The notes under the pieces: model-generated | The model's database searches: none | What the model was told of the DNA's origin: nothing | The model's input: the letters and a program-made list of their open reading frames with translations, nothing else | Shown: in pieces, positions 1 to 64,000 of the stretch | Layout: every line of letters starts with the position of its first letter | How positions within the stretch are numbered: position 1 is the stretch's first letter | Source: a virus | Reading direction: 5' to 3' (one strand) | DNA length: 64,000 nucleotides | IMG/VR virus record: IMGVR_UViG_3300045391_002681 | Coordinates: 34,412 to 98,411 of that record | Made by a program: the position numbers and the translations under genes

Positions 1-987
1 CGCCGAGTAGAACATCTGCTGGCTCATGTACCACTTGGCGCCAGGCAGGGCGTATTGCGGCAGCTTGCCCATGGTGCCGGTGAAGTCCGCCACAGTGAGC
101 GCCGTCAGGGTCGCGGACGAGGTCTGGTATTGGCCGGCGGTGTGGTTGCCGTCCGCGAAGATGGTGGAGACGCCGCGGATGCCGCCGTACGAGGAAGTGC
201 CGTCGCCGTTGAAGCCAGCGTCGTCTTCCTTGGCCGCGAAGGCGTAGGCGATTTCACCCACCAGCCAGTCGGCGATGGACACCACGGCGTCCTCGGCGAT
301 CTCGTTGGACATGCGGGTGAGCGCGCCGAGCTTCTTGGCGGTCAGGTTCACCGCGTCCCAGGAAGCCTGGGACTCGCTCACCGCCTGGTTTTCGCCGGTG
401 AAGAATGCGGTCAGACCGCCGGTGCGGCGCGGCCAGTTCAGGGTGTCGGAGCCCATCGGGACGACCTGGCACTCGCGGCGGAACACGCCGAACTGCTCGC
501 GCAGGACGATGATGTTGGCCAGCAGCTCTTCCGGAACCAGGAAGCCGCCGGCGCTGTCCACGCCCTCGCCCTGGGCCTTGGTCACGGGGATGCCGCGCGA
601 CTTGCACCAGTCGATTGCCTCGGCGTTGCCGAAGATCGTGGCCTTGAACCACATGCCGGCGGTGTAGGCCTGGTCGACGGCGCGGACGGTCTGGCCGGCC
701 ACTTCGCGGTCCTTGAAGTGCTTCAGGCTGCCATAGACCTTATGGGCGCTGGGCGGCGCCGAGGGCGTCAGGCGGTCCTGGCCAGGAACGGGGGTGGCGA
801 GGCTGCGGGCGATCGCCTGGGCGTCCTCCAGCTGCTTGATGCGCTTCTGCAGTTCGGGGATCGTGCCGTCCTTCAGGGCGTCATAGACGTCCTGCTTGAA
901 GCCGTCGGCTTCGGACTTGCCGGCCATCGCTTCGAGTTCGTCGACAGCCTTGCTCAGCTGCTGACGCAGTTCATGGATCTTCGCCAT
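1..987 (-). CDS. Major capsid protein, HK97 fold with N-terminal delta (coiled-coil) domain; runs off the window
   Basis: Not in the ORF track; manual translation from ATG 987: MAKIHELRQQLSKAVDELEAM...TKAQGEGVDSAGGFLVPEELLANIIVLREQFGVFRR...LTAKKLGALTRMSNEIAEDA...AAKEDDAGFNGDG. Confidence 0.93.
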   Translation of the reverse strand, partial: MAKIHELRQQLSKAVDELEAMAGKSEADGFKQDVYDALKDGTIPELQKRIKQLEDAQAIARSLATPVPGQDRLTPSAPPSAHKVYGSLKHFKDREVAGQTVRAVDQAYTAGMWFKATIFGNAEAIDWCKSRGIPVTKAQGEGVDSAGGFLVPEELLANIIVLREQFGVFRRECQVVPMGSDTLNWPRRTGGLTAFFTGENQAVSESQASWDAVNLTAKKLGALTRMSNEIAEDAVVSIADWLVGEIAYAFAAKEDDAGFNGDGTSSYGGIRGVSTIFADGNHTAGQYQTSSATLTALTVADFTGTMGKLPQYALPGAKWYMSQQMFYSA

Positions 988-1011
988 GGGGTGGGCTCCA
1001 TCTAGGGGAAA

Positions 1012-1032
1012 GCGGCGTCGTCGCGACGCTGC
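1012..1032 (-). promoter_or_regulatory. Conserved hairpin in the capsid leader (GCAGCGTC-GCGAC-GACGCCGC)
   Basis: 19/21 identical to 50954-50974, upstream of the P22-type coat gene. Confidence 0.6.
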
Positions 1033-1115
1033 GGTTCGCCTTGCCGAAGGGCGTGTTGAGGCGGAGCTAGACGCTTGGCGTCAGCCCGATTCCGGGGTGT
1101 CGGTGACCCGAGATT

Positions 1116-2600
1116 TCAGTTGTTGGTGGGCAGGGACGCCTTCAGGCGCGCGACCTCTGCGAGCCGCTTTTCTTCAGGAGTCATGTCGACGGGGTCATCG
1201 GGCCCGACCGCGCTCGGCTCCGGCGTGCCACCGCCGTCGTCGAGGTCGGTTCCCTCCTCCACTTCGTCGTCCGGCTCATCGTCGAGGACGGACTTGATGC
1301 AGTCGGTGGCCATGGCGTGGTAGCTCATGGCCCGCTCCAGCATCGCCTTCGTCGCGGCCGAGACACGGCGCCCGGCCTTCAGGGCAACTTCGACGGCCTC
1401 CCTGATTTCGGTCGAGTCGATCTTGAGCAACAGCGTCTGGACGCTCTTGTCCGGCTTCATCATCGCCTCGTAGTGGTCGAGCACCGCCCTGCCCGTCTCC
1501 TTGACGCTGTCTGGGATGTCGGATTGCGGCAGGCGGGAAGCGGCGGCGCGGATGCCCGACGCCATCGCCGTTAGCTTGCCGTCGGCCACTCGGGCGAACG
1601 GGAGCTTGTAAGAGCCGCGCAGCTTGGGGGCCGAGGCGTCGTAGGCCAGGAAGCCCTTGCGCGCTTCGGCCGGGTCGAAGTCATCGCCGCCGGCATGTTC
1701 GAAGATCGAGGCCTCGGCGGTGCCCCCGTCCCAGGCGCCCTCTTCGTCCAGCGGCAGATCGCGGGCGGCGCCGCATTTCCAGTCCTCGCCGGCTTTGGTC
1801 TCCTCGATGGCGCGCAGCGTGTAGCCCGGCTCCAGGATGAGCAGTTCGTTGTGGTCCTGGCTCCACCGCTTGAAGGACTCGCGCATCCGCTCTAGCCCCT
1901 TGGCGGAAACGTCGCGGTCGCCCTGGATGTAGTATTGAACGCCTGCGCCGGTCCGGGCCTGGAGGCGAAGGGCCTCGATGTCCTTGCGGGGCATGAAGAT
2001 CGTGTCGCCGCTGTCGAGCACCTTTTCGGCCCATTCCTGGAGCGGCCGAGTGTCGACGCCCATGCTGCGGGCCTCACCGAGGGCATTGGGATTGCACGGC
2101 ACCGGGCAGACGGAGATTTCGAGGAGGGTCTGCTTCTTGAAGTCGATGCCGTACGGCCGGTTCTTGTCGGACGTGAACGCCCACTCCTTCGGCAGGAAGC
2201 CGACCGAAACGGCGTTGAGGAACTTGCCCTTGACCAGGCGATAGATGGTGTCGGCGAACTCGTAGATGTCAGGCGTGGCGAACTCGATGTCGCCGACCAG
2301 CTCGCCGCCTTGCACGCTCACGTTGGACGCACGCCCGATCGGCGGCTCCCAACTCATGTGGCTGAATAGCGCGACCGGGTTGCGCTTGAAGATGCCGAGG
2401 TCCCAGCCCTTCGGGTCTATGCTATCGCCCGAATGGTCGACCGTCGCATCGGAGAACACGAAGCGCTGCGTGCGCGATGCTTCGTCGCCGACTTGCTGCG
2501 GCTCGGCCGTGGCGAACTTGAACAGCGTGGCCTCAGGCTGCTGGCCACCGTCCTTCACCGCAGCGCGGAAGGCGTCTGCGTCCAAGAGCTTCATGGTCAT
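1116..2600 (-). CDS. HK97-family prohead protease with long C-terminal extension
   Basis: SDATVDHSGD, NPVALFSH, AVSVGF and LLEISVCPVPCNPNA motifs; lies between portal and capsid. Confidence 0.92.
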   Translation of the reverse strand: MTMKLLDADAFRAAVKDGGQQPEATLFKFATAEPQQVGDEASRTQRFVFSDATVDHSGDSIDPKGWDLGIFKRNPVALFSHMSWEPPIGRASNVSVQGGELVGDIEFATPDIYEFADTIYRLVKGKFLNAVSVGFLPKEWAFTSDKNRPYGIDFKKQTLLEISVCPVPCNPNALGEARSMGVDTRPLQEWAEKVLDSGDTIFMPRKDIEALRLQARTGAGVQYYIQGDRDVSAKGLERMRESFKRWSQDHNELLILEPGYTLRAIEETKAGEDWKCGAARDLPLDEEGAWDGGTAEASIFEHAGGDDFDPAEARKGFLAYDASAPKLRGSYKLPFARVADGKLTAMASGIRAAASRLPQSDIPDSVKETGRAVLDHYEAMMKPDKSVQTLLLKIDSTEIREAVEVALKAGRRVSAATKAMLERAMSYHAMATDCIKSVLDDEPDDEVEEGTDLDDGGGTPEPSAVGPDDPVDMTPEEKRLAEVARLKASLPTNN

Positions 2601-2609
2601 GGCGGTCCC

Positions 2610-3668
2610 TTACGGCGCGACCAGCACGGCGAGGCTGCCGGCGTTGGTCGAGTCGCCCATGTCGTGGATCACGGCGTCGAAGCGCTCCGTGGCGAGGATG
2701 GCGATCTGGTCGGTGTCGAGATAGCGATGGTCGCTGCGGGCAATGGTGAGGCCGCGGCGCTGGCCGAGGACGGCGGCGGCGTACATGTCGCCGAACGCCA
2801 TCATCGCCTTGCCCGAGGTGACGCTGGAGCCGAGCGGCAGTTTCTGGCTCATGACAACCGGGAAGCCGAGGTACATCGGCGTCGGGATGCCGTCGGCCTC
2901 GCCTTCATGCAGGCCGCCACCCCCAGCGGAGGCCAGGCGCACCATCGTCTGGCCAAAGCCGGTGACGCTCACGAACCACGCCGCACGCGGGAGCGCCGAG
3001 GCTCGCACCGCGCCGACCAGCTTTCCGAGGTCCGCGCCGGTCAGCGAGGCGAAAGCGTCATTGCTGGCGGCGACGTTGGCGGTCCCGTGGCTGCCGTCGG
3101 TCGCGAGCGGGCCGATGCCGCGCATCCCGCCATAGGTCGAAGACCCATCGCCGTTGAACGCGCAGTCGTCTTCCTTCGCGGCCAGCGCCCAGGCCATCTC
3201 GTTGGCGACGTAGTCGACTAGGTCGACGATGGAGTCCTCGTCCAGTTCGCTGGACAGGGTGACGAGCGCGGCCAACTTCTTGGCGGTGAGTTGGACCCCG
3301 TCCATGTTGGTCGAGGTCGCGGCACCGGTCGCCGCCGAGCCGCCCTCGCTCAGGAAGAAGGCGGCGGCCGTGCCGGTGCGGCGCGGAAAGAGAGAACTGT
3401 CCGAGCCCATCGGCCAGACACAGGCCCGGCGCCGGAAGGCGCCGAAGCTGTCGCGCAGGTCGAGGATGGCGTTTTCAAGCTCAGTTGGGACGAGGAAGCC
3501 GCCGCCGGAGCCGATGCCCTCGCCTTGGGCCTTGCGGATCGCCACGCCCTTCTTGTCGCACCAGGTCCGCGCTTCGGCGTTGCCGTAGATTGTGGCCAGA
3601 AGCCACTTGCCGGCGCGCTCATAGCGGGCGTCGATCTCCGGGCCGGAGCCGGGAAATGCTCGTTTCAT
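2610..3668 (-). CDS. Second HK97-fold capsid protein paralogue (no coiled-coil delta domain)
   Basis: KAQGEGIGSGGGFLVP, LTAKKLAALVTLSSELDED and AAKEDDCAFNGDG align with 1-987. Confidence 0.9.
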   Translation of the reverse strand: MKRAFPGSGPEIDARYERAGKWLLATIYGNAEARTWCDKKGVAIRKAQGEGIGSGGGFLVPTELENAILDLRDSFGAFRRRACVWPMGSDSSLFPRRTGTAAAFFLSEGGSAATGAATSTNMDGVQLTAKKLAALVTLSSELDEDSIVDLVDYVANEMAWALAAKEDDCAFNGDGSSTYGGMRGIGPLATDGSHGTANVAASNDAFASLTGADLGKLVGAVRASALPRAAWFVSVTGFGQTMVRLASAGGGGLHEGEADGIPTPMYLGFPVVMSQKLPLGSSVTSGKAMMAFGDMYAAAVLGQRRGLTIARSDHRYLDTDQIAILATERFDAVIHDMGDSTNAGSLAVLVAP

Positions 3669-3683
3669 TCGGCTCGTCCTTGC

Positions 3684-5015
3684 TCAGTCTTGTGGCGCGG
3701 AGGGGTCTTCAGTCGCCGCCGGGTCGCCACGGCCGCCCGCTGCGGGCGCTCCGGTCACGTCGCTTCCCGGACCGGTTTCCTTGCCGGCCGGTTCGAACCC
3801 GATCGGCGCGACATTGGTCGGCTGGTAGAGGTCGTCGCCGCCATCCATGTCTTCCCAGCCGTCGGCCCATTCCGCTTCGGCGCGGCGGGCCTGGTTGGGC
3901 TTCATGAACATCCCGACGATGCCGGTGCGGTAGGCGTTGTAGCGGGCCGTCATGTTGGCCCGCATGAGGATCGAGGTATCGAACTGAACGATCAGCCCCT
4001 GCTCGGCCAGGCCGAAGTCGTGAGCCAGCTTTGCTTCCCAGCGCCCAAGGTCGCCGGAAACCGGACCGTTCATGTATTCCTGGTCCATCTGCTCGACGGT
4101 GGCGCCGTTGGCGCCCGGAACACCGAGCTTGTGCAGAGGCATTCGGTAGAGGCGTGCGATCTCCGGGACTTGGAAATCACGCGAGGCGACCAGCTCGGCG
4201 TCCTTGGCCGACATGCCGAGCGGCTGCCACTTCAGGCCCTGCTCGAGCACGGCGGTCTCGCCGGCGTTCTGCAAGCCCTGGCGGCGCTTCTTCCAGTCCT
4301 CGCCGATGCGCTTGGCGGCTTCTGGGGTCAGCTTCCCGTCGGTCGTGAGCACGCCGCCGAGGTTGGTGCTATTGGCGCTCAGGCGCCCGGCCAGTTCCTG
4401 TTGAGATAGGGCCAGGCCGATAGCTTCACGCGCCAGGGCGATCCGAGAGGCGCCGTAAAGCGAGTTGTCGAGCGCCATCCAGCGCAGATGCAGCATGTCC
4501 TCTGACGGGATCATCAGAGGCATGTCTTCGAGCACGGCGGTCTCGTGCAGGCCGCGACGCGCGACCTGGTAGAAGTACTGACCGCCAGGGGCCTCGTAGA
4601 TCCAAACCCGGTCTGGGTTGACCGGGATCAGGGCCGTGACGTTCCCGCGCCAGTCCCGCAGCTTCACCGCATAGGCGTTGCCGCGGAGCAGGATAGAGAC
4701 CTGCATCTGCTCCTTGAACTCGAAGGCGCTCTGGTAGTCGTTCGGGCGCTGAAGCACCTTCTCCAGCGGGTGGTCGGCCACGATCTGCCGGCCGCCATTG
4801 GGCAGGCACCGATAGACGTGAACCGGAAGCTTGGCGATGTCCTCGGCGCGGATCGAAACACAGGCCTGGACGGTCGACACCTGTAGCGCGGTCAATTGGG
4901 TGACCGCCATGCCGCCGGCGCTGACGGACGTGGGGCCGTACTCCGACCACCACTCGTCGATCGTCATCGACTTCTTGCCGCGGATGGCGTCGACGACGCG
5001 CGACCAGTAGCTCAT
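3684..5015 (-). CDS. HK97-family portal protein
   Basis: VQACVSIRAEDIAKLPVHVY, LLRGNAY, VLEQGLKWQPL, EIARLYRMP. Confidence 0.95.
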   Translation of the reverse strand: MSYWSRVVDAIRGKKSMTIDEWWSEYGPTSVSAGGMAVTQLTALQVSTVQACVSIRAEDIAKLPVHVYRCLPNGGRQIVADHPLEKVLQRPNDYQSAFEFKEQMQVSILLRGNAYAVKLRDWRGNVTALIPVNPDRVWIYEAPGGQYFYQVARRGLHETAVLEDMPLMIPSEDMLHLRWMALDNSLYGASRIALAREAIGLALSQQELAGRLSANSTNLGGVLTTDGKLTPEAAKRIGEDWKKRRQGLQNAGETAVLEQGLKWQPLGMSAKDAELVASRDFQVPEIARLYRMPLHKLGVPGANGATVEQMDQEYMNGPVSGDLGRWEAKLAHDFGLAEQGLIVQFDTSILMRANMTARYNAYRTGIVGMFMKPNQARRAEAEWADGWEDMDGGDDLYQPTNVAPIGFEPAGKETGPGSDVTGAPAAGGRGDPAATEDPSAPQD

Positions 5016-5032
5016 CGTTCGCGCCTCTGGGG

Positions 5033-6907
5033 TTAGAAGAACAGCAGGCCACGCTCCTCGTAGACGAGCCGGGTTTGTCCGACCGTCCGGGTCGCGGCCC
5101 CGACCGCCATGGCCAGCGCCACGAGCGGGTCGATGCGTTGCGTCGCCTTCCGCTTGGAGAACCAGCGGTTGTCGAATGGGTCGTGTTCGATCGCCGCCGA
5201 CGCGCAGGCCGAGACGAGCACGGGATTTCGCAGTAGCCGGATACGCCGCTCAAGGATCAGCTCCTCGAGCGTGTTCAGCGACCCCGGCATCCACAGTCCT
5301 TCCGGCGGTTCCTCACCGGCCAGCTTCGCCGCCTCGATCTCTGCATCCGTCGGCCTGGCCCGGCGCTTGCCACCCTGGGGATGCTCGACCTCGTTCAAGG
5401 TCAGGCCAAGGGCGTCCAGCTCGTCCGAGAGCTTGCGGTAGGCGTAGCGGTCGTAGGCCACGGACCGGATGATGAAGTCGCTGTCGTCCTCGGCGATCGC
5501 GGAGGCGACGAAGTCCATGCGGACGGTCGGCCCCGGCGTGGCCCTTAGGTGGCCCTCGGCGACCCAGACATCGTATGGCGCCCGGTCGGCAAGCGCCCGC
5601 TCAGCCAAGGTCTGGGCCGGCGTCCAGGCCTCGATCCAGGCGTCATAGGTCGGCTTGAGGATGGTCGTTCCATCCTCGCGCTCGACCTCGATTTCTCCGG
5701 TCTGCACGACGCAGGCCTTCGCCGTGAGATCCTTGGTTCCCGACAGGTCGAGGCCGAGGTCGATTTCCTTGCCGCGGTGCTCCTCCGGATCGAAGTCCGC
5801 AAGAACCGCCTCCAGCGCCTCCCGGCCGATCCAGGCGTCCTCGGCATCGGTCCAGACGCAGAAGTGAAGGCGCATCACGCCGTTCAATTTGCCCGGCATG
5901 GCCTTGGCCTGACTGACGACCCCGGCGAGGTATTCCGGCGTGATCGTCACGCCCAGGAGTGGGTTGGCCTTGGCCCAGCAGCTCGGATCGGTGAGCGGGT
6001 CGTCCCCGTCATCCAGGGAACAAACAAAAGCGAAGGTGCTGTCGTCCTCGATTTCGCGCCGAGCGACTCGGATCGCGTGGTCGTGCTCTTCCCAGCAGAT
6101 CGAGTTCCGGTCTGAGCCGGAGTTGGTGATCATCAGCAGGAGCGGCTGGCGGCGGAACTTGAAGCCGCGCTCCAGCATCTCCATCGTCGAGCGGTCAGGG
6201 TGCTCGTGAACCTCGTCGCAGAGCGCGACGTGGGGCCGCGGGCCGGAGCCGGTCTTGCCCGCCTCTTTCGAGATTGGCCGGAAGAACGAGCCCGACGGAT
6301 GGTGGGCGATGTTGTATTCCCGTCCGGGGCCACCGCTGAACTGAAGCCGCTTGGCCAGGGCCGGCGACTTGCGCACCATCTTGACCGCGTCGCGGAACAG
6401 GATTCCGGCCTGCTCCTTGCGGGCGCCGGCGGCGTAAATCTCCGCGCCGGCCTCGTCGTCCGCTGTCTGGCAGTAGAGACCTATTCCGCCCGCAAGCGGT
6501 GACTTGCCATTGCCCTTGCCCTGCTCGACGTAGGCGCGGCGGAACCGACGGTTGCCGTCCGGCCGCTTCCAGCCGAAGATCGAGCCCAGGATGAACGCCT
6601 GGGACGGATGCAGCCGGAACGGCTGACCCTCAAACTGGCCCTCGCTGAGCTGCAGGACCGTTTCGAAGAACCCGAAGATGCGGTCGGCCGCCTCGGTGTC
6701 GAATCTCAGGCCGCGCTCATGGCCGCGCTCGAGGTCGTCCAGGTGTCGCCTGGCGGCGTCGCGGACATGCGGGCCGGCAACGATACGCCCTTCCGCTACA
6801 TCCAGCGCGTACTGCGTCGTGCGGTCAGTTGAAGAAGCGATCGGCCGGGTCTTCGTCCTCGTCATCCGTCTGGCCGACCTTCGTTTCATCGACCGGCGTC
6901 GCCGCAA
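5033..6907 (-). CDS. terL: Terminase large subunit (start may be about 6865)
   Basis: Walker A GKGNGKS, Walker B LCDEVH, ITNSG, nuclease motifs GLDLS and RIDPLVA. Confidence 0.95.
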   Translation of the reverse strand: MRRRRSMKRRSARRMTRTKTRPIASSTDRTTQYALDVAEGRIVAGPHVRDAARRHLDDLERGHERGLRFDTEAADRIFGFFETVLQLSEGQFEGQPFRLHPSQAFILGSIFGWKRPDGNRRFRRAYVEQGKGNGKSPLAGGIGLYCQTADDEAGAEIYAAGARKEQAGILFRDAVKMVRKSPALAKRLQFSGGPGREYNIAHHPSGSFFRPISKEAGKTGSGPRPHVALCDEVHEHPDRSTMEMLERGFKFRRQPLLLMITNSGSDRNSICWEEHDHAIRVARREIEDDSTFAFVCSLDDGDDPLTDPSCWAKANPLLGVTITPEYLAGVVSQAKAMPGKLNGVMRLHFCVWTDAEDAWIGREALEAVLADFDPEEHRGKEIDLGLDLSGTKDLTAKACVVQTGEIEVEREDGTTILKPTYDAWIEAWTPAQTLAERALADRAPYDVWVAEGHLRATPGPTVRMDFVASAIAEDDSDFIIRSVAYDRYAYRKLSDELDALGLTLNEVEHPQGGKRRARPTDAEIEAAKLAGEEPPEGLWMPGSLNTLEELILERRIRLLRNPVLVSACASAAIEHDPFDNRWFSKRKATQRIDPLVALAMAVGAATRTVGQTRLVYEERGLLFF

Positions 6908-7202
6908 GCTTGGACAGGATCGCGCTTAAGGTCTGGATCTGGTTCACGCCAACGTCCGGCTCTTCCATCCTGACCTGGAGGATGCAGGCCAGCCGAAGCA
7001 GCGCCCGGTGCGAGTTGTTCAGCCACGGCAGATCGGTGCGGAACTCTTCCCACGCCGCGCACTGCGGCTCGGTCATGCTGGCGTACGGCTTGCCCAACGG
7101 CCTGGTGCGCTTCGGCGCCTGTCGGCCTCTGAACCGGTCAGGGTTTTTTACGGCTGCGCCGCTCGTTTCTGCCTTAGCTGCCGGCAATCTTGGCCGAGCC
7201 AT
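6825..7202 (-). CDS. terS: Terminase small subunit
   Basis: MARPRLP start, KLAATPVD motif, directly upstream of terL. Confidence 0.8.
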   Translation of the reverse strand: MARPRLPAAKAETSGAAVKNPDRFRGRQAPKRTRPLGKPYASMTEPQCAAWEEFRTDLPWLNNSHRALLRLACILQVRMEEPDVGVNQIQTLSAILSKLAATPVDETKVGQTDDEDEDPADRFFN

Positions 7203-7645
7203 GTGAACTCATGTTCTGAATTGTGGATGCGTGCGTTTTGGGTCGGCCCGGTTTCGGCACTCGCGCCCATTGGCCTTCGATACCCCCATCCATGCCATCG
7301 GTTGAAGGGATGGCGCGGGTCAGTGGGAAAGCCGTCGTTGCTGACGGCGGACGAGAAGCCATGGCGGTCGTTCTCTTGGCCGCTCGCCTCCTCGGCCTGG
7401 ATGGGGCCGTCGTGGCAAGGCTGGCAGACCGACTGGAGGTTCGTCGGATCACGGAACAGGTTGGCGTCGCCCTTGTGGGGCTTACGGTGGTTGACGACGG
7501 TGGCGCTGACGACGAAGCCCTTGGCCCGGCAGCGCTCGCAGATCGGTTGGCATTGAAGCTGGGCCTTGCGGAGCGCTCGCCACTCGGCTGTCTGGTAGAG
7601 CTTCCTGTATGCCGCAGCTTCTGGGCTGCGCTGGTCGGGACGCAC
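7148..7645 (-). CDS. Terminase-associated HNH endonuclease
   Basis: CERC...VVNHRKPHKGD...NLQSVCQPCHD; upstream of terS, typical of cos phages. Confidence 0.88.
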   Translation of the reverse strand: MRPDQRSPEAAAYRKLYQTAEWRALRKAQLQCQPICERCRAKGFVVSATVVNHRKPHKGDANLFRDPTNLQSVCQPCHDGPIQAEEASGQENDRHGFSSAVSNDGFPTDPRHPFNRWHGWGYRRPMGASAETGPTQNARIHNSEHEFTWLGQDCRQLRQKRAAQP

Positions 7646-7648
7646 GGC

Positions 7649-7780
7649 CTAGTGGTGGTGCATCGCGGCGTAGAGCTGCGTCGCGGCAAAGATGGCGATG
7701 GCCAGTTCAGCGAGCGCACCAAGGCGGATCAGGGATGCGCCCACGACCAGAATGGCGCGCTCGATGTCGAACGATCGCAT
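7649..7780 (-). CDS. Small hydrophobic protein
   Basis: MRSFDIERAILVVGASLIRLGALAELAIAIFAA...; TGATG-coupled to 7780-8046. Confidence 0.45.
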   Translation of the reverse strand: MRSFDIERAILVVGASLIRLGALAELAIAIFAATQLYAAMHHH

Positions 7781-8046
7781 CAGTTCGGCACCGCGAGCGG
7801 ATGACCCTCGGTAGCGCAGTCCGGGATGCGCTGAACCTTGACGTTGATGGCGCCGAGTTTCGCGCCGCCGTCCAGGACTAGCAGTTTGACGCCGTCGCCA
7901 GCGAACTTCTCCCACTCGGCTTTGATGCGCTTGACCGTTTCGGGCGACAGGCGCTGTTCGCAGGTCAGGACGAAGCGGTCGTCCGGGCCGATGGTCAGGT
8001 GCTGAAGATCGCCGATGAACCTGATCTTGGGTTCTTTGCCGAACAT
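7780..8046 (-). CDS. Small protein resembling the portal clip segment
   Basis: FVLTCEQRLSPETVKRIKAEWEKFAGDGVKLLVLDGGAKL vs portal GVLTTDGKLTPEAAKRIGEDWKKRRQG...TAVLEQGLKW. Confidence 0.65.
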   Translation of the reverse strand: MFGKEPKIRFIGDLQHLTIGPDDRFVLTCEQRLSPETVKRIKAEWEKFAGDGVKLLVLDGGAKLGAINVKVQRIPDCATEGHPLAVPN

Positions 8047-8065
8047 GATCGGGTCCGTTCGTTGT

Positions 8066-8100
8066 TGATATCGCCTACGCGTAGATGATATCGTCTACGC
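8066..8100 (+). promoter_or_regulatory. Putative operator/promoter of the RHH gene
   Basis: TGATATCG(C/T)CTACGC twice with 20-bp period, also an imperfect palindrome, immediately before ATG 8102. Confidence 0.55.
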
Positions 8101-8101
8101 C

Positions 8102-8413
8102 ATGCCCAGACCGAAGCCCGCCGAAGAGCCTGTCCAGATCGCCGTGCGCATCGCGCCTTCGCTGCTCAAGCGGTTGGACGCTGAGGCCGAGGCATCCGAG
8201 CGCAGCCGGAATGCCGTGATCGCCGAAGCGCTGGCAGCGCACATCGACGAGAGCGGAAGTCGGAGGGCGACGCAGAAACTGGCGAAGGGCCTGGCGGCTC
8301 AAAAGGCCCGCGTAGAAGCGGCCAAGCCGGCAGCGACGCCGGGACGGATGACGTTCGACGACGTGCGGCCGAAGTTCGTGCCGCGCCTCAAGCCCGACAA
8401 GGTGAAGCGATGA
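8102..8413 (+). CDS. Ribbon-helix-helix (CopG/Arc-like) protein
   Basis: VQIAVRIAPSLLKRLDAEAEASERSRNAVIAEAL. Confidence 0.8.
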   Translation: MPRPKPAEEPVQIAVRIAPSLLKRLDAEAEASERSRNAVIAEALAAHIDESGSRRATQKLAKGLAAQKARVEAAKPAATPGRMTFDDVRPKFVPRLKPDKVKR

Positions 8414-8619
8414 GCGAAAATCCACCCTTCCTAAAGGGCGAACTGGTCACCCGAGACGGGACCGATGTCCACGAGGTTGTTGACGTGGACGACGGGCTAG
8501 GCGGGATAGTCGTTCGGTGCGTGACGGCCCCCAAGTCCCGCTGGACCGAGGTCGGCGACATCGAGAACAATCTCGCCAGCCGCTATCTTCGGGTTTCCCA
8601 GAAGGGGCAGAAGCGATGA
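8410..8619 (+). CDS. Hypothetical protein
   Basis: ATGA-coupled to the RHH gene. Confidence 0.55.
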   Translation: MSENPPFLKGELVTRDGTDVHEVVDVDDGLGGIVVRCVTAPKSRWTEVGDIENNLASRYLRVSQKGQKR

Positions 8620-9020
8620 GTGAGATCAGGGCTATATCGGCCGAGGGGGTGACTAGTCAGTCGGTGAACGACGGTGCTTTCGCGATCCTGCAGTTTCAAC
8701 GCACCAATCCGGACCCAAATGGCGGCACGATGGTCAATGTCGCGCTGCCCATGCAGATGATGTTTTACGTGGCCGTAGCTGCTCTCAATGCCATTCCAAA
8801 GCCCGACCCCGGACTGACCGGGCACCATCCCTTCGTGCTGGCCGCCCAACAAGTCCAACTCGGGCGCGGCCCCAACGGGCAGATCATCTTCACGGTTGAG
8901 CTCGAACAAGGCGCTCGGCTGAGCTTCGAACTCGACCAAGGTCAAGCCGACAGCTTGGCCGCCGGCTTCGCTACCGTTGCAAGCCCAGTTGTGGGCAAGC
9001 CGTCGGGACCGGTGAACTGA
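8616..9020 (+). CDS. Hypothetical protein (MSEIRAIS...)
   Basis: ATGA-coupled start at 8616, protein-like composition. Confidence 0.6.
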   Translation: MSEIRAISAEGVTSQSVNDGAFAILQFQRTNPDPNGGTMVNVALPMQMMFYVAVAALNAIPKPDPGLTGHHPFVLAAQQVQLGRGPNGQIIFTVELEQGARLSFELDQGQADSLAAGFATVASPVVGKPSGPVN

Positions 9021-9023
9021 TCG

Positions 9024-9163
9024 CCCTCGCCTCCCCCTAGCGCTGACAGACAGCGCGGAGGCAGGTCATCTCCAGTCCCGCCCTTTCGGGGTTGGCGAGG
9101 GTCTTTGCTCTGGCGTTCACGCCAGAAGGTCTCCGGTCGTCCTGTACTGGGCAGGGTCGGAGA
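9024..9163 (-). ncRNA. Candidate structured RNA downstream of the tRNA cluster
   Basis: Stems CCCTCGCC/GGCGAGGG, CCC-GAAA-GGG, GCGCTG/CAGCGC, TCTGGCG/CGCCAGA, TCTCCG/CGGAGA. Confidence 0.4.
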
Positions 9164-9244
9164 TGGTGGAGCAGGTTAGGGGATCGAACCCCACCCTTCG
9201 CTGCCGGCGATCAACCCGGCCGGGGCCGCGACCAGCGGACCTGC
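9164..9244 (-). ncRNA. Non-canonical tRNA-like RNA
   Basis: GCAGGT/ACCTGC acceptor stem, TCCACCA end, T-arm TGGGG-TTCGATC-CCCTA, hairpins CCGC-TGGTC-GCGG and GCCGG-GTTGATCG-CCGGC. Confidence 0.65.
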
Positions 9245-9250
9245 ATGAAG

Positions 9251-9324
9251 TGGAGCGGCGACGGGGATTCGAACCCCGATCCTCAGCTTGGAAGGCTGCG
9301 GCTCTACCCTTGAGCTATGGCCGC
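9251..9324 (-). tRNA. tRNA-Gly(TCC)
   Basis: GCGGCCATAGCTCAAGGGTAGAGCCGCAGCCTTCCAAGCTGAGGATCGGGGTTCGAATCCCCGTCGCCGCTCCA; cloverleaf with C6:C67 mismatch. Confidence 0.92.
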
Positions 9325-9328
9325 AGTT

Positions 9329-9372
9329 TGGTCGCCGGTGGCTGTCTCAAGCCGCGCCTAAGCGCTCCGGCG
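9329..9372 (-). ncRNA. 44-nt mini tRNA-like element ending ACCA
   Basis: CGCCGG A GCGC-TTAG-GCGC GGCT-TGAGAC-AGCC A CCGGCG ACCA, 4 nt upstream of tRNA-Gly. Confidence 0.55.
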
Positions 9373-9383
9373 GTGAACTTGGT

Positions 9384-9740
9384 TTAGGCGGCGATCAGCC
9401 CGGCGCCGATGGAGCCGGAACTGGCGGCCTGGCGGCGCTGGTGAACGCGGCGCTCGCGCTGGGCCTGGAAGTGGATCACCTGCGAGCGATGCACCATGCC
9501 AACGGCGTCGACCTCGCCGCGCACCAGCCAGCGCGGGAACATGCGGTCGGGGGCGAAGGCGGCGGCGATGGCCGGCACGATCAGGTCGCACCAGACGTAG
9601 CGGCTCTGGCGGATGACCGCCCGGAGCGGCGCGGCGACGATGCTGTACGAAACGGACACGATCAGCGCGCACGCGAGCGCGCCCAACAGATAGGAGCTGA
9701 GAGCCATGGCGATGTCCTTGGAATCGAAACGGCCCCGCAA
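9384..9740 (-). CDS. Hypothetical membrane-anchored protein
   Basis: N-terminal hydrophobic segment LLGALACALIVSVSYSIV. Confidence 0.55.
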   Translation of the reverse strand: MRGRFDSKDIAMALSSYLLGALACALIVSVSYSIVAAPLRAVIRQSRYVWCDLIVPAIAAAFAPDRMFPRWLVRGEVDAVGMVHRSQVIHFQAQRERRVHQRRQAASSGSIGAGLIAA

Positions 9741-9808
9741 TGAAGCTGGGGCCGATCTGGTCGCACTAAGCGACGGTGCCTAAAGATACAGCTTAGCTGC
9801 CGATTTCG

Positions 9809-10270
9809 TCAAGCCCGCTTGTAACGGTGAGCCGCCAGTGGGTCGTATGGCTCTCGCTTGCTCTTCCGCTTCGGTGCTCGCGGTTGTTGTAAAGCCTCTT
9901 TGGCCGCGCGGTCCTGCTCCTCAACCCGAAACCAAAGGGCGCTATGTCCTTGCTCCACCAGTTGGGCGGCTCGCACAACAACGCGCTCGCAAGACGCGGC
10001 ATCGACACTGAACCACTCGCCCATCATTCTCCTGTTTCGGATGAGCCAATGGGCCATTTGCTCGACCTGACATGCCGCACCGAAGGTCGTTGTGAGCTTG
10101 AACCTTATGTGCAGCCGAAATGGGTTCCCGTTCTGCAACTGCCCCAGCCGGTTTTCCACGTCCTTCGCGATGCCGATCTTGTGGGGGCCGTTGTCGATGC
10201 CGATGACGTAGACGAAGTGCTCGGCGTCAAGCGCGGGATCGCGTTGGTAGACCATCAGTGCAAGCCCCAA
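9809..10270 (-). CDS. GIY-YIG superfamily (T5orf172/MUG113-like) protein
   Basis: FVYVIG...HKIGIAKDVENRLGQLQNGNP...GEWF. Confidence 0.82.
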   Translation of the reverse strand: MGLALMVYQRDPALDAEHFVYVIGIDNGPHKIGIAKDVENRLGQLQNGNPFRLHIRFKLTTTFGAACQVEQMAHWLIRNRRMMGEWFSVDAASCERVVVRAAQLVEQGHSALWFRVEEQDRAAKEALQQPRAPKRKSKREPYDPLAAHRYKRA

Positions 10271-10938
10271 TGGTCAGCGCACACGTCGAGGGCTATCCGC
10301 AGGGCATCGCCGTTGAGCTTGCGATCTTGGCTCTTCGCCGTTGAGATGTTGCTGATCGTGCGCCCTTCTCCCGCGATGCGGCGGAGGGTGTTCAGCAACC
10401 GACCGTTTCCGGCCGCCTGCACCTTCGCCTCGAGCCGGTTCCTGGCCTGGATCTTCTGGCCCACGTCCTCCAGCTTGCGCTTATCCTCTGAGCCTGAAAT
10501 CGAGCGGTCGAGGTTCGACTTGATCGAGCGTTCGGTGGCCTCGTAGAGGTCGCGGTAGCGGAGCCCGGCGACGTACTGCAGCGGCGTGATGGCGTTGGCC
10601 TGCAGCAGCGATTCCAGCCCATCTCGGGTCAGGATGCGTCGGCGCCCGGACTTGGCGGTTTCCACCACTTCCTTGGCCTCGGGATCGCGGGCCCGTTCCA
10701 GCACCTCCAACTCGGCGAAGCGCAGCGCCAGGGCGTCATGCTCCTCGCCCAACCGCCTACCCTCCTCCATCGCCCGCAGTTCGTCCCTGGCCGCTTCCTT
10801 CCGATGCTTGGACACGGTCGGGTCCGCCACGCGCCGCAACAGCTTCTCGACGCGCTGGAGCTGATGCGCCGGCCATCCTCGTTCTCCTTCCGGCAACTGG
10901 ATGAGCACCGATACCCTCGGCTTGGTCTCGGCGTTCAT
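10255..10938 (-). CDS. Hypothetical protein at the late-regulator position
   Basis: Near the end of the early operon, C-terminal helical ALRIALDVCADHWG; role inferred from position. Confidence 0.6.
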   Translation of the reverse strand: MNAETKPRVSVLIQLPEGERGWPAHQLQRVEKLLRRVADPTVSKHRKEAARDELRAMEEGRRLGEEHDALALRFAELEVLERARDPEAKEVVETAKSGRRRILTRDGLESLLQANAITPLQYVAGLRYRDLYEATERSIKSNLDRSISGSEDKRKLEDVGQKIQARNRLEAKVQAAGNGRLLNTLRRIAGEGRTISNISTAKSQDRKLNGDALRIALDVCADHWGLH

Positions 10939-10975
10939 GCGGCGCTCCTCGACTTGGTGGTTGGATCGGCGATGG

Positions 10976-11635
10976 TCACGGCCACCTCTTGTCGGTCTCG
11001 CCGAACTCGAAGCGCGCCGAGCGCGAGGCGTCGTAAGCCTTCTGGAAGGCTTGGCTGATCACCGGTCGCCAATGGCCGTCTGTGCTGGGATAGGAGTCGG
11101 CTTCGTGGATGTGGCCAAGCCAGCCCTGCCGGTTTGGCGGAAACTGCTCGCCGGTCTCCGGGTCCACCACAGGCTTGGCAGACGGAAACGAGAGGCAAAG
11201 GCCGCCGCGCTGGGAACAGCTCGAGAAATAACCGAGGCCGTCTTCGCGCTGCCGGAACTGATGGTACGGGTAGTCCTCAGTATCTCTGAAAAGCAGCAGT
11301 TGCGGAGTAGAGTCCGGCGCGCCGACGGCAAGGAAGACCAACTCGTGAGAGGCACACGCAAGCTCCCAGCACTTTCTCTTTTCGTCATCGGTAGGCGACT
11401 GACCTTTAACCTCAAGCCAATAGTTGCGATTGAAGTCGGGATTGTCATCTTCCCACAGTTTGATCTGGTCGAAAGTAGAGAACCTGAAGTCTGGAAGATA
11501 TGGTCCGGACGGAAGAACAATCCCCTCCGGTTCATACTCGAACTTGAGTTCGAGGGCGTCGAAGAACACCGCCCAGCGCGCCTCGGTGCGTGACCGAAAG
11601 CGATAGCCCTTCCACTTAGTCTCGATGGGCTTCAC
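10976..11635 (-). CDS. PD-(D/E)XK-type nuclease-like protein
   Basis: FRSRTEARWAVFFD...EYEPEG...YLPDF...WLEVKG; paralogue at 57735-58409. Confidence 0.75.
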   Translation of the reverse strand: MKPIETKWKGYRFRSRTEARWAVFFDALELKFEYEPEGIVLPSGPYLPDFRFSTFDQIKLWEDDNPDFNRNYWLEVKGQSPTDDEKRKCWELACASHELVFLAVGAPDSTPQLLLFRDTEDYPYHQFRQREDGLGYFSSCSQRGGLCLSFPSAKPVVDPETGEQFPPNRQGWLGHIHEADSYPSTDGHWRPVISQAFQKAYDASRSARFEFGETDKRWP

Positions 11636-12660
11636 GCGCTTTTCCTCTCTGGCTGATCATTGACGACAATGTGCACGCCGACGGCGCGCAACGCTGCGCC
11701 GACTTTGGCCTCCAGCGTTTTGGCCATGAAGGAATTCGGCGCGATTACCTGCCGCCGACCAGCGTCCCACCCGCAGGGGTCGAGATAGCCCAGGGCAACG
11801 CGCTCGCCATCAGCACCTGAGGCGACAACCGCGCGCCTTATCTCAGCAGGTCCAGTGAACTCTGGAACGGCCGCTGCGGCCTGCACGGGAGCGCCTCCGT
11901 AGAAGCCCTCCAATAGCCTGCGCCATGACTTCGGCTGGCAGACGAAGTCGATGTCAGCTTTCCAGCCGCGGTCGTTTTGACCACGGCAGTGATCGCTGCG
12001 TTCGACAGCGGCCAGGGCCTGGCGCCAGGCATCCATTCCGCCTTCCGAGAGGCGGGCATGTATCGCGGCCTTCCGTGACCTGTCGATGGTCCTGGCCTGA
12101 GGGAGGCCAAGCCTAGCAGCCAACGCGTTCCACTCGTCTACGGCGATGCGGACTGCGTCGTTCGGCTTGCCGGCGACAAAGGATGCGTCAGCATCCTTAT
12201 CTTCTGGTGTAGGTGAAGGTCGCGCGACCAACGCGGGTGTTTCACTCTGGGTACCCCGCTGGGTATCCTGGAGAAAACCTGCTGGGTTATTTGGGGGATT
12301 GCCGTCGGGTTTGTTTCCGCTTGGCTCTTGGCTGCGTGGGCGCCCTCCCTTTCGACCGTTGGCGCGGCTTGTCTCGGCCATGCGCGCGGCCTTCTCATAC
12401 TCCTCAAGCACCCGCCCATGCACTAGCCACTCACCCTCGACCGAGAAGAACGGAAGTAGCTTCGGGGCAAGCTTACGCCACTCGGACGTGCTTGCTTTCA
12501 CGATGGCGGCGAGTTCAGACTCGTCATTCGGGAGCCGCCCTCCGCCATCCCAGCAGGCTAGCAGAAGCAGGAAATATCCGCCGTGCTGGTCCCGCGTCAG
12601 ACGCATGGTCTTACGCAGGTAGTCCGCAGGGTAAAACGGCATCCAGGCGTCGGCTTTCAC
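11632..12660 (-). CDS. YdaU/DUF1376-family replication initiator
   Basis: WMPFYPADYLRKTMRLTRDQHGGYFLLL; downstream of dnaB; internal repeats. Confidence 0.85.
   Translation of the reverse strand: MKADAWMPFYPADYLRKTMRLTRDQHGGYFLLLLACWDGGGRLPNDESELAAIVKASTSEWRKLAPKLLPFFSVEGEWLVHGRVLEEYEKAARMAETSRANGRKGGRPRSQEPSGNKPDGNPPNNPAGFLQDTQRGTQSETPALVARPSPTPEDKDADASFVAGKPNDAVRIAVDEWNALAARLGLPQARTIDRSRKAAIHARLSEGGMDAWRQALAAVERSDHCRGQNDRGWKADIDFVCQPKSWRRLLEGFYGGAPVQAAAAVPEFTGPAEIRRAVVASGADGERVALGYLDPCGWDAGRRQVIAPNSFMAKTLEAKVGAALRAVGVHIVVNDQPERKSA
12233..12320. repeat. Iteron-like repeats (putative ori of prophage 1)
   Basis: (C/T)GGGT cores at 12234, 12248, 12260, 12283 and 12306, inside the initiator gene. 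Confidence 0.45.
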
Positions 12661-14102
12661 TCGCGCCCTCCCCGCGGTTCGCTGAAGTCCACGACCTGGC
12701 CGCCGAACCGGTTCTCGCGGGCGAGGTTGCCGAACTTGGTCAGGTCGGAGTTGAAGGCCAGCTTCACGGTGCCGATCGGGCCGTGGCGCTGCTTGCCGAT
12801 GATCACCTCGGCAAGGCCCTGGACCTTGGACATGTCATCGCACCACTTCAGGTGCTCGGCGGTGCCCTCGCGGGGCTCCGACCGGCCGAGGTAGTATTCC
12901 TCCCGGTAGACGAACCACACCATGTCGGCGTCCTGCTCGATCGAGCCGGATTCGCGCAGGTCGCTGAGCTGCGGACGCTTGTCCTCGCGGCTCTCGACCT
13001 GGCGGCTGAGCTGCGACAGGGCCAGGACCGGAACGCCGAGTTCCTTCGCCAGGGCCTTGAGCCCCTGGGTGATCATCGACACCTCTTGCACGCGGTTGTC
13101 GAAGTGGCCGCCCCCGGTGACCAGCTGCAGGTAGTCGACCACCACCAGGCCGAGGCCGAGCTTGCGGTGCAGGCGTCGGGCGCGGGCGCAGAGCTTGGCT
13201 AGCGGAAGGCCGCCGGTGGCGTCGATGTGCAGGGGCGTCCGGCGGATTTCGTCGCGCGCCTCTCGGAGCCGGCCGAACTCCATGGCGTCGATCTGGCCTT
13301 TTCGGGTGCGGTCCGAAGGCACGCCCGAGACTTCGGCTAGGATGCGCCCCGCCAGTTGCTCCTCGGACATCTCCAGCGAGTAGAGGGCGACGTGCTCGCC
13401 TTTCCTAGCGGCGTGGAAGGCAATGTTCGTGGCGAGGGCCGATTTGCCCATTGAGGGCCTGCCGGCCAGGATAATCAGGTCGGACGGGTGTAGGCCCCCC
13501 AGCATAGCGTCCAGGTCGATAAGGCCGGTGGATAGGCCCGCGACCTCCCCTCGCCTGTCATAGGCCGCCGCAGCCATGTCCATGGCCTTATCCAGCGCTT
13601 CGCCGAACTCGACGAAACCGCCGCCGGCCGGGCCGCGCTCGGAGAGGGCGAACAGTTGTTGCTCAGCGGCGCCAAGGTGGTCCCACCCGGGAATGGTGCG
13701 GTCCCGCGCGGACGCAGCGATCTCGCCGGCCGCTGCGATCAACTGTCGGCGCACATAGTGGTCGATGATGGTCTCGGCGTGGGCCTTGGCCATGAACACG
13801 GGCGGGGCATTCTGGATCAGGTCGGCGAGGTAGACCTTGCCGCCGAGCTCGGTCAGTGCGGCATCGTCCTTGAGACGGTCGTGCAGCCAGATCGGGTCAA
13901 CCGCTATGCCGATCGACATCCGCTCGGCGAACACCTGCCAGATGCGGCCATGGATCGGCTCGGCGAAGTGTTTCGGCTCCAGGGCCCCGACTTCGTGGAA
14001 CGCGTCGTTCGTGTAGAGGGCGCAGCCGATCAGCGCCTGCTCGGCCTCCAGGCTGCTCGGCAGTTGGTCCAGCTTGTCGGCGACGAGGGTCAGCAGGCTC
14101 AC
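12657..14102 (-). CDS. dnaB: Replicative DNA helicase
   Basis: AGRPSMGKS, VVDYLQL, LSQLSRQVE, DLRESGSIEQDAD, KQRHGP. Confidence 0.97.
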   Translation of the reverse strand: MSLLTLVADKLDQLPSSLEAEQALIGCALYTNDAFHEVGALEPKHFAEPIHGRIWQVFAERMSIGIAVDPIWLHDRLKDDAALTELGGKVYLADLIQNAPPVFMAKAHAETIIDHYVRRQLIAAAGEIAASARDRTIPGWDHLGAAEQQLFALSERGPAGGGFVEFGEALDKAMDMAAAAYDRRGEVAGLSTGLIDLDAMLGGLHPSDLIILAGRPSMGKSALATNIAFHAARKGEHVALYSLEMSEEQLAGRILAEVSGVPSDRTRKGQIDAMEFGRLREARDEIRRTPLHIDATGGLPLAKLCARARRLHRKLGLGLVVVDYLQLVTGGGHFDNRVQEVSMITQGLKALAKELGVPVLALSQLSRQVESREDKRPQLSDLRESGSIEQDADMVWFVYREEYYLGRSEPREGTAEHLKWCDDMSKVQGLAEVIIGKQRHGPIGTVKLAFNSDLTKFGNLARENRFGGQVVDFSEPRGGRE

Positions 14103-14344
14103 CGATTGCCCTCCCTGCGCTCGCTGGCGGCCAGATCGGCGATCGCCTCCGCAGCCATCAGCGCCGCTTCTCCCGGGCTCGTATGGCCGGCGTAGAGGTT
14201 GATGGCGGCGATCAGCAGATGACGGGAGGACGTCGTGCGCGTGGCCGGATCGCGGCTGTACCGTCGCGCCATCGAGGAGACGATGCGGAACATCCCCTCC
14301 CCCGCCTTCTCTTCATTGGAGGGGTTTAAGTTTAGGGAGGTCAT
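14099..14344 (-). CDS. Hypothetical protein
   Basis: Coupled at both ends within the operon. Confidence 0.5.
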   Translation of the reverse strand: MTSLNLNPSNEEKAGEGMFRIVSSMARRYSRDPATRTTSSRHLLIAAINLYAGHTSPGEAALMAAEAIADLAASERREGNR

Positions 14345-15111
14345 GCGGCATCGCCTCCGAACATCTTGGTCTGGATGGGCTTGGGCATGGGCTCGTCGAA
14401 TAGGCGGGGCTGCTTGTTGGCGGCCTCGATGCGACGGCAGGCGAGGTCAAACCAACGCTCGTTCTGCTCAATGCCGATGAACTTCCGGCCGAGGTTGACG
14501 GCGGCCACTCCGGTCGTGCCCGAGCCCATGAACGGGTCGCAGATGGTTTCGCCCGGGCGCGTGAAGTCGCCCAGGATCTCCATCATCAGCGGGACCGGCT
14601 TCTCGGTAGGGTGCTCGCCCTGGCGACCAGTATTTACGCAGTGGACGTAGACGCCGCGCTTGCCGCCGGCGTTCCAGCGGCGGTATCCGGGCCCGCACCA
14701 TGCCGTAACGAAGCACTCAGCGCCGCGCGCGGGGCCTTGGCCGTTGAATCGCGGGCTAGCGTCTGGCTTGACCCAAAAACAGGTCGTGTCCCACTTCGCG
14801 CCAACTGTTTGCAGGTCGTCACGCCACGCGCGGACGCCTTCAGCGAGGGTGAAAAGGATAGCCCAGCCGGACGAAATTTGGCGCACTCTCGCCGCGATTT
14901 CTGCGCGCTGCGCGTTGATCCCCGCGAACCCAAGATCCCCGTGCATCGCGCGACCATCTGCGCGAGTGATCCGCTGCTCTTTAGCCCCCGCGTGTAATTC
15001 GTCCTCATAGGGCGGATCGCTGATGACGTGGTCGACCTCGAGCGAGCCCATTAGCTCGCGGCAGTCGCCATGTAGGAGGCGGCATTCCCCGATGATTTCC
15101 TCTCGCGCCAT
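14341..15111 (-). CDS. DNA N4-C/N6-A methyltransferase, beta class
   Basis: SDPPY precedes HPTEKP and DPFMGSGTTG. Confidence 0.92.
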   Translation of the reverse strand: MAREEIIGECRLLHGDCRELMGSLEVDHVISDPPYEDELHAGAKEQRITRADGRAMHGDLGFAGINAQRAEIAARVRQISSGWAILFTLAEGVRAWRDDLQTVGAKWDTTCFWVKPDASPRFNGQGPARGAECFVTAWCGPGYRRWNAGGKRGVYVHCVNTGRQGEHPTEKPVPLMMEILGDFTRPGETICDPFMGSGTTGVAAVNLGRKFIGIEQNERWFDLACRRIEAANKQPRLFDEPMPKPIQTKMFGGDAA

Positions 15112-16437
15112 CTACGCCACCCTCACATCGGTGGAGAGGAGGGAGTCGACCGCTTCGATCCGGCGTCCGATCCAGGCCATCACGGGGACGGCCATCGAGT
15201 TGCCGAGCGCCCTGTAGCGAGGGCCGTCAGGGGCCATGCCGTTGCGCCAGGAGATCAGGGTGTAGTCGTCGGGGAATCCTTGGAGGCGTTCGCACTCGCG
15301 GGGCGTCAGGCGACGGACGGCGCTCGTTTGGACAATGCTGCCCACCTCGTTAGAGCCTGGCCGAGTGTGGCTACGAACCGTACCGGCAATGTAATCACGG
15401 CTCGAGCCACCGGAGGCGCTGCGGAGCGCGCCGATCTGGTCACCACCCACTTCCGGAATGGCGCCGCCATCACGGCCGCGAAGGGCGAAGGCGATGGCTG
15501 GGGGAGCCCCCGCGTTGGCGTGCGAACCGTCATGACCTCCTGCCCGAAGCGTGGGGGCAAGATCAGCCTCGGCATCGGCGCCGTGGTCCTTGGAGGAGAA
15601 GCAGATTGCCGGCGCATGGGCCCCTCGCGCCAGCGGGTGGCACGGGTCGCCTGGCCTCGGGTCACTCCTGTTTAGGGCGCTCGTCACCTGAGTGGTATCG
15701 AACGCGATCAGTAGCCCACTCTCGGCGTCTTGTTGTGTCGCCGAGCCGGCAGCCTTTCCGTTGGCGCCCAGCGTTCCGGCGACTAGGGGCGTGCCTCTGC
15801 CCGTTCCGTCTTCGGACGCATCGAAGCCGCCAGCTCTAAGGCTGTGCGCAACGTCTGCGGGAGTTCCTTCCCCCGCTTCGCGGCGCGGCGAAGGATACCC
15901 CGACAGGCCGTGGCGCTCAAAAAGAACCGCTGCGGCACGTCGCCAGTCTCCAGCGTGTCCGACAACGAACACACGGCGGCGACGCTGGGCCACTCCGAAG
16001 AACTGAGCGTCAAGCACTCGGTACGCGAACCCATACCCGAGTTCGACCATGCCCCCGAGAATGGCTCCAAAGTCCCGTCCTCCGTTCGACGACAGGACGC
16101 CGGGGACGTTCTCCCAAACCAGCCATCGGGGCCGCAGGCGGTCAGCCAGCCTAAGATATTCGAGGGCCAGGTTACCGCGCTCATCGTCCAGTCCGCCTCG
16201 GAGACCCGCGACGCTGAAAGACTGGCAAGGTGTTCCTCCGACCAGAAGGTCGATTGTGTCGTATTCGCCGGCTTGGATCGTCGTGAAATCGCCATGCAGC
16301 GGCGTCTCCGGGTAGTGGTGCTTGAGCACCGCGCGGGGGAAGGGTTCGATCTCGGCGAGGAACGACGCGCGCCAGCCGAGCGGATGCCAGGCGCAGGAGG
16401 CGGCCTCGATGCCGGAACAGACGGAGCCGTACTTCAC
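15112..16437 (-). CDS. DNA cytosine-C5 methyltransferase
   Basis: CSGIEA, GGTPCQ, WENVPG, QRRRRVF, RRLTPRECERLQGFPD, GNSMAVP. Confidence 0.95.
   Translation of the reverse strand: MKYGSVCSGIEAASCAWHPLGWRASFLAEIEPFPRAVLKHHYPETPLHGDFTTIQAGEYDTIDLLVGGTPCQSFSVAGLRGGLDDERGNLALEYLRLADRLRPRWLVWENVPGVLSSNGGRDFGAILGGMVELGYGFAYRVLDAQFFGVAQRRRRVFVVGHAGDWRRAAAVLFERHGLSGYPSPRREAGEGTPADVAHSLRAGGFDASEDGTGRGTPLVAGTLGANGKAAGSATQQDAESGLLIAFDTTQVTSALNRSDPRPGDPCHPLARGAHAPAICFSSKDHGADAEADLAPTLRAGGHDGSHANAGAPPAIAFALRGRDGGAIPEVGGDQIGALRSASGGSSRDYIAGTVRSHTRPGSNEVGSIVQTSAVRRLTPRECERLQGFPDDYTLISWRNGMAPDGPRYRALGNSMAVPVMAWIGRRIEAVDSLLSTDVRVA
15783..16295 (-). CDS. Out-of-frame ORF nested in the C5 MTase (possible beta-type subunit)
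   Basis: 170 open codons in an alternative same-strand frame; protein-like C-terminus CSLSDTLETGDVPQRFFLSATACRGILRRAAKRGKELP. Confidence 0.5.
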   Translation of the reverse strand: MAISRRSKPANTTQSTFWSEEHLASLSASRVSEADWTMSAVTWPSNILGWLTACGPDGWFGRTSPASCRRTEDGTLEPFSGAWSNSGMGSRTECLTLSSSEWPSVAAVCSLSDTLETGDVPQRFFLSATACRGILRRAAKRGKELPQTLRTALELAASMRPKTERAEARP

Positions 16438-16715
16438 GCCGCATCCCTCCCGCCGAACACCGCTTCCGCCCGCTCCCGAGGGGTCAGGAGGGCGACTGCA
16501 GGCATTGCCTTTTCTTGGTGGCCGAGGGCTTCGCAGACCCGCTGGCGGAGCTTCTGCAGCGCCTTCATGCGCAGATCGGCTGGAATGCCTTCCACCACGT
16601 TCATGGCGTCGGAGACGGCGTCGTCGATCACTTCGGCGCGGACGGAGTCGAGGGCGCTCTGCATGTGCTGCTCGAGCGACGTGCGCCGGGTGAGGGAGCG
16701 CTTTTCGACGATCAC
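16434..16715 (-). CDS. Hypothetical protein
   Basis: Coupled ORF in the operon. Confidence 0.55.
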   Translation of the reverse strand: MIVEKRSLTRRTSLEQHMQSALDSVRAEVIDDAVSDAMNVVEGIPADLRMKALQKLRQRVCEALGHQEKAMPAVALLTPRERAEAVFGGRDAA

Positions 16716-17389
16716 GCCGCTCTCCCGAAATCTAGCGGCTTGGGCTCGCCCTCGTCTTCGCGCGGCTCACGCCGGGCGCTGTCCTTCACAGCCGATGGCG
16801 GACGGGGCGGTGCGGGCCGGTATGCGGCCTGAGCGTGGGGCCGGCAGTACGGGAAGCCCGGAAGCTTCTTGGCGGCGCAGAACAGGAAACCGCCCGCATC
16901 CTCGCCCGTCGCCCAGGCGCAGCAGTTGCCCTTGAACGCGGGGTCCCACATGCGGACGTTGAGGGAGTCCGCCGTCGGGCCTGTGGTGATGGGGCTGCGC
17001 GGCGGGGTGGGCTTGCCGCTGTTCACGCATCCGGCGCCATGCTGGAACGCGCGGGCGTGGTTGGACGGTGACCGTGTGGGTCCCGACCGCTTCACCGCGA
17101 TCTTGACGCCGAGGTGATAGGCCTTGTCGTAGACCGCGCCGCGCTTGCATTCGAGCTCGATGGCGATCTCGTCGGCGTACCGCCCATCGGCGATCAGGGC
17201 CAGCAAGCGCTCGACTTTCTCGGGCCGCCAGAAGTTGCTCTCCAGCCTGAGGCCGATCTTGTTGGCTTTGCCAGACACAGCGTTGCGGGTGCAGCCGATC
17301 ACCGCCGCGATCTGGGATGCGGTCTTCTTCTCGGCGACCAAGCGGCGCAACAGGGCGAGGCGTTCTTCGGTCCAGTTGATCCTAGGCAT
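16712..17389 (-). CDS. gcrA: GcrA-family transcription regulator with duplicated N-terminal domain
   Basis: WTEERLALL...TASQIA...TRNAVSGKANKIGL and C-terminal CAW...FC...PYCRPHAQAAY. Confidence 0.85.
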   Translation of the reverse strand: MPRINWTEERLALLRRLVAEKKTASQIAAVIGCTRNAVSGKANKIGLRLESNFWRPEKVERLLALIADGRYADEIAIELECKRGAVYDKAYHLGVKIAVKRSGPTRSPSNHARAFQHGAGCVNSGKPTPPRSPITTGPTADSLNVRMWDPAFKGNCCAWATGEDAGGFLFCAAKKLPGFPYCRPHAQAAYRPAPPRPPSAVKDSARREPREDEGEPKPLDFGRAA

Positions 17390-17762
17390 TGTGGCCTCCG
17401 TTGAGGGGACGGATTGTGCAGGTGACGCCGGCGCCCTCGGCCTTGATCCAGGCCATGTGCAGGACGCAGCAGTTGCAGTCGTCGGAGACGATGCCGACGT
17501 GCTGGAGGAAATCGGAGGTGGCCTTTTCGAGGTTGGCCAGGTCGCGCCGACGCTTGTCCGGCGCGGTCGCCAGGATGGTCAATTCGTAAGGACCCTCGAC
17601 CTGACGGCAGGCGCCGCCGGCGGCTTGCGCGAGATAGCCTGCGCGGTTCAGGTCGATCCATTCCCGGTATTCGCGGGACTTGATCGGACGGGCGCCGACG
17701 TAGCGCCAGAGCCGATTGTTGGACGGCGGATAGGTCAAGGTGATGGTGAGAGGACCCTTCAT
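17382..17762 (-). CDS. rusA: RusA-like Holliday junction resolvase
   Basis: YPPSNNRLWR...PDKRRRDLANLEKATSDFL...DDC. Confidence 0.85.
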   Translation of the reverse strand: MKGPLTITLTYPPSNNRLWRYVGARPIKSREYREWIDLNRAGYLAQAAGGACRQVEGPYELTILATAPDKRRRDLANLEKATSDFLQHVGIVSDDCNCCVLHMAWIKAEGAGVTCTIRPLNGGHNA

Positions 17763-17929
17763 GCGCGAGCCCTCAGCCGGGCCGTCATCGCATCCCTGAG
17801 CGCAGGCCACGCTTCGTGCTGGGCGCGGGTATCGCCGCGGCGGCAGGCGCTCTGGTAGCGTTCGTAGGCGGCCGGGAAATCTCCGTGGCTACGCTCAGGT
17901 TTTGCGCGCTGAAACAGCCAAGCGAACAT
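17759..17929 (-). CDS. Small hypothetical protein (homologue at 59738-59911)
   Basis: AYERYQSACRRGDTRAQH vs AYAAYHDAKSRRDSRAKH. Confidence 0.6.
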   Translation of the reverse strand: MFAWLFQRAKPERSHGDFPAAYERYQSACRRGDTRAQHEAWPALRDAMTARLRARA

Positions 17930-17957
17930 GGCTCTTGCCCCCTGCTGATGTTGATGG

Positions 17958-18548
17958 CTACGCGGCGTCGGCCAGCGCTTTGGGAAGGTCGTCCTTCTCA
18001 AGCGTCTTCTTGAAACCGACGTTGGCGGCTACGTGGAAGACGATCACGCCCTCGGGCTTCATGAAGCCGGGCGCGGCGGCCGAACCGCTGACGCGAAGGA
18101 CGTCGAGCACCTCGTCCACGGCGACGGTGTCCATCGGGCCGCGGTAGAGTGTCGGGACGACGTGACAGCAGGCGGGACGCTCATCGCCCCAGCGCGAGAC
18201 GTTGAAGAGGCTGAAACGCTTCTCGGAGAGCCCATAGCGGCGCTGGATGCCGGCGCCCCACCACTCGCCGAAATGCTGGCCTTCGCCGAGCCTCGCGAGC
18301 GCGTCGGCGTGATCGTGAACCCAGGCGGCGAAGCCGAAGTTGTCGTCAGCGGGCGTGATCCACCGCGACCGCGATCCGGCATAGATCAGGAGGTCGCCAC
18401 GCACGGCCACGATAGGCGAGCGCGTCGGCATTTCCTCATCGTCCAGCAAGCGGCGGATGAAGACCTGTGCGTTTGTACCGTCGATCTTCTCGGTGACGAT
18501 GACTTCGCGTGACAGGCGCGCGATCTTCGGAAAGGACAAGAAGTCCAT
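17958..18548 (-). CDS. RNA ligase family nucleotidyltransferase
   Basis: TEKIDGTNA (motif I KxDG), FGEW, FSLFNV, PEGVIV, FKK. Confidence 0.85.
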   Translation of the reverse strand: MDFLSFPKIARLSREVIVTEKIDGTNAQVFIRRLLDDEEMPTRSPIVAVRGDLLIYAGSRSRWITPADDNFGFAAWVHDHADALARLGEGQHFGEWWGAGIQRRYGLSEKRFSLFNVSRWGDERPACCHVVPTLYRGPMDTVAVDEVLDVLRVSGSAAAPGFMKPEGVIVFHVAANVGFKKTLEKDDLPKALADAA

Positions 18549-18599
18549 CTCAGCCCCCAGAAATACCCCGACCGGCCCACGGCGCCGGACTGCCGTAGG

Positions 18600-19118
18600 T
18601 CAGCCGCCGGTCTTCCGGAGGCGTTTGTCTCGATGAAGCTCTAGAGTTTCGCCCGGCGCTCCAGCGCCCAGACTTGAAGTTTCTGTCCCGACCGGCCCCA
18701 GCGCTCCAGCACCGATCCGAGCCACTCCACTGCCGTCAGGAACGCAAGCACGCAAAGTCGCCAGACGGCGTTCGGCGGCTTCCCATTCGGCTTTTGCACG
18801 CGCGGCCTCCCTGGCTCTGTGGTCGAGATATTCCTCCAGCTTGAGGCCGGTGACGATAGCGGCCACTTCAAGCGAGAGCTCGAAGCCCTCGACAGGGTTC
18901 CGCTTCAGGATGTGGTCAATGGTCGGTTGGGTGATCGAGGCATAGACGAGTCCCCTCGCCTGCCCCTCGGTCAGGTCAAAATAGGCCTGCGCCGCCTTGA
19001 CGATGTTCTGCCCATAGAACTTGCGCCGGGCGATCTGCGCCCACGCGTTCTTGGTGGTCAGGTCCGGTGAAGATTTCCGGATGAATTCGGATGAGATTTT
19101 CAAAGCCGCGGCCCTCAT
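18600..19118 (-). CDS. Conserved phage protein (homologue at 60594-61010), possibly regulatory
   Basis: SSPDLTTKNAWAQ...DLTEGQARGLVYA shared with prophage 2. Confidence 0.7.
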   Translation of the reverse strand: MRAAALKISSEFIRKSSPDLTTKNAWAQIARRKFYGQNIVKAAQAYFDLTEGQARGLVYASITQPTIDHILKRNPVEGFELSLEVAAIVTGLKLEEYLDHRAREAARAKAEWEAAERRLATLRACVPDGSGVARIGAGALGPVGTETSSLGAGAPGETLELHRDKRLRKTGG

Positions 19119-19435
19119 GGTTTGACCCACGAGGTGACCAGCGGAGCGGGAGCGCGGAGGTGGACGACCGGATAGCCGACCCTTGGTTCTGTCAGATGAT
19201 GCAGCACGCGACCGTCGCCGGCGCGTGCACACTGTGGGCTCGGCGAGAGCCCCGGGCCGCTGCGGGTCTGAACCGCATGCGGGAACGGCAAAGCGCTTTG
19301 GCGAGCGCGATGCTGATGGAGAGAATGTTGGACGCCCACGGCCCCAGGAAGGGAAAGACCGTGGGCGCCCACACGTCCGCGCTGGGGCTGGGAGGGCTGG
19401 CTGGCGGGGACGTGAAGGGGTGAGGCCTGGATCAC
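19115..19435 (-). other. Antisense bridge ORF over an inverted gene
   Basis: GTGA overlap with the upstream stop and ATGA overlap with the downstream start; shadow-like composition. Confidence 0.4.
19160..19423 (+). CDS. Inverted hypothetical gene
   Basis: GTG preceded by GGAG-rich sequence; protein-like DDRIADPWFCQMMQHATVAG... Confidence 0.45.
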   Translation: MDDRIADPWFCQMMQHATVAGACTLWARREPRAAAGLNRMRERQSALASAMLMERMLDAHGPRKGKTVGAHTSALGLGGLAGGDVKG

Positions 19436-19791
19436 GCGATCGCCCCTTCAAGCAGGTCTACCAAGTCGGCCTGGGGGAGCTTCAGGCGCCGCGTCCGAGC
19501 GGCGTTTTTCGCGTGATGCGGGGCGTCGTAGACGAGATGGCAGCGCTGGCACCAAGCCTTGAGGTTCGGCCTATTGCCCGGCTCGCCGCAGTTCTCCGGT
19601 GTGTGGTCGAGATGGGCGACCGTCAGCACCACCTTGGACCCGGTGACCGGATGGGGCGCCGCATTCTCGGCTCGGCAATCAGGAAAGCGGGGCGATCCCT
19701 CGCAGCGCCACCCGGCGCGCTCGCGCACTTCCAGGCTGATAGCCTTCCAGTCCTTCGGGTAGCGCGCCTTCTCTTCCGGACGGATAGGCAT
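19432..19791 (-). CDS. HNH-like Zn-binding protein
   Basis: MPIRPEEKARYPKDW...VVLTVAHLDH...NLKAWCQRCH. Confidence 0.75.
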   Translation of the reverse strand: MPIRPEEKARYPKDWKAISLEVRERAGWRCEGSPRFPDCRAENAAPHPVTGSKVVLTVAHLDHTPENCGEPGNRPNLKAWCQRCHLVYDAPHHAKNAARTRRLKLPQADLVDLLEGAIA

Positions 19792-19794
19792 GAC

Positions 19795-19947
19795 CTAAAA
19801 CGCCCTTCTCTTGCGCAGGGCGCCGGTGCGTTGGCGGGTCCGTTCCTCATGGCGGGTTTGGAACCATTCATCCGCCGTCCGGCAGGCCCAGGTCAGGGAC
19901 GGCCAGAGGATGGCGAGGAACAGGAGGGCGTAGAGGATGCGGGACAT
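19795..19947 (-). CDS. Small membrane protein
   Basis: MSRILYALLFLAILWPSLTWAC..., TGATG-coupled. Confidence 0.45.
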   Translation of the reverse strand: MSRILYALLFLAILWPSLTWACRTADEWFQTRHEERTRQRTGALRKRRAF

Positions 19948-20447
19948 CAGGCGGCGCTCCGTTCGGAGTGCGCGAGAACGAATTGCTCAACGATGGCGCG
20001 GCGCCGGGCGGTCTCGTCAGGCGTGCAGCGATAAGTGTGGGACGCCTTTTCGACCTCAGGCGGGATCGGAATGCCGCCCTTGCGCAACCGCCCCAGTCGT
20101 CGGCACATCAGGCCGGCCCTCGTTGCGGCGGCGGGCATCCGGCGTCCTCGCCAGTGTGCGCGAGGTTCGGGCAGACCATCCGCGCAGAACGTCCCGTTCC
20201 GCGCCGTCTCGATGATCGCGAGAAGGGCGCCGGTCGCGTGAAACCATTCGTGATGGCTGCGATCGGCGGCGAAGCGGTGATGAAGGCGCCGCTCAAGCGT
20301 ATGGTTGCCGGGGATCGTGGCCACAATCTCCAGCGGGACCGGAGACCACGTCGCGTAGGTTTTCAGACGGTCGTGCGGCCAGCGCGAGAAACCGATCTTG
20401 ATCGGTCCGAGCTGCCCGACAGGCCGAATGAAATAGATCGCGCTCAT
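19947..20447 (-). CDS. GIY-YIG superfamily (T5orf172-like) protein
   Basis: IYFIR...IKIGFS...ERRLHHRF...HEWF. Confidence 0.8.
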   Translation of the reverse strand: MSAIYFIRPVGQLGPIKIGFSRWPHDRLKTYATWSPVPLEIVATIPGNHTLERRLHHRFAADRSHHEWFHATGALLAIIETARNGTFCADGLPEPRAHWRGRRMPAAATRAGLMCRRLGRLRKGGIPIPPEVEKASHTYRCTPDETARRRAIVEQFVLAHSERSAA

Positions 20448-20674
20448 GCGGCGGCCCCGGGGTGCGGCTCGCGGCCAGCGTCGCGCTCGGTTTCCAGAGC
20501 CCGCAGGTCCGCCATGGCGCGCTCGAGGCGCTTGACGCCGATGTCGACCTTGCCGACCGCCAGCTTTTCAAGGCGATCCGTGTTGGCCAGCAGGCGCTTT
20601 GACAGCCAGACCCGGCTGACCTCGTGGGTCGCGCAGAAGGCGTCACAGCGCTGGATGAACTCGGCAATCGTCAT
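20444..20674 (-). CDS. cro: Cro-like repressor
   Basis: Small helical protein divergent from cI, behind operator palindromes. Confidence 0.7.
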   Translation of the reverse strand: MTIAEFIQRCDAFCATHEVSRVWLSKRLLANTDRLEKLAVGKVDIGVKRLERAMADLRALETERDAGREPHPGAAA

Positions 20675-20687
20675 GGTTCACTATACT

Positions 20688-20728
20688 GGGGTATGTTTAC
20701 CCCGCCGTCAATGGGGTACAGTTACCCC
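20688..20728. promoter_or_regulatory. Operator pair GGGGTA-N4-TACCCC and leftward promoter
   Basis: Palindromes at 20688-20703 and 20713-20728; TTGACG on the minus strand at 20711-20706. Confidence 0.85.
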
Positions 20729-20752
20729 TGCGCGATCAGCCGGGGGCAAACC

Positions 20753-21472
20753 ATGATCCCCGCCATGGCTGGGATAGACCGCGAGGCGCTCCGCGCCCTC
20801 ATTCAGGCGAAGGGAAAGACGCCGCGGCAGGTCTCCTTGGAGATCACGGACGGGCGCAATGGCTATCTCGTGCGCGAGATACTGAGCGGGAAGAGCCAGA
20901 ACCCGAGGCGGGACACGCTCGCCAAGATCGCTAAGAGCCTGGCGGTCAGCGTCGATCAGATCGCGTCTGGAGCCGATGATGAGGAGGGCTTCGCCGGCGG
21001 CGACCCAGAGCAAGCGCGGTCTCGTTTCCTCCCCGTGCGCTACCAGGTGGCGGCCGGGGTCTGGTTTGAGAACGAGATCGAAGAGCCGCCCGTCGAGGGG
21101 ATTTTCCCCGTCGCCCCAGATCCCCGATATGCCGCCATCCCCCAATGGCTGGAGGTCGTGCGCGGGAACTCAGCCAACCTAAAGATTCCTGACGGCCACT
21201 TCGCCCACGTCATCGACGCGGAAGCGATGGGTTACGTCCCCCAGGATAAGCACTGGGTCGTCCTTGAACGCACCAGGGTTGGCGGCCGTTTGCGCGAGCG
21301 GACTATCAAGCAGGTGGAAGTGACCGACGACGGCCAAGTGCTGTTCTGGGGGCGGTCGACGGAAGAGCGGTGGAACAAGCCCATCACCCTGAACGGCGGG
21401 ACCGAGGGTGAAGAGGATGTCGAGGTACGCGTGGCCGGCTTGGTGCGCGGCGCTTACGACCCCGATTTCTGA
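20753..21472 (+). CDS. cI: CI repressor (HTH plus S24 peptidase)
   Basis: N-terminal HTH, VAAG cleavage site, RGNS serine, TIK lysine. Confidence 0.88.
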   Translation: MIPAMAGIDREALRALIQAKGKTPRQVSLEITDGRNGYLVREILSGKSQNPRRDTLAKIAKSLAVSVDQIASGADDEEGFAGGDPEQARSRFLPVRYQVAAGVWFENEIEEPPVEGIFPVAPDPRYAAIPQWLEVVRGNSANLKIPDGHFAHVIDAEAMGYVPQDKHWVVLERTRVGGRLRERTIKQVEVTDDGQVLFWGRSTEERWNKPITLNGGTEGEEDVEVRVAGLVRGAYDPDF

Positions 21473-21476
21473 AAAC

Positions 21477-21528
21477 GGGGTACAAATACCCCTTTCCTGT
21501 TGACGGGGTAAAAATACCCCGGTAGTGT
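21477..21528 (+). promoter_or_regulatory. Operator pair and rightward early promoter
   Basis: GGGGTA-N4-TACCCC at 21477-21492 and 21505-21520; TTGACG-17-TAGTGT. Confidence 0.85.
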
Positions 21529-21550
21529 GTCTCCATCAACGGAGACACCG

Positions 21551-21967
21551 ATGCACACCGCATCCCCCGACATCACCCGCACCCGCGAGGCCTTCCTCGA
21601 CGCCCTCTTCGGCTATGCGGAGCCGGATGTGGTCCTGGCCGCGGGCAGGGCTTACGGCGCGGCGAAGGAAGCCACGGAGAGCACGGACGAACGGTGCTTC
21701 CGCCTGGGGCTCATGGCCGCCGACAAGGACGCCGAGGCCGAGCGCCACATGGCCGCCGCAGCCGATGCTGCAGGGCTCGCCGCCGGGCGCCGGTTGCGCT
21801 GGGGCGAGGACGCCGTGACCCGCAGCTACGACCGCGAGGAACTCGCCTGCACGAAGCTCGCCGCCGACGCCATGGCCGAAGCCGAAAGGCTCCGCTCCCA
21901 AGCTTCCTCCTTACGTAGGGCTCAGGAAGTGGTGGGGGTGATCAATTCTGGAACGAGGGCTGCGTAG
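21551..21967 (+). CDS. First early gene (homologue at 63657->64000)
   Basis: GGAGA RBS; ATESTDERCFRLGL shared with prophage 2. Confidence 0.75.
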   Translation: MHTASPDITRTREAFLDALFGYAEPDVVLAAGRAYGAAKEATESTDERCFRLGLMAADKDAEAERHMAAAADAAGLAAGRRLRWGEDAVTRSYDREELACTKLAADAMAEAERLRSQASSLRRAQEVVGVINSGTRAA

Positions 21968-21969
21968 CC

Positions 21970-24855
21970 ATGGGCACGATGGACGAAAGTGCGGCCGACC
22001 TCCGCAAATTCCTGAACCGAATTCGCATCCTGCACTGCATCGACGGATACGAGATCGAGGCCGCCATGCAATCGACGGGCCTGCAGATGGATGCCGAGCG
22101 CTGGCGCCGGTTCCGCACCTCGCCGGCCGATTTCCTGGTCCAGGCCGACGACGCCACGCAACGCGCGCTCTGGTCGATCATTGAGCGGCGCGAGGCTCCC
22201 AAAGAGCCGGTCAAGGCGGTGCTGATATGAGCCGCCGTTACACCTACGCCACCACGCTCTCCTGGGGCGGCGACGTGACGACCGCCGAGGTCGAAGTTGA
22301 AGTCTCCTACGCCGTGACCTGGGGCGCGCCCGCGCGGGGACCGTCCTACGCCAGCGGCGGCCAGCCTGCCGACCCGGACGAGATTGACGACATTCGCCTG
22401 GAGAAGGTCGAGGGCAAGCCGCGCCCGTGGGGCATGGGCTATGGCTTCATCTCGGACGACGACTTCGCGGACGAGTGCGTCCAGATGATCGAGGGCAGCG
22501 AACGCCTGATGGCGGACCTGCTGACCCACGCCGCCGAGGAAGCTGCCGCTGACTACCACGAAGCGATGGAATACCGCGCCGAGATGCGGGCCGAGCGCCT
22601 GCGGGTGGGCTTCTGATGAGCGACCTCTGCAATAATCCAGCCTGCCAGCACCAGTTCCCGCACCGGCACTACGAGACAACTAACAGTTTCGGTCAGCCGG
22701 TTCAGGTCATTGAGAGCATCGCGCCACCTAGCGACGGCAAGGTCATTCGAGACAGCGAGACCGGCGAAATCATTTTTGAAGCGCCGAAAGACCGCATGCG
22801 CGTCGTCATTTCCGGGGACCACACCCCCTCTTCTTCCAGGGCGGAATAGATGTCGGGGAAAGAAAGCATTGGAGTGCCTTCGGGCGAGCAAGTCGCCCGT
22901 CCGCAGCCTGAGGTTGCTTGCGCCGCGAGCCTGCTGGAGGAAATCCGTGGGCGCATCTGGTTCAACACCGGATGCTCGGATGGCGCGGCCGAGAATGCCG
23001 CCGCCGCTGTCTATGACCTCTTTCTCGACAGGGAGGCAATCGTCTCCGCATTGCAGGAGGCGCTAGCCGATCTCCTGAGCTACCACGACGTTCCCGGCCC
23101 CGTTGACGCGCCGCTCAAGCCGCTGATGCAGGCCGCGTTCGCCGCCCTAGCCCAAGCTCGCGGTGAACAGCCATGAGCCGCAGCGAGAAGCCTTCGGGGC
23201 ATACGCCGGGGCCTTGGCATCGCCTGCCCGGCTTCGCCGAGTCGGGACATCCGATCTACAAGCCCGGCAAATACATCATCCGAATCGTACAGAAGCGCGC
23301 GCCCGATCAGACCGCGTTCGTCAGGGTCGCGCTGGTCGATAGCGACGCCGTCGCCGCCGATGCTGCCGTGATCGCCGCCGCCCCCGACATGCTGGCGGCG
23401 CTCAAAGACCTCAACGAAAGCATCCTCGGCCGCGCCGAGAGCAACGCCAGCGGTAACCCCGAGTGGGAATGCGTGTCCTCGCGGATCAACGCCGCCCGCG
23501 CCGCCATCGCCAAAGCCGAGGGCCGGTCATGAGCCGCGCCCACTTCATCCAAGTGCTCGGCGACACCCGCCGCCCCTCCCGCATCCTCTCCGTATTCATG
23601 ACTGGGGTTTGGTTCCTGGTGGGGATGGTTGTGCCTTTGGGAATAATCGCGACGACAGTTGCAATATTGGGAGGGTTTCATGCCCGATAATAGTTCGGTC
23701 GTTCCCTTGGCTTTGCCAAGTGTCACTTCCCCGTCCATTGACGCCGGGTCTGCGATGCCTTCGATGGCAGCAATCGAGGCGCTGGCGCCGGAAGAGTGTA
23801 TTTGCTTCGGCCCCACCGGTCCCAGCTGCGTTTGCCCGGACGCTGAACGTGCCCTGCGCGCCATCGCTCGCGGCGACTACGAACTGACCGACGACGCTCG
23901 TGAATGGTGTCTCACCGAGATCGACCGCGTCGAGGGCCACAGCCGAGTCGACCATGACGGCGACGCTGACCGCCACGTTGCCAATGGCGTCCTATCCGCC
24001 TGGACCGACTACTGCCGCGACAAGGGGCTTCTGTGATGGGGCCGCTGGTTGTGCCTTTGGCGGGGATCGTTGGGGTGATCCTATCGGGGAGGGGGTTCTG
24101 ATGCAGCCCGACCGCCGTATCCACTGGCGCTGCTTTCATTGCGGCGAGGCCTTCACCAAGGCGCAGGAGCGTTGGGCGCGAGACCACTTCGGCGCGTCGA
24201 TGGACGCCCTGCCCGTCTGTCAGATGCGCATCCCCGGCGAGCACCACCTACTGGTCATGCTGCGCAAGGCCGAGGATGAGCTTGCGAGTTATCGGGCCGA
24301 GGACACCGGCCTTTGGCGGGCGATCCACTCAATGGCGGCCGATCACGCGCAAGCCCTGATCCGCGAGGAGGAGCGGGGTTACGCGAAGGGTCTGGCCGAC
24401 GGGCGAGCCGAGAGCGCGCGCGTCTACATTGTCGAAGACGGTTCACAGTCCCCGTTTATGCCAGCCGAACCCAATAACGGGGAAGCCTAGATGCGCCCCC
24501 AAAAGCCCATCTCCCATCCCTACGCCGAAGGTCTCGCTTACCTGATCATCGGACTACTAGCCGCTCTCCTCCTCATTCATCCATCCAACACTCAAGGAGA
24601 CCGGGTCTCTACGGATAGAGGTTTGGTGGTGGGGGTGGGGCGATGATGCTGAACTCGCACGACGATCCGCAGGCGGCGGCCGATTTCCTGCTCTGCGATC
24701 TGGAGCACGACCTGAGCTTGCTAGGCGATCTGCTGGTCGAGAACCCGCACGTCGCCGACCACTACCGCGCCAGGCTGGCGGATGCCGCCGAGGACATCGC
24801 CCGCATCTCGAAAATCAACACGCCGAGGAGGCAACACCGTGGCGACCAATACTAG
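21970..24855 (+). other. Cluster of small coupled early hypothetical genes (21970-22230, 22227-22616, 22616-22849, 22850-23176, 23173-23532, 23529-23690, 23680-24036, 24101-24490, 24643-24855)
   Basis: Contiguous, mostly ATGA/TGATG-coupled ORFs. Confidence 0.6.
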
Positions 24856-25525
24856 CACACCCAAGGTCTACGCCGCCATTGCTGGCGTCATGGCCGATCT
24901 GGCGAAGGAGGGTATCGCCAAGGACCGCGCCAACCAGGCGCAGGGCTACAAGTTCCGGGGCATTGACGACGTGTACAACGCCCTCGCCCCGGTCCTTTCG
25001 GCGCATGGCCTGCTGATGCTTCCGCGCGTCATCGGCCGGGAGGTGGTGGAGCGCACCAACAACAAGGGAACGGCCCTCTTCTACGTCACCGTGGATGTGG
25101 AGTTCTCCTTGGTCTGCGCCGAGGACGGCTCGGCCCACGTCATCCGCACCTGTGGCGAGGCCATGGATAGCGGCGACAAGGCCAGCAACAAGGCCATGAG
25201 CGCCGCCTACAAGTACGCCGCGATGCAGGCCTTCTGCATCCCGACCGAAGGCGACAACGACGCCGACGCGACCACGCACGAAGTGGCGCCCACGCGCCAG
25301 CACGTCGAGCCGCCGACCCAGACGCTCGCCCAGCGCGCCGACGCCTTCGAAGCCAAGCTTCGCGCCGCCGCGACCCGGCCCGTGCTGGAGAAGACCTTCA
25401 AGCTCGGATCGGGCCTGATGGCCGATCTCGACGCCAAGGACCCCGAGCGGTTCGAGTTGCTCAAGCAGCTTCACGCCGATCTCGACACCCATCTCGCCAA
25501 CCCCGTCAAGGAAGCCGCCGAATGA
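24839..25525 (+). CDS. erf: ERF-family single-strand annealing protein
   Basis: YKFRGIDDVYNAL...GEAMDSGDKASNKAMSAAYKY. Confidence 0.88.
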   Translation: MATNTSTPKVYAAIAGVMADLAKEGIAKDRANQAQGYKFRGIDDVYNALAPVLSAHGLLMLPRVIGREVVERTNNKGTALFYVTVDVEFSLVCAEDGSAHVIRTCGEAMDSGDKASNKAMSAAYKYAAMQAFCIPTEGDNDADATTHEVAPTRQHVEPPTQTLAQRADAFEAKLRAAATRPVLEKTFKLGSGLMADLDAKDPERFELLKQLHADLDTHLANPVKEAAE

Positions 25526-26148
25526 TCATTCAAGGAACTAGCGACTGGCACGCCCAGCGCCTCGGCAAGGTCACTGCATCCCGCGTCGCCGATGTGGTCG
25601 CCAAGACCAAGAGCGGCCCCGCCGCCAGCCGCGCCAACTATGCCGCCGAACTGCTGGTCGAGCGGCTGACCAACACGCCGACGCCCAGCTTCACCAATGC
25701 GGCGATGCAGTGGGGCACGGACAACGAGCCTCTGGCCCGCGCCGCCTACGCCCAGACGATGGGCGTGGACGTGTACGAGACCAGCTTCGTGGATCACCCG
25801 GAAATCGCCATGAGCGGCGCCAGCCCCGATGGCCTGGTGCTCACCAATGGGCTGGTCGAAATCAAGTGCCCGAACACCGCCACGCATCTGGACACGTTGG
25901 AAAGCGGCGTCATCCCGGCCCGCTACGTGATCCAGATGCAATGGCAGATGGCCTGCACCGGCCGGGACTGGTGCGACTTCGCGTCGTTCGATCCGCGACT
26001 GCCGCCCGCCCTGTGCCTGTTCATCAAGCGCGCCCCCCGCGACGTGTCGATGATCGTGGATCTGGAAACCGAGGTGACGGCCTTCCTCGCCGAACTGGAC
26101 GCGCGGATCGCCGGCCTGACGGCGCGCTACATCAAGGAAGCCGCCTGA
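25522..26148 (+). CDS. YqaJ/lambda-exonuclease family protein
   Basis: WHAQRLGKVTAS, GASPDGLV, EIKCP, QMQWQM. Confidence 0.92.
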   Translation: MIIQGTSDWHAQRLGKVTASRVADVVAKTKSGPAASRANYAAELLVERLTNTPTPSFTNAAMQWGTDNEPLARAAYAQTMGVDVYETSFVDHPEIAMSGASPDGLVLTNGLVEIKCPNTATHLDTLESGVIPARYVIQMQWQMACTGRDWCDFASFDPRLPPALCLFIKRAPRDVSMIVDLETEVTAFLAELDARIAGLTARYIKEAA

Positions 26149-26417
26149 TGGCCTACGAACTCAAACCCGGGCAGGGAACCCTGTTCCGCAACGACAAGGA
26201 CGGCAACGACAAGCGCCCGGACTACCGGGGCGAACTGTGCCTGCCCGATGGCTCTACGCTCAAGCTCGCCGGCTGGGTCAAGGAGGGCAAGAAGGGCAAG
26301 TTCCTGTCGCTCTCCATCGACCGGCCGCGCGACCAGGGAGCCGACGACAGCTTTCGCGGATCGTCTGATCGCGGCCTTTCCGGGCGCGACGGTGATCTGG
26401 AAGACGCGCCGTTCTGA
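26148..26417 (+). CDS. Putative single-stranded DNA-binding protein
   Basis: GTLFRNDK...RPDYRG...AGW...KFLSLSI, with acidic C-terminus EDAPF. Confidence 0.7.
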   Translation: MAYELKPGQGTLFRNDKDGNDKRPDYRGELCLPDGSTLKLAGWVKEGKKGKFLSLSIDRPRDQGADDSFRGSSDRGLSGRDGDLEDAPF

Positions 26418-26420
26418 CCC

Positions 26421-26753
26421 ATGACCCAGATCGTCACCGACGACATGATGCACTCGGCCATGCAGGTTCTCGCCAGCGACCAGCACGCCGAGCTGCGCGC
26501 CCGTTACGAGAGCCTGGACCGGCGCCGCAAGGTGCTCCTGGCGAGGCTGGAGCGCGAGAGCAACGCCAAGACCCAGCGGGAGCGGGAAACCTACGCGCTG
26601 ACCCATCCGCACTATCAGGACTTCCTCGACGGCCTGGACGACGTGGAGAAGGACTATTTCCTGGCCAAGGACCGGCGGGACAATGCCGAGGCGACAACGC
26701 GCGCCTGGCAGACGATGCGCTCGGACATCCGGGCGGCGGAGCGGGTTCGGTGA
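26421..26753 (+). CDS. Hypothetical helical protein
   Basis: ORF in the recombination module. Confidence 0.65.
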   Translation: MTQIVTDDMMHSAMQVLASDQHAELRARYESLDRRRKVLLARLERESNAKTQRERETYALTHPHYQDFLDGLDDVEKDYFLAKDRRDNAEATTRAWQTMRSDIRAAERVR

Positions 26754-27277
26754 GCCAGGTCGCCCCCGTCATGCACCGCGCGCCTGTGGTTCCGGAGCCG
26801 CGCAAGACATTCTCGCCGAAGGTCCGCGCCGAAGTGTTGCTCAAGACCGGCGGCTATTGCGCCTGGTGCAAGGCGAAAATCCACAACGGCCGGTTCGAGG
26901 TCGATCACATCGCCGAGCTGTGGGAGGGCGGCTCGAACGAGATCGGCAACCTTCAGCCGCTCTGCCCGGATTGCCATAAGGAGAAGTCGGCCAAGGGCCG
27001 CACCCGCAACGCCAAGGCTTTCCGCCAGGCCGATGCGTGTTTGCCGCGCGATCCCGACGAGATCGAGCCGTCACGCCTTCGCGGGCGCGCGTTCGACAAG
27101 ACCCTGTCCAAGGGCGTCAACGGCAAGGTCAAGCGCCGCCGAAACGCGACGCCCCTTCAGACCGCAATCAAGGTCGAGATGGCACGGGAAGGCAGTAAGC
27201 GCGAAGCGCACGGCCGACCGCACACAAGTATTCCCAAGTCCCCCTCCCCCCAGAACAAGCACCGGAGGAAGCCTTGA
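26750..27277 (+). CDS. HNH endonuclease
   Basis: CAWC...EVDHI...GGSNEIGNLQPLCPDCHKEKS. Confidence 0.88.
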   Translation: MSQVAPVMHRAPVVPEPRKTFSPKVRAEVLLKTGGYCAWCKAKIHNGRFEVDHIAELWEGGSNEIGNLQPLCPDCHKEKSAKGRTRNAKAFRQADACLPRDPDEIEPSRLRGRAFDKTLSKGVNGKVKRRRNATPLQTAIKVEMAREGSKREAHGRPHTSIPKSPSPQNKHRRKP

Positions 27278-27801
27278 TGGTGGATCTAGCTGAACAAGAG
27301 GCGCTTGACCGAGCGCTGATCGACAAGATGCCCACGCTCGACATGGCGTGGCCCGAAGAGATGCGCGAGCAGTGGATGGGCTGGGCCCTCGAACTCCTTC
27401 GCCGCGCCCGCGAACGTGAGGACGCCGTTCTAACCGCCTACCGCCGAGAGAGCGGGGACGGCGATGGACACGCGCTCGCTCGGCGCTTCCACGAGACCTA
27501 TGAGCGCCTAGCGCCATCATTCGGCTACGAGACCCGTGCAGACACGCGCCAGTTCGATCCGGCGTCGTCCAATGGACGGCTGATGGTCGCGGTGTGTTCG
27601 GAGATCGCCCGCACTACGTCGGCCTCCCCCGACCTAGCGAGGCTGATCATCGCGGCTCGCAACGTGGCGTTTGGCGACCAGGGCGCCGAGGCCATCCGCG
27701 AGCTAGACGAAGCATCCGAGGCATTTGCTGATTGCCTGCCGTGGGATGACGAGCCTGCCACTCCCATCCACCTCCAAGGGGAAGACCATGACGGACAATA
27801 G
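27274..27801 (+). CDS. Hypothetical protein
   Basis: Coupled ORF. Confidence 0.55.
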   Translation: MMVDLAEQEALDRALIDKMPTLDMAWPEEMREQWMGWALELLRRAREREDAVLTAYRRESGDGDGHALARRFHETYERLAPSFGYETRADTRQFDPASSNGRLMVAVCSEIARTTSASPDLARLIIAARNVAFGDQGAEAIRELDEASEAFADCLPWDDEPATPIHLQGEDHDGQ

Positions 27802-28174
27802 TTCGGACATCGCGGGGGCTATTGAGCGGCTGGAGCCGTGTCCGCTCTGCGGGTCGGATGCGGTGTTTGCCGCCGAACAAAAGCACTGCACGCCGCCGTT
27901 TCCTGAATTGCGCTGCGTATCTTGCGCTGAGTGCGAATCCTACGGCCCAGAGAAATGGACCGACGCCGAAGCCATCGCCGCCTGGAACACCCGCCCCACA
28001 CCATCAGGGGAAGGTCTGGTGGAGGCGGCTAAGACCGCGCTGTGCGTCCTTTGCGCCGTTCCGCAGGACAGCCTGCATGTCAACGCCCGCAAGGACGTGA
28101 ACATCGCGTGTGAAGGCCTCCGCCACGCCCTCGCCGCCCACCAACCCCCTAGCGGGGAAGGGGGCGGGTCGTGA
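27788..28174 (+). CDS. Lar-family (restriction alleviation) Zn-finger protein
   Basis: LEPCPLCG...VSCAECESYGP...AIAAWNTR. Confidence 0.72.
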   Translation: MTDNSSDIAGAIERLEPCPLCGSDAVFAAEQKHCTPPFPELRCVSCAECESYGPEKWTDAEAIAAWNTRPTPSGEGLVEAAKTALCVLCAVPQDSLHVNARKDVNIACEGLRHALAAHQPPSGEGGGS

Positions 28175-30050
28175 GCAAACTGACTGCGCCGCAATTAGCC
28201 GCGCTGCAACTCGTTTCGGTGTGGTCCAAGCCCGGCGGGACGTACATGCCTAGGGCGCGCCACGCCCGAACATTCGAGGTCTGTGTTCGGAAGGGCGTTC
28301 TTGAGTACCGCTCCGTCGATCACGGTTCGCCGTACAACGGATACGCCCTCACCGATGCCGGTCGCCAAGCTCTTCAGGGGACCACCCCATGACCCCATCC
28401 GAAGAGAAGGACGTGCGGGAGATTCGCATGTCCTGCAACTGCGACCCGACGTGGCGACAGTGCTTCTCAAGCGACTGTCCGCGAGCAGCGGTCATGGTCC
28501 CAAGGGGCCGACTAGCGCTGCTTGAATCCGCCCTCCAATCCGCTGAGCGGCTGAGCAAGTCACCCTGGATCACGGAAGAGGGCTTCCGCGATGTGGAAGA
28601 CCTGCTCGACATGGGGCGCATTGGCCGGTCCTTGATGGACGACATCGCCTCATGCGTCCACTCGACAGCGGGCTACGAGCACTGGTCGCCTGCCGACGAT
28701 CCGGCCGAAATCGTGGTTGATCTCATCAACGATCTCACCGACACGCGCGCCGCCCTCCAATCCGCCGAACAGCGCGCAACCAAGCTGGCAGAAGAGGTGG
28801 AGCGGCTGAAGCCGTTCGAGGAAGCCGCGAGCACATGGGCTATCGCGTGCGGTGTCGCCAGGGGCGAGCGAGATATCGCCGAGGGCAGACTTGCTCTCCT
28901 GGAACGCCGCTCCGGTGATGTGGTGGTGCTGCCGCGTGAACCGACGCGCGAAATGTGGGCGGCCATGGGAAACGCCCTGGTCGGAAGCACTACTGTTCAT
29001 CACGACGCTGTAGCGGCGAAAGTCTGGTCCGCGCTCGTCGCCCTAGCCCCACTCCAGGGGGAAGAGGCGCCATGAGCCTGAGCCCCGAGAACAAGGCGCT
29101 CTTGGAGCAGCTATACGACTTCGGCCCCCCGCTCCCAGCGCAGTTCGTGTTCAGCCGGGAATCCCTGGACGAACTGATGAACGCAGTCCGCGCCCAACCC
29201 CACCCCGACGTGGCCCGGCTGGTGGAGGCGCTGAAGCGGATCGCGGAAATGAACCCCCGCGAGACCATACCCGAATTGCGTCCAGCTTGGCGGCGTGCCC
29301 TTGGGATCGCCCGCGCAGCCATCGCCCCCTTCAGCTCCACAGAGGAGAAAGGGTGATGCCGTACGAGGTCGTGCGCTACCACTGCAACGTCTGCCGTCAG
29401 CCCTACAAGAAGTACGCCGAAGCGGAGAGGTGCGAACGGCAGAACCACCACGCGCGCACAGTCTGGCCTTCGCACCGCCCCACCCCCGCAGAGGAGCCTT
29501 AAGCCATGGCCGAGCAAGACCTACGGGAGCAAGTGGCGCGGATTCTGCTGCCAGCCGCTTTCGAGCGCTTGGACGACGGATGTGCCGACCGTGAGGACCG
29601 CGAGGAAATCGCGGGCGCATTGGAAATCGCAAGCGATGTCCTCTCTCTGGTCTCCTCCACCAAGGAGGGATGGCGGCTTGTTCCGGTTGAGCCGACAGAG
29701 GAGATGATCGAGGCCTATTGCACAACGCTTGAACGCCTCGGCTTCACGTCATGGGTCACGGCCAGCACAGTCTGGGCCGCCATGCTCGCCGCTTCTCCAT
29801 CCCCAAAGCTAGACCACAAGACGCCTTCGGAGGGGGAACGTTGAGCGGGCGGGTGCGAGCAACGCTCGGCGAGATGCGCCGGTTACGCGCGGAGGTCGAG
29901 GCGTTGCGCGGCGCCATTAGCTGGGTATCCCCCGAACTGATCGCCGGCCGAAGTGACGCGGAGATCGTGAAGCGCGTCGGCTTCCTGAACCAGGACGTGC
30001 AGCGCTTCGACAAACGCCGCGCCCCCTCCCCATCCGGGGGCCAGCCATGA
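28171..30050 (+). other. Cluster of modular ea/ead-like early genes
   Basis: Coupled ORFs (28171-28392, 28389-29075, 29072-29356, 29506-29844) with recurring PxEPTxEM and PDxARL modules. Confidence 0.55.
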
Positions 30051-30259
30051 GCGCTCCGATCACCCGGGCCCTGATCGAGCGAGCTATCACGGCCATGGAA
30101 TCCACCGGCCATCCCGTGAAAGGCGTTCGCCTGTCCCCAGATGGGTGCGTTAGCCTATTGACCGAGACGCCCGCTGGCGCCCTAGCGTCCAATGACGACC
30201 AGGGAGATTGGCTGAGTCTTGCCGGCGAGACGGACGTACCTCGTGCCCAAGGGGCTTAA
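30047..30259 (+). CDS. Putative excisionase
   Basis: 70-aa ORF overlapping the integrase start. Confidence 0.5.
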   Translation: MSAPITRALIERAITAMESTGHPVKGVRLSPDGCVSLLTETPAGALASNDDQGDWLSLAGETDVPRAQGA

Positions 30260-31370
30260 ACCCGTCAAGCGCAAGCTGGCGAACGGCGATGTGCGGACCT
30301 ATTGGTATCACCGCGCCACCGGAAAGGCCCTGACGCACGATCCCGAGACCGCTGAGGGCCTTCTAGAGGTCGCCGCGCTGGACAGGCGCAGCGGCGTCAC
30401 ATCGGCCGCCAGCGGCCATCCTGGCGGCTCCTACGCGGAATTGTGGGCTGAGTACCGCAAGAGCCCCGAGTGGAAGAACCTGCGGCCCCGCACCCGATCC
30501 GATTACCAGGCCGTCCGTGACTGGCTGGGCGACAAGGCCGCCGAGCGCATGATGCTGAAGCAGCTCACGTCAGGCGACCTATTCAAGCTCCGCGACAAGG
30601 CGTTCAAGGCCAAAGGGCGCCGGTTCGCCAACTACGTCGTCCAGGTCATGCGCCTCACGCTGAAGTGGGGCAAGAAGCGCGACATGCTGGCGGTCAACCC
30701 GGCCGAGGAAGTCGATCAGATCCGAAAGCCGACCGGAGAGGCTAAGGTCAACCGGGCCTGGACCATGGCCGAGGTCGAAGCCTTCGCCAACGCCGCGCCG
30801 CCGCACCTGATCCTGCCGTTCATGCTCGGCCTCTTCGCGGGGATGCGCCAGGGCGACGCCCTGCACGTCACCTGGAGCGCCTATGACGGCCTCGCCCTAC
30901 GGTGGATCGCCAGCAAGAACGGCGAGCCCTGCATGGCCCCGGTGAGCGGCGATTTCAAACGCCTGCTGGACGCGGCCAAGGAGCGCCGGGGTAAAGCCGT
31001 CCAGATCGCCGTCACGTCCACCGGCACGCCCTGGACACAGAGCGGGTTCCGCGCCTCGTTCTTCAAGCTGCTGCGGACGCTCCGCGCCGCCGGCGCCGTG
31101 CAGCCGGGCTGCACCTTCCACGGCCTGCGCCACACCATCGGCTCAACAGCGCGTGATGACGGCCAGAGCGAATCGCGGGTGGCCGCCGCCATCGGCGACC
31201 GGAGCCCCGCCATGGCCCAAATTTACGGCCGCGACGCCGACAAGGCCGAGGCGCAGACCACGGTTCTGGAGGGCGTGCAGAAACGCTTTGCGAACATCGA
31301 TTGGAAAATATCGGCAGCTGATTGGAAAACGGCTCGCTCCCCGAAGGGTGCGAAATCGCCGAAAACCTGA
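30219..31370 (+). CDS. int: Tyrosine integrase
   Basis: GMRQGD (R), SKNG (K), FHGLRH, QIYG (Y); adjacent to the tRNA att core. Confidence 0.93.
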   Translation: MPARRTYLVPKGLKPVKRKLANGDVRTYWYHRATGKALTHDPETAEGLLEVAALDRRSGVTSAASGHPGGSYAELWAEYRKSPEWKNLRPRTRSDYQAVRDWLGDKAAERMMLKQLTSGDLFKLRDKAFKAKGRRFANYVVQVMRLTLKWGKKRDMLAVNPAEEVDQIRKPTGEAKVNRAWTMAEVEAFANAAPPHLILPFMLGLFAGMRQGDALHVTWSAYDGLALRWIASKNGEPCMAPVSGDFKRLLDAAKERRGKAVQIAVTSTGTPWTQSGFRASFFKLLRTLRAAGAVQPGCTFHGLRHTIGSTARDDGQSESRVAAAIGDRSPAMAQIYGRDADKAEAQTTVLEGVQKRFANIDWKISAADWKTARSPKGAKSPKT

Positions 31371-31484
31371 ATGAAAAGAAAGTGGTGCCTGGGGGCGGAA
31401 TCGAACCACCGACACGCGGATTTTCAAGCGGAGCGTTTCCCTAGTCTTTATAATGGGGAGCGGTCGGGCTGATTGGAAAACGGC
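31299..31484. repeat. Integrase arm-type sites flanking the att core
   Basis: GCTGATTGGAAAACGGC at 31317-31333 and 31468-31484; partial copy GATTGGAAAA at 31299. Confidence 0.75.
31383..31426 (-). other. att core = 3' half of tRNA-Phe(GAA)
   Basis: TGAAAATCCGCGTGTCGGTGGTTCGATTCCGCCCCCAGGCACCA; no 5' half. Confidence 0.88.
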
Positions 31485-31513
31485 GGCCGAACGCCGAAGG
31501 GGGAGCGGGCCAG

Positions 31514-32035
31514 ATGGAAAACGAAATTGGCGTCTATCTCCTCTTTCGAAAGAGGAGGCTCGTCTATGTCGGGCGCAGCAAAAACCCTCCGAAACGCGTC
31601 GACGCTCATAGGCGAAACGGTCGGGCCTTTGACTACTCCCTGACCGTGAATTGCCCCGCTGAAGATGTGGCCTGGATCGAGCGCGCACTGATTGCAGCGC
31701 TGAACCCGCCTCAGAACTCCTTGGGCGTGACGGCCAAGACGGAAGAGGCGCTGGAGGCCCAAGTCGTCAAGATCATCTACCGGGACCGCCCCGTCAGGGT
31801 CGATCCGCCGCCACCGGTCTATTCGCTGACCGACGCCGAGCGCGTCGCGGACAAGAGCGGCCTACGCGTGCCCTTCCTGAAAGACGTGAGGTCAGGCGCC
31901 CTACCCTCCGCACCAAAGAACCCTGCGTTCACCGGCCCTCGGTGCCGGCGCGTCATCACGCACGAAGACTTGACCAGATGGCTATCGCGGATGGACGAGG
32001 CGCGGCGCGCGTCGGGGTGGTCCGTGCCCGCTTGA
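31514..32035 (+). CDS. GIY-YIG nuclease with possible C-terminal excisionase-like HTH
   Basis: IGVYLLF...VYVGRSKN...RVDAH; C-terminus YSLTDAERV...RRVITHEDLTRWL. Confidence 0.7.
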   Translation: MENEIGVYLLFRKRRLVYVGRSKNPPKRVDAHRRNGRAFDYSLTVNCPAEDVAWIERALIAALNPPQNSLGVTAKTEEALEAQVVKIIYRDRPVRVDPPPPVYSLTDAERVADKSGLRVPFLKDVRSGALPSAPKNPAFTGPRCRRVITHEDLTRWLSRMDEARRASGWSVPA

Positions 32036-32067
32036 CTCCCCGCCGCCAGTTGCCGTTTCGTTCCGGC

Positions 32068-32301
32068 ATGGCCCAACTGACCCTCGGCTACCTCCTCTCC
32101 GAGGACCCCAACCGCTCCCTCCGGTTCGTCTGCGATTCCTGCCCTCATTGGACGGACAAGCCTCTACCAGCCCTGTGCGTAGCCCTTGGAGAGAACAAGC
32201 TCCTGAAGGATGTGAAGCCCAAGTGCTCCCGGTGTGGGGCTAAGGGATCGAAGGTCAGGGTCGAGGTCTGGAAGGATACGTGGAGCGGGCCGAGGGGGTA
32301 G
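32068..32301 (+). CDS. Small Zn-ribbon protein
   Basis: CDSC...CSRC. Confidence 0.65.
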   Translation: MAQLTLGYLLSEDPNRSLRFVCDSCPHWTDKPLPALCVALGENKLLKDVKPKCSRCGAKGSKVRVEVWKDTWSGPRG

Positions 32302-32302
32302 A

Positions 32303-32440
32303 TGCTGCGGCCAGCGGTTTTCAGGCTTGAGCAACCGTTAGCGTCGGAACCGCATGTAGGTCGCTAAATGGGCCTGACGGAGGGTTCCGCGCCCTCCCGC
32401 AACTACCTTATGGACGCCCGCGAGTGACGCCGCCGCAGCA
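32303..32440. ncRNA. Candidate structured RNA
   Basis: 9-bp closing stem TGCTGCGGC/GCCGCAGCA enclosing several hairpins. Confidence 0.4.
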
Positions 32441-32518
32441 CAAATAATCTAACCGAATCCGATTGGAATCGCTATGCTTTTTCTCGCCACGGCAAAGGCT
32501 CTTTGGTAACATGACCAA

Positions 32519-32803
32519 ATGAGCCGGGACCTGGAATTTCTCGCGCAGCAGATGGTCAGCCCGCGCCGCCGGGACCCGAACGACCGGGAGCGCCTAGCGG
32601 AGGCCGCTCATCGAAAGCGCTGCGCCAAGCACAAAGGCCGCAACCACTGGGCAAACTGGGAGCGCCGGCAAATGGCGGCCGAGAAGCGCGCCGCCGCCGA
32701 GGCCAAGACAGAGAAGCGACAGCGGGCCTGGGCGGCCTACGTCGAGCAGGTCCGGGCGTACTGGTCGGGCGACCGACGCGATCTGCCGAGGCGGCCGGCA
32801 TGA
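32519..32803 (+). CDS. Basic hypothetical protein
   Basis: ORF ATGA-coupled to the next gene. Confidence 0.55.
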   Translation: MSRDLEFLAQQMVSPRRRDPNDRERLAEAAHRKRCAKHKGRNHWANWERRQMAAEKRAAAEAKTEKRQRAWAAYVEQVRAYWSGDRRDLPRRPA

Positions 32804-33081
32804 AGGCGCCCTATGAACTAGTCCTCGTCAAATGGGAGGACAGCGCTCAGCCGCGGGCGGCATGGGAGTGGCTTGACGAATATGAGCTTGAAGGCCCCAT
32901 CATCTGTGTTTCGGTGGGCTACCTCGTTGCGGAAACCGATTTCGCCATTGCCGTCGCGCCGAACCTCGGGGACATCGACCTTTCACGCGCCCAGGCCAGC
33001 GGGATTATGAGAATCCCTCGCTCGGCCGTGCGATCCATGGAAAAGCTGACGGTTGTCGCCTCCGCAGATAAGGCCGCCTAA
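32800..33081 (+). CDS. Hypothetical protein
   Basis: VLVKWEDSA...CVSVGYLV...IPRSAV, compact beta-rich phage protein. Confidence 0.65.
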   Translation: MKAPYELVLVKWEDSAQPRAAWEWLDEYELEGPIICVSVGYLVAETDFAIAVAPNLGDIDLSRAQASGIMRIPRSAVRSMEKLTVVASADKAA

Positions 33082-33090
33082 GCGCCACCG

Positions 33091-33327
33091 CTATCCATAC
33101 TCCCTCAACACCTTCGCCACGTCCTTCCTCAACTCCGGCTTGATCCTCCACCCCTCTCCCACCTGTTCGAAGTAGCCCAGTTTCGCCAGATGCGTTGCGC
33201 AGGCCATGCGGTGAAGCCGGGCCTGGATGTCGCCTGAGGGGTCTGCTCGGATCACACCGCCCTTCGCTGAGCACGCTTCGCGCAACAGCTCTATTTCCGT
33301 GTCCGTTAGGAGGATGTCCTTGGGCAT
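33091..33327 (-). CDS. Small winged-helix-like hypothetical protein
   Basis: LTDTEIELL...HLAKLGYFEQVGEGWRIK. Confidence 0.55.
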   Translation of the reverse strand: MPKDILLTDTEIELLREACSAKGGVIRADPSGDIQARLHRMACATHLAKLGYFEQVGEGWRIKPELRKDVAKVLREYG

Positions 33328-33487
33328 GACAGACGCCGAACTGCTCGACGCCATCTACTGGAAGGTGATGGCGTGGCTGAAGCCGATGCCGGGCGTTCCC
33401 GCTGACGAGACCCTGTTGCAGATCATCGAGCTATTCGAGGCCAACGGTCGGGAGTTCGTGAAGGTGGACTATCCGGCGAACGACTAG
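33326..33487 (+). CDS. Small hypothetical protein
   Basis: AGGAGGA upstream; MTDAELLDAIYWKVMAWL... Confidence 0.5.
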   Translation: MTDAELLDAIYWKVMAWLKPMPGVPADETLLQIIELFEANGREFVKVDYPAND

Positions 33488-33825
33488 AACGCCCACCAAT
33501 GCCGCTTGGGCGTGAGCGCCGCCTGGATTTCCGCCGTCCGCCGGTCACAGGCTTCCGTGATGGCGATCACGTCGGCCGTGCGGCGATTGGCCAGGTCAAG
33601 CTGGCCCGTTTGCTGGTCGATGGCCGCTGCTAAAGCCCCAGTCGTTGCCGCTGGTATCGCTGCTGGGGGAACTGGCTGGCGGTAGCTGTCCGGGATCAGC
33701 GGGGCGCACTTGAGCGCAGGCAGGATCGCTGCGATAGGCGTCGTAGCGGCACAGGCCCCCAACAAGGGCAGACATAAGGCCAGGATCAACGGCGTCAGAC
33801 GCCCCCGGCGCTGAGAGGATCGCAC
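33484..33825 (-). CDS. o-spanin (Rz1-like lipoprotein)
   Basis: Lipobox LLGAC, Pro-rich, overlaps the i-spanin gene out of frame. Confidence 0.8.
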   Translation of the reverse strand: MRSSQRRGRLTPLILALCLPLLGACAATTPIAAILPALKCAPLIPDSYRQPVPPAAIPAATTGALAAAIDQQTGQLDLANRRTADVIAITEACDRRTAEIQAALTPKRHWWAF

Positions 33826-34126
33826 GTTGGTTCTCCTGCTGGGTATGGACCGTCACGTCGGCCTTCGCGCGGCCTAGATCCACGATCTTTGCGGCGTCGG
33901 TTTGGGCGCCGGACTGGCCTTGGGCTCCGGTGGCCGTGGCCTGAGAGACGGCCGCTTTCGTCTCTGCGGCCTGCTTGGCGTGCTGGAGGTGCTGGACGTA
34001 GAGCCACGCCGCGCCCACGGCCCCAGCGCCGCCCACCGCCGCCACGACAGGCCAGACGACCTTGGCGATGGCAAAGGCTTCCTTAGCCTCCGCAACGCCG
34101 GGGATGGCGTCTTCAATGAGGCTCAT
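33596..34126 (-). CDS. i-spanin (Rz-like)
   Basis: N-terminal TM followed by a helical periplasmic region; overlaps Rz1. Confidence 0.75.
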   Translation of the reverse strand: MSLIEDAIPGVAEAKEAFAIAKVVWPVVAAVGGAGAVGAAWLYVQHLQHAKQAAETKAAVSQATATGAQGQSGAQTDAAKIVDLGRAKADVTVHTQQENQRAILSAPGASDAVDPGLMSALVGGLCRYDAYRSDPACAQVRPADPGQLPPASSPSSDTSGNDWGFSSGHRPANGPA

Positions 34127-34511
34127 TGGCCGCCCCCCCATGCTGGATGTGAAAGGCCTTCGAACAGCGGTAGCCTTCACCGTGGACGGTTTCGACTACG
34201 CCCCGGCCGAGCTTCTTGCGGAGATTGCTCAGGTGAACCTCGACGCTCTTGGAGCTGCGGTGCTCGGCGGCATGGTCGCGGCGCAGGATGGAGTCTTCCA
34301 GCACCCCTCGCGTGACGACTCGTGGATAGGCGCGCAGCAGCGTTTCCATCAGCGCGCCTTGGGTCGGCGTGAGGCTCCAGCCCCAATCCGGCCTTGTGCG
34401 CGGCATGTCGGCGTCGAGGACTTTGAGCCGGGCTTCTAGCGCAGTGGCATACCGACGCTCGGCGGCAAGACGATGTTCCAAGGCCTCGATGTATGCGGCT
34501 TCGGGAGTCAC
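34113..34511 (-). CDS. Orphan OmpR/PhoB-type winged-helix protein with no receiver domain
   Basis: GTG coupled to the holin stop; LTPTQGALMETLL...VVTRGVL...SVEVHLSNLRKKLG...VETVHGEGY. Confidence 0.82.
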   Translation of the reverse strand: MTPEAAYIEALEHRLAAERRYATALEARLKVLDADMPRTRPDWGWSLTPTQGALMETLLRAYPRVVTRGVLEDSILRRDHAAEHRSSKSVEVHLSNLRKKLGRGVVETVHGEGYRCSKAFHIQHGGAANEPH

Positions 34512-34738
34512 TGGCCGTTCTCCCCCTTGGCGAGGGAGTGGGCGCCGAGCATGGCGGCGATGGCGGCGACGACGACGGCCAGACCCTCGCAGAAGTCTTT
34601 CACCGCGAAGGCTTGGCCATGCAGGACGGCCATGACTTGGAGGGCTACGGGGGACGTGATGCTCGCCGGGATCACCAGCACACGCTTTATGTCGAGCGTG
34701 GCATTGTCTTTCTCGGTCCAGAGGTCGCGGAATTTCAT
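34508..34738 (-). CDS. Putative holin
   Basis: 76 aa with two hydrophobic segments, directly after the endolysin. Confidence 0.6.
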   Translation of the reverse strand: MKFRDLWTEKDNATLDIKRVLVIPASITSPVALQVMAVLHGQAFAVKDFCEGLAVVVAAIAAMLGAHSLAKGENGQ

Positions 34739-34741
34739 CGG

Positions 34742-35197
34742 TCAGGCTCGGTAGAAGGTGTGCGCCCCTATGGCGCAGAGCTGCTTGTCGGGAGAAGCCC
34801 AAGCCGGCAGCCGGGGCAGGATCGCGGGATTGAGGTAGAGGAGCGCCTTGTCCAGGCTCGGTTGGTCGGGCAAGGAGCCGTTCAGCGCCTCTTCCGCCAC
34901 GTCCATGCAAATGTCCCAGATGGCTTGATGCTGGGCGCGCAGGAGCATCCCTTGGGCGTGTTGCTCGGCGTCCTCGCGAGTCCAGCAGACGCGGGTGTAT
35001 CGGCCGTCGCGCATCTCGAACCAGAAACCGGAGAATTGGTTGGGCCATAGGATCGTGCCAGCCACGGTGCCGTCAGATTGATAGCGGCCATGCATCCGGT
35101 TGAGGATCACCTGAGCCACGGCCCGTTTGCCGGCGACCGGCTCACCAGCGGCTTCGGACCAGATGCAGACGGCGAGAAGGGTTGCGTCGTCCATCAC
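34742..35197 (-). CDS. Endolysin, SleB/cell wall hydrolase_2 family
   Basis: IWSEAAGEP...AVAQVILNR...NQFS...IGAHTFY. Confidence 0.88.
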   Translation of the reverse strand: MMDDATLLAVCIWSEAAGEPVAGKRAVAQVILNRMHGRYQSDGTVAGTILWPNQFSGFWFEMRDGRYTRVCWTREDAEQHAQGMLLRAQHQAIWDICMDVAEEALNGSLPDQPSLDKALLYLNPAILPRLPAWASPDKQLCAIGAHTFYRA

Positions 35198-36273
35198 GCG
35201 GCTCTCACATCGCCGCCGTCATCGGAATAGCGGTTCCGAAGCGTCAGCATGCTCACCCAGTTCTCGTCTGTTATGACGCCGCCCTGGATGGTCAGGACGA
35301 CGACGCCCCACCACCAGCCCGTGGGGTTCAACGCGGCGTAGTCTTCGATTTCGCCCCACGGCAAAGCACAGCCGCATTGCAGGACGCTCACGGCGTCGGC
35401 CGTATCGATCTTCTTGGCGTCGTAGTGGCCGCGCTGGTGGGTGTGTCCATGAACCAGGGAGCGCGTCAGGAGGGCGCCGGCGCGGTTGCCGAGCGTTACG
35501 CCGCCCATCGGCTTACCCATGCCGTTGAAGGGCGCGTGCGTGAAGCCTACGCCGTCTATCGAGATGATTTCGCCGTAGGGCCGTTCCTGCCACCCGAACT
35601 GCAAAAGATGCTGTTCATAGGCCAGGGTATGGGTTCCCTGTGCGGCGGGGTTCTCGTCCTCGTAGGCCCAAAGACGGTGTTCATGATTGCCGCGCGTCTT
35701 CTTCTTTCGCGGCTTCCAGTCCGGATCGCGCCCGCGTTCGAAGGCCTGTAGGCTGGCCAGGTGGTTTTCCAAATCGTCCCGGATCGGCGGTTTGTGTCGG
35801 CCCTTGAGCGTGTCGTCCTTGGCGTGCTTCGACACGCTGTCGAACGTCGCCGCATCGCCGAGGCACATCACGTCAGGGGCGCGAATCTCGGAACCGAAGC
35901 GCGCGATCCAGGTCGTGGCCGCGAGCCGATGCGGATAGCGCGGGTCATTGTGCCGGTCGGGGATGACGAGAACCTGCCGGGCGTCCCCATGGGGAGTCGA
36001 TATGGCGGGGTCAGGCTGCGCGGCGGGGAGTAACCGCAGGCTGGGCGATGGCTGTTGGTAGCGCTGTGGGCGGTAAAGCGTCTCGTCCGGCTCAAGGCCG
36101 AATTTCTCTTTCGCCCGCATTAGGCGGTCATAGACCCCCTGCCGGGTTGGGAGGCCCATGACCCGGATGACGTAGCGAACCGCTTCCCCGCCGAGGAGAC
36201 CCAACGCGAAGGCCTCCTCCATCCGGGCGACCGTTTCGCGAATCTCGTCGTCAGGGATGCGGCGACCCATCAT
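35194..36273 (-). CDS. Calcineurin-like metallophosphoesterase with N-terminal HTH
   Basis: IPDRH, LGD, RGNHE, FTH and HGHTH motifs. Confidence 0.85.
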   Translation of the reverse strand: MMGRRIPDDEIRETVARMEEAFALGLLGGEAVRYVIRVMGLPTRQGVYDRLMRAKEKFGLEPDETLYRPQRYQQPSPSLRLLPAAQPDPAISTPHGDARQVLVIPDRHNDPRYPHRLAATTWIARFGSEIRAPDVMCLGDAATFDSVSKHAKDDTLKGRHKPPIRDDLENHLASLQAFERGRDPDWKPRKKKTRGNHEHRLWAYEDENPAAQGTHTLAYEQHLLQFGWQERPYGEIISIDGVGFTHAPFNGMGKPMGGVTLGNRAGALLTRSLVHGHTHQRGHYDAKKIDTADAVSVLQCGCALPWGEIEDYAALNPTGWWWGVVVLTIQGGVITDENWVSMLTLRNRYSDDGGDVRAA

Positions 36274-36549
36274 TCAGTCACCCGTTCCGCTGTTGCGCCG
36301 CGCCCGTCCGGTCATGAGCGATTTCACGTCGCCCCTGACCTCTTCCAAAAGACTGAGAGCCTGCGACCATGCCGCGATGGACGTGGCGTGCTCGTCCTGC
36401 TTGGTCTTCAGGTCGCGGATGTCCGACGCGGCGTTGTCGAGCTTCTGCGCCTGGCGTCCGCCATGCCAGGTGAGCGAGCCCAGCCAGCCGAGGCCGCCAA
36501 GAGCCGTGATGGCGAGGCCGGCGAGTGATGCGCCCTCAGCGATGGTCAT
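36274..36549 (-). CDS. Single-TM coiled-coil protein (holin/antiholin-like)
   Basis: TM ASLAGLAITALGGLGWLG followed by a coiled coil. Confidence 0.6.
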   Translation of the reverse strand: MTIAEGASLAGLAITALGGLGWLGSLTWHGGRQAQKLDNAASDIRDLKTKQDEHATSIAAWSQALSLLEEVRGDVKSLMTGRARRNSGTGD

Positions 36550-36734
36550 TGCCCGCTGCTCCTTGTGCGGCCGACGACGGCGGCGACACGCATCCGGCGC
36601 CGCGCGGTCGGCGGCGGCGCTGGCGCGCTCCCGTTGACGATGGCGTAAGCCACAAGCTTGGAGACGCTGACGGTCCCCTGCGGCGCGCCGACGACTGCGA
36701 ACGGGATCAGCTTGGAGACGTTCTCAGTGGCCAT
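36546..36734 (-). CDS. Small hypothetical virion protein
   Basis: Internal repeat NVSKLIPFAVV / SVSKLVAYAIV. Confidence 0.5.
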   Translation of the reverse strand: MATENVSKLIPFAVVGAPQGTVSVSKLVAYAIVNGSAPAPPPTARRRMRVAAVVGRTRSSGQ

Positions 36735-37705
36735 CAGGCGATACTCTTCATGCCGGATTCGACCGCAGCGGCGGTGACCGGGTCCCAGGCGGCGGCGGTG
36801 AAGGGATTCTGCGTCCAGGAGGCGCAGACGGCGGCAAAGCCGAAGTCGAGCCCGGTCGTGGGACCGAAGTAGTTGGTCCCGTTGGTGCGCAGGGCGATCT
36901 GGAGGTTCGTCGGCGAGCCGGACGTGAGCTGCGCACGGGCTCCGATGCAGACCGCCACCACGTTCCAGGTCCCGAGGGACGCGCCGGCCTTGTAGTAGGT
37001 CGAGACCTGGCCGGCCGCGCTCGACGTGACCGAATGGCTATCGTCCAACTGGATTTCGTTGATGTCGCTGACGACGCCCGTCCAGCCGGTGTTGATCGCG
37101 CTGGCGGTGTCTTCTGGGATAGTGACCAGCTTGTCCCCAACGTGGGGCAGGTTGTCGTGGATGATCTGCGACCAGTAATTGCCGTGATACCAAGCTTGGG
37201 TCACGCCGCTGAAGCCCGAGTGGTCGAGCCCCGTGACGTTGAAAATCTGGCTCCCCGCGAGATACCCCGTCAGGCTTCCCGACGCGCCCGCCACCAAGTG
37301 AAGGTCGAAGACGCTAAGCAGCGCCAGGCCGAGGTTTGGGAAGAACAAGGTTCCGACCGTGGTCAGCACGCCGCCTTGGAGCGTCTTGAAGGTCGTGATT
37401 CCCCCCGCATCCATGTCGCCTTGCAGGACAACCGTGGCGCCGTTGTAGAACTTGACGATTGTCGTCGCGGGGCTGGCCTGTTGATAAAAGAACGCCGCGT
37501 GCTGCCAGAAATTCGGCTCCGCTGGCCAGGTCGGCGAGATGAACCCCGCGCCCCCCGCAGGCGCACCTATCGCGCAGCGGGAGACCGTGGCGTCGAACGG
37601 CGTTCCAGTGACGCCCGAGGTCGTTGCCTCGATCACGCTGTTGTCGAGCGGGTCGAAGCTGGAAAGCTCGCCGCCGGCATGAGGAAGGGTCGTGGCCGTG
37701 CTCAT
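36734..37705 (-). CDS. Putative tail/receptor-binding structural protein
   Basis: Beta-rich G/T/S composition, late operon. Confidence 0.6.
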   Translation of the reverse strand: MSTATTLPHAGGELSSFDPLDNSVIEATTSGVTGTPFDATVSRCAIGAPAGGAGFISPTWPAEPNFWQHAAFFYQQASPATTIVKFYNGATVVLQGDMDAGGITTFKTLQGGVLTTVGTLFFPNLGLALLSVFDLHLVAGASGSLTGYLAGSQIFNVTGLDHSGFSGVTQAWYHGNYWSQIIHDNLPHVGDKLVTIPEDTASAINTGWTGVVSDINEIQLDDSHSVTSSAAGQVSTYYKAGASLGTWNVVAVCIGARAQLTSGSPTNLQIALRTNGTNYFGPTTGLDFGFAAVCASWTQNPFTAAAWDPVTAAAVESGMKSIA

Positions 37706-38379
37706 GCCGTCACCTGCGCGGTGATCGTCCAGGCGACGTTGAGGAACGCGCTATCAACCGAGGTCTGCGCCACGAACTCCAGGTAGTCGCCGGCCGCCAT
37801 GGTGAAGCTGAGCCCATCCGTGGTCGCGAAGGTCGCCACGCCCGTGGTCTGCGCGACCGTGATCGTTCCGACCTGGGAGCCGTTCTTGTTGACCGTGATG
37901 ACGAAGGGGCCGGCGGCGGGTTTGCCGAGGCAGACCAAGCCGGGCGATGCGAAGCCTTGGGCCGAGCCATCGAAGTTGGCGAAGAAGGTCAGGGATTGGC
38001 GCGCCTCGTAGAGGCCCATCACCTCGTTGGAGGCCGGCGCCACGCCGCCTAGGAACTCGAAGGACAACTGGAGGTAGGTCGCGAGCGTGTCGGCCGCGAC
38101 GTTGCCGATGAACACCTGAACGTCATTCTTGTCGTAGACGCCCACGGTGCAGGCGGTCGAGGTATAGGCCTGGGTCGGCGTTCCCGAGCGCATGGTATAG
38201 CCGCCCAGAACGTCGATGGGCTGGGATGCCGGGATGGTCAGCGCCGCGTCCCAATAGCAGGCGATGGGGTTGGTGATCGGGTCCTCGCCGAGCACGCCCA
38301 CGTAGAGCTTGCCCTCGTTGAGACCCGCGCCCGCCAGGTTCAGGATCGGGACGAAGGGTGAGACAACCTCGGTGCTCAT
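37702..38379 (-). CDS. Tailspike head-binding-domain protein
   Basis: GKLYVGVLGEDPITNPIACYWDAALTIPASQPI resembles the P22-like head-binding domain. Confidence 0.65.
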   Translation of the reverse strand: MSTEVVSPFVPILNLAGAGLNEGKLYVGVLGEDPITNPIACYWDAALTIPASQPIDVLGGYTMRSGTPTQAYTSTACTVGVYDKNDVQVFIGNVAADTLATYLQLSFEFLGGVAPASNEVMGLYEARQSLTFFANFDGSAQGFASPGLVCLGKPAAGPFVITVNKNGSQVGTITVAQTTGVATFATTDGLSFTMAAGDYLEFVAQTSVDSAFLNVAWTITAQVTA

Positions 38380-40847
38380 TGACCGGCGTCCTTTGTCGAT
38401 TGGGTGGCAGACGCGGCCAGGATCGGCGCGACAATGGCGGGATCACGGGTCGCCTGGATGAACCGCGAGACGAATTCGGCGGCATTCACCTTCGGGGCCT
38501 TGGCGTCCTCGTTGGCGGCTTGGGTCAGGTCGTATTCGCGGATGCCCTTGAGGGTCTTGGCGGCCTTGATGTCTTGCAGGCCGCCCTTAACGCCGTGCGC
38601 GACAACGCCCACGGCCGCCCGCGCTATCGGCCCGGCGACGGGGACGAAATGCGACAGGGCCTCAAGTTTCATGCCCTGCTTGCCGAGGAAGCTGATCAGC
38701 GTGTAGGCCGAGCCGGACGGATTGGTGGTCCCTTTGATCGGGACCGTGGCGTTCCGCATGATGCGGTTCAGCTTCATGAGCTGATTGAAGTCTTCTTCGC
38801 CGAGGATGATCTTGAGCTTGGCGGGGCCGAACGCCTGAATAGCGCTGTGCAGTTTGGCGCCGCTGAACACCGGGCCATCGGCGCTTGCGTTGAGCACTTG
38901 GGCCTTATCGAAAATCTTGCCGATGGCGTGCGCTTGGACAGCCGTCCAGGCCGCCGGGCTTTTGTCGGTCGGCTTGTTCAGTAGAACGGCCTTGATCCGC
39001 TTTGTGCTGGTAATGCTGTCGGGATCGTTGCCGAGGATTTTGTTCAGCACCTTGTCGGGCGAGACCTGAGGCGTCTTGGTTCCAGACTTCCAGTCCACCA
39101 GGGATTGGACGATGTCCTTGGCCTTGAAGGTCTGCGCATACTCTCGGTAGGCTTCACGTCCAGCCTTGGCGTTTCGGGCGACTTCGGCCGGCCCCTCGCT
39201 CGCCGCGCGGGCAAGCGCCTTCTGCACCGCGTCGTCAATGAGCGGCTTGATCTGCTGCGATAGGCTAGAGTCATCGGCCTTGAACTGGCTGTTGATCTTC
39301 TGGCGGAAGGCTTCCGCGTTGTTGATCGTCAGCGGCTCGACGGGGCCGATGAAGCGTGGGCCGGCAACCAGATTTCCAGCGTCATCCCTCAGCTTGACGG
39401 TCGTTTCGCCCTCAACCGTCGTCGGGTCTTCGCCGATCAGCCCGTACTTCGCGGCATATTGCTTGAGGGCCTTGCGGACCTGATCGGGCACGCCCTCGTC
39501 AATGAACAGCTCGCGCAGCTTGCCGAGGATGCCGCCGGTGTCGAGCTTCAGGAGATTTGACGCCTCCGGACCGATCTTCTCGGCGGCTTCGCGTGCGGCC
39601 TCGTAGAACGCCGTCGCGCCCTTCTTCCCGCTGTCCCGCAGGGTTTGCAGCGCCTCCTGGATTTGCGCGCCCCGATCCTCAGCCGTCGCCTCGGGATTGC
39701 CGAAAGCGTTCCTGAACCGATCAACGGCCTCGCCGATTTGCGCTTGCTGCTTCTGCTTGAAGATGCGGGCTTCGGCGCTTTCGGGTGTCCCGTGGGTGTT
39801 CAGGAGGGTATTTTCCGCCTCCTGGGCGGCGAAGTCCTGCATCGCCTCCCCTCGGGTCAGGTCGATACCTTCGGACTTGGCCTCCGCGAGCCGCTGGGCT
39901 GCGCTGGACGGCGCTTCTGGGATCGGCTGGGCCGTAGAGGCCTCCGCAGCGGGAATGGCCTCCTGCGCCGTCGTATTGGTCGGCGGCTCCTCCGCTGTCG
40001 GGCGCGTCAGGCCATCGCCAACCGCCATGGCCGGCGCCTCGACCGGCGGCAGGTCGGGATTGTCGTTCGCGGTATTGGCCTTGACCTCATCAAAGTGGTC
40101 GTAGGCCGCCTTCACCTGATCGGGATGAAGGCCGTTCTGCGCGGCGATTTCCTTGCCGTCTTCGGTCAGCTTGCCTTCGGGGGTCAGGACGACATCGCGG
40201 GGCGCTTCGGCGACCACGTCGGCGACCTTCGGGCCGAACTTCGCGGCGACGGACTGATGCGCCAGGCCATAGCCCGCAACACCGCCGACCAGAGCGGCGA
40301 CCGGCTTCAGGTTCTCCGGAACCATCTCGCTCGCCACGCCCGCGCCGAGGCCCCCAGCCGCCCCGGAGAGCATTTGCGCCACCGTGCCCTCTGGGTTGAG
40401 CACAGCGCCCGTTGCGCCCGCTCCAGCAGACCGCACGATGCGTTCGGCGGGTGTGGCGGCTACAACGGCGTTGGAGGCCTTCCGAGCGGCCATGTCGGCA
40501 GGGATCGAGGCGATAGCGCCGAGGCCGGGCGCGCTGGGCGCCGGCTTGTCGCCCATGACCTGGCCGACCATTCCAACGATCCGGTCAGTGATGGCGCGCG
40601 GGTTGATCAGGGCGTCGCGGATCAGGCCGCCGTTGAACTGGACGCCTTCGGACGCGCCCTGAGCGAGATTGGCGAGGAGACCGCTCCCCTGCTTGGCCCC
40701 GGCAGGCACGAACTCCGGCGGTGGTGCGGGTGCCTGGTCGTTGGCCGGGACGAAGCCGGGAGGCGGCGCGGGGCCGCTGTCCGATGCGGTCGGGCCGCTC
40801 GGGGTGGTCGTGGCCGCCGGGTTGAGGAGTTCGGCGACCGTGGGCAT
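38376..40847 (-). CDS. DNA ejection protein (gp16-like position)
   Basis: Large Ala-rich helical protein, third in the ejection cluster. Confidence 0.7.
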   Translation of the reverse strand: MPTVAELLNPAATTTPSGPTASDSGPAPPPGFVPANDQAPAPPPEFVPAGAKQGSGLLANLAQGASEGVQFNGGLIRDALINPRAITDRIVGMVGQVMGDKPAPSAPGLGAIASIPADMAARKASNAVVAATPAERIVRSAGAGATGAVLNPEGTVAQMLSGAAGGLGAGVASEMVPENLKPVAALVGGVAGYGLAHQSVAAKFGPKVADVVAEAPRDVVLTPEGKLTEDGKEIAAQNGLHPDQVKAAYDHFDEVKANTANDNPDLPPVEAPAMAVGDGLTRPTAEEPPTNTTAQEAIPAAEASTAQPIPEAPSSAAQRLAEAKSEGIDLTRGEAMQDFAAQEAENTLLNTHGTPESAEARIFKQKQQAQIGEAVDRFRNAFGNPEATAEDRGAQIQEALQTLRDSGKKGATAFYEAAREAAEKIGPEASNLLKLDTGGILGKLRELFIDEGVPDQVRKALKQYAAKYGLIGEDPTTVEGETTVKLRDDAGNLVAGPRFIGPVEPLTINNAEAFRQKINSQFKADDSSLSQQIKPLIDDAVQKALARAASEGPAEVARNAKAGREAYREYAQTFKAKDIVQSLVDWKSGTKTPQVSPDKVLNKILGNDPDSITSTKRIKAVLLNKPTDKSPAAWTAVQAHAIGKIFDKAQVLNASADGPVFSGAKLHSAIQAFGPAKLKIILGEEDFNQLMKLNRIMRNATVPIKGTTNPSGSAYTLISFLGKQGMKLEALSHFVPVAGPIARAAVGVVAHGVKGGLQDIKAAKTLKGIREYDLTQAANEDAKAPKVNAAEFVSRFIQATRDPAIVAPILAASATQSTKDAGQ

Positions 40848-42817
40848 TACAGCGTCTTCCAGCCGCCCGCGCCGTCCGAGACGATGCGCTGGCCGGTTTT
40901 CGGGTTGACATAGACCTGTGGGGCGCTGGCGGTCTGCTGCGATCCGCCGCCGCCGAGGCTGCTATCGCCGGCCAACCGCTGAAGTTGGGCGATGGCGTTG
41001 TGATTGATGTTCGGCAGGTTCAGGCCATCAGAGACCTTGCCCATGCCCGCGCTATAGCTGTCGTTCAGCGCGCCGATCTTCGACAGGACCGCGCCCGCCA
41101 TTTCCTTGATCGCCGTGTGGATCTGATCGGGCGAGGACGATGAACTGAGTTGCGAGCGGAACTCCTTCACGTCCGCCTCAGAGCCCCCGTTGTTGCGATA
41201 GAACTTGGTCAGCTCGGACGCGAGGGTGTTGGACAGAGTGTTGAAGGCCGTGACAGTCTTTTGCTTGTCGCCGATGTGAAGGTTGACCTGGGCCGGATTG
41301 GCGACCGCATTCACCAAGGGAAACGGGCCGTTGTTCAGCGTGTCGGCAAGCGCATCGAGCGCCGCCAGGTGGCCGCCCACGGTGTTGGCCTGGATGATGG
41401 ATTGACCCTGCGTACCCGAGGTGAACGCCTTGCGCGTGGCTTGGCGGGTCTGAAGGTTGATCGAACTCGCGGTCGGGTCGTACTGCTGCACTTGCTGCAT
41501 CAGAAACGCCCCCGGCCCTGACGCCGCAGAGCGACCGGTCGGGCCCGGCTGAAGTCCTTCGGCGATAGCCTTGACCAGCGCCGCCCTCGGTGGAGCAAGG
41601 GTACGCAAGAAGTCATCGCCGGACGCGTTGGGATCGCCCGGATTCGTGTCGATATTGGTCGTTCCGAACTGGCGCGCGAGCTGCGTCCCGAGTTGCCCCG
41701 CCGTCATCTTGGCGTACTGCGGGTTGGCCTTGATCACGTCGGCCGAGAGCACTTGGCTCAATGGGGCGTTGGCCTGCGCGCCGAGCACCGCTTGCGCGCC
41801 CTGCGCTCCGAGCCGGTGGGCCATGGCGATGGTCGCGCCGTTGACCGGGAGGCCCGCCTGTCCCAACGTCTGCGCGTTCTGCTGGGCATAGGCCGCCGTC
41901 ATTTCGGCCGCGAGCTGCGGATTATTCCGGAGATCGAGGATTTGCTGGGGCGTCTTGCCCTGCACCAACTCGGGGTGCGTCTGCGCGAGAAGTTGGCTCC
42001 AGGTCGCCTTGAGGAATTGGCCGTCGCCTTGGGCGGTGGAATTGGGGTTCTTCGCGTCGGGCGTCGCTCCCTTTTCCGACGCGACGATCTGGCCGACGAC
42101 GTTGTCGAGCGCGCCGTTGTTGGACGTGAGCGCGGCGGCGGGAGGCGGCGGGGCCTTCTTGTTGTAGTAGGCGCCCGTCACCGGATTGACTTCGGTATCG
42201 GTTCCCGCCGCGCTCGCCTGAGCGGTCTTGAGGGCGATGTCGGCTTGCTTCTCTTGGACATCGAGCGGGAACGACGCCTGCGCCCTGCCCTCTTGGCCCA
42301 TCGTGGAATAGGCGGACGCCATCTTGTCCGCGCCGCCGATGGTGGAGAGCATCATCCCAGCCATGACTTGGGCTTGGCGGGGCTGGGTCTGCGCCAGGTT
42401 CTTCAGCGACTCGTAAGCCGTGGTGTCCTGGCCGGCGCGATGGGCCGCATCGATGTGGTTTTGCAGGACCGCGACCGCATCATCAGGCCGGTTCGCGTCA
42501 AGCAGGTTGTGGAACGCCGTGATGTCCTGAAGGCTCTGGCGCTGGGTCTGTTCGTCAAGGCTGTCGTAGGCCCCCTTGATCGCCTGCGACGCCTGGGGGT
42601 TGACCAGCATCAGGTTGCGGTAGGTCTGCGGCGACGGGTTGCTCAGGGCGTCATGCAGCGCGGCCTGCGAAAGGGCCTGCTGCTGCAATTGCATGTGGAT
42701 CTGATTGGCCGCCAACTGGCGTTGAGCGCTCAGCCCTTGCTCTTGTTGCAGGGCGTCGAGCGGGGCGGTGGGCGACGCGGGCGGCGCGAGCGCGGCGGAA
42801 TAGTTGATCGGGTCCAT
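40847..42817 (-). CDS. DNA ejection protein with lytic-transglycosylase-like domain
   Basis: MDPINY start; IVASEKG...AKNPNSTAQGDGQFLKATW...MAHRLGAQGA. Confidence 0.75.
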   Translation of the reverse strand: MDPINYSAALAPPASPTAPLDALQQEQGLSAQRQLAANQIHMQLQQQALSQAALHDALSNPSPQTYRNLMLVNPQASQAIKGAYDSLDEQTQRQSLQDITAFHNLLDANRPDDAVAVLQNHIDAAHRAGQDTTAYESLKNLAQTQPRQAQVMAGMMLSTIGGADKMASAYSTMGQEGRAQASFPLDVQEKQADIALKTAQASAAGTDTEVNPVTGAYYNKKAPPPPAAALTSNNGALDNVVGQIVASEKGATPDAKNPNSTAQGDGQFLKATWSQLLAQTHPELVQGKTPQQILDLRNNPQLAAEMTAAYAQQNAQTLGQAGLPVNGATIAMAHRLGAQGAQAVLGAQANAPLSQVLSADVIKANPQYAKMTAGQLGTQLARQFGTTNIDTNPGDPNASGDDFLRTLAPPRAALVKAIAEGLQPGPTGRSAASGPGAFLMQQVQQYDPTASSINLQTRQATRKAFTSGTQGQSIIQANTVGGHLAALDALADTLNNGPFPLVNAVANPAQVNLHIGDKQKTVTAFNTLSNTLASELTKFYRNNGGSEADVKEFRSQLSSSSSPDQIHTAIKEMAGAVLSKIGALNDSYSAGMGKVSDGLNLPNINHNAIAQLQRLAGDSSLGGGGSQQTASAPQVYVNPKTGQRIVSDGAGGWKTL

Positions 42818-43734
42818 CAGAACAGCCCGTCAAAGGCTTGCTGGACGCCGGCCGGGGCGTTGGCGAGCGTCCCGAGGCCGCTGATGCCGCCCGAATTGCC
42901 GAGGCCGAGCGAGCTCAGGACCGAGGAATTGCCGAGCACGGATGGCAGGCCCGCGATGCTGCTGGCGAGGCTGTTGTTGGCGTTGGCCGAGCCGAGGATT
43001 CCCCCCGCCTGCGCCGCCGCCGCGCCAGTCAGGCCATTGCCCACGCCAGCCGCAGCGTTCTCGCCGAGTCCGGACAGACTGCCCAACTGGTTGAACATCT
43101 GCTGCTGCGTCTGCGCCAGGGTGTTGACGCCGAGGTTGTAGAGCGAGGCTTGCGTATTGCCGCCGCGAAGGCCTCCGGTCGCCGCGCCGTTGGCCAGGAC
43201 CGCTTGTTCCCCGTTGTGATAGAGCGCCTGATAGAGTGGGCTGTTCTTCAGCGCGTCGATGGCCGAGGAACCGCCTGGACCGCCCGTCGAAGCGCCGTTG
43301 GCGCCGGCTGGGCCGAAGGGCGTATAGGCCCGGTTCGGGTCGCCGCTATTGACCTCATTCTGGCCGAACGTGTTCCAGTGCCACTGGCCGAATTGGTCCA
43401 TCGTGGCGCCGTTGCCGTTGCCGGCGTTGTAGGCGGCCAGGATGTCCGGGTTGTTCTGGACATAGGCCGCATAGTTCGGGGTCGCGGCAGGATTGGAGCC
43501 GCCGGTCCCCGAGCCGCCAAGGCCGAGAAGCGCAAGTTGCTGTTGCAGCGCCGCCTGACCAGCTCCGAGGTACGGCTGATAGTTGGCCGCCGACTGCTGA
43601 TAGGCCTGTTGCTGGGCCTTGGACGCGCTGCCAACGGCGTTGGCGTTGTTCACCGCGCCGTAGATGGACGCGCCCGCGCCAGCAATGCCGGCGATGGCGG
43701 GGAGAGCGGCGATTATTGGCAAGCGCGTCTCCAT
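42817..43734 (-). CDS. DNA transfer/ejection protein (gp7-like)
   Basis: QPYLGAGQAAL...SPLYQAL...ATGGLRGGNTQASL. Confidence 0.8.
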   Translation of the reverse strand: METRLPIIAALPAIAGIAGAGASIYGAVNNANAVGSASKAQQQAYQQSAANYQPYLGAGQAALQQQLALLGLGGSGTGGSNPAATPNYAAYVQNNPDILAAYNAGNGNGATMDQFGQWHWNTFGQNEVNSGDPNRAYTPFGPAGANGASTGGPGGSSAIDALKNSPLYQALYHNGEQAVLANGAATGGLRGGNTQASLYNLGVNTLAQTQQQMFNQLGSLSGLGENAAAGVGNGLTGAAAAQAGGILGSANANNSLASSIAGLPSVLGNSSVLSSLGLGNSGGISGLGTLANAPAGVQQAFDGLF

Positions 43735-44180
43735 GCGGGAGAGGCGAACCAAGCCTTTGACGTGAGCCAGCAAGGCGTCACGTCGCCGATGTTGGTTCGG
43801 ATGATGGCGGGGCCGCGCTCGAACCCGAACGACCTCGGAACGCGCGATTGCAGGTGTTCCGTCTCGTAGGTGAAGATCAGCGCGGCGTGACGAACGCCGA
43901 ACATCTCCGCGAAGGCCGCGACCGCCGCGTCATGAGCCTCCCGACGCCACCCCTCGGGGGTGAACATCGTGTGCAGCTCGTAGACGGTCGCGAACGGGTC
44001 GCGTTGGGTGAAGATGAAGCCGCCGTGCGCGCTGGCCAGAGGCACAACCGCGTCCTGTTCGACAATGGCGCCCATGTCGATGCTGTGGCCGTGGGTGACG
44101 TGGCGCACCTGGGGATGATCGGCGACCGCCTGCCAGAAGACAGGATCGCGTTCTTCCCTGATCGTGACAGCCGCCCGCAT
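43713..44180 (-). CDS. GNAT-like protein (P22 gp14 position)
   Basis: YELHTMFTPEGW...RSFGFERG; directly before the ejection genes. Confidence 0.6.
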   Translation of the reverse strand: MRAAVTIREERDPVFWQAVADHPQVRHVTHGHSIDMGAIVEQDAVVPLASAHGGFIFTQRDPFATVYELHTMFTPEGWRREAHDAAVAAFAEMFGVRHAALIFTYETEHLQSRVPRSFGFERGPAIIRTNIGDVTPCWLTSKAWFASPAWRRACQ

Positions 44181-44193
44181 AGCCCCTCGTTGA

Positions 44194-44214
44194 GCGGCGA
44201 ATACGTCGGGTCAA
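44194..44214 (-). promoter_or_regulatory. Late-gene motif, copy 1 (TTGACCCGACGTATTCGCCGC)
   Basis: Repeated at 51883-51903 and 54338-54358. Confidence 0.65.
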
Positions 44215-44259
44215 ATGGTGGGGATGCAGTAACGAGACGGGCGCGATACGCTCGGCCTC

Positions 44260-44391
44260 ATGATCGGGCCGATCCTGACTTTACTGGGTCACGTCATCGT
44301 CGCGGCGATAGCTGTCGCGGGAGCATTCCTGCCCGGCCTTGGCGTGGTGCTGATCAGGCGCGGCGCAAGAGAGTCCGACCGGCGGCAGTGA
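44260..44391 (+). CDS. Small membrane protein (inverted moron)
   Basis: MIGPILTLLGHVIVAAIAVAGAFLPGLGVVLIRRG... Confidence 0.5.
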   Translation: MIGPILTLLGHVIVAAIAVAGAFLPGLGVVLIRRGARESDRRQ

Positions 44392-44458
44392 CGGGCGCTT
44401 AACTATCGCTGGTTGCAGAGCGTGTTACGGTGGCGCTGAAGCGGCGAGCGAGGGGCGA

Positions 44459-45292
44459 ATGGATATCGTTACTCAAATCTTACATGGAGCGGCCGCTGCC
44501 GTCGGACTCTATGCCCTGTCCTTCATGGCCCTTACGTGCTTCGAATACGCCTTTCCGCACCCGAAGCGCCCACAACCCTCATTGGCGTCCAGGCTCCGCG
44601 GCTTCCGCTGGTGGCTGATCTACAGCGTCGTCGTCTCTGCCGTCGGTGTGGCGACGGGTGCGCTATGGGCTCACCTGCACGTTCACCCGCTGCTGAGCAG
44701 CTTCACGCCGCCCGGACTGCCGCGATGGCTTGCGACAATTGTTGCCTTCATCGCGGCCATCTTCGCGGGCGATTTCTTCTACTATTGGTGTCACCGTTTC
44801 CAGCACCGGTTCCTTTGGCGCTGGCACGCCACCCACCACGCCGTGCGAGAACTGAGCGGGGCGATGGCCTATCACCATCCGACCGAGCAATTGATGCGGT
44901 TGGCGCTCTACATTATCCCGGTCGCCCTGGTGCTGCCTTACGACGGCCTCGCCCTCCCCATCGTCGGCGGGGTCCTGGCCCTGCAAGGCCACTACCTACA
45001 TTCCCCGATGCGGCTCAACTTCGGCCAGCTCTGGGTGGTCTTCCAGGACAACCGCTTTCATCGCATCCATCACTCGATCCATCCGAAGCACTACGACAAG
45101 AACTTCGGGGTGATCGTGCCGCTTTGGGATGTGCTGTTCGGGACGGCCTATTGGCCCAGGCCCGATGAGTGGCCAGAGACGGGCGTGGAAGGCATGCCCC
45201 AGCCCGAGGCGCTGGACGAATACCTGTTGGGACCGATCAGATACAATCCGGTCGCGCGGCGCGAAACCGGGCCAGCCCCCGCGCGCCGCTAG
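44459..45292 (+). CDS. Sterol desaturase / fatty acid hydroxylase family protein (moron)
   Basis: His boxes HRFQH, HATHH and HRIHH; KNFG...WDVLFGT; multiple TM segments. Confidence 0.92.
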   Translation: MDIVTQILHGAAAAVGLYALSFMALTCFEYAFPHPKRPQPSLASRLRGFRWWLIYSVVVSAVGVATGALWAHLHVHPLLSSFTPPGLPRWLATIVAFIAAIFAGDFFYYWCHRFQHRFLWRWHATHHAVRELSGAMAYHHPTEQLMRLALYIIPVALVLPYDGLALPIVGGVLALQGHYLHSPMRLNFGQLWVVFQDNRFHRIHHSIHPKHYDKNFGVIVPLWDVLFGTAYWPRPDEWPETGVEGMPQPEALDEYLLGPIRYNPVARRETGPAPARR

Positions 45293-45310
45293 GCCGATCA
45301 GGTTAGCGCA

Positions 45311-46870
45311 TCACGCGGAAAATTTCATTCCTATGGCGTATATCCCGGTATTGGTGTGACTCACCGCCGATACACTAGTGGGCGCATTCGAGGTCTGCAA
45401 AAACCATGCGATCACTGTTGTTGCGCCAAACACGCCAAACATTTTGGCCATGTCTATGGGTAGGTTTGGGTACATAGACACCGCCGATGCATTGGACATT
45501 GTCCGAAGCGACGTCCCGGTTGTTCGGTTGGTTATCACCAGGCATATCGCGTAGTTAACGCCCGCTGATAGTACCGTCGGCCCAATAGTAAACTCTATTT
45601 GCTGGTTGCCCGTGGCCACGGTAGTAAAACTTGAGCCAGAGGCGACAGTTCCAGTTATATTGCACGATGCGTCTACAGTCGCAATGAAGGCGGAATACAC
45701 ATCGCCAATGTTAGCTACATTGAACGGCGCATATATGGCGCTGACGGTAATCGTCTTTGCCAGTATAAGAACATTTCCGTAGGTGGCGAAACCGCCCGTA
45801 TCAGTGGCCGCGAACCGTGTGGCGGGAAACGCGTAGGATAATGCGCCCCCGCCCCCTGGCGAAACCCCAATGGCCGTAAGCACCCCGCCCGAGGCAATAA
45901 TGGTCGTGTTATCGACCTTCACGCCCCCAAGCTGAGAAGCTGAGCCAACCGGCAAATCAGCGCTCGCCAGAGCCCGGAATGCCGGCGCAGCGGCCCCTCC
46001 GCTGGATGGTCCCGCGAATACCAGATTGGCACTTTGTGTATTGAGCGAGAACGTCAGGGTTCCTGACGCAGTGACCGGAGAGCCCGAGACGGTGAAGATC
46101 GAAGGGGCGGCGAGTCCTACGGAGGTGACCGAGCCCGAGCCGCCCGACGACGCAATGGTGATCGAGCCGCCCGCGTTGGTGATCGTGACGCCCGACCCCG
46201 CCGTCAGCGTCGCCTTGCTAAGCCCCCCCGTCGAGGTGTTGCCGATCAGCAGTTGGCCATCCGTATAGGAGGATTGCCCGGTGCCCCCATTGCCGAACGG
46301 TAGCGTTCCGGCCACATCCGCCGCTAGGTCCACAGCGGCCCACGTCGGGTTGCCCGAGGCGTTGCCATGCAGGACGGTATGCACGGTCCCCTGATTGGCG
46401 AAATCTGCCGAGGCGAGAACGGCTGTCGCCCCGGTGATCAGGCGTCCCTTAACGTCGTAGGTCCCCTTGGTATAGGTTCCGGCCGTCGCCACCGTCGCCA
46501 GCGTCAGGACGCCCGTCGTGGTGTTGAGCGTCGCGTCTCCTGAGACGGTGAACGCACCGAAGGACCCACCGTTGTTGTACTGGATTTGACCCGACGCCCC
46601 CGAAGGCGTGGCCGTGATCGTCACCAGCCCCGCCGCAGACGCAACGTCGATGTTCGCGCCCTCGGTGATGACGTGGGCGTTGGGGATAGACGGATCGGCC
46701 GCCGTCACCACGAAATCCAGGTTCTGGAACGCGGTGAAGGTGTCGGGGATGATCTGCGCGACCTGAAGCTGGATACGCTCGAAGGCCAGCAGGGTCCGGG
46801 GGTCCTTGAACACCTCGCCGAGCTGCTGGCGGTTCAGGGTCGTCAGAGTTTGAAGCGGGAGCGTGCTCAT
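45311..46870 (-). CDS. Tail needle/fibre protein
   Basis: Follows gp10; G/T/S-rich fibre repeats; AT-richer C-terminal tip. Confidence 0.7.
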   Translation of the reverse strand: MSTLPLQTLTTLNRQQLGEVFKDPRTLLAFERIQLQVAQIIPDTFTAFQNLDFVVTAADPSIPNAHVITEGANIDVASAAGLVTITATPSGASGQIQYNNGGSFGAFTVSGDATLNTTTGVLTLATVATAGTYTKGTYDVKGRLITGATAVLASADFANQGTVHTVLHGNASGNPTWAAVDLAADVAGTLPFGNGGTGQSSYTDGQLLIGNTSTGGLSKATLTAGSGVTITNAGGSITIASSGGSGSVTSVGLAAPSIFTVSGSPVTASGTLTFSLNTQSANLVFAGPSSGGAAAPAFRALASADLPVGSASQLGGVKVDNTTIIASGGVLTAIGVSPGGGGALSYAFPATRFAATDTGGFATYGNVLILAKTITVSAIYAPFNVANIGDVYSAFIATVDASCNITGTVASGSSFTTVATGNQQIEFTIGPTVLSAGVNYAICLVITNRTTGTSLRTMSNASAVSMYPNLPIDMAKMFGVFGATTVIAWFLQTSNAPTSVSAVSHTNTGIYAIGMKFSA

Positions 46871-48276
46871 CAGACGCTCAGGGGCTCGACTTGCACTTCA
46901 AGCGCCGCCCACGTGGCAATCGAGGCGTTGGCGCTGCGGAACCTGAGTCCGACATAGTTGCGGAAGCGCACCTTCGGCCGCCACTGCACGCGCTTGCGGC
47001 GCTCGCCGAAGCCGCCCATGGAGATGAAGCGTTCCTGGCTCCAGGTCTGCCCGTCGAGCGTCCAGGAGAGGGCGCAGGTGGGGTTGACGCCGAACGGCGC
47101 GCGACCCGGAAGGCCCGCAAGCTCGACAACCTGGATGATGCCGCCCTTCCCCCCGTTGTAGAGGAACTGCGTATCGAACTGCCAACCGACGATGGCGCCC
47201 CAGCGCAGCGAAGACGAGTCGTCCAGGTAGCCGATGCGGCCGGTCGAATCCCCGACCATCCACCGGCCATAGACCTGGGTCATGAACCGGGGCGAATAGG
47301 GCTGATCCATCAGCGCCCCGTCCGCCAGGATGTGCCAGACGGGCTCCTTGTTCAGCAAGGACGCTTGGTGCATGTAGACCAGCGTCTTGTCCGGGCCGTG
47401 GATGTAGAAGCGCTGTTCGTCCTTCTCCACGCGCTGTTCGCATTGGATCAGGGCTTGCTGGGCCACGGTCCAACCCGCGATGATCCCGTCGATCTCGGAG
47501 GTGGAGATGCCGATGGATTGGCCGGCGCCGGCCAGATAGACGCTCAACGCCTCGCCCCGGCCCGATCCGACGAAGGCGAAGGTTTCGAGGAAATAGGCCC
47601 ACGCATGGGTGCCGACCACGCCGCGCGGGATCAGGCCGCCCGGATTGTTGGTGAACGGAAACCCCGTCCCGCCCAAGTCCTGGAAGTTCTGGATGGTGTT
47701 GGTCCCGAGCGCATAGACCTCGCCCCGCACCTTGGCCAAGGCGACAACCGGGTCAGGATCAGCCTCGGCAGACCCGTACTTGAGCGGATCGACGCTATAG
47801 GGGTCGTTCAGTTCGGTGACGACGAGGTTTTCCCCGTCCGTGGACATGAAGTAGCTGTCGATCCAAAGGCCGGCGATGGGCGAGCCCAAATCCGGGTCGG
47901 TAACTTGGGTCACCAGGCCCGTGGTCGTCTGGTAGTAGAACTGGTTGAGGTTTGACCAGATCACCAGCCGGTCGAAGCTGTAGTCCAGGCTCACCGGCAG
48001 GCCGTTGTTGCCCACGTCGCCGAGCACCACGACGGTTCCGTCAGCGGCCACGGAGACCAGCTTGGAGCCCATCACGCGGTAGCAGACGCCATTCCAGTTG
48101 ATGCCGCCGCGATCCGCGCCGGGTCCGGTCCCGATCTGCGTCACGCCGGGAACGTCGGAGATGTAGCCTTCCGAAAGCCCGCTCTGGACTAGGGTCGGCT
48201 CCAAATTCACCGGGTATGACGTATGGAAGGCGGCGCTACTATCGGCGTAAGCGCCCTGGAGCAGCGGCACCCTCAT
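46870..48276 (-). CDS. Packaged-DNA stabilisation protein (P22 gp10-like)
   Basis: YPVNL, YRVMGSKL, SAEADPDP, WTLDGQTWS. Confidence 0.88.
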   Translation of the reverse strand: MRVPLLQGAYADSSAAFHTSYPVNLEPTLVQSGLSEGYISDVPGVTQIGTGPGADRGGINWNGVCYRVMGSKLVSVAADGTVVVLGDVGNNGLPVSLDYSFDRLVIWSNLNQFYYQTTTGLVTQVTDPDLGSPIAGLWIDSYFMSTDGENLVVTELNDPYSVDPLKYGSAEADPDPVVALAKVRGEVYALGTNTIQNFQDLGGTGFPFTNNPGGLIPRGVVGTHAWAYFLETFAFVGSGRGEALSVYLAGAGQSIGISTSEIDGIIAGWTVAQQALIQCEQRVEKDEQRFYIHGPDKTLVYMHQASLLNKEPVWHILADGALMDQPYSPRFMTQVYGRWMVGDSTGRIGYLDDSSSLRWGAIVGWQFDTQFLYNGGKGGIIQVVELAGLPGRAPFGVNPTCALSWTLDGQTWSQERFISMGGFGERRKRVQWRPKVRFRNYVGLRFRSANASIATWAALEVQVEPLSV

Positions 48277-49037
48277 CGGCAGCGGCTCGGGTCAAGCACC
48301 CCGCTAAAGCCGAAGGGTTGCCAGATGCCGTAAGGCTTCTGTCCGGCCCCTCGGGGCGTTCCGCCTTGCAGGACGCGTTCCGGGGTGACGCTATAGCGGG
48401 CGCGAAGGGCGTTCATCGCCAGCCCGGCGGTGACCTTGGCTTCCACGCTCAGGGTCTTGCCGATGGCCGGGGCGACCACGAACGCCAATGCCGAGGCCGC
48501 CGGCAACACCGCGTCGTCCGGAATGCCGCTCGGGTCATCCAGGTCGCTTCCGCCAATCACGGTCGGCGCGTTGTAGTTCAGGTCGAGATTGTTGGTCCGC
48601 CACATCGCCATCTGGGCGTCCGTGGCGAACAGGGCCGATGACCACTCTTCCGGCGTGACGTTGAACTCGTAGTCCGCGAGGCCCATCGTCTGGAACGTCA
48701 GGTTCAGGATTTGCCGCTTGGTATTGGTCGCCGGAGTCACCGCAACGGCGGTGTCGAGCACCTGCAGTTGGATTTCGCGGGTGAGCACCTGGCCGCCGAC
48801 CGTATCGACGGTGTTGCTCAGGATCGCGGTTTCACCATTGGCCCCGCCAGCCACAACGAAGCGGATGAAGGTCCCGAAGTTGAGCGGGGGTTCCGGATCG
48901 CTGCTGATCGTCACCGTTCCCGACGTAACCGTCAGGGTGAAGGTCTTGATCAGGTCGCCGGCCTGGAGCTGCTTGGACCAGTCGGCGAAGTAGGTGACGG
49001 TATCGCCGGACGGCTTGGGGACGAGGTATTCCATCAC
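48273..49037 (-). CDS. Head-tail adaptor (P22 gp4-like) with extra N-terminal beta domain
   Basis: C-terminal TPEEWSSAL..TDAQMAMW...DDPSGIPDDA...APAIGK...PRGAG. Confidence 0.75.
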   Translation of the reverse strand: MMEYLVPKPSGDTVTYFADWSKQLQAGDLIKTFTLTVTSGTVTISSDPEPPLNFGTFIRFVVAGGANGETAILSNTVDTVGGQVLTREIQLQVLDTAVAVTPATNTKRQILNLTFQTMGLADYEFNVTPEEWSSALFATDAQMAMWRTNNLDLNYNAPTVIGGSDLDDPSGIPDDAVLPAASALAFVVAPAIGKTLSVEAKVTAGLAMNALRARYSVTPERVLQGGTPRGAGQKPYGIWQPFGFSGVLDPSRCR

Positions 49038-49246
49038 GCCCCCTTCGGCGGTCTGCCTCTGCGCTTGAATTGGACGATCTCGGCTTCCGCCTCCGGGTCG
49101 TTCAGCGGAACGTCGGACGGGTGACGCACCCAGCCTTCGGCTAAAGCGCCCTCAACCTCAGCCTCGGCGAACACACGATGCTCGACGCACCAATCCCACA
49201 CGTGCGGGTTCGGCTCGTCGGCTTGGCGGTACAGCATCACGGTCAC
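49034..49246 (-). CDS. Small conserved head-region protein
   Basis: MLYR...EVEGALAEGWVRHP. Confidence 0.65.
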   Translation of the reverse strand: MTVMLYRQADEPNPHVWDWCVEHRVFAEAEVEGALAEGWVRHPSDVPLNDPEAEAEIVQFKRRGRPPKGA

Positions 49247-49575
49247 GACAGGCCTACTCCCGTGGTGAAGCAGATGTTGGCGGTCCCGGACGCCATGATC
49301 GCGGCCGCGTAGAGGCCGGTCGTGAGGGTGTCGGGGACGGTGACGCTCAGGACGCTGGTCGAGCCCGGCATCAGCGGGATATCCGAGGTCGTGGCGGCGA
49401 CGCTGCTGTTGCCGAAGCGGATGTAGGCGACCGTGGTCCCGTCGTTGGTGACGCGGAATTGGATGCGCTGGCCGCCCGGAGACGGCTGGCCGCCGAGGAT
49501 GTGATTGCCGGTCGTGGTGGTCGCGGCGATTTTGACCGTTGCGCCGTCTGTCGGCTGGAAAGCGATGGGCAGCAC
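49243..49575 (-). CDS. Putative virion/decoration protein
   Basis: Beta-rich ORF directly after the coat terminator. Confidence 0.6.
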   Translation of the reverse strand: MLPIAFQPTDGATVKIAATTTTGNHILGGQPSPGGQRIQFRVTNDGTTVAYIRFGNSSVAATTSDIPLMPGSTSVLSVTVPDTLTTGLYAAAIMASGTANICFTTGVGLS

Positions 49576-49592
49576 TGGCGGGCCTCCTTGTG

Positions 49593-49625
49593 GAAAAGGA
49601 GGGCGGGACCGAAGCCCCGCCCCTC
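49593..49625 (-). terminator. Hairpin terminator after the coat gene
   Basis: GAGGGCGGGGC-TTCG-GTCCCGCCCTC followed by CTTTT. Confidence 0.65.
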
Positions 49626-49642
49626 AGTCGGGGGGAAGCGCG

Positions 49643-50914
49643 TCAGGTCTGTCCGAACAACTCGATGCCGGCCATCTCGGGGTTCAGGCACACCGTCCCC
49701 CAGAGCGCATCGAAGCGGTACTTGGTCGAGAGGTCGTTGATGGAGCCCTGGCGGGTCATCACCAGTTCCAGGCCGTCGTCCGTGGTTCCGCGCATCACGG
49801 CCAGGCCGCTGTCGGGAGCCGGCATCAGGCGGCCGGGCAGGATTTCCATCACGTCGCCGGCCCAGAACACGTTGGCGGGGGCCGCCACTGTGTTCAGGAA
49901 GGTGATCGCGGCGGTGTCAGCCGGAGTCGCGGTGACGTTCTGGTATTGGGCCTCGGCGTTGGTCGAGCCGCCGTTGGAGATGATCGGCGGGGTGATGGTG
50001 ATCACGCCCGAGCCGCCGGCGCCCGACACGATGGCCGTCACGCGGAAGGTCTTGGCGAGGCCGGTGTCCTGCTTGGTGATGTGGTGCACCGCGTTGACGC
50101 CGGCGATCTGGAACGCGTCGCCGACCGCGATGGTCCCCGAGGTCACTGCGACCGTGAGGTTCTGGAAGCGGTTGTCCACGTTGGTGTAAACGCCGTCCGC
50201 TTGCAGGACCGTGGCGGCCGGGGTGTAGAACTGATTGGCGCCGTTCACGGTGACGGTGACGGCGGTCTTGGCGGCCAGTCGCTTGGCGTAGTTGAGCTTG
50301 TAGGTCTGGAAGCCGGCCACTTCGCCGAGATAGGCGCGCTCGTAGGCTTGCAGCGACTTGGAGTTGTCGAGCACGCGCGAGGCCAGGTTGGCGGCCATGT
50401 TGTTGTAGTCCACCGGGCTCAGGCCGAAGACGCGGCTGTCTTCCTGGATGCCCAGCTGGGTCATGGTCGAGTCGGCCAACGCGATGTCGGTGAAGCCGGT
50501 CGCCGCCGCCGTGTTCTTGATCACGATGGAGCCATAGGCCGCCGCGGTGTTGGTCAGGGACACGTTGATGTCGGAGGCCAGCTTCTGGCGCGCGCCCGAG
50601 CCGAGCCGGCCTTCCTGAAGCGCGTCGCGGAGCTGCTTGGCGGTCAGGGCAAACGGAACGGTCTGCTGGTTGTTGATCGACGCCGGGACGGAGAGCTGGG
50701 TCACGTCCTTGAAGTTGGACGACATGTCGCCGCCGCCCGAATAGGAGGTCATGATGTAGGGTTGCGGGCGCCAGATGATGTCGCCCGACCGTTCCATGGT
50801 CTCCTGGTTGGTCTTGTAGACCTTCGCCATCTTGGTGGCGACGACGGCGTCATTGAAGCCTTCAAGCAGTTGGTCGAAGGCGACGGTTTCTTCTTTGGTG
50901 AAGGCGTTGGCCAC
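49643..50914 (-). CDS. Major capsid protein, P22 gp5 family
   Basis: MANAFTKEETVAFDQLLEGFND...MERSGDIIWRPQPY...KYRFDALWGTVCLNPEMAG. Confidence 0.93.
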   Translation of the reverse strand: MANAFTKEETVAFDQLLEGFNDAVVATKMAKVYKTNQETMERSGDIIWRPQPYIMTSYSGGGDMSSNFKDVTQLSVPASINNQQTVPFALTAKQLRDALQEGRLGSGARQKLASDINVSLTNTAAAYGSIVIKNTAAATGFTDIALADSTMTQLGIQEDSRVFGLSPVDYNNMAANLASRVLDNSKSLQAYERAYLGEVAGFQTYKLNYAKRLAAKTAVTVTVNGANQFYTPAATVLQADGVYTNVDNRFQNLTVAVTSGTIAVGDAFQIAGVNAVHHITKQDTGLAKTFRVTAIVSGAGGSGVITITPPIISNGGSTNAEAQYQNVTATPADTAAITFLNTVAAPANVFWAGDVMEILPGRLMPAPDSGLAVMRGTTDDGLELVMTRQGSINDLSTKYRFDALWGTVCLNPEMAGIELFGQT

Positions 50915-50953
50915 TTGCGTAGTTCCTTCTGGCCCCTCGGGGCTCTGGGACGG

Positions 50954-50974
50954 GCGGCGTCATCTCGACGCTGC
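50954..50974 (-). promoter_or_regulatory. Conserved hairpin in the coat leader (GCAGCGTC-GAGAT-GACGCCGC)
   Basis: Matches 1012-1032. Confidence 0.6.
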
Positions 50975-50984
50975 TGTCAGGTTG

Positions 50985-51833
50985 CTACCGGGCCTTGGCC
51001 TTCAGCTGGCGCTTGTATTGGACGACCTTGGTGCGGTCCCCCGAGCGCGCGGCTTCGGCTTCCAGCCGTTCGAGATGCTTGTCCACCGGGGCAGAGAGCG
51101 GGGCCGAACCCCTGACGATCTGTTCCGGCGGCGGCGGTGCGTTGCGCTTGTTGGTCACGGTCAGTTTCCCTTCCAGCCTTCCAAGCTCACCGGCCAGTGC
51201 GATGGGGTTCGAAATCTTGGCGAGTTCGGCGGCTTTGGCGGGGTTTCGGCCGAGATAGAGCGTCACGGCGGCGCTGTTCTTCGGCGCCCACGTAAGCACG
51301 GCCTGCTGCGTCTCGTTGAAGGCCGACTGAACTTCCTCAAGTGCTCGGGGAAGGTCTTTGGCCTTCAGGTCGGTGAATTGCTTCCCGACCTCGGCGACGC
51401 GGGTGTTCCACGCTTCCTGCTGCTGCTGCTGGGCTTTCAGCGCCTCGGCGTTCTGCCTGTCGGCTTGGGCCTTTCGCGCCTGCCACGCCTCGTATTCCTG
51501 CTCGAACTTGTCCGTGTCGAATTCGCAGGTTTCGAGGGTTGGCTTGTCGCCTACCTCGATCCTCGGCGGTTCCTGCTGGCGGTTTTTGGCCTCCAGCTCG
51601 CGGGTCAGTTCGCGGTTACGGGCGCGCAGTTCGCGGAGGACGCTGTTGTCCGGCTGCTCGCTTGGGGGTGGCGCTCCCCCTTCGCCCTCGAAGATGACCA
51701 GGACCTCGTCGTCTTCGTCGCCCTCAGGCGGCTCGGCCTCGACTTCGGTCCGTTCCTCCGGAAGCTCAACGTCCCCGGCGGGGATGTCGATTTCCGGCTC
51801 TTCGATGGCGTCGTCTGCCATTGAGTGCCCCAT
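50985..51833 (-). CDS. Scaffolding protein
   Basis: Acidic N-terminus, KPTLE..DTDKFE, C-terminal ARSGDRTKVVQYKRQLK. Confidence 0.85.
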   Translation of the reverse strand: MGHSMADDAIEEPEIDIPAGDVELPEERTEVEAEPPEGDEDDEVLVIFEGEGGAPPPSEQPDNSVLRELRARNRELTRELEAKNRQQEPPRIEVGDKPTLETCEFDTDKFEQEYEAWQARKAQADRQNAEALKAQQQQQEAWNTRVAEVGKQFTDLKAKDLPRALEEVQSAFNETQQAVLTWAPKNSAAVTLYLGRNPAKAAELAKISNPIALAGELGRLEGKLTVTNKRNAPPPPEQIVRGSAPLSAPVDKHLERLEAEAARSGDRTKVVQYKRQLKAKAR

Positions 51834-51882
51834 CTCGCTCAGCCTTTGGCGGTAGGCCGGATACCGATGGGACTTGGGTCGC

Positions 51883-51903
51883 GCCGCGAATACGTCTGCG
51901 CAA
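51883..51903 (-). promoter_or_regulatory. Late-gene motif, copy 2
   Basis: TTGCGCAGACGTATTCGCGGC upstream of scaffold/coat. Confidence 0.6.
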
Positions 51904-51910
51904 GCGGGGA

Positions 51911-52177
51911 TTAATCGTCGGGCTGCATGACCTCGAAGGAGAGCGCGCAGCCGGCTCGGGCGATCACCGCCGCAGCCGCGCCTTGGGAGCGGTCGCGCAT
52001 CGTCCAGCCGCGCGATGTGGCCTGATGGGCGCCGCCGAGCACATAGACGATGGCCTCGGGCTCTTCGCCGCTCTGGGCGACGTAGTCGTCATACGCGCCC
52101 CCGATCTGTGCGAGGAATTCCGCCTTGCGATCACGCTGGATCGGTCCCGAGGACAGGGAGACGACGTTGTCGCTCAC
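51911..52177 (-). CDS. Hypothetical protein
   Basis: GTGA-coupled to the portal stop. Confidence 0.55.
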   Translation of the reverse strand: MSDNVVSLSSGPIQRDRKAEFLAQIGGAYDDYVAQSGEEPEAIVYVLGGAHQATSRGWTMRDRSQGAAAAVIARAGCALSFEVMQPDD

Positions 52178-54306
52178 CCGGCGCCCTGCGCGTTGCCCGT
52201 GAAGAACTTCGCCACCTTCTGCAGCATGGACACGCGGTGCGCCTGGTCCTTCTGCTGGGCTTCCAGATCGGCCTTCGCGGCGTCGCTGGCGGTCTGCGCC
52301 ACCGCCACGTGAGCATCAACCTGTTTCGCGTGCGCCTCGGCGAGCGCTTTGACGGTTCCGGCCTTCGCCTGTTCGGTTTGGGCCTCGGCCTTCTTCGTCT
52401 GGGCCATTTCCTTCTCTACGGTCGCCTGTAGGACTTGGGCGTGAGGGTCAGGCTGCTGCTGTTGCTGCGCCTGCGCCTCCTGCATCGCCTCTTTTTCCTG
52501 TTCGGTCGGCTTGACGATGCCCTGTTGCACCAGGCGCCCGCGATACCAGTCCTTCAGGTCGCCGATGCCCTCGCCGTCCATGTTGAGGAAGGCGACGCCC
52601 ATCGCCGCAGCCGCGCCCTGCGGATCAAATGGAGCCATGGCTTCGGCCGACGCCAGCAGCGTCTTGACCGTCTTGTCCCGGCGCGTGGTGGTGGCCTCGG
52701 TCACGTCGGAGATGACGTTGAATTTCATCCCCGCGAAGTCGTTGGCGACATAATAGCCGCCCTTTTGTGTCGTGGTCGGCTGCTGGAGGACCGCGCTCCC
52801 CTGCTGGCCTTCCTCGTCCATCGTCGGGACCTTGCGGCCTTCCTCGATGTAGACCGCCTTGGCCATGGACAGGTAGATCTCGCCGCACCGCTGCATCGAC
52901 TGGCGCATGTTGTCCATGTAGGTGAACGACTTGGCGTCGGTGCGCGTGGCGGCAATGTCCATCGCCTCGGCCGAGACGTTGGATTTCGTCTCGTCGGAAT
53001 TGTCCTGGTTGGTGGTCAGCTGATCGATGTCGTTGGCGGTGATCTGGATCAGCGCGGCGAGGACGGGCGGGAGTTGCGGCGCGTTGAGCGTCGTCACCGC
53101 CTGGACCGGGATCGGCTGGCCGGTCGTCGGGTCGATGCGGTCGTTTATCAGGCGGTACGGCGAGCGGTTGATGTTCGCCTCGGCCCACGACTGTTCGTGC
53201 CCCGCCACCTGTTCCGGCGTGAACACCGGCGTCTCGATGGGCGAGAGCGAGGCGGTTTCCGTGAGCTTGGAAATCTGGGCGTTGTAGATGCGCTGCGGGT
53301 CCTTCGCGAGGCGCACATGGCCCCGTACCCGCTCCATGTTGTCGATGAACCAACGCTTGCCGTAGACCGGGACGATGGGGATTTGATCCCCAGCAATCAC
53401 CTGCATCGGCGCGATGATGCCCGAGGCGCTGAACGTGTGCTTTTCCACGATGCAGCGCTTGACGCGCTTGCGCCCGCTGATTTTCCAGCCCTGGACCTGT
53501 AGGTCTTTCAACTCGCCCGGTTCGAGGTCTTTGCTCCACTCCTTGCGCACGTCGCCGGTCATGGAATGGGTGAGCGTCACGCGCTCCTGCGTCACGTCCA
53601 CCTTGCGGTAATATTCCGCGATCCTGACGACGCTCGGCGTGTACCAATCGTAGTAGGTCTTGAGGATGTCCTGCGGCCAGGACGCCGGATCGTCGTTGTA
53701 GGTCGCCTCGTAGTCCTCGGGCGACATGGCCGTGACCACGAACGCGAACTTGGCGTCGGACTTGTCGTACAGCCGCGCGTCCATGTCCCAGAACACGGAC
53801 TGATCGGCGTCGGGCACGATCTCGAAGCTGATGCGTTGGGTGTCGTCGTCAGGGTCGTATTCGTCGCTGTAGACGTTGCACAGCCGCCAGGCGCCCATAC
53901 CGCCCTGTACGGCTTCCTCAAAGGCGCAATCGAACGCCTGTTGCCCCTTGGAGGCGTACACATCGGCCAGGAACAGGCCATTGAGGGTTTCCGCCGCTTC
54001 CTCGTCGGCCGGCGAGTCATCGACCGGCCGGAAATCCACGGTCATGCGGTTGGCGCGATAGTCGGCGATGATCTTCTCGACGCCCTGCGCGGTCTTGTTC
54101 ACCTCCACCATCAGGGAGTTGGCGAACTGCTGCGCCCAATCGCCTTCCCACTGCGCCCCGGCTATCGAGACGAAGCGGCGATCTTGCAGGCATTGCGCCC
54201 GCTCTTCCTGCTGCGCCATGCAGATGGCGTGGAACTGCGCCAGCGCCTTTTCGTGGAGGTCGTCGGGCAAACCCTCGGTAGCGATTTCGCCGCTCGGCTC
54301 GGCCAT
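52174..54306 (-). CDS. Portal protein, P22 gp1 family
   Basis: GAQWEG, EVNK, GGMGAWRL, IPIVPVYGKRWFIDNMERVRGHVRLAKDPQR. Confidence 0.93.
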   Translation of the reverse strand: MAEPSGEIATEGLPDDLHEKALAQFHAICMAQQEERAQCLQDRRFVSIAGAQWEGDWAQQFANSLMVEVNKTAQGVEKIIADYRANRMTVDFRPVDDSPADEEAAETLNGLFLADVYASKGQQAFDCAFEEAVQGGMGAWRLCNVYSDEYDPDDDTQRISFEIVPDADQSVFWDMDARLYDKSDAKFAFVVTAMSPEDYEATYNDDPASWPQDILKTYYDWYTPSVVRIAEYYRKVDVTQERVTLTHSMTGDVRKEWSKDLEPGELKDLQVQGWKISGRKRVKRCIVEKHTFSASGIIAPMQVIAGDQIPIVPVYGKRWFIDNMERVRGHVRLAKDPQRIYNAQISKLTETASLSPIETPVFTPEQVAGHEQSWAEANINRSPYRLINDRIDPTTGQPIPVQAVTTLNAPQLPPVLAALIQITANDIDQLTTNQDNSDETKSNVSAEAMDIAATRTDAKSFTYMDNMRQSMQRCGEIYLSMAKAVYIEEGRKVPTMDEEGQQGSAVLQQPTTTQKGGYYVANDFAGMKFNVISDVTEATTTRRDKTVKTLLASAEAMAPFDPQGAAAAMGVAFLNMDGEGIGDLKDWYRGRLVQQGIVKPTEQEKEAMQEAQAQQQQQPDPHAQVLQATVEKEMAQTKKAEAQTEQAKAGTVKALAEAHAKQVDAHVAVAQTASDAAKADLEAQQKDQAHRVSMLQKVAKFFTGNAQGAG

Positions 54307-54337
54307 CTAACGTCCCTGCGCTCTGGCAGGGGGTCAG

Positions 54338-54358
54338 GCCGCGAATACGTCGGGTCAA
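54338..54358 (-). promoter_or_regulatory. Late-gene motif, copy 3
   Basis: TTGACCCGACGTATTCGCGGC upstream of the portal gene. Confidence 0.65.
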
Positions 54359-54525
54359 CGGCTGCGGCAATCCAGCGGTGTGAGGGTCTCAACGATCCGG
54401 GCGCGCGTATCGTCATCGATGTCGGACGACTTGAGGATGCACAGCAGGAACTCACCCGCCAGACTTTCGGGATCAACCCACATGTCGACCGGTCCCTTAG
54501 GCTCAAGGCGCGGCTTTAGTTCCAT
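54355..54525 (-). CDS. 56-aa hypothetical protein between terL and portal
   Basis: MELKPRLEPKGPVDMWVDPESLAGEFLLCIL...; manual translation. Confidence 0.45.
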   Translation of the reverse strand: MELKPRLEPKGPVDMWVDPESLAGEFLLCILKSSDIDDDTRARIVETLTPLDCRSR

Positions 54526-54527
54526 GA

Positions 54528-56063
54528 CTAACCCCTACCACGATTGAAGGCCGTCCGCATCGGCGGGATGGCAACTGGAGTCGGCGCGGGCTTGATTATG
54601 GCCGCCGGCCGGATCGCCGCGCTTTCGAACGACTTGTACCCATGGCTGAACTCGTCGTGGACGGCACTGTCCTTCCACACGCTCAACTTTTCATCCCAGG
54701 CCTTGCGATAGCCATCAAGGCAGGCGATCAGGCGCGCGCACCGGCTCTCATCGAACCACACGGACGGCAACAGCGCCCGGCTGGCCTCGATGCCGTCACG
54801 CTCCTCGGCGATGCGTTTCAGCACGATCACCGGCTTGATGCCCGACTCCTCGGCGTGCTGCTTGGCGGACTTGGCGTCCTTGCCTAGCCGGCGGTGCTCG
54901 GCGTCGTGCGGCATGTGGTGGGCGCTGTAGTTGTAGCCCTTATCGGTCAGCACCTTGGCGTAGTGGGCGAAGCCTTCGCCGCTGTTCTCGTAGTAGTCGA
55001 TGGCCCGACGCTCCGGCCCGACATCCTGCCAGAAGGTGATGGTCATGGAGTCATTCACGCCGAGGTCCCACGTCGTGTAGACGGGGATGTCGAGGATGGG
55101 CACGCGGCAGATGCGGCCCTCCGTGCGCACCTTGCGCATCTGTGTCGCGAAGTATGCGCCTTCGATGGCGGCCTCGAAAGCTTCGTCAGGCGTTGAGGGG
55201 AACTCCTGCTGCATCTTGTCGCCCTGTTGCTCTGCCTTCTTCTGGTACCAAGCGCGCTGCGGCTTGCTCAGGCGAACGCCCTGCTCTTCCAGCTTGGCGA
55301 AGTAGGCCGTCATCTCGGCGCTTTCGGTCACCTCATCGGCCAGCACATAGCCATCGTCTGTCCACCACGGGTAGAAGTGGAACTTGAAATCGAGCTGTGT
55401 CAGCGGAATGCCGCGGTCAGCCAGATCGCGGGCCTTCTTGACCATATCGTAATAGCCGCCGGCGCGGCCCTCGGCCGTGCTTTCGACCGTGATCACCTGG
55501 CCGACGTGGATGGTGTTGAACGCGCCCGTCTTCACCTCCTCGGCGCGATCCGGGGCCTTGGCGCAGAGCTTGCCGTACTCGGAGACATGGAGACGTTGGA
55601 GCGTGCCCGAGCGCAGAGACGTGCCCACGCGGATGGACGATCCGTTGTTGAATTTGAGGCTGTCCGCGCTGTCCTGCTCGGCCGCCCGGAGCCTCCTGAA
55701 CGGCTCAGGAAGATTGTCGTAGGCGAACTTGATCTTGTCCGAGAAGAACGCCTTCGCATCGCGCAGGTTATGGGCGATCACGCCTGCCGACATGTTGGAG
55801 CCAAATAGGCAGTCGTCCAGCATGTCGAGCTGAATGACCGTCGTGAACCCGCGCTGGCGGGCCTTGAGGATCACGTCCAGGCCATGGCGGTTGGCGATGA
55901 AGTCCCACTGATCCCCGTTCATGCGGAATGGGACCTGGGCGCCGGTCTTGTCCTTGATGTCGTAGAAGCCGCCGGTCAGCCGCGCCAGCTTGTTCGGGAA
56001 GCGCTTGCTCAGCTCGCCAAGGAACGCCTCTTCGCCTCGGGTCAGCCCCGACGATCCAGCCAT
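54528..56063 (-). CDS. terL: Terminase large subunit
   Basis: ILKARQRGFTT, LHVSEYG, ESTAEG, TWDLG, HDEFSH. Confidence 0.93.
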   Translation of the reverse strand: MAGSSGLTRGEEAFLGELSKRFPNKLARLTGGFYDIKDKTGAQVPFRMNGDQWDFIANRHGLDVILKARQRGFTTVIQLDMLDDCLFGSNMSAGVIAHNLRDAKAFFSDKIKFAYDNLPEPFRRLRAAEQDSADSLKFNNGSSIRVGTSLRSGTLQRLHVSEYGKLCAKAPDRAEEVKTGAFNTIHVGQVITVESTAEGRAGGYYDMVKKARDLADRGIPLTQLDFKFHFYPWWTDDGYVLADEVTESAEMTAYFAKLEEQGVRLSKPQRAWYQKKAEQQGDKMQQEFPSTPDEAFEAAIEGAYFATQMRKVRTEGRICRVPILDIPVYTTWDLGVNDSMTITFWQDVGPERRAIDYYENSGEGFAHYAKVLTDKGYNYSAHHMPHDAEHRRLGKDAKSAKQHAEESGIKPVIVLKRIAEERDGIEASRALLPSVWFDESRCARLIACLDGYRKAWDEKLSVWKDSAVHDEFSHGYKSFESAAIRPAAIIKPAPTPVAIPPMRTAFNRGRG

Positions 56064-56476
56064 TCGGCCAACTCCTCGGGGACGGCAACCGAGTGTTCCA
56101 CCTGCTGGCGGTCGCCGTAGCGCTTCGGGTCCCATTTCGCCAGGAGCTTCAGCCGGGTTTCAATCTTCAGCTTGCGATGGCCGAGCATGTCGCCCGTGCG
56201 CTTCTCAATCGCACCGTCGGCCTTGACCGTTGTTTCCTCGCCCTCCTCGGGCGTGTCGGCGATGCTCAAGCACTCGGCCGCGATGGCGTCGAACCCATCC
56301 ACGCGCGCGCTCGCGATGCTTGCCGAAAACTCCGCGTTCTCGTCCATCCAGCGATACACCGTCCGATAAGCCGGCATGTGCTCATCACGGCAGATCACTG
56401 CCAACGGCTCGCCCTTGCTCAGGCGCTCCACGATCTCCGCTGCGTCCTTGGCGTTGTATGTGGACTTACGGCCCAT
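56042..56476 (-). CDS. terS: Terminase small subunit
   Basis: GRKSTY...ICRDEHMP..RTVYRW...KLKIETRLKLLAKWDPKRYGD. Confidence 0.9.
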   Translation of the reverse strand: MGRKSTYNAKDAAEIVERLSKGEPLAVICRDEHMPAYRTVYRWMDENAEFSASIASARVDGFDAIAAECLSIADTPEEGEETTVKADGAIEKRTGDMLGHRKLKIETRLKLLAKWDPKRYGDRQQVEHSVAVPEELAEWLDRRG

Positions 56477-56627
56477 CAGGCGTCCTTGCGACCAGCGGGC
56501 CGAGGGTGTTCGCGTCGATAGGTGCGAAGAATGGCCTCAACGCCTTCCAGTGACCGCCGGATGTCCGCGGGCGCCTGGCGCTGGTCGCGGATTGCGGTCA
56601 TTTCCTTGTCCGTCCATTGGTGAGCGC

Positions 56628-56852
56628 TCATGCCGCCTCCGGTTCCTTGAGCTTCCATGTCCTCGGCCTGCGTCCGTCGTGTTCCACAAGGCCCAACTTC
56701 TTGAGCCGGTGGAGTTGGCAGGCGACGGACTGGTGGCTCGATCCTGTCCAGCCCATCAAGGCCTCGTAGCCTAGCGTTCCGCGCTGGAGCTTTTCCACGA
56801 TGCGCTTGGACAGCTGCGGCAGATCCCTGTCGTTCACGATCAGACGCGCCAC
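56628..56852 (-). CDS. Small winged-helix DNA-binding protein (LexA-N-like)
   Basis: SSHQSVACQLHRLKKLGLVEHDGRRPRT. Confidence 0.65.
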   Translation of the reverse strand: MARLIVNDRDLPQLSKRIVEKLQRGTLGYEALMGWTGSSHQSVACQLHRLKKLGLVEHDGRRPRTWKLKEPEAA

Positions 56853-56884
56853 GGTCTTGCTCCGTGAGGGCAGGATTGCCCCGG

Positions 56885-57157
56885 CTAAGCCATGTCTGCG
56901 TCGTCTCCTTCGATGGGCCGTCTGGCACGCTTCGGCGAAGCGTGAACTGATTTGGCCTTGGTTCCAATATGGAACATGGAGCAGTGAGGGCAGTGATAGA
57001 CTTGGGCGTTGCCGTGGTAGACTTTGCGGGTTCTAGCCCTGCCCTTGGGCTTCGCGGCCCGACGGCGCATCACCTTCGCGGCGAGCTGCGGCGTGGCGAA
57101 CGGCTCCTTGCCCACGCAATCGGCCAGGCGGCGGAAGTAGGGCGTGGAATCCTTCAC
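56885..57157 (-). CDS. Small Zn-binding hypothetical protein
   Basis: C.GK..F...VYHCPHCSMFHIG. Confidence 0.6.
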   Translation of the reverse strand: MKDSTPYFRRLADCVGKEPFATPQLAAKVMRRRAAKPKGRARTRKVYHGNAQVYHCPHCSMFHIGTKAKSVHASPKRARRPIEGDDADMA

Positions 57158-57734
57158 GGTTCAGCCCTCCCCCGGTCTATGAGCTGTTGGATGAGGTTGG
57201 GGTCGGGGTCGGCGGCGAGCATCTGGCGCATCCGGCAAAGCTCCCCGATCTCGGCGCCGCAATGGCCGCAAGCGAGCCAGGGCTTGGGACAGGCGTCGGC
57301 CATCACTCACCATCCAGGATGTGGTTGAGAGCGGCGGGCAGCGAGAACGTGACGCGCTGTCGGTATTGGGCCCTGATCTCGTCGGTCTCGTCGGCCCACT
57401 TCACGACGCCGTTCCAGTCATAGGCGTGAAGCTTGGTCGCCATCGCCTCTACCGTTCCCTCGTCTGGTTGGAGGAGGGATTGAAGGGCGGCGCGGGCTGC
57501 TGCTGTGGCCGGATCAAAGCTTGCCCCGAGCATTTGGCGGCGCGCCCACGCGTCGTTGTATGCCAGCGCCAAGGCCTCAGCCATCTTCTCCAGCATGGGG
57601 GATGTGGGGCTAGTCATGGCGAAAGACGAACCAGAGGAGCGCGACAATCAGCGCGACACCGACGACATCGGAAATCGCCTGGCTTAGATGCGGACCGATC
57701 TCGATCATCTACCCTTCCTCCTCTATGAGGGTGG

Positions 57735-58409
57735 TCATGCATCCCATCGCTTGTCGGTCTGTCCGAACTCGAAACGGGCGCCCCTGGCCGCGTCATAGGC
57801 GCGGCGCAAACGGTGCGATGCGCTCGTTTCAGCGCTTGCGCCAAAGCGGTTGCCTTTCCGTACTCCGAGCAACCGGCAAAACCGTTGACGATAGTGTCCT
57901 GTATCTTCGTAGAACTTGCGCAGGCGCTCGTTTTGAGTGCTGTCGGCCGCGTCAAACTGATCGTCGGTCAACGCCTCTCGACCCAACGCCAACATGCCGT
58001 CCGGCGTCTCGCAAAAGGCCAAAAGGTGGATGCGGTATGGAACCATGATATCGAGCCGCTCATCAGACGCCGGCTCGTAAAGCATGACCTGGCACAGGTA
58101 GTCGGGTGCGCCTATCGCCACCAAGACTGGCAACCCTGATGCCCGCGCCAATTGGGCGGCGCGATCTTGCTCGTCTGGCGTGGGGATTTCGGGCTTGACC
58201 TCAAGGAACATCCGCTGCGTGACGGAGCCGGCTGGAAGGTCGGGTACGGCCGTAATCAGGAAATCCGGAAGATATGCGCCGCTGGGCAGACAATAGCCCT
58301 CGGCCTCGTATTCGAAGCCGATCCCGAGTTCTTCGAGAAACACCGCCCAGCGCGCCTCTGTGCGCGAGCGGAAACGCCAGCCCTTCCAACGGGTCTCGAT
58401 TGCCTTCAT
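57735..58409 (-). CDS. PD-(D/E)XK-type nuclease-like protein
   Basis: Homologue of 10976-11635. Confidence 0.75.
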   Translation of the reverse strand: MKAIETRWKGWRFRSRTEARWAVFLEELGIGFEYEAEGYCLPSGAYLPDFLITAVPDLPAGSVTQRMFLEVKPEIPTPDEQDRAAQLARASGLPVLVAIGAPDYLCQVMLYEPASDERLDIMVPYRIHLLAFCETPDGMLALGREALTDDQFDAADSTQNERLRKFYEDTGHYRQRFCRLLGVRKGNRFGASAETSASHRLRRAYDAARGARFEFGQTDKRWDA

Positions 58410-59128
58410 GCTGCCTTCTCCAAAAGTTGCAGGCCCAGCTTAGCCAGCAGCGGCCGACAGTCCTTCAGCATCTTCGCGCCAATCGTTGGGTGCGGCGGGA
58501 TCAGGGCGCGGTCGGGCACGTCTTGCCAGCGACAACCACGAAGGTATTTCTCGCACCAGGGCTCGCCGAGCGCTTCGCTGAAGGCGGCCCACACGTTCTC
58601 AGGACCCGACCAGGCGACAGGCGCCGGCGCGCCATCGGCGAGCGCGGCGGCGTCCTGACGCCCACTGAGGGTAGAAGCCTCTTTATTGGCTTCTACCTCA
58701 GTGGATGCGGGTTGCGGAGCAGCCTGTAAGCAGGGGTCTAAGCACGCCGTAAGCACTGCTTGTGTGGTGCTTGAAGCACTGCTTTTAGCAGCCTTGGCGC
58801 GGCCACCAGCGGACGCCCTGGCCACGTATTTTTCCTTCTTTGCCGCCCAGCGCTCCAGTTCTTCTTCCACCCGCTTGTGGCGCCAGACGCTATCCTCGAT
58901 GCGGAAAAATTTGGCCAGCTTGTCGCGGTGACGGCGCCAGGTCTTCAGGTCCAAGCCCGTGATCGACGCAAGTTCGGCGTCATCATCGGCCGGCGGCCCG
59001 TTGACCCAATAGTCCATAATCATCAGCAGATAGGCGCCGTGCTGTTCGGTGGTCAGGCGGCCGGTGTCCTTGAGGTAGTCCCCAATGACCAGCGGCATCC
59101 ACGTGTCAGGCTTGGCGCTGGTGCTCAC
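58406..59128 (-). CDS. YdaU/DUF1376-family replication initiator
   Basis: WMPLVIGDYLKDTGRLTTEQHGAYLLMIMDYW. Confidence 0.85.
   Translation of the reverse strand: MSTSAKPDTWMPLVIGDYLKDTGRLTTEQHGAYLLMIMDYWVNGPPADDDAELASITGLDLKTWRRHRDKLAKFFRIEDSVWRHKRVEEELERWAAKKEKYVARASAGGRAKAAKSSASSTTQAVLTACLDPCLQAAPQPASTEVEANKEASTLSGRQDAAALADGAPAPVAWSGPENVWAAFSEALGEPWCEKYLRGCRWQDVPDRALIPPHPTIGAKMLKDCRPLLAKLGLQLLEKAA
58727..58790. repeat. Iteron-like repeats (putative ori of prophage 2)
   Basis: TAAGCA three times at 11-12 bp spacing and AAGCACTGCTT twice, inside the initiator gene. Confidence 0.5.
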
Positions 59129-59406
59129 GCCGCCTCCTGCTGGGCTATCGCGCGCGCCCGGTGGCGTTGAACACCGGTGACGATGGTCGTGTGATCGCGG
59201 CCGAAGAACTTGCCTATCGCGGGGTAGGAGAAGCGCCCGGTGGATTGGATGTGGTGGTAGGCTTCCAGGCGAGCAGCGGCGATGCGATCACGCTTGTCGC
59301 GCGCCATGATGTCCTCAGGACGGAGGCCATGCGTCTCGGCGACCTCGCGCACGATGGCGCGCATCAGGGAGTGACCGGTCAGGCCTAGGTAAATCCAGTC
59401 GCGCAT
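59125..59406 (-). CDS. DnaA C-terminal-like HTH protein
   Basis: FSYPAIGKFFGRDHTTIV. Confidence 0.8.
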   Translation of the reverse strand: MRDWIYLGLTGHSLMRAIVREVAETHGLRPEDIMARDKRDRIAAARLEAYHHIQSTGRFSYPAIGKFFGRDHTTIVTGVQRHRARAIAQQEAA

Positions 59407-59408
59407 GG

Positions 59409-59741
59409 TCAGACCTCCACGATCTGGATTTGATGGACGGCCTTCATGAGCTTGGCCTTGAGTTTGTATTCGGGGGTTCGGACGCCCTTGGAGTCCTCCA
59501 CGACCAATTCGCCATTGCGGCGATACTGGAAGTCGCAGACGTAGTGGCAGATGGGCTGGCCGTTCACGTCGAGGGGGAAGCGGACCTGGCGCTGAAGCTC
59601 GGTGATGTAGCCGGCGCGCTCCATCAGGCGCAGCTCGGACCATCTGCGGGCCTCGCGCTTCGACGCGAACAGGATGCCGTCAACCTCAGTGGGGACGTTG
59701 CGGTATTTGCGGCCGGCGAGAGCGGGGCGGAAGGCGTTCAT
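59409..59741 (-). CDS. DUF1064-like nuclease/resolvase
   Basis: KYRNVPTEVDGILFASKREARRW...YVCDFQY...VEDSKG. Confidence 0.82.
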   Translation of the reverse strand: MNAFRPALAGRKYRNVPTEVDGILFASKREARRWSELRLMERAGYITELQRQVRFPLDVNGQPICHYVCDFQYRRNGELVVEDSKGVRTPEYKLKAKLMKAVHQIQIVEV

Positions 59742-59910
59742 CGGCGGCCCAACTCCGCGCGCAACTGGGCCGTCCGCGCCGCCTTGAGAGGCATCAAGCG
59801 CTCATGCTTGGCCCGGCTGTCCCTGCGGCTTTTGGCGTCGTGATAGGCCGCATAGGCCGTGGCGAACGCCTCGCGGGCGCGGCCCTTCCGGAAGAGGATG
59901 GGCCAGCGCA

Positions 59911-60102
59911 TCACCCTTCCCCGAAGGTGTGGTGAGTGACCTGTCCGCCCTTCCTGCCGGCGGATACCGCAAGCTCCCGGTTGACCGAGAAGCTGCGCCG
60001 ATGATGCGGGACGCTGGCCCCACCCTTGCGGGCCAACAAGCGTTGCTTCTCGGGGTCCATCGCGGCGAATCCACACCGCGCCTTTGCGCGTTCTTCCGTC
60101 AT
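59911..60102 (-). CDS. KGG-repeat (YciG/Con-10-like) stress protein
   Basis: GFAAMDPEKQRLLARKGG...SFSVNRELAVSAGRKGG. Confidence 0.8.
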   Translation of the reverse strand: MTEERAKARCGFAAMDPEKQRLLARKGGASVPHHRRSFSVNRELAVSAGRKGGQVTHHTFGEG

Positions 60103-60371
60103 TTTCGCCCCCTGGCGTTGTATCCCCTCCTGCGCTTGAGGCGGCAGGAATGCCTTAAGCGGTAGTCAGGCGGCGGACGGCGCACGCCAGGCGTTGTGTT
60201 CGTCGCCGAACAGGTCGGAGGCGATGGGCTCGGCCCAACCCTTCTTGATGCACGTCTTGATGGCGCGACGGCTGACGCGCTCGTTGGTCGAGGTGATGAG
60301 GACCCAAGGCCCGATGACCTGGGCGACTTGCCCGGCGGCGAGGCGGTCCTTCAGGGCGGAAGCGGACATGA

Positions 60372-60593
60372 TCATGCGGCAACGCTCCTCTGCTGCGGCA
60401 GGAAGCCCGCAGGAACGTGCGGGCGGCAGAACCATTGATCGGGAGTGACGAGCGGCCAGCCGAGGCCGTAACAGGCGTCGGCGCCACAGGTGGCGCAGCG
60501 GTAAATGCGCGGTTGGAACGCCTCGGCTACAGGCCCAAAGAGGCTTGCTTGTCCAGCGCCCACGCCCTTAGCCGTTGTCCCGCGAGGCCGCAT
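60372..60593 (-). CDS. Small Zn-finger protein
   Basis: CATCGADACYG...WFCRPH. Confidence 0.6.
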   Translation of the reverse strand: MRPRGTTAKGVGAGQASLFGPVAEAFQPRIYRCATCGADACYGLGWPLVTPDQWFCRPHVPAGFLPQQRSVAA

Positions 60594-61010
60594 TTACTCA
60601 GCGCCTCCCCGAGCAAAACGGCGCTGCTCAGCAACGCGAGCAGACATAGCCGCGAGACGCTGTTCGGCGGCCTCCCACTCGATGCGTTCACGCGCGGCCT
60701 CCCTGGCTTTGTGAGCGATGAAGTCTTCTAGTTTGATCCCGGTGACGATAGCCGCGATTTCCAACGAGAGCCCAAAGCCTTCGAAGGGATCGCGCCTCAA
60801 TACGGCGTCGATGGTGTTCTGTGTGGCCTGGGCATAGACGAGTCCCCTCGCCTGCCCCTCCGTCAGGTCCCATTCGGCCTGACAGGCCTTCACCAGGTTG
60901 CGGCCATAGAACCGCCGTCTGACGAGCTGCGCCCATGCGTTCTTGGTGGTCAGGTCCGGTGAAGAATACCGGATGGATTTGGATGAGATTTCCGCCACAG
61001 CCGTCCTCAT
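60594..61010 (-). CDS. Homologue of 18600-19118
   Basis: Shared motifs and 30-bp DNA identity. Confidence 0.7.
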   Translation of the reverse strand: MRTAVAEISSKSIRYSSPDLTTKNAWAQLVRRRFYGRNLVKACQAEWDLTEGQARGLVYAQATQNTIDAVLRRDPFEGFGLSLEIAAIVTGIKLEDFIAHKAREAARERIEWEAAEQRLAAMSARVAEQRRFARGGAE

Positions 61011-61048
61011 TGTTGCCCTCGTTGAGCAACCGACGACGGAGACGAGCC

Positions 61049-61231
61049 GTGGAACGCAGACTTGATGTTGTCGGGCAGTTGGAAAGCAGCGCTGGCCTTA
61101 TGGCCTTCGCCGCGACGGTGACGAGTGAAGACGTGCGGCGCGAGATGGAGACTCGATCCGCTCGGATATTCTGGCAAACGATCACACAGGCGGTCGGCAA
61201 ACCGCTTGTGGATCGGCCGGAATGGGAGTGA
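61049..61231 (+). CDS. Inverted hypothetical gene (spanned by bridge ORF 61007-61246)
   Basis: GGAG upstream of GTG; protein-like sequence. Confidence 0.45.
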   Translation: MERRLDVVGQLESSAGLMAFAATVTSEDVRREMETRSARIFWQTITQAVGKPLVDRPEWE

Positions 61232-61242
61232 GGCCGGGAGGG

Positions 61243-61965
61243 TCATGCGGCCTCGCGGTGTTGCAGCGCGGCCTTAACGGCGCGGGCGATAGCGCGACCC
61301 ATTGGAAGCGGAACGCCGTTGCCGACCACGCGATACTTGCCCTCGTTGGTCAGGGGCGCATCGGCGAGGTAGTCGGGCGGCAGGCCCTGGAGTTCGCAGA
61401 AGCGCGACCACGGCCGCTTAGGATTGTAGACGGCAGTTCCTTCGCGGGATCGAGTAATGCGACCGGCGCGGCCTTCGGATGCCAAGCAAGTGGTCTCAAT
61501 ATTGGCGTGCTCAAGCGGCGAGTGCTGGACGTGGAGCGCGGCGCCCCAAGCGGTGCCAAATTGAAAGGCGCGGCGCCGAGCCTGTTCCTCTCCCAGCCAG
61601 CGGTTGTCGAGCACAATCCGCCGCGTGGTGTAGCCCGGTACATTGGCGTCGGGGACCGCGACAGCGTTCTCCATGATCCACCAAAGCGGCCTGGCCTCGG
61701 CCACGCACCTGGTGAAGTCAGGCGTCATGTCGAGCGCAATTTCCGCGCCGCGTGCCCGGTTGATGTGGACATAGGAGGAATGGGCTTGGCACGGTGGGCC
61801 ACCGATCACGCCGTCAAAACGACCAGCCGGCGGATGAAACGATCGAATGTCACCGCCCCAAAGCGGATCGGGGCCGCGCACGACGCAAAACCCTTCTTCC
61901 TCGAAGGCTTTGTCAAGCAGCCCAATGCCCGGGAACAGCGAGAGAACCAGACCGTTCGCCCCCAT
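61243..61965 (-). CDS. Compact DNA cytosine-C5 methyltransferase
   Basis: LFPGIG, GGPPCQ, MENA, RRRAF, ELQGLP, GNGVP. Confidence 0.88.
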   Translation of the reverse strand: MGANGLVLSLFPGIGLLDKAFEEEGFCVVRGPDPLWGGDIRSFHPPAGRFDGVIGGPPCQAHSSYVHINRARGAEIALDMTPDFTRCVAEARPLWWIMENAVAVPDANVPGYTTRRIVLDNRWLGEEQARRRAFQFGTAWGAALHVQHSPLEHANIETTCLASEGRAGRITRSREGTAVYNPKRPWSRFCELQGLPPDYLADAPLTNEGKYRVVGNGVPLPMGRAIARAVKAALQHREAA

Positions 61966-62205
61966 CTCTCAGCGCCCCATCGCAGCGTGGAACACGCCGA
62001 CGATCAGCGGGAACCAAGCGGGCGCGGTCGCGATGACGGTGATGATCCCCCGCACCTCGTTGAGCAGCAGAAGCGTCACACCCGCTCGGGCGATGAAGCG
62101 CCGGGGTTTCAGTAGAGCGAAGAGAAGGGCGGCAATGCTCATGTCGTTCGCTCGACATAAACTTGCGAAGGCTGTGGATGAGCAGCGTTAACCCGCAAAT
62201 TAAGT

Positions 62206-62529
62206 ATGCCCGTACATGGGCTGTTCATCTTTGGGTTGCGACGCTGGGCCGTGCCAGAGCCAGCGCCCAATGTTCCCGAGTTGCCCGAGCCGTCAGCCGA
62301 GTTGATCCTGCTGCTGGCGCTGGTGCAGGCGCATATGCGCTCGCTGAGCCGCAAGGAACGCTCCCGGTTCATGGCCGACGTGTCCAATGCGCTGGGCTTG
62401 CAGGAATCGGCGTACAACATCCTGCGCTTCCGGCCACGCGCCGAGGATCGGGCGGTGTACCGGGCGATGAAGCAGGCCGCCGCGTGGTGGCGGCAGTCGG
62501 TGTCCGTGGTGTTGAGGCTGGAGGAGTAG
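62206..62529 (+). CDS. Inverted hypothetical gene (spanned by bridge ORF 62139-62534)
   Basis: Helical protein-like composition. Confidence 0.6.
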   Translation: MPVHGLFIFGLRRWAVPEPAPNVPELPEPSAELILLLALVQAHMRSLSRKERSRFMADVSNALGLQESAYNILRFRPRAEDRAVYRAMKQAAAWWRQSVSVVLRLEE

Positions 62530-62530
62530 G

Positions 62531-62734
62531 TCATTCGGGCCGCGCCTTCTCGGCGGCGACCCTGGCCACCAGATCGCGGCGCTTGGTCAGGTCTTCCAGC
62601 CTAGCGGCCATCGTCAGCGAGACCTTCCGGCGCCCGCTTTTCAGGTCCGCGATATGACCATCCGAAACCTTGAGCGCGCGGGAGAGGTCGGCGCTGGTCA
62701 GGTCGAGACCGGATATGATCTGGTTGAAGTCCAT
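62531..62734 (-). CDS. cro: Cro-like HTH
   Basis: LTSADLSRALKVSDGHIADLKSGRR. Confidence 0.78.
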   Translation of the reverse strand: MDFNQIISGLDLTSADLSRALKVSDGHIADLKSGRRKVSLTMAARLEDLTKRRDLVARVAAEKARPE

Positions 62735-62740
62735 GCTGTA

Positions 62741-62759
62741 TCCTCGCATATCGCGAGGA
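62741..62759. promoter_or_regulatory. Operator TCCTCGC-N5-GCGAGGA
   Basis: Palindrome repeated at 63575-63593 and 63610-63628. Confidence 0.8.
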
Positions 62760-62827
62760 AAACGCAAGCGCCGTTTCCTCGCACCTTCGGGAAGGACGGA
62801 GGCGCGGCATCGTCGCAAAATGTGCGG

Positions 62828-63154
62828 ATGGGAAAGAAGCCGAGCCGAGAGGCCGCCAACAACATCAGGGCATGGCGCGACTATCGCCGGATGAGTCAGG
62901 CGAAGCTCGCGGAGTTGTGCGACACCAAGGACAACGTCATCAGCAACCTGGAGTCCGGCGAGCGCCAGCTAACCGAGAAGTGGCTCGTGCGGCTCGCCAA
63001 GGCGCTGGAGACGACGCCTGGCTATCTGCTCGACCACGATCCGCACGATCTTGATACCGAGCTGATCCGCGCCGCGCAGGACGCCGCCAAGGGCGGCCAC
63101 CGCGACCAGGTGCTCACCATCCTCAAGACCTTCAAGACGGGGACTAACGGCTAA
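62828..63154 (+). CDS. XRE-family repressor without peptidase domain
   Basis: IRAWRDYRRMSQAKLAELCDT...ISNLESGERQLT. Confidence 0.85.
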   Translation: MGKKPSREAANNIRAWRDYRRMSQAKLAELCDTKDNVISNLESGERQLTEKWLVRLAKALETTPGYLLDHDPHDLDTELIRAAQDAAKGGHRDQVLTILKTFKTGTNG

Positions 63155-63166
63155 CGGGGGCTAGCA

Positions 63167-63514
63167 ATGCGTAGGTTGGTGATCGCGCTCGGGCTGAGCG
63201 CGTGTGTGGCGTTGGGTGGTTGCGTCTCACAGCAGGAACTAGCCGCGCGAGACGACGCCACCTGTAACTCCTATGGACTTCAGTACGGGTCGCCGGGCTA
63301 CGCCGATTGCCGGATGCGGATCGCCGAGAACCGCCAGCAGGCTTTGCAGGCCGCCCTAGCGCAGATCAATGAGAACAACCGACGCCAGCAAGAGGCCAAC
63401 GCGCAGGCGCTGCGGGACCAGCAGGCGTTGCTTCAGGCGAGCAGGCCGCCACCGGCCACGACAACGACCTGTACGCGCACGTCGAACGTCACTGTGAGCT
63501 GCAACAGCTACTAG
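63167..63514 (+). CDS. Lipoprotein co-oriented with the repressor
   Basis: Lipobox LGGC. Confidence 0.75.
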   Translation: MRRLVIALGLSACVALGGCVSQQELAARDDATCNSYGLQYGSPGYADCRMRIAENRQQALQAALAQINENNRRQQEANAQALRDQQALLQASRPPPATTTTCTRTSNVTVSCNSY

Positions 63515-63537
63515 GCTCAGACGCCGCCTGACGAACA

Positions 63538-63560
63538 GCCCCGCTTCGGCGGGGTTTTTT
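63538..63560 (+). terminator. Rho-independent terminator
   Basis: GCCCCGC-TTCG-GCGGGGT followed by a T-run. Confidence 0.88.
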
Positions 63561-63574
63561 GTGCTCGCAAATCA

Positions 63575-63628
63575 TCCTCGCATTTTGTGAGAAATAGTCC
63601 TTGCCATCATCCTCGCGTTTTGCGAGGA
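63575..63628 (+). promoter_or_regulatory. Operator pair and early promoter
   Basis: Two TCCTCGC-N5-G(C/T)GAG(G/A)A sites around TTGCCA. Confidence 0.75.
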
Positions 63629-63656
63629 TACTCCCTACGAACCGGGGAGCATCCCA

Positions 63657-64000
63657 ATGGCCACCGCCGCCGAAATCCAACAGCTCGAACAAGAGTGGGC
63701 CTGCATCCACTACGACGGTGGATCGGCTGAGGCTGAGCGCGATGTCCTGCGCCGGCTGTCTGAAGCCCGCCAAGCCACGGAGAGCACGGACGAACGGTGC
63801 TTCCGTCTGGGCCTCCGAGCGGCCGAGAAAGACATGGAGGCCGAGCGCCACATGGCCGCGGAGGCTGAAGCCGCCGGCCGCGCCGCCCATCGCAGGAACC
63901 GAGGCGAAACCGCCCTGGCCGACAGCTTCGACCGCGAAGCCCGCGCCTGCCTCGCCTGCGCTCAAGACGCCATGGCCGAAGCTGAACGTCTCCGCTCCCA
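63657..64000 (+). CDS. First early gene, partial (homologue of 21551-21967)
   Basis: MATAAEIQQLEQEW...ATESTDERCFRLGL. Confidence 0.75.
   Translation, partial: MATAAEIQQLEQEWACIHYDGGSAEAERDVLRRLSEARQATESTDERCFRLGLRAAEKDMEAERHMAAEAEAAGRAAHRRNRGETALADSFDREARACLACAQDAMAEAERLRS

Follow-up and report, generated by a model that had tools for sequence, protein, structure and literature searches.

Antisense reading frames coupled at both ends over backward genes in the early operons of two neighbouring soil prophages: candidate pass-through frames

The window analysed here is a stretch of 64,000 nucleotides from the IMG/VR virus record IMGVR_UViG_3300045391_002681 (positions 34,412 to 98,411), in which two adjacent prophages, A and B, each have a repressor-like gene on the plus strand and genes of the early, cro-side operon on the minus strand. 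In prophage A, the repressor-like gene (20711–21472, plus strand) is a relative of the S24 family that shows 35.6% identity to an annotated S24 peptidase of a Methylobacterium plasmid and 42–58% identity to the genes in the repressor position of the related loci L088 to L095. The minus strand of this prophage carries a GIY-YIG-type (T5orf172/MUG113) gene (19947–20447; PF13455, E 3.9e-11), an HNH endonuclease gene (19432–19791; phrog_1571, E 1.2e-28) and a gene for a 172-aa protein of no known family (18600–19118). Prophage B has a repressor-like HTH gene (62822–63154, plus strand; HTH_3, E 7e-9) and, on the minus strand, a cro-like HTH gene (62531–62734; HTH_3, E 3e-4, which is below the curated cut-off), a gene for a hydrophobic protein of 57 aa (61969–62142), a C5 DNA methyltransferase gene (61243–61965; PF00145, E 1.6e-13) and a homologue of gene 18600–19118 that is preceded by GAGGG (60594–61010).

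Three minus-strand ORFs, called bridges below, connect the genes of these operons. Bridge 1 (19115–19435, minus strand, 106 aa) follows the HNH gene; its GTG (19435–19433) overlaps the TGA of that gene (19434–19432) in the sequence GTGA, and its own TGA (19117–19115) overlaps the ATG of gene 18600–19118 (19118–19116) in the sequence ATGA. Bridge 2 (61007–61246, minus strand, 79 aa) begins with an ATGA on the stop of the methylase gene and ends with a second ATGA on the start of gene 60594–61010, and bridge 3 (62139–62534, minus strand, 131 aa) is joined in the same way to the stop of the cro-like gene and to the start of the 57-aa gene 61969–62142. The 4-nt overlaps are exact at both ends of all three bridges, so that the double coupling described in an earlier note on this DNA, with GTGA or ATGA at the starts and ATGA at the ends, holds at every coordinate. 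Each bridge completely covers a plus-strand ORF, the stop of which lies 12, 15 and 5 nt from the bridge start in cases 1, 2 and 3, respectively. Bridges 1 and 2 occupy the codon-aligned antisense register of the plus ORF, and in bridge 3 the third codon positions coincide with those of the plus gene. Pairwise comparison of the bridges shows no similarity (z −1.2 to 0.7), and those of cases 1 and 2 share a syntenic slot, each lying directly upstream of one of two mutually homologous genes (66% identity), both as the earlier note had stated.

All three bridge starts are preceded by an SD-like 4-mer at −17 to −5 relative to the start, a type of motif that occurs in the record at a background rate of 15% within genes and of 37% at the ends of genes. 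Upstream of the GTG of bridge 1 the motif is AAGG, while in bridge 2 a GAGG stands 4 nt ahead of the ATG; the bridge junctions resemble the ordinary coupled junctions of the operon, e.g., GAGG-CCGC-ATGA after the methylase gene and after the GIY-YIG gene in L095. The starts of the downstream genes 18600–19118 and 61969–62142 have no SD-like motif. By the anatomy of their junctions, with a start on the upstream stop, an SD-like motif and a stop on the next start, the bridges would class as translationally coupled cistrons, whose translation is putative. The stop of the cro-like gene 62531–62734 lies 1 nt from the stop of the plus gene of case 3. No convincing intrinsic terminator-like site was detected between the convergent gene ends, and a promoter scan limited to the sigma-70 type found no consensus.

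The plus-strand gene of case 1 (gene 1; 19160–19423, GTG start with a GGAG-type motif upstream) encodes an 87-aa protein for which phmmer retrieved 39 homologues, with a best E value of 3.5e-15 and an alignment that begins at about query residue 24. The family, which is unnamed, has the core W-R-EP-AA-GL-R. The AF2 model of the protein (pLDDT 81) consists of two helices, with 51 residues at a pLDDT of at least 90, and the core sequence match and the predicted fold together place gene 1 in a family of small helical-hairpin proteins. A Foldseek search of the model against the PDB returned generic helical hairpins only (E > 3). Gene 3 (62206–62529, plus strand), located upstream of the repressor gene and in the same orientation, encodes a predicted three-helix protein of 107 aa (GC3 0.86; AF2 pLDDT 67) with two homologues that are 58% and 54% identical and differ by conservative substitutions. 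The homologues of both genes (39 and two) came from Logan, ENA or JGI assemblies. Homology between genes 1 and 3 was considered and rejected (hhalign probability 0.3%).

The status of candidate gene 2 (61049–61231, plus strand; 60 aa from its GTG, in an ORF open from 60935) is uncertain. It is weakly similar to the gene 3 family (hmmsearch E 9.5e-4 among 14 sequences; hhalign P 0.002 and 14% probability; SW z 3.6), its coding score is −14, and the gene caller of the source called neither strand of case 2. The earlier claim that each bridge covers a protein-like plus-strand gene is thus correct as regards the coverage and the near stops, and genes 1 and 3 are real, conserved and backward in their cro-side operons; in case 2 the gene is possible.

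Searches of Pfam, PHROGs, PADLOC and NCBIfam gave no significant match for any of the six ORFs, and Rfam gave sub-threshold matches only. There was no match in viral contigs searched with gene 1, gene 3, both alignments and the anchor gene, in genome contigs and metagenome contigs, or in GenBank phages and plasmids searched by tblastn with gene 1, gene 3 and the anchor. Likewise, the slot was absent from 80 HNH loci and 2 methylase loci, and the gene 3 profile had no match among 85 viral records. Among sequencing runs, one soil-metagenome DNA run and no RNA run was listed for the sequence; the contigs of that DNA run are fragments that match the window exactly, and hence gave no variants.

The composition of the bridges is shadow-like, as had been proposed, since their GC contents by codon position mirror those of the plus genes:.79/.57/.69 in bridge 1 vs.68/.57/.82 in its plus gene, and.48/.63/.77 in bridge 3 vs.67/.45/.86. 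The bridge peptides are of low complexity and rich in P/S/H/R or S/T/R/C. The coding scores per 300 nt are −14 for bridge 1 and −17.5 for bridge 2, and none of the three bridges reaches even the lowest score among the verified early genes; the codon model shows a slight preference for the minus frame of case 2 over its plus ORF (LLR 5.1 over 183 nt). Bridge 1 was the only bridge searched for homologues, and none was found. Between the relatives of case 1, the SW z values were 10, 3 and 9.5 for the plus frame vs 1.4, −0.9 and 0.4 for the bridge frame. The mirrored composition, together with the lack of a homologue and of frame conservation for bridge 1, argues that the bridges are not ordinary protein genes. 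Dual coding calls for both frames to be conserved or under purifying selection, which is not what case 1 shows; the 'true bidirectional coding' of the earlier note is overstated. The bridge frame has a z near 0 between relatives, and there is no sign that the bridge peptides matter. As in a shadow ORF, register and composition follow the plus gene, but the ends, which in a shadow ORF are unrelated to the neighbours, are doubly coupled in three of three bridges.

Relatives of gene 1 were found in L088, L095 and L094 and show a recurrence of the layout; in L088 and L094 the homologous backward gene directly follows cro. The three cases of the window, L095, L094 and L088 all have a stop-to-start phase that permits coupling; L092 lacks this phase and has no continuous chain. 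L095 has a single frame of 116–118 codons that runs from ATGA to ATGA, and in L094 a frame of 126 codons is open between a GTG located 2 nt past the cro stop and an ATGA. In L088, the frame is broken by two in-frame stops and the interval is tiled by ORFs of 24, 41 and 79 codons, the junctions of this relay being TGATG, ATGA, a 4-nt gap and ATGA; in a simulation, the P of such tiling was 0.13. The cro stop is CTGA in both L094 and L088. Taken together, the frame is open in three of the four loci of the gene 1 family (0.5 expected for each), L088 being the broken one, and this count is close to the neutral prediction. A lack of open, coupled antisense frames among homologues of the plus genes, which had been named as evidence against the earlier reading, was not observed, given the frame of L095, the open frame of L094 and the relay of L088, but L095 alone among the four relatives retains the strict double coupling. 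The junction after cro or after the GIY-YIG gene is visibly homologous among L088, L094 and L095, so that these loci are not independent, and the downstream genes of the relative loci are not all detectably homologous.

Openness alone carries no signal here, and selection for it is undetectable at a GC3 near 0.8. Within the real genes of the record, a codon-aligned antisense frame of 80–107 codons is open in 49–60% of the stretches sampled, and across cases 1 and 2, two of the three possible reading frames of the minus strand contain no stop. Synonymous resampling, given the plus protein and the codon usage of the record, yielded probabilities of an open frame of 0.56, 0.66 and 0.096 for cases 1, 2 and 3, respectively; the value for bridge 3, which falls to 0.036 when the flanks are included, rests mostly on two codons before tyrosines. 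The double coupling is less common. In the record, 36% of stops form A/G/T-TGA and about 45–49% of starts are followed by A; the product of these motif frequencies, a frame match of 1/3 and a mean open-frame chance of about 0.19 gives a doubly coupled open frame by chance for about 1% of backward genes. The proviso of the earlier note, that open antisense frames are common and that the signal lies in the double coupling, is borne out by these figures. Among the eight backward islands of the record, three are doubly coupled and none is singly coupled, the other five having no bridge. Backward genes were also counted in 74 GC-rich loci with a crude gene caller, but tight islands were too rare there to judge the phase rule.

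The explanation that we favour, at slightly less than an even chance, is that the bridges are pass-through frames which would keep ribosomes on the lytic mRNA, their translation being putative. In the two prophages, small genes, of which genes 1 and 3 are established and gene 2 is possible, stand backward in the early operon on the cro side and point towards the repressor gene. A ribosome that ends the upstream cistron would re-initiate at the overlapping start, helped by the SD-like motif within the last codons of the upstream gene, translate the antisense of the backward gene and terminate on the TGA that overlaps the next ATG. The C-rich antisense RNA would in this way stay covered by ribosomes, so that Rho could not load, and ribosomes would be delivered to the downstream starts, including the two that have no SD-like motif. 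C-rich, G-poor RNA is a good Rho substrate when it is untranslated. The operon-strand RNA over the bridges is of this kind, with C/G ratios of 1.2–1.5 vs 0.9–1.14 in sense genes, and in cases 1 and 3 its best 78-nt windows (C 0.50, G 0.21) immediately follow the stop of the upstream gene. Translation of the bridges, and its importance for polarity or coupling, we infer from this arrangement; the orientation of the plus genes towards the repressor gene suggests that they are expressed in the lysogen. A wider and more tentative proposal is a design rule of temperate phages by which a backward gene would be accepted in an early operon only if the operon strand offers a pass-through frame, selected for its translation and not its product, that relays ribosomes and shields the transcript from Rho.

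Given the high GC content of this DNA, selection may not be needed to produce much of the pattern. Backward cassettes may have been inserted into ATGA-coupled junctions, with GC3-rich codons keeping the antisense open and ribosomes perhaps entering it, as a neutral by-product; we regard this as a serious alternative, although distinctly short of even. Insertion into a coupled ATGA junction would leave a stranded SD motif and start at the left end and a regenerated ATG at the right end, so that only the frame match (1/3) and the openness would need explaining, with a joint surprise of about 1e-2 to 1e-4. Such an origin is in keeping with the default openness of the antisense frame in real genes (probabilities of 0.47, 0.47 and 0.51 once phase and end motifs are given), with the frequency of SD plus A/G-TGA at the gene ends of the record anyway (36–37%), with the decay of the bridge frames in L088 and L092 and with the inheritance of the junction sequence among L088, L094 and L095, and a long reverse ORF from GC3 bias alone has been published (PMC13262655). 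It would still require the right frame each time, at 1/3 each, and the improbable open frame of case 3, in which third positions face each other; no extended duplication is visible around the inserts, singly coupled islands are missing and the break in L088 is covered by the relay of small ORFs. In-place inversion of a doubly coupled gene was also considered and rejected: it gives the codon-aligned register automatically, but accounts neither for the new starts and stops of the plus genes nor for the register of case 3.

Two further readings assign a protein product to the bridges, and we consider both to be very unlikely. If the minus ORFs were ordinary operon genes and the plus ORFs their shadows, the tight double coupling and the SD-like motifs, which are typical of real operon genes, would be expected; the plus frame of case 1, however, belongs to a 39-protein family with a confident fold while the minus frame is unconserved, in case 3 the plus gene has homologues with conservative substitutions and a canonical order of GC1, GC2 and GC3 whereas GC1 is below GC2 in the bridge, and the low scores of all bridges and the lack of a homologue of bridge 1 point the same way. 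For case 2 alone, where the codon model leans towards the minus strand and the source's gene caller chose neither, this reading, though still unlikely, is less improbable. True dual coding would mean functional proteins from both strands. Pseudomonas phage Fc02 provides a claimed example next to ner, namely gene 10 and olg1; the geometry beside the cro/ner gene is the same there and both ORFs expressed protein and excluded phages (PMC9936078), and the bridges do carry proper initiation signals. Against dual coding stand the unconserved bridge frame beside a conserved plus frame, the low-complexity peptides whose composition mirrors the plus gene and the lack of a family match in Pfam, PHROGs, NCBIfam and PADLOC.

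If the bridges are selected as pass-through frames, translation itself would be the sole function of these reading frames, and the occurrence of lysogeny-side or accessory genes that lie backward in lytic operons without polarity would be explained. Annotators could then drop the label of hypothetical protein for such frames and retain the small real gene underneath, and engineers of phage genomes would have to respect the frames when inserting cargo. If they are not selected, they are a warning that even doubly coupled ORFs can be relics in GC-rich phage DNA.

The bridges share the junction anatomy of ordinary ATGA/GTGA-coupled cistrons, including the SD-like motif, but differ from them in their shadow composition, in having no conserved product and in the real gene on the opposite strand. 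In the immI region of phages P1 and P7, translation of icd permits transcription of ant by escape from Rho polarity. By analogy, translation of the upstream frame, and not its product, would keep the transcript alive for the downstream gene; in immI, however, a sense gene is regulated by antisense RNA, whereas here the frame is itself the antisense of a backward gene.

Ambigrammatic narnaviruses keep a reverse ORF free of stops, and its translation is reported to be needed for persistence, while its product is apparently not a functional protein (PMC8316113, PMC8155312). A codon-aligned reverse frame that is open over a real gene is common to both systems, but narnaviruses are eukaryotic RNA viruses in which the avoidance of stops is clearly beyond codon bias, whereas here it is indistinguishable from GC3 bias, a caveat documented for a 'pseudoambigrammatic' virus (PMC13262655).

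A close layout is that of the beetrevirus Fc02, in which transcription from the distal promoter pC1 passes through olg1/olg2 into the repressor gene, with ner and gene 10 on the other strand; plasmid constructs of both ORFs made protein and excluded phages, and a role in superinfection exclusion is reported for each product (PMC9936078). As in Fc02, a small gene lies upstream of the repressor gene and in the same orientation in a GC-rich genome, and the first lytic-strand ORF after cro/ner overlaps that small gene in antisense. The exact order of Fc02, with cro antisense between the small gene and the repressor gene, is found in case 3, L088 and L094. Case 1 departs from it in that three inserted genes, spanning 1 kb, intervene between gene 1 and the repressor gene; the GIY-YIG gene, orf50 and the HNH gene stand between gene 1 and the cro-position gene 20444–20674. 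The bridge products are unconserved here, unlike in Fc02, and the comparison is one of gene layout alone.

The window, the final 64 kb of a 98-kb IMG/VR record, carries two neighbouring prophages (A and B) with a GC content of about 65%, and the only sequencing run found to hold its sequence was a soil metagenome. Prophage A contains genes for the large terminase (5033-6907), DnaB (12657-14102) and an integrase (30219-31370), and prophage B a P22-type portal gene (52174-54306). In both, a minus-strand early operon runs from the cro-position gene, divergent from a repressor-like gene. The cro-like and repressor-like pair of prophage B are HTH_3 proteins. The repressor-like gene of prophage A presented 35.6% identity to a Methylobacterium plasmid gene annotated as an S24 peptidase and 29% identity to a gene of Acetobacter phage phiAX1, a resemblance because of which Alphaproteobacteria are the probable hosts.

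The verification of coordinates confirmed the three minus-strand ORFs (bridges) described in the earlier note, each covering a backward plus-strand ORF (plus 1, 19160-19423; plus 2, 61049-61231; plus 3, 62206-62529) and overlapping both the upstream stop and the downstream start. The GTG of bridge 1 (19115-19435, minus) overlaps by its TG the TGA that ends an HNH endonuclease gene matching phrog_1571, and its terminal TGA has TG in common with the ATG of the 18600-19118 gene. Bridge 2 (61007-61246, minus) overlaps the stop of a C5 methylase gene and the start of the 60594-61010 gene in the same manner, and bridge 3 (62139-62534, minus) links the cro-like gene, whose stop it overlaps, to a 57-aa gene, whose start it overlaps. 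As the 60594-61010 gene is a homologue of 18600-19118 (66% identical), slots 1 and 2 are indeed syntenic. Both genes of this pair, one per prophage, start with ATG-AGG; no known family includes them, and none of the collections searched yielded a relative. The coordinates place bridges 1 and 2 in codon-aligned antisense register, with bridge position 1 over plus position 3, and in case 3 the third codon positions of both strands coincide. In agreement with these registers, the GC3 of plus 1 and plus 3 (0.82 and 0.86) matches the pattern of the record's genes, and the codon-position composition of the bridges mirrors that of the plus ORFs, case 2 being ambiguous.

None of the six ORFs was recognised by Pfam or PHROGs. 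The full phmmer search with plus 1 retrieved 39 proteins of 62-111 aa (best E 3.5e-15); the homologue search with bridge 1 returned none. The start of plus 1 was set at the GTG at 19160, preceded by a GGAG-type motif, because the homologue alignments begin at query residue 23-30. AlphaFold2 with the homologue alignment predicted with confidence a hairpin of two helices (pLDDT 81; 90 or more for 51 residues), for which no informative structural neighbour was found. Plus 3, called as a gene by the source's gene caller, has two homologues (58% and 54% identity) whose replacements are conservative; its predicted structure is a three-helix model of moderate confidence. At its start codon, the plus strand bears a GC hairpin of 5 bp with a T-rich run behind it (62208-62221), which could influence the translation of plus 3 or serve as an attenuator. 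In a three-periodic Markov codon model trained on 54 long genes of the record, bridges 1, 2 and 3 scored -14, -17.5 and -10.5 per 300 nt, plus 3 +4.7, plus 1 -4 and plus 2 -14; the verified early genes scored from +2 to +22, every one above all bridges. Plus 2 resembled the plus-3 family weakly (hmmsearch E 9.5e-4 in a set of 14 sequences; hhalign P 0.002, yet a probability of 14%; SW z 3.6). Judging from these sequence comparisons, the prophage B backward ORFs 60935-61231 and 62206-62529 may be distant paralogues, despite their differing registers to the bridges.

Four proviral relative loci (L088, L092, L094 and L095) were found by a profile search of phage records fetched via the HNH gene and a repressor-like protein scan. 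L088, L094 and L095 each harbour a backward gene-1 family member, that of L094 being diverged (i-E 0.01). It is flanked on one side by cro, or by a GIY-YIG gene that has been inserted behind cro, and on the other by the following minus-strand gene; it points the same way as the repressor gene, and its start is back-to-back with that of the following gene. The plus frame is conserved between the window and these loci (SW z 10, 3 and 9.5), with third positions least conserved; no such conservation was seen in the codon-aligned minus frame (z 1.4, -0.9 and 0.4). The backward gene directly follows cro in L088 and L094, and only the GIY-YIG gene intervenes in L095. In the window, gene 1 is parted from the cro-position gene by a GIY-YIG gene of the T5orf172/MUG113 type, a 50-aa ORF and the HNH gene (19432-20447), which look like successive homing-endonuclease insertions into the simpler L088/L094 layout.

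On the operon strand, the single frame of L095 starts with an ATG overlapping the GIY-YIG stop (ATGATG) and ends in an ATGA on the next gene; that of L094, open for 126 codons, starts at a GTG located 2 nt past the cro stop (CTGA) and also ends in an ATGA. The equivalent frame of L088 is broken by two stops, and three ORFs of 24, 41 and 79 codons tile the interval, with joints TGATG, ATGA, a 4-nt gap and ATGA. In L092, ORFs coupled to cro and to the downstream HTH gene lie in different frames with a 149-nt gap between them. The stop-to-start phase permitting coupling is present in the three window cases, L095, L094 and L088. L088, L094 and L095 have visibly homologous sequence right behind the cro or GIY-YIG stop, and these loci are therefore not independent; the downstream genes of the relative loci are not all detectably related. 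The non-homologous methylase, GIY-YIG and cro genes share terminal E-A-A-stop codons, GAGGCCGC(A/C)TGA (window 61243-61254; L095 3066-3077; L088 1878-1889), an SD followed by an overlapping start, and this coupling junction may travel together with the downstream module. Two looser parallels were also noted. L070 (70% GC) has a real HTH gene lying backwards behind an HNH gene; the operon-strand frame across it runs from TTGA to 4 nt short of the next start. The cultured phiAX1 carries an annotated backward gene, PhiAX1_270 (L097 1202-1411), in its early operon, crossed by a 96-codon operon-strand frame (P(open) 0.14) that begins 9 nt past the upstream stop and overshoots the next start by 66 nt.

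When windows of 80-131 codons were taken inside the record's real genes, 42-60% had an open codon-aligned antisense frame, and 3-13% had an open frame with third positions superimposed. Synonymous codon resampling gave P(open) of 0.56, 0.66 and 0.096 for cases 1, 2 and 3, the last hinging mainly on two codons preceding two tyrosines. The downstream gene's own frame extends without a stop through all of backward gene 1, up to the TTG at 19451, an open length of 283 codons (18600-19451). As two of the three minus frames are stop-free across gene 1, openness is weak evidence at the window's GC. When phases and end motifs were kept constant, one strict bridge arose with P of 0.47, 0.47, 0.036 and 0.51 (cases 1-3 and L095), and a relaxed relay with P of 0.067 (L094) and 0.126 (L088), the shuffled flanks ignoring shared descent. 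The coupling is the real signal. In the record, 36% of stops form A/G/T-TGA and about 45-49% of starts have A next; multiplying motif frequencies by 1/3 for the same frame and by a mean open chance of about 0.19 over three registers, a doubly coupled open frame is expected at about 1% per backward gene. Among the eight backward islands of the record, three are doubly and none singly coupled. An SD-like 4-mer stands in the right window at all three bridge starts; its frequency is 15% within genes and 37% at their ends. The earlier note's interpretation, that translated antisense bridges keep the lytic operon free of polarity, is partly supported: plus 1 and plus 3 have homologues and the frame of bridge 1 is unconserved, but the openness of the bridge frames is uninformative.

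Our preferred reading, to which we give a little less than an even chance, is a selected pass-through frame, crossing the backward gene on the operon strand and translated for the sake of no selected product. RNA that is C-rich and G-poor invites Rho termination when untranslated. The minus-strand RNA over the bridges is of this kind (C/G 1.2-1.5 vs 0.9-1.14 in sense genes), and in cases 1 and 3 its strongest skew over 78 nt comes just after the upstream stop. Because of this composition, the absence of intrinsic terminator-like sites between the convergent gene ends and the lack of an SD-like motif at two of the three downstream genes, we infer that a ribosome would terminate at the upstream stop, re-initiate at the overlapping bridge start, translate across the antisense stretch and be handed over to the next gene at the downstream ATGA. 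The five backward genes without a bridge are located in larger gaps and are taken to be separate transcription units. A 277-aa plus-strand gene (44459-45292) lies backwards in the prophage B tail region, in a stretch of lower GC (0.61); it is 18 nt from the upstream stop and has no bridge, with stops in all three operon-strand frames.

The bridges could also be a neutral by-product, a reading that we hold somewhat less probable than the preferred one. In the most generous neutral model, a cassette is inserted into an existing ATGA junction. Such an insertion would strand the old SD and start and regenerate the ATG, which explains the motifs; only the frame match and openness then remain, and the joint surprise drops to about 1e-2 to 1e-4. 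The rest of the probability falls to dual coding or, for case 2 only, where the codon model leans slightly to the minus frame, to an ordinary minus-strand gene.

In a limited literature search, no account of DNA phages with pass-through frames over backward genes came to light. In ambigrammatic narnaviruses, the reverse frame is kept for translation and not for its product (PMC8316113, PMC8155312), and GC3 bias by itself can mimic a reverse frame kept open (PMC13262655). The junction anatomy of the bridges is identical to that of ordinary translational coupling, and their junctions are indistinguishable from the operon's ordinary coupled ones. The backward gene of case 3, like those of L088 and L094, precedes the repressor gene in the same orientation, with cro antisense between them. 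This gene order is the layout of the Pseudomonas phage Fc02, in whose lysogen strand-specific RNA-seq showed a distal promoter reading olg1/olg2 and then the repressor, gene 10, the first after ner on the lytic strand, overlapping olg1 (PMC9936078). By analogy with Fc02, the backward genes may be expressed in the lysogen.
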